From assembly GCA_010356995.1 (NCBI GenBank), contig ML996706.1, forward strand, positions 230,574 to 250,573: DNA of 20,000 bases, written 5' to 3'. This document shows positions 1 through 20,000 of this stretch, in pieces. A program made the position numbers and the translations under genes. Source of the DNA: Trichodelitschia bisporula. Its lineage: Eukaryota. The first letter of the stretch is position 1. Every line of letters begins with the position of its first letter. The notes beneath the pieces were generated by a model. The model had not been told where the DNA came from. It ran no database searches and saw nothing but the letters and a program-made list of their open reading frames with translations.

Positions 1-3000
1 GATGTTACGGGCACACTTGCGCTCGGCACCTGTCTTCGCGCGTGGTTGCCCAAGTTTGGCGACTGTTATCTCGACTACATGCGCGCGCATGCCCACTTCC
101 CTAAGTACATGCGTAGCTACACCGCGGCCAAGTCGAGCTTCTCTAAGCGCGTCCAGGACACGGGCGAGCAGCGCCTCATGTCCATGCTCATTGAGCCGAT
201 CCAGCGTTTACCACGGTACAACCTCTACATCGACAGCATCATCAAGCAGCTACCCGAGCGCCACCCGGCTTTAAAGTCCCTCCTGAAGGTCCGTGACACC
301 ATCTCTGAGATCTGCTCCTCCGATGCTGGAGACGCCCAGCCCTCACGCATCAACGACAAGCTTCGCAAACATATTGCCGGTTGGCCGTCCTCATTCCGCT
401 CATACGGCCGTCTCGTCACTGCCATAGATGTCGCTGAGATCCCGCCTCCGTACCGGCCTGACCCCAACAGCGCCACCGCCACCCCGGGCATCATGCTCCT
501 CTTTACCGAGAACATCGTCCTGCTCACAAAGTCCCACCGTACCGGCCTCACAGCCCGCGGTCTGCTCTCGCGCCTCGACGGCACCGATGTCATCGATAAG
601 GAGGATGCACCGCCGGCGCAGGAGCTGCGCTTCAATTACTCGCTCGACCTCCACAGCTTTGAGTTCACTGAAGTCGACGGTGGGAAAATGATCCAGCTCG
701 CTCCGACGCATAACCCGACTTTCCAACAGCGGCCCGGCAGCGCCATGAGCCTTACTCGTCCCACCTCGCGCGCCATGTCGCGGCCGGCATCGCGCGCCGG
801 CGACAATGATGTCCAGGTCTACTATCTGACGGGTGCGTACGAAGGCAAGGCGGCAAAGGTAGTGGAAGAAGTGGTGAGAGCGCGCACGGAGAACCGGTTC
901 CCGGAGCAGGAGCGCGAGAGTCCGGAGTGGGAGGTGCGGCTGGCTCACGGCCCAGACCTGAATCTCTTTACCGCTGTGTACCAGGATGGACCTGCGCCTG
1001 AGGGGCGGGGGAAGCCGGCGAAGGTGCGAGTTGTTATTGGGAAGGCGGATTCCGCGCCTGCGGTGCGGGATGAGGGTGTCGAGGTCGTGGTTTACGTTTC
1101 GGCGACGCGTGAGGGCCTTTATCTCCTTGAGATTGAGGGTGGGAAGGAGGTTTCGCGTGACAGGTTGACTGTGCAGGAGTTCCTGCCCGTGCTGGTCAAG
1201 CGGCGTAAGTTTTTTTCTTCTGTCGAGCAAGACTCGTATGCTAACAATCACCAGTTGGCAACATTCTTCAAATGCGTAGCCAGATTCGTAATCCAGCTAT
1301 TGCTACCACGCTCCTCCTCCGCAACCAGCTCGTCCTAACCAACCTCAAAATCACCACCGAAGAGCAAATGGACCCGCAGACCAAGGACCGCGTCACCGCC
1401 GCCCAGCGCCCGCACTCCCCCGTTAAGATGCTCTCCAATCTCTTCGGCGGCTCCATCACCCGCGACCACGGCAGCTTCCGCAAGCCGCCGCTCACCCACA
1501 CAATCTCCGGCCCTTCCGGCCTCGGCAACATTCCTCACCTGCAGCCTAGCTCGCGACCCACGTCGCAAGAGGGACAAGCGTCGCAGGAAGGGCCCGCCCG
1601 CTCGCCGTCCATGCTTGTCAAGACGACGCGTGCTGCCGCCGACGTGCTCGAGAAGCTTGAAGAGTCGCTGTCGAGCTACGTTCTCGCGCTGCATGCGCGG
1701 CGAGGCAATATTGTGGGCAAGGTGCTGCGCAACCGGACCGCCACGGCTGAGGAACTGGCTGTCAACGAGCTGTACAACAAGCTGCTCGAGGACCCGGCAA
1801 ATATGGAGTTGGTGGCTAATGCGCCGGTGGACGTACTCTTCTGCGCGTTTGAGCAGTTCCTCAAGATTGCATGGTGCGACAAGATGGGCCCGGTCATCTC
1901 GGTGGCTGCGTGGAGCGCTATCCTCGCGAAGCTCGATGCTCTGTATCCTTCCGACTTTGAGGAGTTCTTCCGCATGCGCATCGCCGAACTCGCACCGCAG
2001 AACCAGCGCGCGCTCAAGTCTATCATCAAGCTGCTCGTTAGTTTGCTTGAAGGCACGGGCAACGACGGCGACAGGGGCATGTTAACCGCATCCTTTGCCG
2101 AGATCCTCGTTCCCGACGGCAACCCGCTCGACTTCATCCCCGTGCTAGATCGGCTCGTCGAAGACTCAACAACACTGCTCGACAACCCGCGCCCGACGCC
2201 CTCCGGCTCGCTCTCCGGCCCCCCTACCCGCACAACCAACTCCGCCTCTCTAACCTCCAACACCTCCTCCCTCCGCCGCAAATTCGGCCTAGGTCTCAGC
2301 CGCAAGGGCTCCAAGCACGCCGACGAAGACCTGTCGAGCAGCGTCTGGCGCACCCTCTCCAAATCAAAGCACGAGAGCCCCACGCCCTCCCTCTCCAAGA
2401 AACCCTCGCACCTCGTCCGCGCCTCCTCAACCGACTCCCCGCGCGCTCCCTCCCCCAAGCGTCCCAGCTCCCGCGACCGGCCTACCGTCCTCGGCGGCGC
2501 ACCCTTCGATCCCGTTCCGAACTTAGGCTTAAGCACAATCGGCGAACACCCCACCGCCGGCCCCCCGCGCAAAAAGCGCCGATCCAGCCTCTCAGACCTC
2601 CTAACCCTCCAAGCCGCCGGCAACCAGTTCGGCACACCTGTCCGGAATAGTCCACGCCCCAGCCCCCGCACACCCAAGCAAAGCTTCATCCCCACCCCCA
2701 CCCCCACCACCCCCCTCAGCCACTCCTTCTTACGCAACGCCTCTACTCCTACCGGAACCGGGGCTGGAGCGCAAGCCACACCCACCCGAGCCCTCCCCCG
2801 CCCCGTCTCACAATCCAAGCCCAAAGACGAAGTCACGATTACGGCACGCCGTCCTGTGCCGCGCCACACGGCGACGACGAGCGCGAGTGGAATTCCGCAG
2901 CTTAGGCCCGCTGGGTTGGTGGATCGGGCGGGGGCGGGGAATGTGAGGCGCTTGCCTGGGTCAAGGGACGGGGAGAAGGTGAGGGAGAAGGTGAAGGAGG

Positions 3001-3692
3001 AGATTGATCCGGCGCTGGCGGTTGCGCCGTTGAAGGTTGGTGGGGGAAGGAAGGAGGGTCCTGCGACGGGGGCGGGGGCGGGGGCGGGGTCGGGTCCGGG
3101 TACGCCTGCGGGTGTGGGTGCGGTATCGGCTGGTGCCTCGACTGGCACTTCGGACCCCTCTGCTCGGCTCCGGATGGTCGGTCCGGCGAAACTACGCGAG
3201 CGGGTCACTGCCGCCAAGACCGAAACCGCGGCTTCAGCCGGCGCGCTGGCGGAGGAAATGGCGCGCATAGGCGCCGAGCTCTCAACGCTGTCACGCGCCT
3301 CACCGCCGCGGGGCCAGAGCCACAGTCTCGCAACGCTGAGCGCGCGTCTCAGCGCGCTGGAAACGCGGCACACGGCGCTGATGAGCGAGGTCGAGGCTAA
3401 GCTAGACGGGCTGGCGCGGGATGTGAATGAGACGCTGATGGTGTCCGAGGCGCGGTGTCGCAAGTTGGATGGGTTGCTTAGGGATGCGGGGGCGGAGAAT
3501 GAGGGATTGTATGCGCGGTTTAATGAGGAGATGGCGCGCGTGACGGCGAGGGTTAGGGGCGGGGAGGGGGTGGAGGAGATGAGAAGGCGGGTGAGGGAGG
3601 GGGAGGATGAGGGGAGTAGGTTGAGGAAGGAGAATGCCCGCCTCAGGAGGGAGGTTGGGGGGTTGAGGGCACAGTTGAGGCCGGGAGTTTAG
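1..3692 (+). CDS. bud3: Rho guanine-nucleotide exchange factor (DH/PH), Bud3-like; 5'-partial; exons <1..1204, 1255..3692
   Basis: Frame 1 is open from base 1 and carries the DH motif LMSMLIEPIQRLPRYNLYIDSIIKQLPERHP. A 50-nt intron 1205..1254 (GTAAGT, GCTAAC, CAG) joins ORF 46..1338 in frame to ORF 1272..3692 (KR-L-GNILQMR). It is followed by an S/P-rich region and a C-terminal coiled coil. 1213 aa are visible. RhoGEF is secure; Bud3 orthology rests on recalled architecture and is less certain. Confidence 0.85.
3068..3100 (+). repeat. (GGGGGC)n microsatellite / G-quadruplex motif inside the RhoGEF CDS
   Basis: GGGGGCGGGGGCGGGGGCGGGGTCGGGTCCGGG, encoding GAGAGAGSGPG. Confidence 0.7.
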
Positions 3693-4337
3693 GGGTGTGG
3701 TTTAGGAACTGTGGGTTAGGGGGAGTTGGGGGCTAGGTCATCATGGGGCCGGCGTCATCTGTAGCGTATGGGTTAGGTTACTCGGTTCAGCATTGGGCCG
3801 GATGGATAGACAACGAAGTGTTTCTGAGCATCACCGATCGCGGTGTCGTCTTCATCAAACTCTTCACTTCACACCATAGCCATTGCACGTATCAAGCCTA
3901 ATGCTTCCATTAGCATCACTGGCCACGGTAAAGGTTTCCTTGCCACGCCGAAAGCAATTAGTCACTTTGAGCGCTGTTATCCATGCCGCAGGCTGACAGG
4001 GTTACAGGTCGAGGACGACAACACGGAACACAGGCAACGGTTCATCAAAATGTCGTGATATATTCAGCCTGCCAATCCATAGGAGGCGGCTCATGCTCGG
4101 TCCATACACAAGCGCCCTTTCCAGCGCAGCAGGACATTCTCAGTCCATGCAATTGTCTCCCGCCATATACACTCCCCCTCCCTACCCCACCACCCCGCGC
4201 AGCGCATCCAGCACCGCACCAAGCACCTTCCCAGCCGGACCAGCAACAACCGCCAGCGCCGCACTCTCCGCCTCCGCCGACTTCCCCGCCGCCCCCGTCG
4301 CCCCCATCTCCACGGCTCCCGCCGCACCGCCATGCAG

Positions 4338-5576
4338 CTACCTCTTCTTCGGCGCCACGCGGAGCTGCTTCGCCCCGCCATCGAAAACCACATACTGCGT
4401 CTTGAACATGACGTCGCCGTAGATCTGCAATCCCGCTCCGCCGTTGCTCTGCACGCCCCCGAAACACGTTCCCGTGTCTACTTGCGCGAAGGTGATTTCT
4501 GACCCCGGAATCATGGCCATGTAGTTGTTCCCCAGCGCGACGCCGAAGTCGGGGAGCGTGCTGGTGCATGGGTAGGTGAAGCCGCCGACGGTGGCGTCGT
4601 TGGTTGCGCCGGGCACTTGCTTGTAGTAGGCGGTTGCCACTTGCGGGTCGACGAGCAGGAGGCTGGTGCCCGTGTCGGCGATGGCGGGGGAGGCGTTGGG
4701 TGTGGCCACGCGCTGGTTGCCGATTTGGATCGCGGGGGAAGTGACCTGCCAGAAGCCGCTCGCCGAATTGACCGGGATGTTGGTCAGGGTGCCGGAGAAC
4801 TTGCTCTGATCGATGGCGCCGAACAAATAGCTCCCTGTCGAATCATTCCTGAGATCGACAGAGAACACCGGGAGGGCGAGTTGCGGCATAATGGAGTCAA
4901 AGAACGTCGTCTGCTTGGTCGGCTTCACGGTGTTAAGCTGGCTAAACGCGAGCCCGACCAAGCCGTCATTGTTCGCATCCTTTACGAAACTCTGGCTCAC
5001 GGCCGTGGCCAGCTCAACCGCCTGCCGCGTCGCCGTCGCGCCGCCGATGTTCACCACGTCCATGCCCACCACGCCGGCCGCGCCGCTCCCGTCTCCGTAG
5101 CTGATTTGCCAGCTTGCGCCAGTCATGGCCTTGAAGCTAGTGGACTTGGAGGGATCGAACGCAGCATGGCCCCCGATGGTGCGCTGCGAGAGAGCGGTGC
5201 TGAACACCCACAGGTCAGACGAGCCGGTGTCGAAGTCCAGCACCAGCGTTTGCCCGCCGATGACCACGGGGCTCAGGAACTCGGCGTCGTTGGGCTCGGG
5301 AACGGCAGGGACTTGGCCTGTCGAAGATCCGGAACCGGTGGCGTTGCCCGCCCCGGCTCCGGAGCCGCGGGTGGAGTTGGAGGTTTGGCGGGCGGTGAGG
5401 GTGAAGCCGTATTTGTTGTACGCTTTAATCAATGCGTCTGAACCCGACCGGGGGTGTCGGTTGATTTGCCGGCGGACGTGGTGCTCGAAGGAGCGCTTTT
5501 TCAGCGCTGGGGTGGGGGATGTGGACCCGAGGCTGAGGAGGGAGGCGAGGAGGGTGAGGGTTGTGAGGGTGTGCAT
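4338..5576 (-). CDS. Secreted pepsin-family (A1) aspartic endopeptidase, aspergillopepsin/penicillopepsin-like, 412 aa, intronless
   Basis: Both catalytic motifs are present (LDFDTGSSDLW, IADTGTSLL), with flap ISYGDGS, DGLVGLAF and IYGDVMFK. ATG 5576 (context ACCATG) starts a signal peptide MHTLTTLTLLASLLSLGS followed by a basic propeptide (LKKR). The ORF-track ATG at 5624 adds 16 non-signal residues. Confidence 0.95.
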   Translation of the reverse strand: MHTLTTLTLLASLLSLGSTSPTPALKKRSFEHHVRRQINRHPRSGSDALIKAYNKYGFTLTARQTSNSTRGSGAGAGNATGSGSSTGQVPAVPEPNDAEFLSPVVIGGQTLVLDFDTGSSDLWVFSTALSQRTIGGHAAFDPSKSTSFKAMTGASWQISYGDGSGAAGVVGMDVVNIGGATATRQAVELATAVSQSFVKDANNDGLVGLAFSQLNTVKPTKQTTFFDSIMPQLALPVFSVDLRNDSTGSYLFGAIDQSKFSGTLTNIPVNSASGFWQVTSPAIQIGNQRVATPNASPAIADTGTSLLLVDPQVATAYYKQVPGATNDATVGGFTYPCTSTLPDFGVALGNNYMAMIPGSEITFAQVDTGTCFGGVQSNGGAGLQIYGDVMFKTQYVVFDGGAKQLRVAPKKR

Positions 5577-6424
5577 GGTTGCCTCGTGGTGCTGCCGGCA
5601 GCGGGTATCGGATAAAATGTACAAGGAAAGGAGACGGTTGGGACCGGCCTTTAACGTTCGAATGGACAGAGGGAATGTATGGACAAAGGCCTTGAAGCTC
5701 GCAAGGCTGAGTTGAGGCGGGGGTATCTACAACGAGAGAGAGGACAACCAGGTCCCGCGTCTCTTTAGAGTCAAAGAAGAACAAAGAAGGGAAAGGGAAC
5801 ACACAGCACGACCAGGCGCCGTCTACAAAGAAAGATATCAGAGGGAGGGAGGGAGAGAGAGCGGCGGACGAAGCGTGCATCACAGAACAAAGCAGCGACG
5901 TAGCTGCATCTTATCTCCGCGCCTCGAAACACCCGCGCTGGGCGACGCATCCTACCCGCAGCGTAAAACAGCATCTGTACGGGGCGCAAAAGCTGCCCCA
6001 CCTGGTGTGCGCGGCATCACGCCCGCCGGCGCATACTACAGGAACCTCACAGTGTCGCTGGCCAGGTGAGGTTGCGGCTCCCACGCGCGGCCAGGGGGCA
6101 CCCCCCTCCGCGTCGCAGGCTGGCGCCGCGTCAGGGGCGCGTCCGCGGCGGCGCCATCGGTTGGGCGGGACGGGGCGCGGCGGTCGCGGCGTGCGTTTCA
6201 CGGCGTGTTTAGGGTGTCGGGCCGGGTGGGGAGCTCGGGGCTTGAGATCTGGTGAGAGAAGCTTTCGTAGATTATTTTGCGTGGCACGGGAGAAATTGAT
6301 CGGAGGACAGATCTTGTGCTGCTACTGCCATTGCAGCTCGTGATGATCGCATCTGACGATGGGATACATCCGTAACCTAAAATGTCTATCGCCTTTGTTC
6401 ACGCCGCGCTTCGAGTCTTTCCTT

Positions 6425-6448
6425 CCTTTCTCCCTTTCTCCCTTTCTC
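6425..6448 (+). repeat. (CCTTTCTC)x3 tandem repeat in a pyrimidine tract
   Basis: Read directly from the sequence, within a CT-rich stretch at ~6417..6480. Confidence 0.7.
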
Positions 6449-7100
6449 CCGCGTTCCTCACTCTCCTTTGTCCCCCTCGCCCTCGCATCGCCAAACGCAT
6501 CAAACCCCCCCCCCACCCCGCGGCGCCAACTGCCTCACCAGTCCCTCGGCTTGCCAAGCTCCCGCCCGGCGCACCCGCACCTCCCCCCAAGACCCTTCAT
6601 CCATTGGCCCACAGCGCTTTGCACCCTTCTCCCTACCAATTCCACACTCTCCAGATCGAAAAAGCGTACAACTTTAGAATCATGTGACTTGTGATCCTCT
6701 CATTTCGGTCCTCCGGCCGCCGGAGCACGAAGCGCGAGGCTGGACGGGCCGCGTCATTGGTCTGGAAGCAGATACATCGCGGTACTGACGCTCGGCATGG
6801 CGAGGCTGCGGCCCAATGGGTCGCGGTTGCTGGTGTGGGGAAAGAGGTACCTCCGGGCGCCTTGATGCTTGGACGAAGAACAACCCACCAGACACGACGA
6901 GCAAGTTTCAGGAACCCATTTGTCACTTTTTCGTTGTTGCTCAGAATCTAGGCTTGTCCTTCATCTACTCTAACAGCCGAATCAGATCATCAGATCCCTC
7001 CCCGCATCGCAGTGTCCATTGAAAAGACAACAATCACAAATCCACCATCCCAAACGCCTCGTGTTCAACCTCTATTCCCCACATGTCGTTATCGTCGTCT

Positions 7101-8276
7101 TTACTTGCTCGTGTCCAGCACATACCGCCCCGCAATCTTCCCTGCCTTCATCAACTCAAACACCTTCGGCAGCTCTGACAGCCCAGCCACCTTGTAGGGC
7201 GCATTGATGAGGCCGCGCGCAAAGAAGTCAATCGCCTCGGCGCCGTCCCGGCGATTGCCCACATACGACCCCTTGATGTTGATCATCTTGGTGACGGTGG
7301 AGAAGACGTCGGCCTTGAGGCTTGCATGTGCCGGGAGGCCGATGCACACGACGCTGCCACGGGCGCGAACATACTAAGCCCTCGTTAGCCTAGAGTAAAA
7401 GAAGCCAGAAAACAAGATACTCACATCCGCAGCCTGTTGGAACGGCTTTTCCGACACAGCAAGGAGAATAACCGCATGCGGACCCAGCCCATCCGGGCTC
7501 GCCTTCTTGACATCCTCCACCAGGTTGGAGCTCTTGCTGAAATCCACAAACGCTCGCGCTCCCAGCTCCTCGCACATCTTGCGCTTGTCATCACCCGCGT
7601 CTATCGCAAGCGTCTGCAGGCCCATCGCCTTCGCATACTGCAGCGCCAGACTGCCGAGGCCGCCACCGGCGCCCACAATGGCAACACACTGCCCGGGCTT
7701 CGCGCCCGACTCCTTCAAGCCCTTGTAGACAGTAATGCCGGCGCAGAGAATGGGAGCCACGGCGTCGAGGGGAACATCCTTCGGGATGATGGACACATGT
7801 GCCGCCTTCGCGACGCAGTATTGCTGGAAGGTGCCGTCGACAGTGTAACCCGAGAGCGACGCCTTTGCGCAAAGCTATAAAAGACACTCATATCAGAACC
7901 CCTTCTATCCATTACTGAAGTTAAGAAGACTCACCGGCTCATCTGACGCCTCGCAAAAGTCGCACGACAAACAGCTGCCGTTCAGCCACTTGACGCCGGC
8001 ATGGTCGCCGAGTTTCACTCGCCCGTTCTGGCCCGCCATCTCGCCGAGAGCGACGACCACGCCCGCGCCCTCATGCCCGCCGACCAGTGGGAGCTTCACA
8101 TCCAGAGGCCAGTCGCCCTGCCATGCGTGCAGATCCGTGTGGCACACGCCGGTGTACTTGATGTTCACGAGGACTTCATCGGGGCCCGGGGTGGGGACGG
8201 GGATTTGCTTGTATTCGAGGGGCCCGTTGTGGGACTCGAAGACTTGGGCCCATTGGGTTTTCGGGATGTCGGTCAT
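7101..8276 (-). CDS. adh1: Zinc-dependent medium-chain alcohol dehydrogenase (ADH1/AlcC-like), 354 aa; exons 8276..7935, 7874..7425, 7373..7101
   Basis: Motifs [15 protein letters not shown], structural Zn [27 protein letters not shown] and C-terminal GRYVLDTSK. Phase-0 introns 7875..7934 (GTGAGT..TAG) and 7374..7424 (GTGAGT..GCTAAC..TAG) join three ORF fragments in frame. Confidence 0.96.
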
Positions 8277-8348
8277 TGTGGAGGTAGAGGAATCGGTAGG
8301 TGTCTTGGTGTTGGTTGTGGTTGTTGTTGTTGCTGTTAGCAATTATAT

Positions 8349-8398
8349 CTGCTTCCCGTCAGTGTCCGACCAGCGAATACTCCGCACTCCAAACGCAC
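8349..8398 (-). other. Probable 5'-UTR intron of the ADH gene (50 nt)
   Basis: On the minus strand: AAG|GTGCGT donor, CTGAC branch site, CAG acceptor. It lies between the TATA box and the ATG and matches the size of the other introns here. Confidence 0.55.
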
Positions 8399-8444
8399 CT
8401 TCTCGATTGCTGTGATGATGCATCCATGACGTCCCAAGGGACAC

Positions 8445-8452
8445 CTTTTATA
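8445..8452 (-). promoter_or_regulatory. TATA box of the ADH gene
   Basis: TATAAAAG on the minus strand, ~170 nt upstream of ATG 8276, inside otherwise GC-rich sequence. Confidence 0.65.
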
Positions 8453-8713
8453 CCCGCGTCCCACCCAGCACCTTCCCCTCGCACCTTCCCCGCCATCCAC
8501 CCCCCTCCCGTCCCTTCCAAGGGCGGAAAACGACCCCATCACGCCAGATCACCGCACTATCTGCACCATCATCCCGGCCCAAACCCCGATAACCCACAAT
8601 CCCATCACTATCCCGCCCACGTTCGGCCATCGTTATCCACTACCGTACGCTTAGGCCTACCGTAATGAGGAGAAACGGTACGGTATGTCGTTCGACCGCC
8701 GGTCTCGATCCAT

Positions 8714-8723
8714 ATCACCCCAC
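8714..8723 (+). promoter_or_regulatory. SREBP-type sterol regulatory element (ATCACCCCAC) upstream of ADH
   Basis: Exact match to canonical SRE-1. Near matches ATCACGCCAG (8538..8547) and ATCACCGCAC (8548..8557) lie nearby in tandem. Confidence 0.45.
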
Positions 8724-9219
8724 CGATCAGCGCGGCCCCACGCATTGGCGAACCACCCAGCGCCCGCAACGCCCACATGCTGGCGTCCTAACCGGACCGA
8801 GCAGCGCCTGGGCACGGATTGGCCGAGCGGGGGCGGGTTCGTAGCGCATTCTCAACGTGCGTTGGCGTGAGGGGTACGGTACGTTGGCGGGACGTTCAAG
8901 TTCGGAGGGCTCCGGGCTGATACGGTAGGTAGTTGTGGCTGGACCCGGGTGGCGCCTTCGCCGCGGAGCTCTCGGCGGGCTCGGCGCGGGCCGAACGGCG
9001 GGCTCGGCGACGAAAGGTCTAGATCATCTTTAGCGGTAAATAATGCATCACGGCGCAAAGCGTAGCATGAAGCACGACTACAGATTATCCATTATGATAT
9101 ACTCGCTAGACCACGCCCGTTGCTCAGTGCGCATTCCACACAAGACACTCCGAAACACTCCAACGAAAGAGGGTATCGCACGGCCACCGTTCCAGCAAAA
9201 AATAAGCAACTCGCACAAC

Positions 9220-12037
9220 CTAATGGCTCTCCGCCATCAGCCGCGTCTTGTCCTCCCAGTACAGCTTCGACATGAAATCGTCATTAACAACCATCTTGTT
9301 CTTGGGGTCTAGCGTCGCTCCTTCATCTGACATCCACAGCCCCTTCACCTGCGACGTGCTGTCCGCCACCTCGCGCGCACTCACCCCGCCCTCATCGCGC
9401 GGCACCACGAGGCGCGGCGTGTCCGTCCACACCGAAGGGGGAAGGTACGCATCGCGGACAAGGCCCTCATCCACGTCATCCGACTCCGTAACGAGCGCAG
9501 GAACAAGGCGGCGCATCGTGGCGTAGTCGCAGTAGACATGGGGCTTGAGGAACTTGGCCACAATCCCAGGCTTCTTGCGCGGCGGCGGCTGGTCCTCAAG
9601 GGTTTCACCCGGCGCGTCGCTCTCCAACAGCGCGGAACGCTCCTCATCCTCCAGCGTCTTGGGCAGGTAACGTAGCAGTGGCGTGATGGCTGAGTTGAGC
9701 CCGACGTTGTACAGCGCCGTGAAGATAACAAGCAGGATCATCATCACAAACGGCCCGATGGTACCCTTCTTGTCCAGTCGCGTTGCGAACAGGCCCAGCA
9801 GGCAGATCTCGGCAATGTACATGCCGACAAAGAGCTGCTGCAGCGCGCGCGGGTACACGAGCCCCCGCGTGTCGACTCCCGTCGAGTAGACGTAGAGCAG
9901 GTTGTAGCGGTAGGCAAAGTAAAAGAGGTACAGACCAATGGCAGCGAAGATGAGCACCAGCGGCGCAATGCACGCGTAGCACATGGCGATAACCAGCAAA
10001 TTGGTGTACACGGGGTATACAGTACCCCAGCCTAGTCCGGAAAGCTGGTTCCACCGCATGAAGAGCTTGCGCGGCGTCGAGCCCAAGATCTTCGCGAGCA
10101 AGGGAGTGACGATCAGACCTGCAACTCCGACCAGCATACCCGCAAAGACACCGAGGCCCTGCAGGACAAAGTAGCTGAGATAGAAGTTGGAGGCCTTAGG
10201 AATCTGCTTCGAGAGCAACGACGTCACACTCGTCGGGTTTTTGATGATCTGCGAGACCGCCGACGAGGCGGCAGACGCAACTGTCGCAACCAAGAACACC
10301 TGGACGACTTGGAAGGCAAAGTAGTAGTTCTGCACCGTGTATTCAACGTCCGAGTGCGTGGGCGCGCCGCCTAGTCTCGCAGCAAGGCGCAAAATAATGG
10401 GTAGCAACGCCATCAGGACAGCCAGCAAAACAACTGGCAGGAGACCCGTGACCACACCCAAAATTGCAGTGGGGATTTTGTTGATGAAATCGAGCCAAGG
10501 CAGCTTGTCGGTGAGGTAGTTGATGTTTGAAATGGCGCCGACAAAGGCGACAGGAATGGACCAAAAGATGACGAGTCCTACGACGAAGGAAAGGGTCGCC
10601 ACCTTGCGCAGCATACGCTCCCAACCGCGGATGCGCAGATTCGACCAGATGACGTCGAGAGGGTGGACACCGGTGAAGCGCGGCGCCATGGTGATAATCT
10701 GGTGGTGGGTCAAGCTCTGGAAAGCAGCTTGCGCCTCGCGAATGTTGATAAACTCGACGAACACGGCACGCAGCTTCCTGGCTTCTCCCCTCCGGTGCTT
10801 ATCCTGCTCATGTTCGACTTCGGGAATCATTTTGTTAAGCTCCGCGCGCGACCATTCAATGGTGTCGACCTTCTTGCCGATTAGAAACTTCAGGCGGTGC
10901 GTCGGACGGTCCTTAGGGCGGACCCAGCGCGCGGCTCCTTCGTGGGCAGCTTCAATTTCCCCACTGTTTATTCCATCGGTAGCAGCTTCGGCATGAGACT
11001 TGGGATGTGCTGTGGTCGCCTCATCGTGTACAGCACCACCCTCAGCTTTAAGGCGCGCGGCATTGGCCAGCCGGATCAGCTTTGTCTCAGCACCCTCAAG
11101 GCCGTAGGCGATTTTGTTGCGCTCCTTCACCAAGTCATCAAGCTCTTTGGTGTCGGTTGGGAACCAGACGCGCTTCACGTGGCTTCCGAGCATTTCGCGA
11201 AGCTTAGCCTCGTTGAGGTATTCGTCCGGCACTGCGGTGAAGAGCACGGTGCGTGACGAAAGCTTCCGCGCGTAGTTGGGAGACATGAGATACGCCTGGC
11301 GCAGGTTGATGTAGAAGACACTCTCGCGGGTAATCATGATCATGACGAAGCCTAGCTGGTTAACAATGCACATGCGTAGAGAGTCTGGTGCATACCGAAA
11401 AACAGCCATGCGCACCCAGCATGCGCAAAGTACTTCCAAGGGTTCACAACATTGCCGAAATTGAGCTTGTCCAGCTGTTGGTTCCCTCCTCCGCCAGTGA
11501 TGTTGATGGGGAACAAAACGGGCCACGTGATGGCGCATCCAACGAGGCAAATGATAACAGAAATCCTGAGGAATCGCAGGAATAGATAGCCATCGAGGCT
11601 CTGGTGGTTCAAAACGAAGGTATCTGAGATGCTAAACAGCTGCGGAAGCCAATTGAACAGACCCGCCTTCAATGGTGGAGTGTAGTCCCTGCAGCAAGTC
11701 AGAGAATGCTCATGCGATGGAGATAGGTTTTCTCACGATTCCCTGAGCAGCTTGGACCGCGTCCTCGGTGCGTACTTCCACGACGCCTTAGGGCGGATGC
11801 AGATGAAGACAGCGAGCCAGATGATGGCGATAACGGCGACGGGGGTCAGCGTCGACAAAAGGCTCGACGCAGAATTGGACTTGGGCTGGTTGACAGCAGA
11901 GCCAATGTTGCTATCGTCTTTCTCATTCTGCTTGCGATTAGGACGAAGAGTCCGAAAGTGTGCGCCTGACGTACCACGCGCTTGATCAGCATCTTAGCCG
12001 CCCCATCGAGCATGACGCTCGGAGTAAGAAGGGTCAT
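9220..12037 (-). CDS. CSC1/OSCA/TMEM63 family (DUF221; RSN1/PHM7-like) stress-gated cation channel, 892 aa; exons 12037..11975, 11927..11737, 11688..11396, 11351..9220
   Basis: Family motifs YAPRT, SLDGYLFLRFL, SSRTVLFTAVP, RPTHRLKFLIGKKVDTIEW, DVIWSNL, YFAFQVVQVFLV and YRYNLLYVY, with many TM segments. Introns 11928..11974 (GTACGT..CTAAT..CAG), 11689..11736 (GTGAGA..CTGAC..CAG) and 11352..11395 (GTATGC..TTAAC..TAG) keep frame. Start 12037 (AAAATG) is preferred over 12013. Confidence 0.92.
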
Positions 12038-13764
12038 TTTGTTCACGGTTCAATGCGCCGAACAAGGGAGTTTGCGGCAGCAGAAGCGCGAGCAGGCAAT
12101 TGAGTCGCAGCCCGCAATCGATTGCGGGTGCTCTTGCGACGCGGCAATGTCTAGCACCGCCGGATATGTTCAAAGTATTCCAAGGGAAGGGGGGAGTGAA
12201 TTGAACTGGGTGGGAAGGTGTTGGGTAGCTAGAAGTTGGAGCGAGGGAGCAGGTTACTGTAGGATATCTGAGCTTTGGGGTTGGGCTTTGGGGTTGGGCG
12301 GGGGGCGTGTTTGTTTAGGGCGATCAAAGCGCGATCAGGGAGGGCCAGGGCCTTGGCCCGTCATTTGCACTGACCAAGCCATGCCGTGGGTGCGACTCAA
12401 AGCAGCCATCCCCCTAGGCGCAACGAATTCAATAGGCTACAACTTCGATCAATGACGCCACTGGAATCTGACGTTTGAGTCGATCGCTTTTATTTCTTGG
12501 AACCTTTGGTGAAGGGTAAGAAATACTTTATCCCATTCAGGTCGGATACGTACAGTTTTTCTCTATAACTTCACGTAGGCCCGAGCGCTCTTTCCACTCG
12601 CCCAGGTCGCGATGGAGTTCCTTTCTCTCCATTCTCCCGTTCTTCCTCTCTCTCTCTCACAGCAAACTAATTTCACTAGATGCTCCTACGGCGAGGGCCG
12701 TCGACTTTGACGCCCGCCGCTCCACACGCCTAGCCTGCTCCATGGACCGCGCCACTGCCAGTCCACTGGAGGCTGGAACTAGTTGCGGCAAGCCGCCAGC
12801 CAACTTACAGGTAATTGGTCGGCAAGCTGCGTGCCATCTCCTCCATTCTCTAGCCCCGCCATTTCTTGCCCAGAAACTAGCCCAAACATATCGCGGAGCA
12901 TCCTGCGATGTCCGCACTGCATCGACGAAGGAAAACCCTTCGCGTAACGCCAGACTGCGGCATTTTCCAAAATCATTGACAACAACTCATAGCCTTGATA
13001 CTCGATAAGGGCTACGGGCAGTGCAACAACAACTGCAAATTTGCACATGGATACATGTGCAAGCGTTGAGTGTTACCAAGCCTTTGTTCGCTTCAGCTTT
13101 GGGCAGGAGCCCAGGGGCCACCCGAAAAACTCATGGCCGCATCTCCGCGGTAACCTCTGCGAATTACTTGAGCAATGCCATTGGGGGGGCAGCCACGACT
13201 TTTCTAAGTGGCCTTTGGGCCGCGAGTCGAAATGGTTATGATCGGCTGAATGCAGTCAAGCCAGTGCCCTGAAAGAGCTAGCGTGCGGTCGTGGATCCAC
13301 AGATTGCGTCTGTGGCTTGTACACCAGTCCCGCAGGTTGTTGATCGTGGCCCATGAGGCGCAGCATCCTCTATCTCTTCGCATAGCCACACTTTGACGTT
13401 CGCCTTCTTTGTTGCAGCGTCAAAACCTCCACCAACCTCTATCTCCACGGCGTCTCCGAAGTCTAGACCGCGGACCTGGGCCTTCTTCGCATCTTCGACG
13501 CACCTCCAAACATACCATGACTTCAGCTTGAGGGGGGAGGTGCAGATTGGATGCGACCTTACTCGACCATCGACTATGCATTGTGGCACACCATCACATG
13601 AACCGTTGCAGTGCCTTCCCGCCGGATGCACAAGTCATTTGCGGATGACGGGCCAGTAACTGATTTTGCAGTACTATGGTGCAGCAGGTATCCAAACGGC
13701 TCTGCGCGCTCGACTCCCATCGCACCAGCCACCCATTGGTCGATCCTTGTCGCTTGGTTGCAAC

Positions 13765-15438
13765 TCACGCTCGCGGTGTAACCGCCTTCCATGGCTTCAG
13801 GGACTCGGCAAGTGGTTGAACAACTCCCGCATACACAGCCTCGCGAAATCTCTTGTCCAAGAGGTTTGGTCGAGGCTCAAATGCGCAGTCCAGACATCGC
13901 CTTACCACATCGTCAAGCTGAGCCCCGCATTCGCTAAGCACTCGCTTTGCCCAGGTTCGCGCCGTACATACATCTGTGTGATCATTGGGCTTATTGTCTG
14001 GCCCATAGTACCTGCCACGGAACTCGCAGGATTCGATGGTGTGGCCGAAGATCAGCTCGAGGGTGATGATACCGACGGCAAATAGCGCTGCCCGAGTGTC
14101 TTCTTCCGATGCTGTCACAGGCGGATCCGATTCTATCGTATCCACCCTTATGGAGGGGTATGTTTGGGGTAGATATGGGCAAACGCCAAAAGAACCCTCG
14201 GAATCTGTCTGGAAGAGGAAATCCTGTTTCGACCATTTCTGGGGAGCCCAAGGCGACATCTGGACCTGGAGAAGTGTGGATGCGATGTGGAAGGCCATCT
14301 CAAGTCGAAGATTTCTAGGTAAACGGATGTGATTCCACCTGTGCGCTTCGAGGAGCTGTGAGAGAGCCACCAGTTCTGACGAAGTTTGCGCTGCTGTTGA
14401 ATGTGGGTTGTGAGAGGTAAGGCGAAACCTTCTGTCATCCTCATCTGAGATAACTCCCGGCTCGAAATTTAGCTGTCGGCCTCTGCGCAGGTATGAACAA
14501 AGGTCTTCGATCACGTCAATGCCTCCATCACTGATGCTTTGAGCTGGGAGCGTAGGTGGGAGTTTTCCGGAAGAACGTCTAATTTCCGCCGTGGTCGTAG
14601 CGTGTTCTTTGACTGGACAGATGGCCACCTCCTGTCTAGCATCGTCCACTACAAATAGCACGTTAACCTCAACGACTTCCGGGTCCCCTCGCAACCCGAG
14701 ATTACTGCAGTGACCTCGACAACGTCCAAGTGAACATTTCCGGAACGCTAGGCGAAGGGCGTTGTGCAAGTTGCCTACATGCTGGCGGACTTTTTCAAAC
14801 AACTCCACTGGAGGCGAAGTCTGCCTTGATTCCTCGATGAGGTTAATGCGCCTGCTGCAACCAAGGGTCTGCTTGAGGGTGCGGTTGTGCGAGTCGAGTT
14901 TGTTGACTTTCTTGTACTTTCCTTTCGAAAAGCTAATCCGGATGCGCGTCAGATGCCATGCCCAAGAGCGCTCGCTTTGCGAATCAATCCAATCCACCTA
15001 AGAGGTAATATCAGCTGGCAGCCCTTCGCACACGTAGAGTTAGACACTCACCTTATTATCCTTGATCTGCAAAAGCTTTTTAAGTTCTTCTACCAGGTCG
15101 TGCATCTTCTGGATGATCCTCAGGACCCTCTCATGTTCGCCAGCCAGATGGCGCTCGAGATGAGTTGTAAGACTGCCATCCGACCAGCGGGCGTCATTTG
15201 GGTTCTTTACCAAGTCCGCGAGACAATCGTTGTCCTGAATGATGGGGTGTAGCATCTCCATCATGTTACTGTTGTACATCATTTCTTGATGTCGTATGCC
15301 GTCGGCGAACTCGATAAAACGTGTCCGGAAACGCCACCATTCTGACAGTGGCTCACAGCTTTTGCGATAGTAGTCGAGACAGTTGAGGATGATTGGGAAC
15401 GCTCCCAGGACGAGGCCGGCAACTTCAACTCCCGACAT
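13765..15438 (-). CDS. Fungal protein with a HeLo/HET-S-like N-terminal helical domain and a C-terminal degenerate kinase-like (DUF7580-like) domain, 539 aa; exons 15438..15052, 14997..13765
   Basis: It starts MSGVEVAGLVLGAFPIILNCLDYY, typical of fungal HeLo-like/STAND-associated N-termini. Phase-0 intron 14998..15051 (AAG|GTGAGT..CTGAT..TAG) joins two ORFs. C-terminal motifs are RLEMAFHIASTLLQVQMSPW..WSKQDFLF, LFAVGIITLELIFG, DVVRRCLDCAF and FREAVYAGVVQPL. The gene model is strong; domain names are from recall. Confidence 0.85.
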
Positions 15439-15783
15439 TGAGAAGCTGAGGACATGCAGGCAGAGTGGGGACAGCACGTTGGGTTTCGAGCCGTGATAAA
15501 GAATCCATGCTGACTCGGAGATTAGAAGCAGAGGCCAATAGGAATCGACCACGGAGGGGCAGCGTTCAGCCTCATTGTCGAGTACCGTGCGGGGTATCTC
15601 CATCCCCGCATTCATCACATCAGCACCTTGACACCGTTTCATTGGCCGACTCATTCCCATTCAAGATTCGGCGACTGGGACTTGGGTCCACCTCAGAAGC
15701 TAACCACCTCAGCCCTACCGTACTGTATCTCTCCCATCATTCATGACCTAGGACTCCTCATCTCTTGCGGGACGCAAGAATAC
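15439..15783. promoter_or_regulatory. Putative bidirectional promoter (345 nt between divergent ATGs)
   Basis: The two start codons, 15438 (-) and 15784 (+), diverge with 345 nt between them, the shortest intergenic gap in the window. Confidence 0.55.
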
Positions 15784-18700
15784 ATGTCCATTCAATCCTT
15801 CATGGAAGCCACAGGAGATGGTATTCCGGACTGGGCAGGAAAATGTCGTGAGGGTATCAGCGGCCTGCTCGCAGCCGTGATTAACCCTTCCTCGCCACGA
15901 TATCCAATCTTGGAGGTCGAGGCAGTCCAAACAATACAGGAGCGATATGATCACTGGACCGGATATCTAGACGCTCTCAAGGATGCCGTGGATCCCTCTT
16001 CGCTTGACTACCGTCTTCGCGACACTCCGACAGTGAAGAGTGCCATTCTTGACATCCTCCTTGACTTGCACAAGTCCCTAGAAGCCGGTAGGCCGCCCAG
16101 CACAGAGGCAGGCTAGAAACTGATGGGGCTAGCAAATGATATTGTCCTTGGCGAAAGGGAATGCAGGGTTTGGAGCGGTCCGGTCGTGACTGAGAATGAA
16201 GACCTTGACGAGTTCGACATTTCCTCTACCGAATCCGATACGTCCTCATTTCGCAGCCCAGGCCACGACGCGAACAGTTCAGCTCCCACTTCAGAGATCC
16301 AGGAGCTCATGTCAGCTATCAAAGTCAGTCTCGACAGCTTGTTCAAGATCACTCAGTTCATTCCCAATTCTACCTCCTGGGACCGACGCGCTCGAGCGGC
16401 GACGATAACGCCGTCCGACAGTACGGCAGATATCATTCTTGTTCAGGACCGTTTTCCTTCACTAGCAAAAGCCCATCCCGCGCTTGCCATTCGGATAGGT
16501 GAGGCAAACGCGAGGCGCCGACAATACTTCAGGTACCGTCGAAGTCATCATGAGCGTTTGTCGGCAGATGAGCATACCCAGGATCAGGTATGGGACTCTG
16601 CTCCTCTCGAGCCGGCCATGTCAACACTTTCCTCCGCTACATCCATAACTGAGGCTCCTAACGAAGAACTGGCATTTCCTCCGATACCTACAGACGCTGA
16701 ATCTGGTACCCGTTTTCTTTGTCCCTTCTGCTTTGAGTACCAAGAGCCCCAACTGGGGGATTTGCAGAAGGCTTGGAGGTAAAGGTTTTGGGCGCTCCGT
16801 ACGACGCTCGTAGAGCTAACTGAGTCTTAGAAAACACGTCCTTGACGATCTGGAGCCGTACATCTGTACATTTTCCCCGTGCACACTAGACACCTTCAAC
16901 TCGCGGCGCGCCTGGTTTGAGCATGAACTTTTGGCACATCGCCACCGGTGGCTTTGCCAACACTGCCTCACATACTTCACATCGCCCGACAACCTCGCAG
17001 TACACATATGCCTGGAACACCTTGACACGGTACAGGGCTCGCAAGTCCAAGCCATAGTCGAACAGTCCAAGCGAAGAATCGAATTCATCCAACCAGCCGA
17101 ATGTCCCTTTTGCGACGTCTCCTGGGCCGAAGCCGACCGGAACCGCAACGGGGACCCCAAGCCATCCATCGTTAGTTTGGACGAATTCGAGCGCCATGTG
17201 GGCCACCACATGCAGCAAATTGCCCTATTTGCCCTCCAAAGCCCAGCCCAGCATGTCCACTCGATGAGCCCTCAGCGGATTTCAGATCTAGACTCCATTG
17301 AGGTGCCTCTGACACAGCAACAAAAGGCCCATCCAGATGACCCCTTGAAACGTTCGGAAAATCCCACGAATGCTGTTGATCTCGACTCCAGCCCCATACC
17401 TAGAGAGGAGATTGGGCAAGCTGCTGATATGGATGTCTGGCCAGACCGGGACGACGAGGTTGAACCCCTCGGCTTCGGTGAGCCTCATTCTTGGCATTCT
17501 GCCCCGCTGTTGAGCTCAGCTCGAAGCCCCAAAGCCTCGCCTTTAACCTCCAGTTCCACTCCTGCATTTTCAAAAGTCCGCAATTTCTCGACTAGCATCA
17601 TTATTCCCGAGATGCCAGCTGCAAAGCGGATCCGGACACGGGGCCGCTTCCGTGCCTCTTCCAGTCTTTCACGACCCTCCTCACCTGATGCTGGTGAGAC
17701 CACCACGCCTGCCCCCACGAGCAGTGTCGGCCAGACCTCGGATTGGATGCTGAAAGAGAGCCTGACTCAGTCCAACACCAGACGCCAACTGAAGCGCGAG
17801 GAATATACAATAGGATGGATATGCGCCCTTTCGATCGAACTCGCGGCAGCCAAACAGATGCTAGACGAAGTGCATCAGAATCTCCCTTCAAATGAGGCCG
17901 ATTCCAACACCTATGAGCTCGGCCGCATCGGTGAACACAATGTCGTGATTGCGTGCCTACCCGTAGGCCAAATGGGAACGACTCCAGCAGCCTCAGTTGT
18001 TGCCCGAATGCAATCAACCTTCAGCTCGATTCGGTTCGGCCTGATGGTGGGCATTGGAGGTGGTGTGCCGAGCAGCAAAAATGATATTCGGCTGGGGGAT
18101 GTTGTTGTGAGCCAACCATCCAATGGGCATGGCGGAGTAATTCAGTACGACTTTGGGAAAACAACACCAGACAAGTTTGAGCGGACTGGCTTCCTGAATT
18201 CACCTCCCATCGTCTTGCTGAATGCAGTAGCGAATATGAGGGCCAATTACGATCTGGGAGGGAAGATCTTGTGTCACCCTACGCAACTGTCCCGTCAACC
18301 TTTATTTGCACGGGAGAATGCCGGACCGGATGTTTTATACCGCGCTGACTACAACCACGAGCAACCCGGTACTAGTGATTGTAGTGAATGCAAGACGGAC
18401 TTTATCAAACGGCGACAGCCACGTGGTAATGATTTTGTCATTCATTACGGCACCATAGCATCCGGAAACCAAGTTGTGCGAGATGCCACGACAAGGGACA
18501 GACTCAGCAAGGATTTTGGAGGCGTTCTTTGCTTTGAGATGGAGGCGGCGGGGCTTATGAACCATTTCCCCTGCCTTGTTGTGCGGGGCATCTGCGACTA
18601 TGCCGACTCGCATAAGAACAAGAGCTGGCAACCGTATGCGGCAGTGACGGCAGCTGCATATGCGAAAGAGATCCTGTTGTCGATACCGGCAGCCGAAGTC

Positions 18701-20000
18701 GAGACAGGATCATCTGCGGTTGAGGTGATGAAACAAAATCTCGGTAAGTGGCTTTTACCTTTCTATGATGGTAGTTGTCATACGGTAGGGAAGAGAGGGC
18801 TAACCGCTGTCATTAGAATTCAATAAGGTCCTCGGTAAACTACCCACTGCTGTGGATACGCCGTTCAATGTACGCAAACGAGAACACGACACTGCCTGCC
18901 TTCCTGATACCCGTGTCGCACTTCTCAAGCAGATATATGAATGGGCTGATGGCATGGACTCCCCAAATATATTCTGGCTGAGCGGGTTGGCCGGCTATGG
19001 CAAGTCTACGGTTGCGCGAACAGTGGCCGCCAGATGTTTCAAGAAAGGCCTTAGCGCCAGTTTCTTCTTCACCAAAGGCGGCGGAGATGTTGGCCACGCC
19101 GGCATGTTTGTTACAAGCATCGCAGTGCAGCTTGCAAATAATGTGCCGGATCTAAAGCCGGTCATTTGCGATGCCATCGCCAAGCACAGCAACATCGCAA
19201 GCCTGTCTCTACGCGAGCAGTGGGACCGTCTTGTTCTCGCTCCTATATCGCTGTTTGGAACCGATCAATCCACTCCAAAATTTCTCCTGATTGTCGACGC
19301 TCTTGACGAGTGCACAGATGAGAGCGATGTGCGGATCATTCTTCAGCTTTTCGCCGAACTTCGAGGATCGCACCAAACCAGGCTCCGAGTATTTCTGACG
19401 AGCCGACCCGAAGCTCATATCCGGGATGGGATTCAGCATATACCAGAAGTGGAGCACTACGACTTTGAACTGCATGGCATTCAACAGTCGGTTGTCGAAC
19501 ATGATATCCGCGTTTTCTTAGGGCACGAGTTTCGCCGTATTTCCTGCAAGTACTTTGACCGCACTAACTGGCCAAGCGAGCAGATCATCAATCGTCTTGT
19601 TCAGAACGCAAGTGGCTTGTTCATCTGGGCTGCTACGGCATGCCGCTTTATTAGTGAAGGGAAACAATTCGCCGCCGACAGACTGGATTCGATCTTGGAC
19701 CAAGGCCATACCGAGGGGAACACTCCGGAGAAGCAGCTCAATGATATCTATTCTACTGTTCTCGAGCAAAGCATTCCTGCAAGCTTTTCGGAAAAAGAGA
19801 AGGAAAAGCTGCGGTCTATGCTGAAATCTCAACTTGGAAGCATTGTAACCTTATTCTCTCCACTTTCCACCCACTCCTTGAGCAAGCTGCTCAACATCCC
19901 ACAGAATGATGTGAGTCAGACAATGAGTGATCTTCACGCCATTTTGGACATTCCGAAGGAACCAGGTTACGCACTCCGTTTACACCACCCTTCATTCCGT
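15784..20000 (+). CDS. Fungal NLR (STAND): helical N-domain, C2H2-like zinc fingers, PNP_UDP nucleoside phosphorylase, HET-E-like NACHT; 3'-partial; exons 15784..16087, 16133..16778, 16831..18743, 18817..>20000
   Basis: Introns 16088..16132 (GTAGGC..CTGAT..TAG), 16779..16830 (GTAAAG..GCTAAC..TAG) and 18744..18816 (GTAAGT..GCTAAC..TAG) give one frame of 1349 codons. PNP motifs are YTIGWICAL, GIGGGVP, IRLGDVVVS, HYGTIASGN, CFEMEAAG and RGICDYADSHKNK. Hand translation of exon 4 gives CLPDTRVALL, Walker A WLSGLAGYGKST, Walker B LLIVDALDEC, VFLTSRPE, ASGLFIWAATACRFI and LHHPSF, with no stop to the window end. Confidence 0.9.

What the first reader, a model, noticed from the sequence alone, without database searches (positions are those of the whole stretch)
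13765..20000. Head-to-head NLR plus HeLo-like/pseudokinase gene pair: candidate non-amyloid fungal immune cell-death module
Seen: two intact genes diverge across 345 nt. One is a PNP_UDP-NACHT NLR; the other starts with a hydrophobic HET-S-like helix and ends in a kinase-like lobe. Established: fungal NLRs are often encoded next to their executioner (nwd2/het-S, HELLP), coupled by short N/Q/G-rich amyloid motifs, and plant sensor/helper NLR pairs are often head-to-head. Seen: no such amyloid motif at the NLR N-terminus or the partner C-terminus (..WKAVTPRA). Inference: a co-regulated receptor/executioner pair coupled differently, either by helical-domain contact or by a nucleotide-derived signal made by the oligomerised PNP domain.
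Basis: partly seen in the sequence, partly recalled or inferred. Interest (0 to 1): 0.85.

Follow-up and report, generated by a model that had tools for sequence, protein, structure and literature searches.

The report
Conserved fungal pseudokinase and zinc-finger gene pair
Two back-to-back fungal genes, one shaped like the animal cell-death protein MLKL and one a zinc-finger protein that in this fungus has fused to an immune-type receptor, stay neighbours across distant fungi and may form a new sensor-and-executioner unit.

Summary
Two intact, spliced genes diverge across 345 nt in a Trichodelitschia bisporula locus (named by a 100% protein hit).

The minus-strand gene encodes a 539-aa DUF7580 protein. 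It has a confident N-terminal helical bundle with a conserved hydrophobic first helix, then a kinase-like domain that lacks the HRD and DFG aspartates.

The plus-strand gene does carry PNP_UDP and NACHT.

That module, not the NLR part, is the conserved neighbour of DUF7580:
- It lies head-to-head in 2 of 2 metagenome loci that keep upstream DNA.
- Protein accession numbers are consecutive in 3 of 3 named genomes.
- Three further pairs share contigs of 8-12 kb.

Elsewhere the module carries ankyrin, WD40, TPR, NB-ARC, other domains or no C-terminal part. PNP_UDP-NACHT was seen only here and appears to come from a young multi-copy family.

No shared amyloid-type motif exists. A complex prediction gave only weak support.

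My reading is a co-inherited two-gene unit, probably a modular sensor plus an MLKL-like effector. A cell-death role is inferred, not shown.

The parts
13765..14997 (-). Partner gene exon 2 (residues 130-539 plus stop). It covers the brace-like helices and the kinase-like DUF7580 domain.
   Evidence: Open frame. Pfam PF24476, E 3e-14. Identical to P0001. Kinase fold for residues ~200-535.
14998..15051 (-). Partner intron, 54 nt, GT..AG on the minus strand, with an in-frame TAA.
   Evidence: Sequence. Joint 14994/15049 skipping 54 nt (CT..AC) in contigs of both runs.
15052..15438 (-). Partner gene exon 1 (residues 1-129): helical N-domain beginning with the conserved hydrophobic helix MSGVEVAGLVLGAFPIIL.
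   Evidence: Family of 1119 cluster representatives at E<=1e-3. Model pLDDT 93.2. Conservation and hydropathy.
15439..15783 (.). 345-nt spacer between the two start codons, a shared divergent promoter region.
   Evidence: Coordinates. One spliced contig bridges it in both runs. The spacer is 249 nt in metagenome locus L001.
15784..16087 (+). Plus-strand gene exon 1 (residues 1-101): start of the conserved N-terminal extension, including ...SSLDYRLRD....
   Evidence: Homologous stretch on the opposite strand upstream of DUF7580 in L001 and L006.
16088..16132 (+). Intron 1, 45 nt. It holds the in-frame TAG at 16114-16116.
   Evidence: Sequence. Joint 16086/16132 skipping 45 nt, GT..AG.
16133..16778 (+). 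Exon 2 (residues 102-317): rest of the N-terminal extension and the first Cys pair (FLCPFC) of the zinc-finger domain.
   Evidence: Collinear with the stand-alone Glonium protein P0043.
16779..16830 (+). Intron 2, 52 nt, with a CTAAC branch site. It splits the zinc-finger domain.
   Evidence: Sequence. Joint 16776/16829 skipping 52 nt, GT..AG.
16726..17245 (+). AcuF-type C2H2 zinc-finger domain (about residues 300-455, interrupted by intron 2).
   Evidence: Precomputed PF26082 on P0084. Nearly invariant C329, C334, H348, H353, C359, C362, H375, C408, C411, H439 and H443 in 43 aligned proteins. Atlas feature score 0.97 to PF26082 clusters.
17246..17806 (+). Low-complexity Ser/Pro-rich linker with no stop codon. 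At 17481 the expressed paralogues begin to share sequence, so this is the likely fusion junction.
   Evidence: Open frame 16820..18826. Loose ends at 17481 in both runs, and the unique contig runs on to 17538.
17807..18628 (+). PNP_UDP_1 phosphorylase-type domain (residues 643-916).
   Evidence: Pfam PF01048, E 3e-12 on P0084 and E 2.3e-13 on the exon.
18744..18816 (+). Intron 3, 73 nt (GTAAGT...CTAAC...AG).
   Evidence: Sequence. Removal gives the frame of P0084. No joint was listed for it.
18930..19493 (+). NACHT / NPHP3_N NTPase domain (residues 993-1180), with Walker A GLAGYGKST and Walker B LLIVDALDE.
   Evidence: Pfam PF24883 (E 4.9e-27) and PF05729 (E 6.8e-07). Motifs read.
19494..20000 (+). 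Region after NACHT, running off the window in an open frame (...LRLHHPSFR).
   Evidence: The overhang of a contig at 19996 keeps the frame open for 10 more codons.

Best explanation
This is a conserved, co-inherited two-gene unit of Pezizomycotina, transcribed divergently from a short spacer.

Gene A (DUF7580) has an MLKL-like layout. An N-terminal helical bundle opens with a strongly conserved hydrophobic, glycine-spaced first helix. Brace-like helices follow, then a TKL/RLK-type kinase fold without the catalytic aspartates, so it is a pseudokinase.

Gene B has a constant N-terminal module: a ~320-aa extension plus an AcuF-type C2H2 zinc-finger domain. Lineages have hung different C-terminal parts on this module: none, ankyrin, WD40, TPR, NB-ARC, protease or kinase. 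In this fungus the added part is a whole PNP_UDP-NACHT NLR cassette, taken from a young multi-copy family and joined in frame near 17481.

Shown: the anatomy, the splicing, the recurrence of the pair, and the swapping of B's C-terminal part.

Inferred: B is the sensor or regulator. Its constant zinc-finger module, not the PNP_UDP or NACHT part, contacts A. A is the output, most likely a membrane-directed effector whose N-terminal helix is released when the pseudokinase domain is engaged. This is by analogy with RIPK3-MLKL and with fungal NLR/HeLo and protease/gasdermin gene pairs.

The confidence given is for the whole statement. For the shown part alone (a conserved linked pair built around the zinc-finger module) I would put about 0.9.
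For: Recurrence of the pair:
- In the metagenome scan, 7 loci encode a DUF7580 relative. Only 2 of them (L001, L006) keep DNA upstream of its start.
- Both of those carry a homologue of the plus gene's N-terminal extension on the opposite strand. L006 matches residues 13-124 and 150-302, and its translation reaches the FLCPYC motif. L001 matches residues 48-104 before the contig ends.
- The ATG-to-ATG spacer in L001 is 249 nt.
- Six of the 41 zinc-finger-module hits lie on a contig of exactly the same length as one of the 42 DUF7580 hits. Three of these contigs are only 8098, 8277 and 12263 nt long.
- In 3 of 3 named pairs looked up, the GenBank protein accessions are consecutive: OCL13569/70, KAK4155957/58 and KAI8635427/28.
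- Pairwise identities of A and of B's zinc-finger region correlate over 7 pairs (Mantel r 0.59; 30 of 5040 permutations reach it). Shared species history alone would also produce this.

Variable C-terminal part of B (precomputed Pfam, 41 proteins): ankyrin 11, WD40 7, TPR 1, peptidase S8 1, NB-ARC 1, RhoGAP 1, alpha/beta hydrolase 1, PF26118 1, nothing further 17. (3 proteins): the window's own, one with TPR, one with a protein kinase.

Gene A:
- Its N-domain occurs with DUF7580 only. Of the 57 hits of 330 aa or more, out of the 150 listed, 43 carry DUF7580, 14 carry nothing, and none carries another family above its cut-off.
- Kinase fold: every Foldseek row shown is a kinase or pseudokinase domain. 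In VIA-align, 48 of 50 rows are kinases, the best being TNNI3K at Z 9.2 (rmsd 9.2, 198 aligned). AtMLKL3 scores Z 7.9 and MLKL Z 7.7.
- A family profile hits SYMRK, BIK1 and one other kinase at E 1.4e-3 to 2.7e-3. In that alignment the HRD positions are unconserved and there is no DFG counterpart.
- The N-domain model has pLDDT 93.2. It resembles HET-S HeLo (Z 6.4), the MLKL four-helix bundle (Z 7.0, rmsd 3.0, 99 aligned) and plant CC domains (Z 7.5-8.2).
- In the atlas feature search, 8 of 30 nearest clusters are HeLo (score 0.94, 177 shared features).

Locus and fusion: both genes are spliced in one sample and one contig bridges the spacer. Paralogue contigs branch at 17481, while the unique contig crosses it to 17538.

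Contact: the complex prediction gave weak support. The median score was 0.48 (runs 0.47, 0.48, 0.75) and the best of 3 controls 0.00. The runs agree in at least 27% of contacts, and the partner's pLDDT is at least 67. The mark was reached by 51 of 78 solved complexes and 2 of 108 mismatched pairs. At 0.60 or under it was reached by only 5 of those 78 and by all 4 mismatches that passed (of 180). No interface was given and my alignments were not used.

Literature: a review states that some HELL domains sit in proteins with kinase or pseudokinase domains, and that fungal cell-death pathways are often two- or three-gene clusters (PMC12881547, passages).
Against: - No function has been tested. Neither death, membrane binding nor contact is shown.
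- HeLo, HeLo-like and SesA Pfam models do not match the N-domain. There is no hit at E<=1 for the window's exon and none at E<=0.01 in 57 homologues. Only 4 of 135 members give sub-threshold HeLo hits (best E 0.036), level with Exo70_N and FapA.
- The structural Z values for the N-domain lie inside the range that the tool says helical bundles reach by common arrangement. Foldseek found nothing at E<=1e-3.
- The complex score is in the band where passes are more often wrong than right unless the guess was likely beforehand.
- A family kept at 40-54% identity across fungal classes is more conserved than is usual for immune effectors. A C2H2 domain could equally point to nucleic-acid binding and gene regulation.
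- Adjacency was checked in only a handful of genomes, because no fungal genome collection was available.
- Continuity of one mRNA from the zinc finger through PNP_UDP-NACHT is shown only up to 17538.
Confidence: 0.42

Rival explanations
1. This is a conserved regulatory pair unrelated to cell death. The zinc-finger protein would be a nucleic-acid-binding or scaffold regulator, and DUF7580 a pseudokinase scaffold that modulates it, for example in development, stress or secondary-metabolism control. The NLR fusion in this fungus would be a lineage-specific accident.
For: - The module holds three to four C2H2-type sites with nearly invariant Cys and His.
- The Pfam family is named after a protein of a secondary-metabolite cluster (name; the background is recalled).
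- A is kept at 40-54% identity across classes.
- HeLo membership is not met by HMM.
- Pseudokinases often act as scaffolds (general knowledge).
Against: - B's C-terminal parts are the same repeat types (ankyrin, WD40, TPR) and NOD modules that mark fungal NLR-like sensors (review passages).
- A's N-terminal helix is hydrophobic, glycine-spaced and nearly invariant.
- The N-domain's nearest annotated look-alikes are HeLo clusters.
Confidence: 0.3
2. The pair is kept together only because the two genes share a bidirectional promoter. The products would not touch or signal to each other.
For: Short spacers of 249-345 nt. One contig bridges the spacer. The complex prediction gave only weak support.
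Against: - Gene order decays fast between fungal classes (general knowledge). Even so, the pair persists in Dothideomycetes, two orders of Sordariomycetes and unnamed metagenome fungi.
- B's constant module is kept while its C-terminal part is swapped. That fits a module with a fixed partner.
Confidence: 0.12
3. One reading: the NLR itself is the receptor of the pair. It would activate the partner through its oligomerised PNP_UDP domain, by a nucleotide-derived signal, or through NLR helical-domain contact.
For: PNP_UDP and NACHT are present and intact in the window. PNP_UDP domains are cited as signalling modules in immune-related cell death (PMC12881547, passage).
Against: - Confirmed neighbours of DUF7580 in other fungi lack PNP_UDP and NACHT (P0043, P0061, P0048, P0056).
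- tblastn with the whole NLR found only N-extension matches in the 7 loci.
- PNP_UDP-NACHT behind this module was seen in 1 of 44 module proteins.
- The cassette has expressed copies at 95-99% nucleotide identity with different upstream sequence.
Confidence: 0.08
4. The adjacency of two unrelated genes is a matter of chance.
For: Fungal genomes are gene-dense, so head-to-head neighbours are common.
Against: The pair recurs in 2 of 2 informative metagenome loci, in 3 of 3 named genomes by consecutive accessions, and on three contigs of 8-12 kb.
Confidence: 0.03

Closest known systems
MLKL (animal necroptosis executioner) and plant MLKL-like proteins (AtMLKL1-3)
   Same: Same order of parts: N-terminal helical bundle with a hydrophobic first helix, connecting helices, then a TKL-type kinase fold without catalytic residues. 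Fold matches: AtMLKL3 at Z 7.9 and MLKL at Z 7.7 for the whole model; the MLKL four-helix bundle at Z 7.0 for the N-domain.
   Different: There is no sequence-level membership, and the N-domain Z values are within the noise band for helical bundles. MLKL's activator is an active kinase (RIPK3). Here the linked gene encodes a zinc-finger module protein.
HET-S/NWD2, HELLP and related amyloid-coupled NLR/HeLo gene pairs of filamentous fungi
   Same: Adjacent genes in which a modular sensor sits beside a protein with an N-terminal helical, hydrophobic-helix domain. HeLo clusters are the nearest annotated look-alikes of the N-domain.
   Different: There is no shared short motif between the two proteins and no room for one at the partner's C-terminus. 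The Pfam HeLo and HeLo-like models do not match. The conserved partner is not an NLR.
Fungal gasdermin/protease two-gene clusters (HET-Q1/HET-Q2 type)
   Same: A two-gene cluster in which the regulator's constant N-terminal domain is fused to interchangeable WD40, TPR or ankyrin repeats or to a NOD module (review passage; compare).
   Different: The constant domain is an AcuF-type zinc-finger module rather than a protease. The partner is a helical-bundle pseudokinase rather than a gasdermin.
Canonical fungal PNP_UDP-NACHT NLRs
   Same: PNP_UDP followed by NACHT/NPHP3_N with an intact P-loop.
   Different: A 640-aa extra module precedes PNP_UDP, so the usual N-terminal effector domain is internal. 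Zinc fingers as N-terminal domains were reported in only 5 of 57 zinc-finger-bearing Sordariales NLRs (PMC12258605, passage).
Plant head-to-head sensor/helper NLR pairs
   Same: Divergent orientation with a short shared spacer.
   Different: Only one of the two genes here is an NLR, and only in this lineage. Head-to-head NLR pairs are reported as rare in Sordariales (13 of 225 two-NLR clusters; PMC12258605, passage).

Membership tests
DUF7580 (Pfam PF24476) | Match to the family HMM above the gathering score (27 bits) | tested here: met
   53.8 bits, E 3e-14, covering profile positions 5-318 of 319. All 42 homologues carry it in the precomputed table.
Protein kinase-like fold / pseudokinase | Bilobal kinase fold | tested here: met
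   Foldseek probability 0.98-1.00 on all rows shown, with 10 matches at E<=1e-3. In VIA-align, 48 of 50 rows are kinases, best Z 9.2. A family profile hits SYMRK and BIK1 at E about 1e-3.
Protein kinase-like fold / pseudokinase | Catalytic HRD aspartate and DFG aspartate (present in an active kinase, absent in a pseudokinase) | tested here: not met
   In the HMMER alignment to SYMRK and BIK1, the HRD positions fall on unconserved residues (P381-Q382-K383 in the window's protein). No DFG counterpart is aligned. The alignment is weak (E about 1e-3), so the residue mapping is approximate.
HeLo (PF14479) / HeLo-like (PF17111) / SesA | Match to a family HMM | tested here: not met
   No hit at E<=1 for the window's N-domain. 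0 of 57 homologues hit at E<=0.01. HeLo appears below threshold in 4 of 135 members, best E 0.036.
HeLo / MLKL 4HB superfamily | Four-helix-bundle fold like HET-S or MLKL | tested here: inconclusive
   Model pLDDT 93.2. MLKL scores Z 7.0 (rmsd 3.0, 99 aligned), HET-S Z 6.4 and AtMLKL3 Z 6.3, but unrelated helical proteins score up to 10.4. Foldseek finds nothing at E<=1e-3. Atlas features score 0.94 to a HeLo cluster.
HeLo / MLKL 4HB superfamily | N-terminal hydrophobic helix with membrane propensity | tested here: met
   Residues 3-28 are helical. Mean hydropathy is 1.5 for residues 6-24. G3, E5, G8, L11 and P15 are 94-99% conserved in 135 sequences. Membrane insertion itself was not tested.
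Amyloid-signalling NLR/effector pair (HET-S/NWD2 type) | Short homologous motif at the receptor's N-terminus and the effector's C-terminus | tested here: not met
   hhalign of the two family alignments gives a best probability of 0.15. The partner ends 11 residues after its last helix.
Fungal NACHT NLR | NACHT NTPase domain with P-loop | tested here: met
   NPHP3_N at E 4.9e-27 and NACHT at E 6.8e-07. GLAGYGKST and LLIVDALDE are read.
Fungal NACHT NLR | C-terminal repeat domain (WD40, ankyrin or TPR) | not testable with these tools
   The gene runs off the window at 20000 and no whole genome is held.
zf-C2H2_AcuF (Pfam PF26082) | Family assignment and conserved Cys/His ligands | tested here: met
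   PF26082.1 appears in the precomputed table for P0084. Eleven nearly invariant Cys and His are seen in 43 sequences. Atlas score 0.97. The hmmscan copy used returned no PF26082 row even for P0084, so I could not reproduce the score myself.
Plant-type paired NLRs | Both genes of the head-to-head pair are NLRs | tested here: not met
   The partner has no NOD domain.

The most novel reading that the evidence does not exclude
DUF7580 plus the AcuF-zinc-finger-module gene would be a third class of two-gene regulated-cell-death unit in filamentous fungi, beside the amyloid/HeLo and protease/gasdermin classes. It would be a true fungal counterpart of pseudokinase-gated MLKL. The zinc-finger module would act as a fixed adaptor that docks on the pseudokinase. 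The swappable C-terminal part (ankyrin, WD40, TPR, NB-ARC, or here a whole PNP_UDP-NACHT NLR) would set what is sensed.
Probability: 0.27. Interest if true: 0.85.

Novelty: new variant of a known kind. Interest (0 to 1): 0.62.

Why it matters
Fungal immunity research knows two ways in which a sensor gene and an adjacent executioner gene are coupled: amyloid templating onto HeLo-type proteins, and proteolysis of gasdermins.

A review notes that HeLo-like domains joined to kinase or pseudokinase domains exist in fungi. It names no partner and no activation route for them (passages read).

This locus, with its relatives, gives such a protein family a fixed genomic partner. The partner has the combinatorial architecture typical of immune sensors. 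That makes testable how an MLKL-like protein is controlled in a kingdom without RIPK3.

It also shows an NLR cassette being captured by an existing sensor gene. And it gives first context to two uncharacterised Pfam families, DUF7580 and zf-C2H2_AcuF. My full-text searches found no paper for either name.

Tried and rejected
- Expression record: no RNA holder is listed on record for the locus. The two runs laid are typed only as guessed RNA.
- Intron 3 (18744-18816): no joint was listed and the cover there is thin. It rests on sequence signals and on P0084.
- Whole genome: none is held. I could not count paralogues or see the NLR's C-terminus.
- Metagenome scan: only 7 loci, 5 of them without upstream DNA.
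- Pfam on the plus gene's exons 1 and 2 and on the partner's exon 1: no family at E<=1.
- Narrow orthologue profile A1 against PDB sequences: no kinase; only a chance ribosomal-protein hit at E 0.78.
- Foldseek on the N-domain model: nothing at E<=1e-3.
- Atlas structure search for the partner's residues 1-190: all TM under 0.5.
- hhalign between the two families: no shared region.
- Literature: 'DUF7580' gave 0 papers and 'acuF-like' 0 papers. 'HeLo-like' with 'C2H2' gave 2 listings of one work, which does not describe this pair in the passages I read.
- Earlier findings of this scan: nothing for this genome, and only unrelated bacterial or algal notes by words.
- A direct profile comparison with a HeLo or HeLo-like alignment was not possible.
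- I considered the two-gene reading (a separate zinc-finger gene and a separate NLR gene) and rejected it. The frame is open without a stop from 16831 to 18743, and the unique contig crosses the paralogue branch point.

Full report
**What is in the window**

ORF listing and reading of the splice signals give two divergent genes.

- The minus-strand gene has exon 1 at 15438..15052, a 54-nt intron and exon 2 at 14997..13765. It encodes 539 aa. A database search with exon 2 returned an identical 539-aa protein, P0001, named as a DUF7580-domain hypothetical protein of Trichodelitschia bisporula.
- The plus-strand gene starts at 15784 and has introns at 16088-16132, 16779-16830 and 18744-18816. Its spliced product is open for 1349 codons to the last base of the window. 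It equals the stored protein P0084.
- The two start codons are 345 nt apart.

**Transcript evidence**

Two runs of one sample hold about 70% of the sampled words. Their kind is not on record, and RNA is a guess.

One contig in each run covers 13500..17538 (17391 in X2) with three joints at exactly the predicted intron borders:
- 14994/15049, skipping 54 nt, CT..AC.
- 16086/16132, skipping 45 nt, GT..AG.
- 16776/16829, skipping 52 nt, GT..AG.

Removal of introns of both strands in one contig is what an unstranded cDNA assembly gives. So I read both genes as expressed and spliced in that sample. The spacer is covered by RNA-derived sequence, but contigs cannot show starts, strands or levels.

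No joint was listed for intron 3.

From 17406 on, many short contigs at 95-99% identity pile up. Loose ends at 17481 and 18073 show copies that share the PNP_UDP-NACHT part but have other sequence upstream. The unique contig crosses 17481 and ends at 17538.

**Domains of the plus-strand gene**

- Pfam finds PNP_UDP_1 at residues 643-916 and NPHP3_N/NACHT at residues 993-1180.
- The precomputed table also lists PF26082, the AcuF-type C2H2 zinc finger.
- The hmmscan copy I could run returned no PF26082 row. However, 43 aligned relatives keep eleven Cys and His nearly invariant between residues 329 and 443. The atlas feature search also puts residues 1-458 at 0.97 with PF26082 clusters.
- Residues 1-~455 are collinear with a stand-alone 577-aa protein of Glonium stellatum, P0043.
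- The frame from 16831 to 18743 has no stop, so the zinc-finger module and the NLR part are one reading frame.

**The conserved neighbour is the zinc-finger module**

The metagenome scan with the DUF7580 alignment gave 7 loci, and only L001 and L006 keep DNA upstream of the DUF7580 start.

A tblastn with both window proteins found, in both loci, the plus gene's N-terminal extension on the opposite strand just upstream. It found nothing of PNP_UDP or NACHT in any of the 7 loci. Translations confirm this:
- L001 has MGDQRIPE...YDQWAGNLGAL...SLEHRLRD on the minus strand. The DUF7580 start, MLTGIEVAG, lies 249 nt away on the plus strand.
- L006 runs from its start through the extension to FLCPYC at the contig end.

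The search with the zinc-finger region gave 41 proteins among 79 candidates. Six of them sit on a contig of the same length as a DUF7580 hit: 21615, 157513, 2277756, 12263, 8277 and 8098 nt.

For the three named pairs the GenBank accessions are consecutive. In annotated genome records this means neighbouring genes; that point is general knowledge, not tested here.
- Glonium stellatum: OCL13569 and OCL13570.
- Chaetomidium leptoderma: KAK4155957 and KAK4155958.
- Xylariaceae sp. FL1651: KAI8635427 and KAI8635428.

Pairwise identities of the two partners correlate over 7 pairs (Mantel r 0.59; 30 of 5040 permutations reach it). This fits co-inheritance, but shared species history would give it too.

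**What hangs on the module**

By the precomputed Pfam columns (41 proteins):
- ankyrin 11
- WD40 7
- TPR, peptidase S8, NB-ARC, RhoGAP, alpha/beta hydrolase and PF26118: 1 each
- nothing further 17

The 'longer' search returned 3 proteins among 26 candidates: the window's own, a TPR protein and a protein-kinase fusion. My own hmmscan confirmed ankyrin in P0048 and P0056, WD40 in P0061, TPR in P0085, Pkinase in P0086, NB-ARC in P0067 and S8 in P0064.

PNP_UDP-NACHT behind the module was seen only in the window. These searches are word-seeded and length-limited, so the counts are lower bounds.

**The partner protein**

N-domain distribution:
- phmmer of the 129-aa exon-1 product against 1.84 billion representatives gave 1119 hits at E<=1e-3, 277 at E<=1e-10 and 21 at E<=1e-30.
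- Of the 150 hits listed, I scanned the 57 of 330 aa or more. 43 have DUF7580, 14 have nothing, and none has another family above its cut-off. The N-domain and DUF7580 therefore travel together.

Whole-protein model:
- The model has mean pLDDT 70.5. Its residues ~200-535 match only kinase and pseudokinase domains in Foldseek.
- In VIA-align, 48 of 50 rows are kinases. TNNI3K scores Z 9.2, CTR1 9.1, ILK 8.7, AtMLKL3 7.9 and MLKL 7.7.
- A broader family profile reaches SYMRK, BIK1 and one more kinase at E 1.4e-3 to 2.7e-3.
- In those alignments the HRD triplet falls on unconserved positions and DFG has no counterpart. The subdomain IX and XI motifs (...LFxVGVIxLELxFG......RRCLDCxFxPRP...) are kept. 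I read this as a TKL/RLK-type pseudokinase.

N-domain model:
- The first 190 residues, folded alone with 135 sequences, give pLDDT 93.2. The helices span 3-28, 34-63, 70-78, 91-122, 141-151 and 157-189.
- The first helix is hydrophobic and nearly invariant at G3, E5, G8, L11 and P15.

**Is the N-domain HeLo-like?**

For:
- The atlas feature search lists a HeLo cluster at rank 2 (0.94, 177 of 256 features), and 8 of the 30 nearest clusters are of that set.
- VIA-align lists plant NLR N-domains (Sw-5b SD at Z 10.4, Rx CC at 8.2, MLA13 at 7.5), the MLKL four-helix bundle (Z 7.0), HET-S (Z 6.4) and AtMLKL3 (Z 6.3).

Against:
- Those Z values lie in the band that helical bundles reach by common arrangement.
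- Foldseek finds nothing at E<=1e-3.
- The Pfam HeLo, Helo_like_N and SesA models do not match. Only 4 of 135 members give sub-threshold HeLo hits, no more than two unrelated families.

Membership is therefore not shown. Resemblance in layout is.

**Coupling**

The two families share no region (hhalign probability 0.15), so the amyloid-templating scheme is excluded.

A complex prediction of the whole partner with residues 1-458 of the plus gene gave weak support:
- The median score was 0.48 (runs 0.47, 0.48, 0.75) and the best of 3 controls 0.00.
- The runs agree in at least 27% of contacts, and the partner's pLDDT is at least 67.
- The mark was reached by 51 of 78 solved complexes and 2 of 108 mismatched pairs. 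At 0.60 or under it was reached by only 5 of those 78 and by all 4 mismatches that passed (of 180).
- Alignments were not used and no interface was reported.

Given the conserved adjacency, this raises my odds of direct contact a little.

**Literature**

- A 2025 review says that some HELL domains are part of proteins with kinase or pseudokinase domains. [quoted passage not shown]
- The 2022 survey of NLR N-termini mentions neither zinc fingers nor pseudokinases in the passages searched (PMC9815663, term counts and passages).
- The Sordariales NLR survey reports zinc fingers in 57 NLRs, five as the sole N-terminal domain, and finds head-to-head NLR pairs rare (PMC12258605, passages).
- 'DUF7580' and 'acuF-like' occur in no paper of the library.
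- I did not read the supplements of these papers. Their tables might list such architectures.

**Verdict**

The pair is real, recurrent and without an amyloid motif, and the partner is MLKL-like in layout. However, the unit that evolution keeps together is DUF7580 plus the AcuF-zinc-finger module. The NLR cassette is a local addition. A sensor-executioner function is the best-supported reading, but it is an inference.

Noticed in passing
window 17406-20000: The PNP_UDP-NACHT part has many expressed near-copies: 48 of 67 laid pieces in X1 are 95-99% alike. Summed word depth reaches about 4900, against 133 for the unique upstream contig. Loose ends at 17481 and 18073 mark where the copies diverge. 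This points to a young, expanded NLR family in this fungus.
   Followed up: partly
window 15439-15660 (minus strand): The partner's frame stays open for 74 codons upstream of the accepted start, with in-frame ATGs from 15660. RNA-derived contigs cover this stretch. Homologues start at MSG (M in 79% and G3 in 99% of aligned members), so these are probably 5'-leader ATGs.
   Followed up: partly
window 19885-19970: A joint skips 84 nt (GC..TA, only 27 letters on the shorter side) in both runs. It is not an intron by its ends. It is perhaps a paralogue with a 28-codon deletion.
   Followed up: no
window 20000: Stored protein P0084 (1349 aa) ends exactly at the last base of the window. Two look-ups say this exact sequence is held in public collections. 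Yet the overhang of a contig at 19996 continues the frame for 10 more codons. I could not tell whether the deposited gene model is truncated.
   Followed up: partly
window 14150-14300 region of the partner (residues ~255-290): The T. bisporula DUF7580 protein is 539 aa, against 607-646 aa for the six orthologues fetched (P0003, P0005, P0006, P0015, P0018, P0035). It lacks most of the low-complexity insert between the N-lobe strands and the conserved D-LCS motif. The remaining stretch is the low-confidence segment 261-285 of the model.
   Followed up: no
window 12539-13500 (approximate): The spliced contig extends 961 letters beyond 13500 on the partner's 3' side (record position 962 at 13500). 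So DNA downstream of the partner's stop is also represented, as a long 3' UTR or another transcript.
   Followed up: no
window 1-11732: Ordinary neighbours by Pfam: a Bud3-type RhoGEF with PH_BUD3_C (1-1338, plus strand, continuing in a long Ser/Pro-rich frame to 3689); a pepsin-type aspartyl protease (4341-5726, minus strand); a zinc alcohol dehydrogenase in two exons (7377-8342, minus strand); and a CSC1/RSN1-type calcium-dependent channel (9223-11732, minus strand).
   Followed up: yes
window 1-20000: G+C falls from about 0.60-0.67 in the first 9 kb to about 0.50-0.55 over the gene pair.
   Followed up: no
L006 1150-1440: In this metagenome locus the DUF7580 relative is distant (30% identity over the N-domain), and no clear MSG-type start was found. 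The contig holds an N and an apparent frame change inside the neighbour's extension. This may be low sequence quality or a decaying copy.
   Followed up: partly
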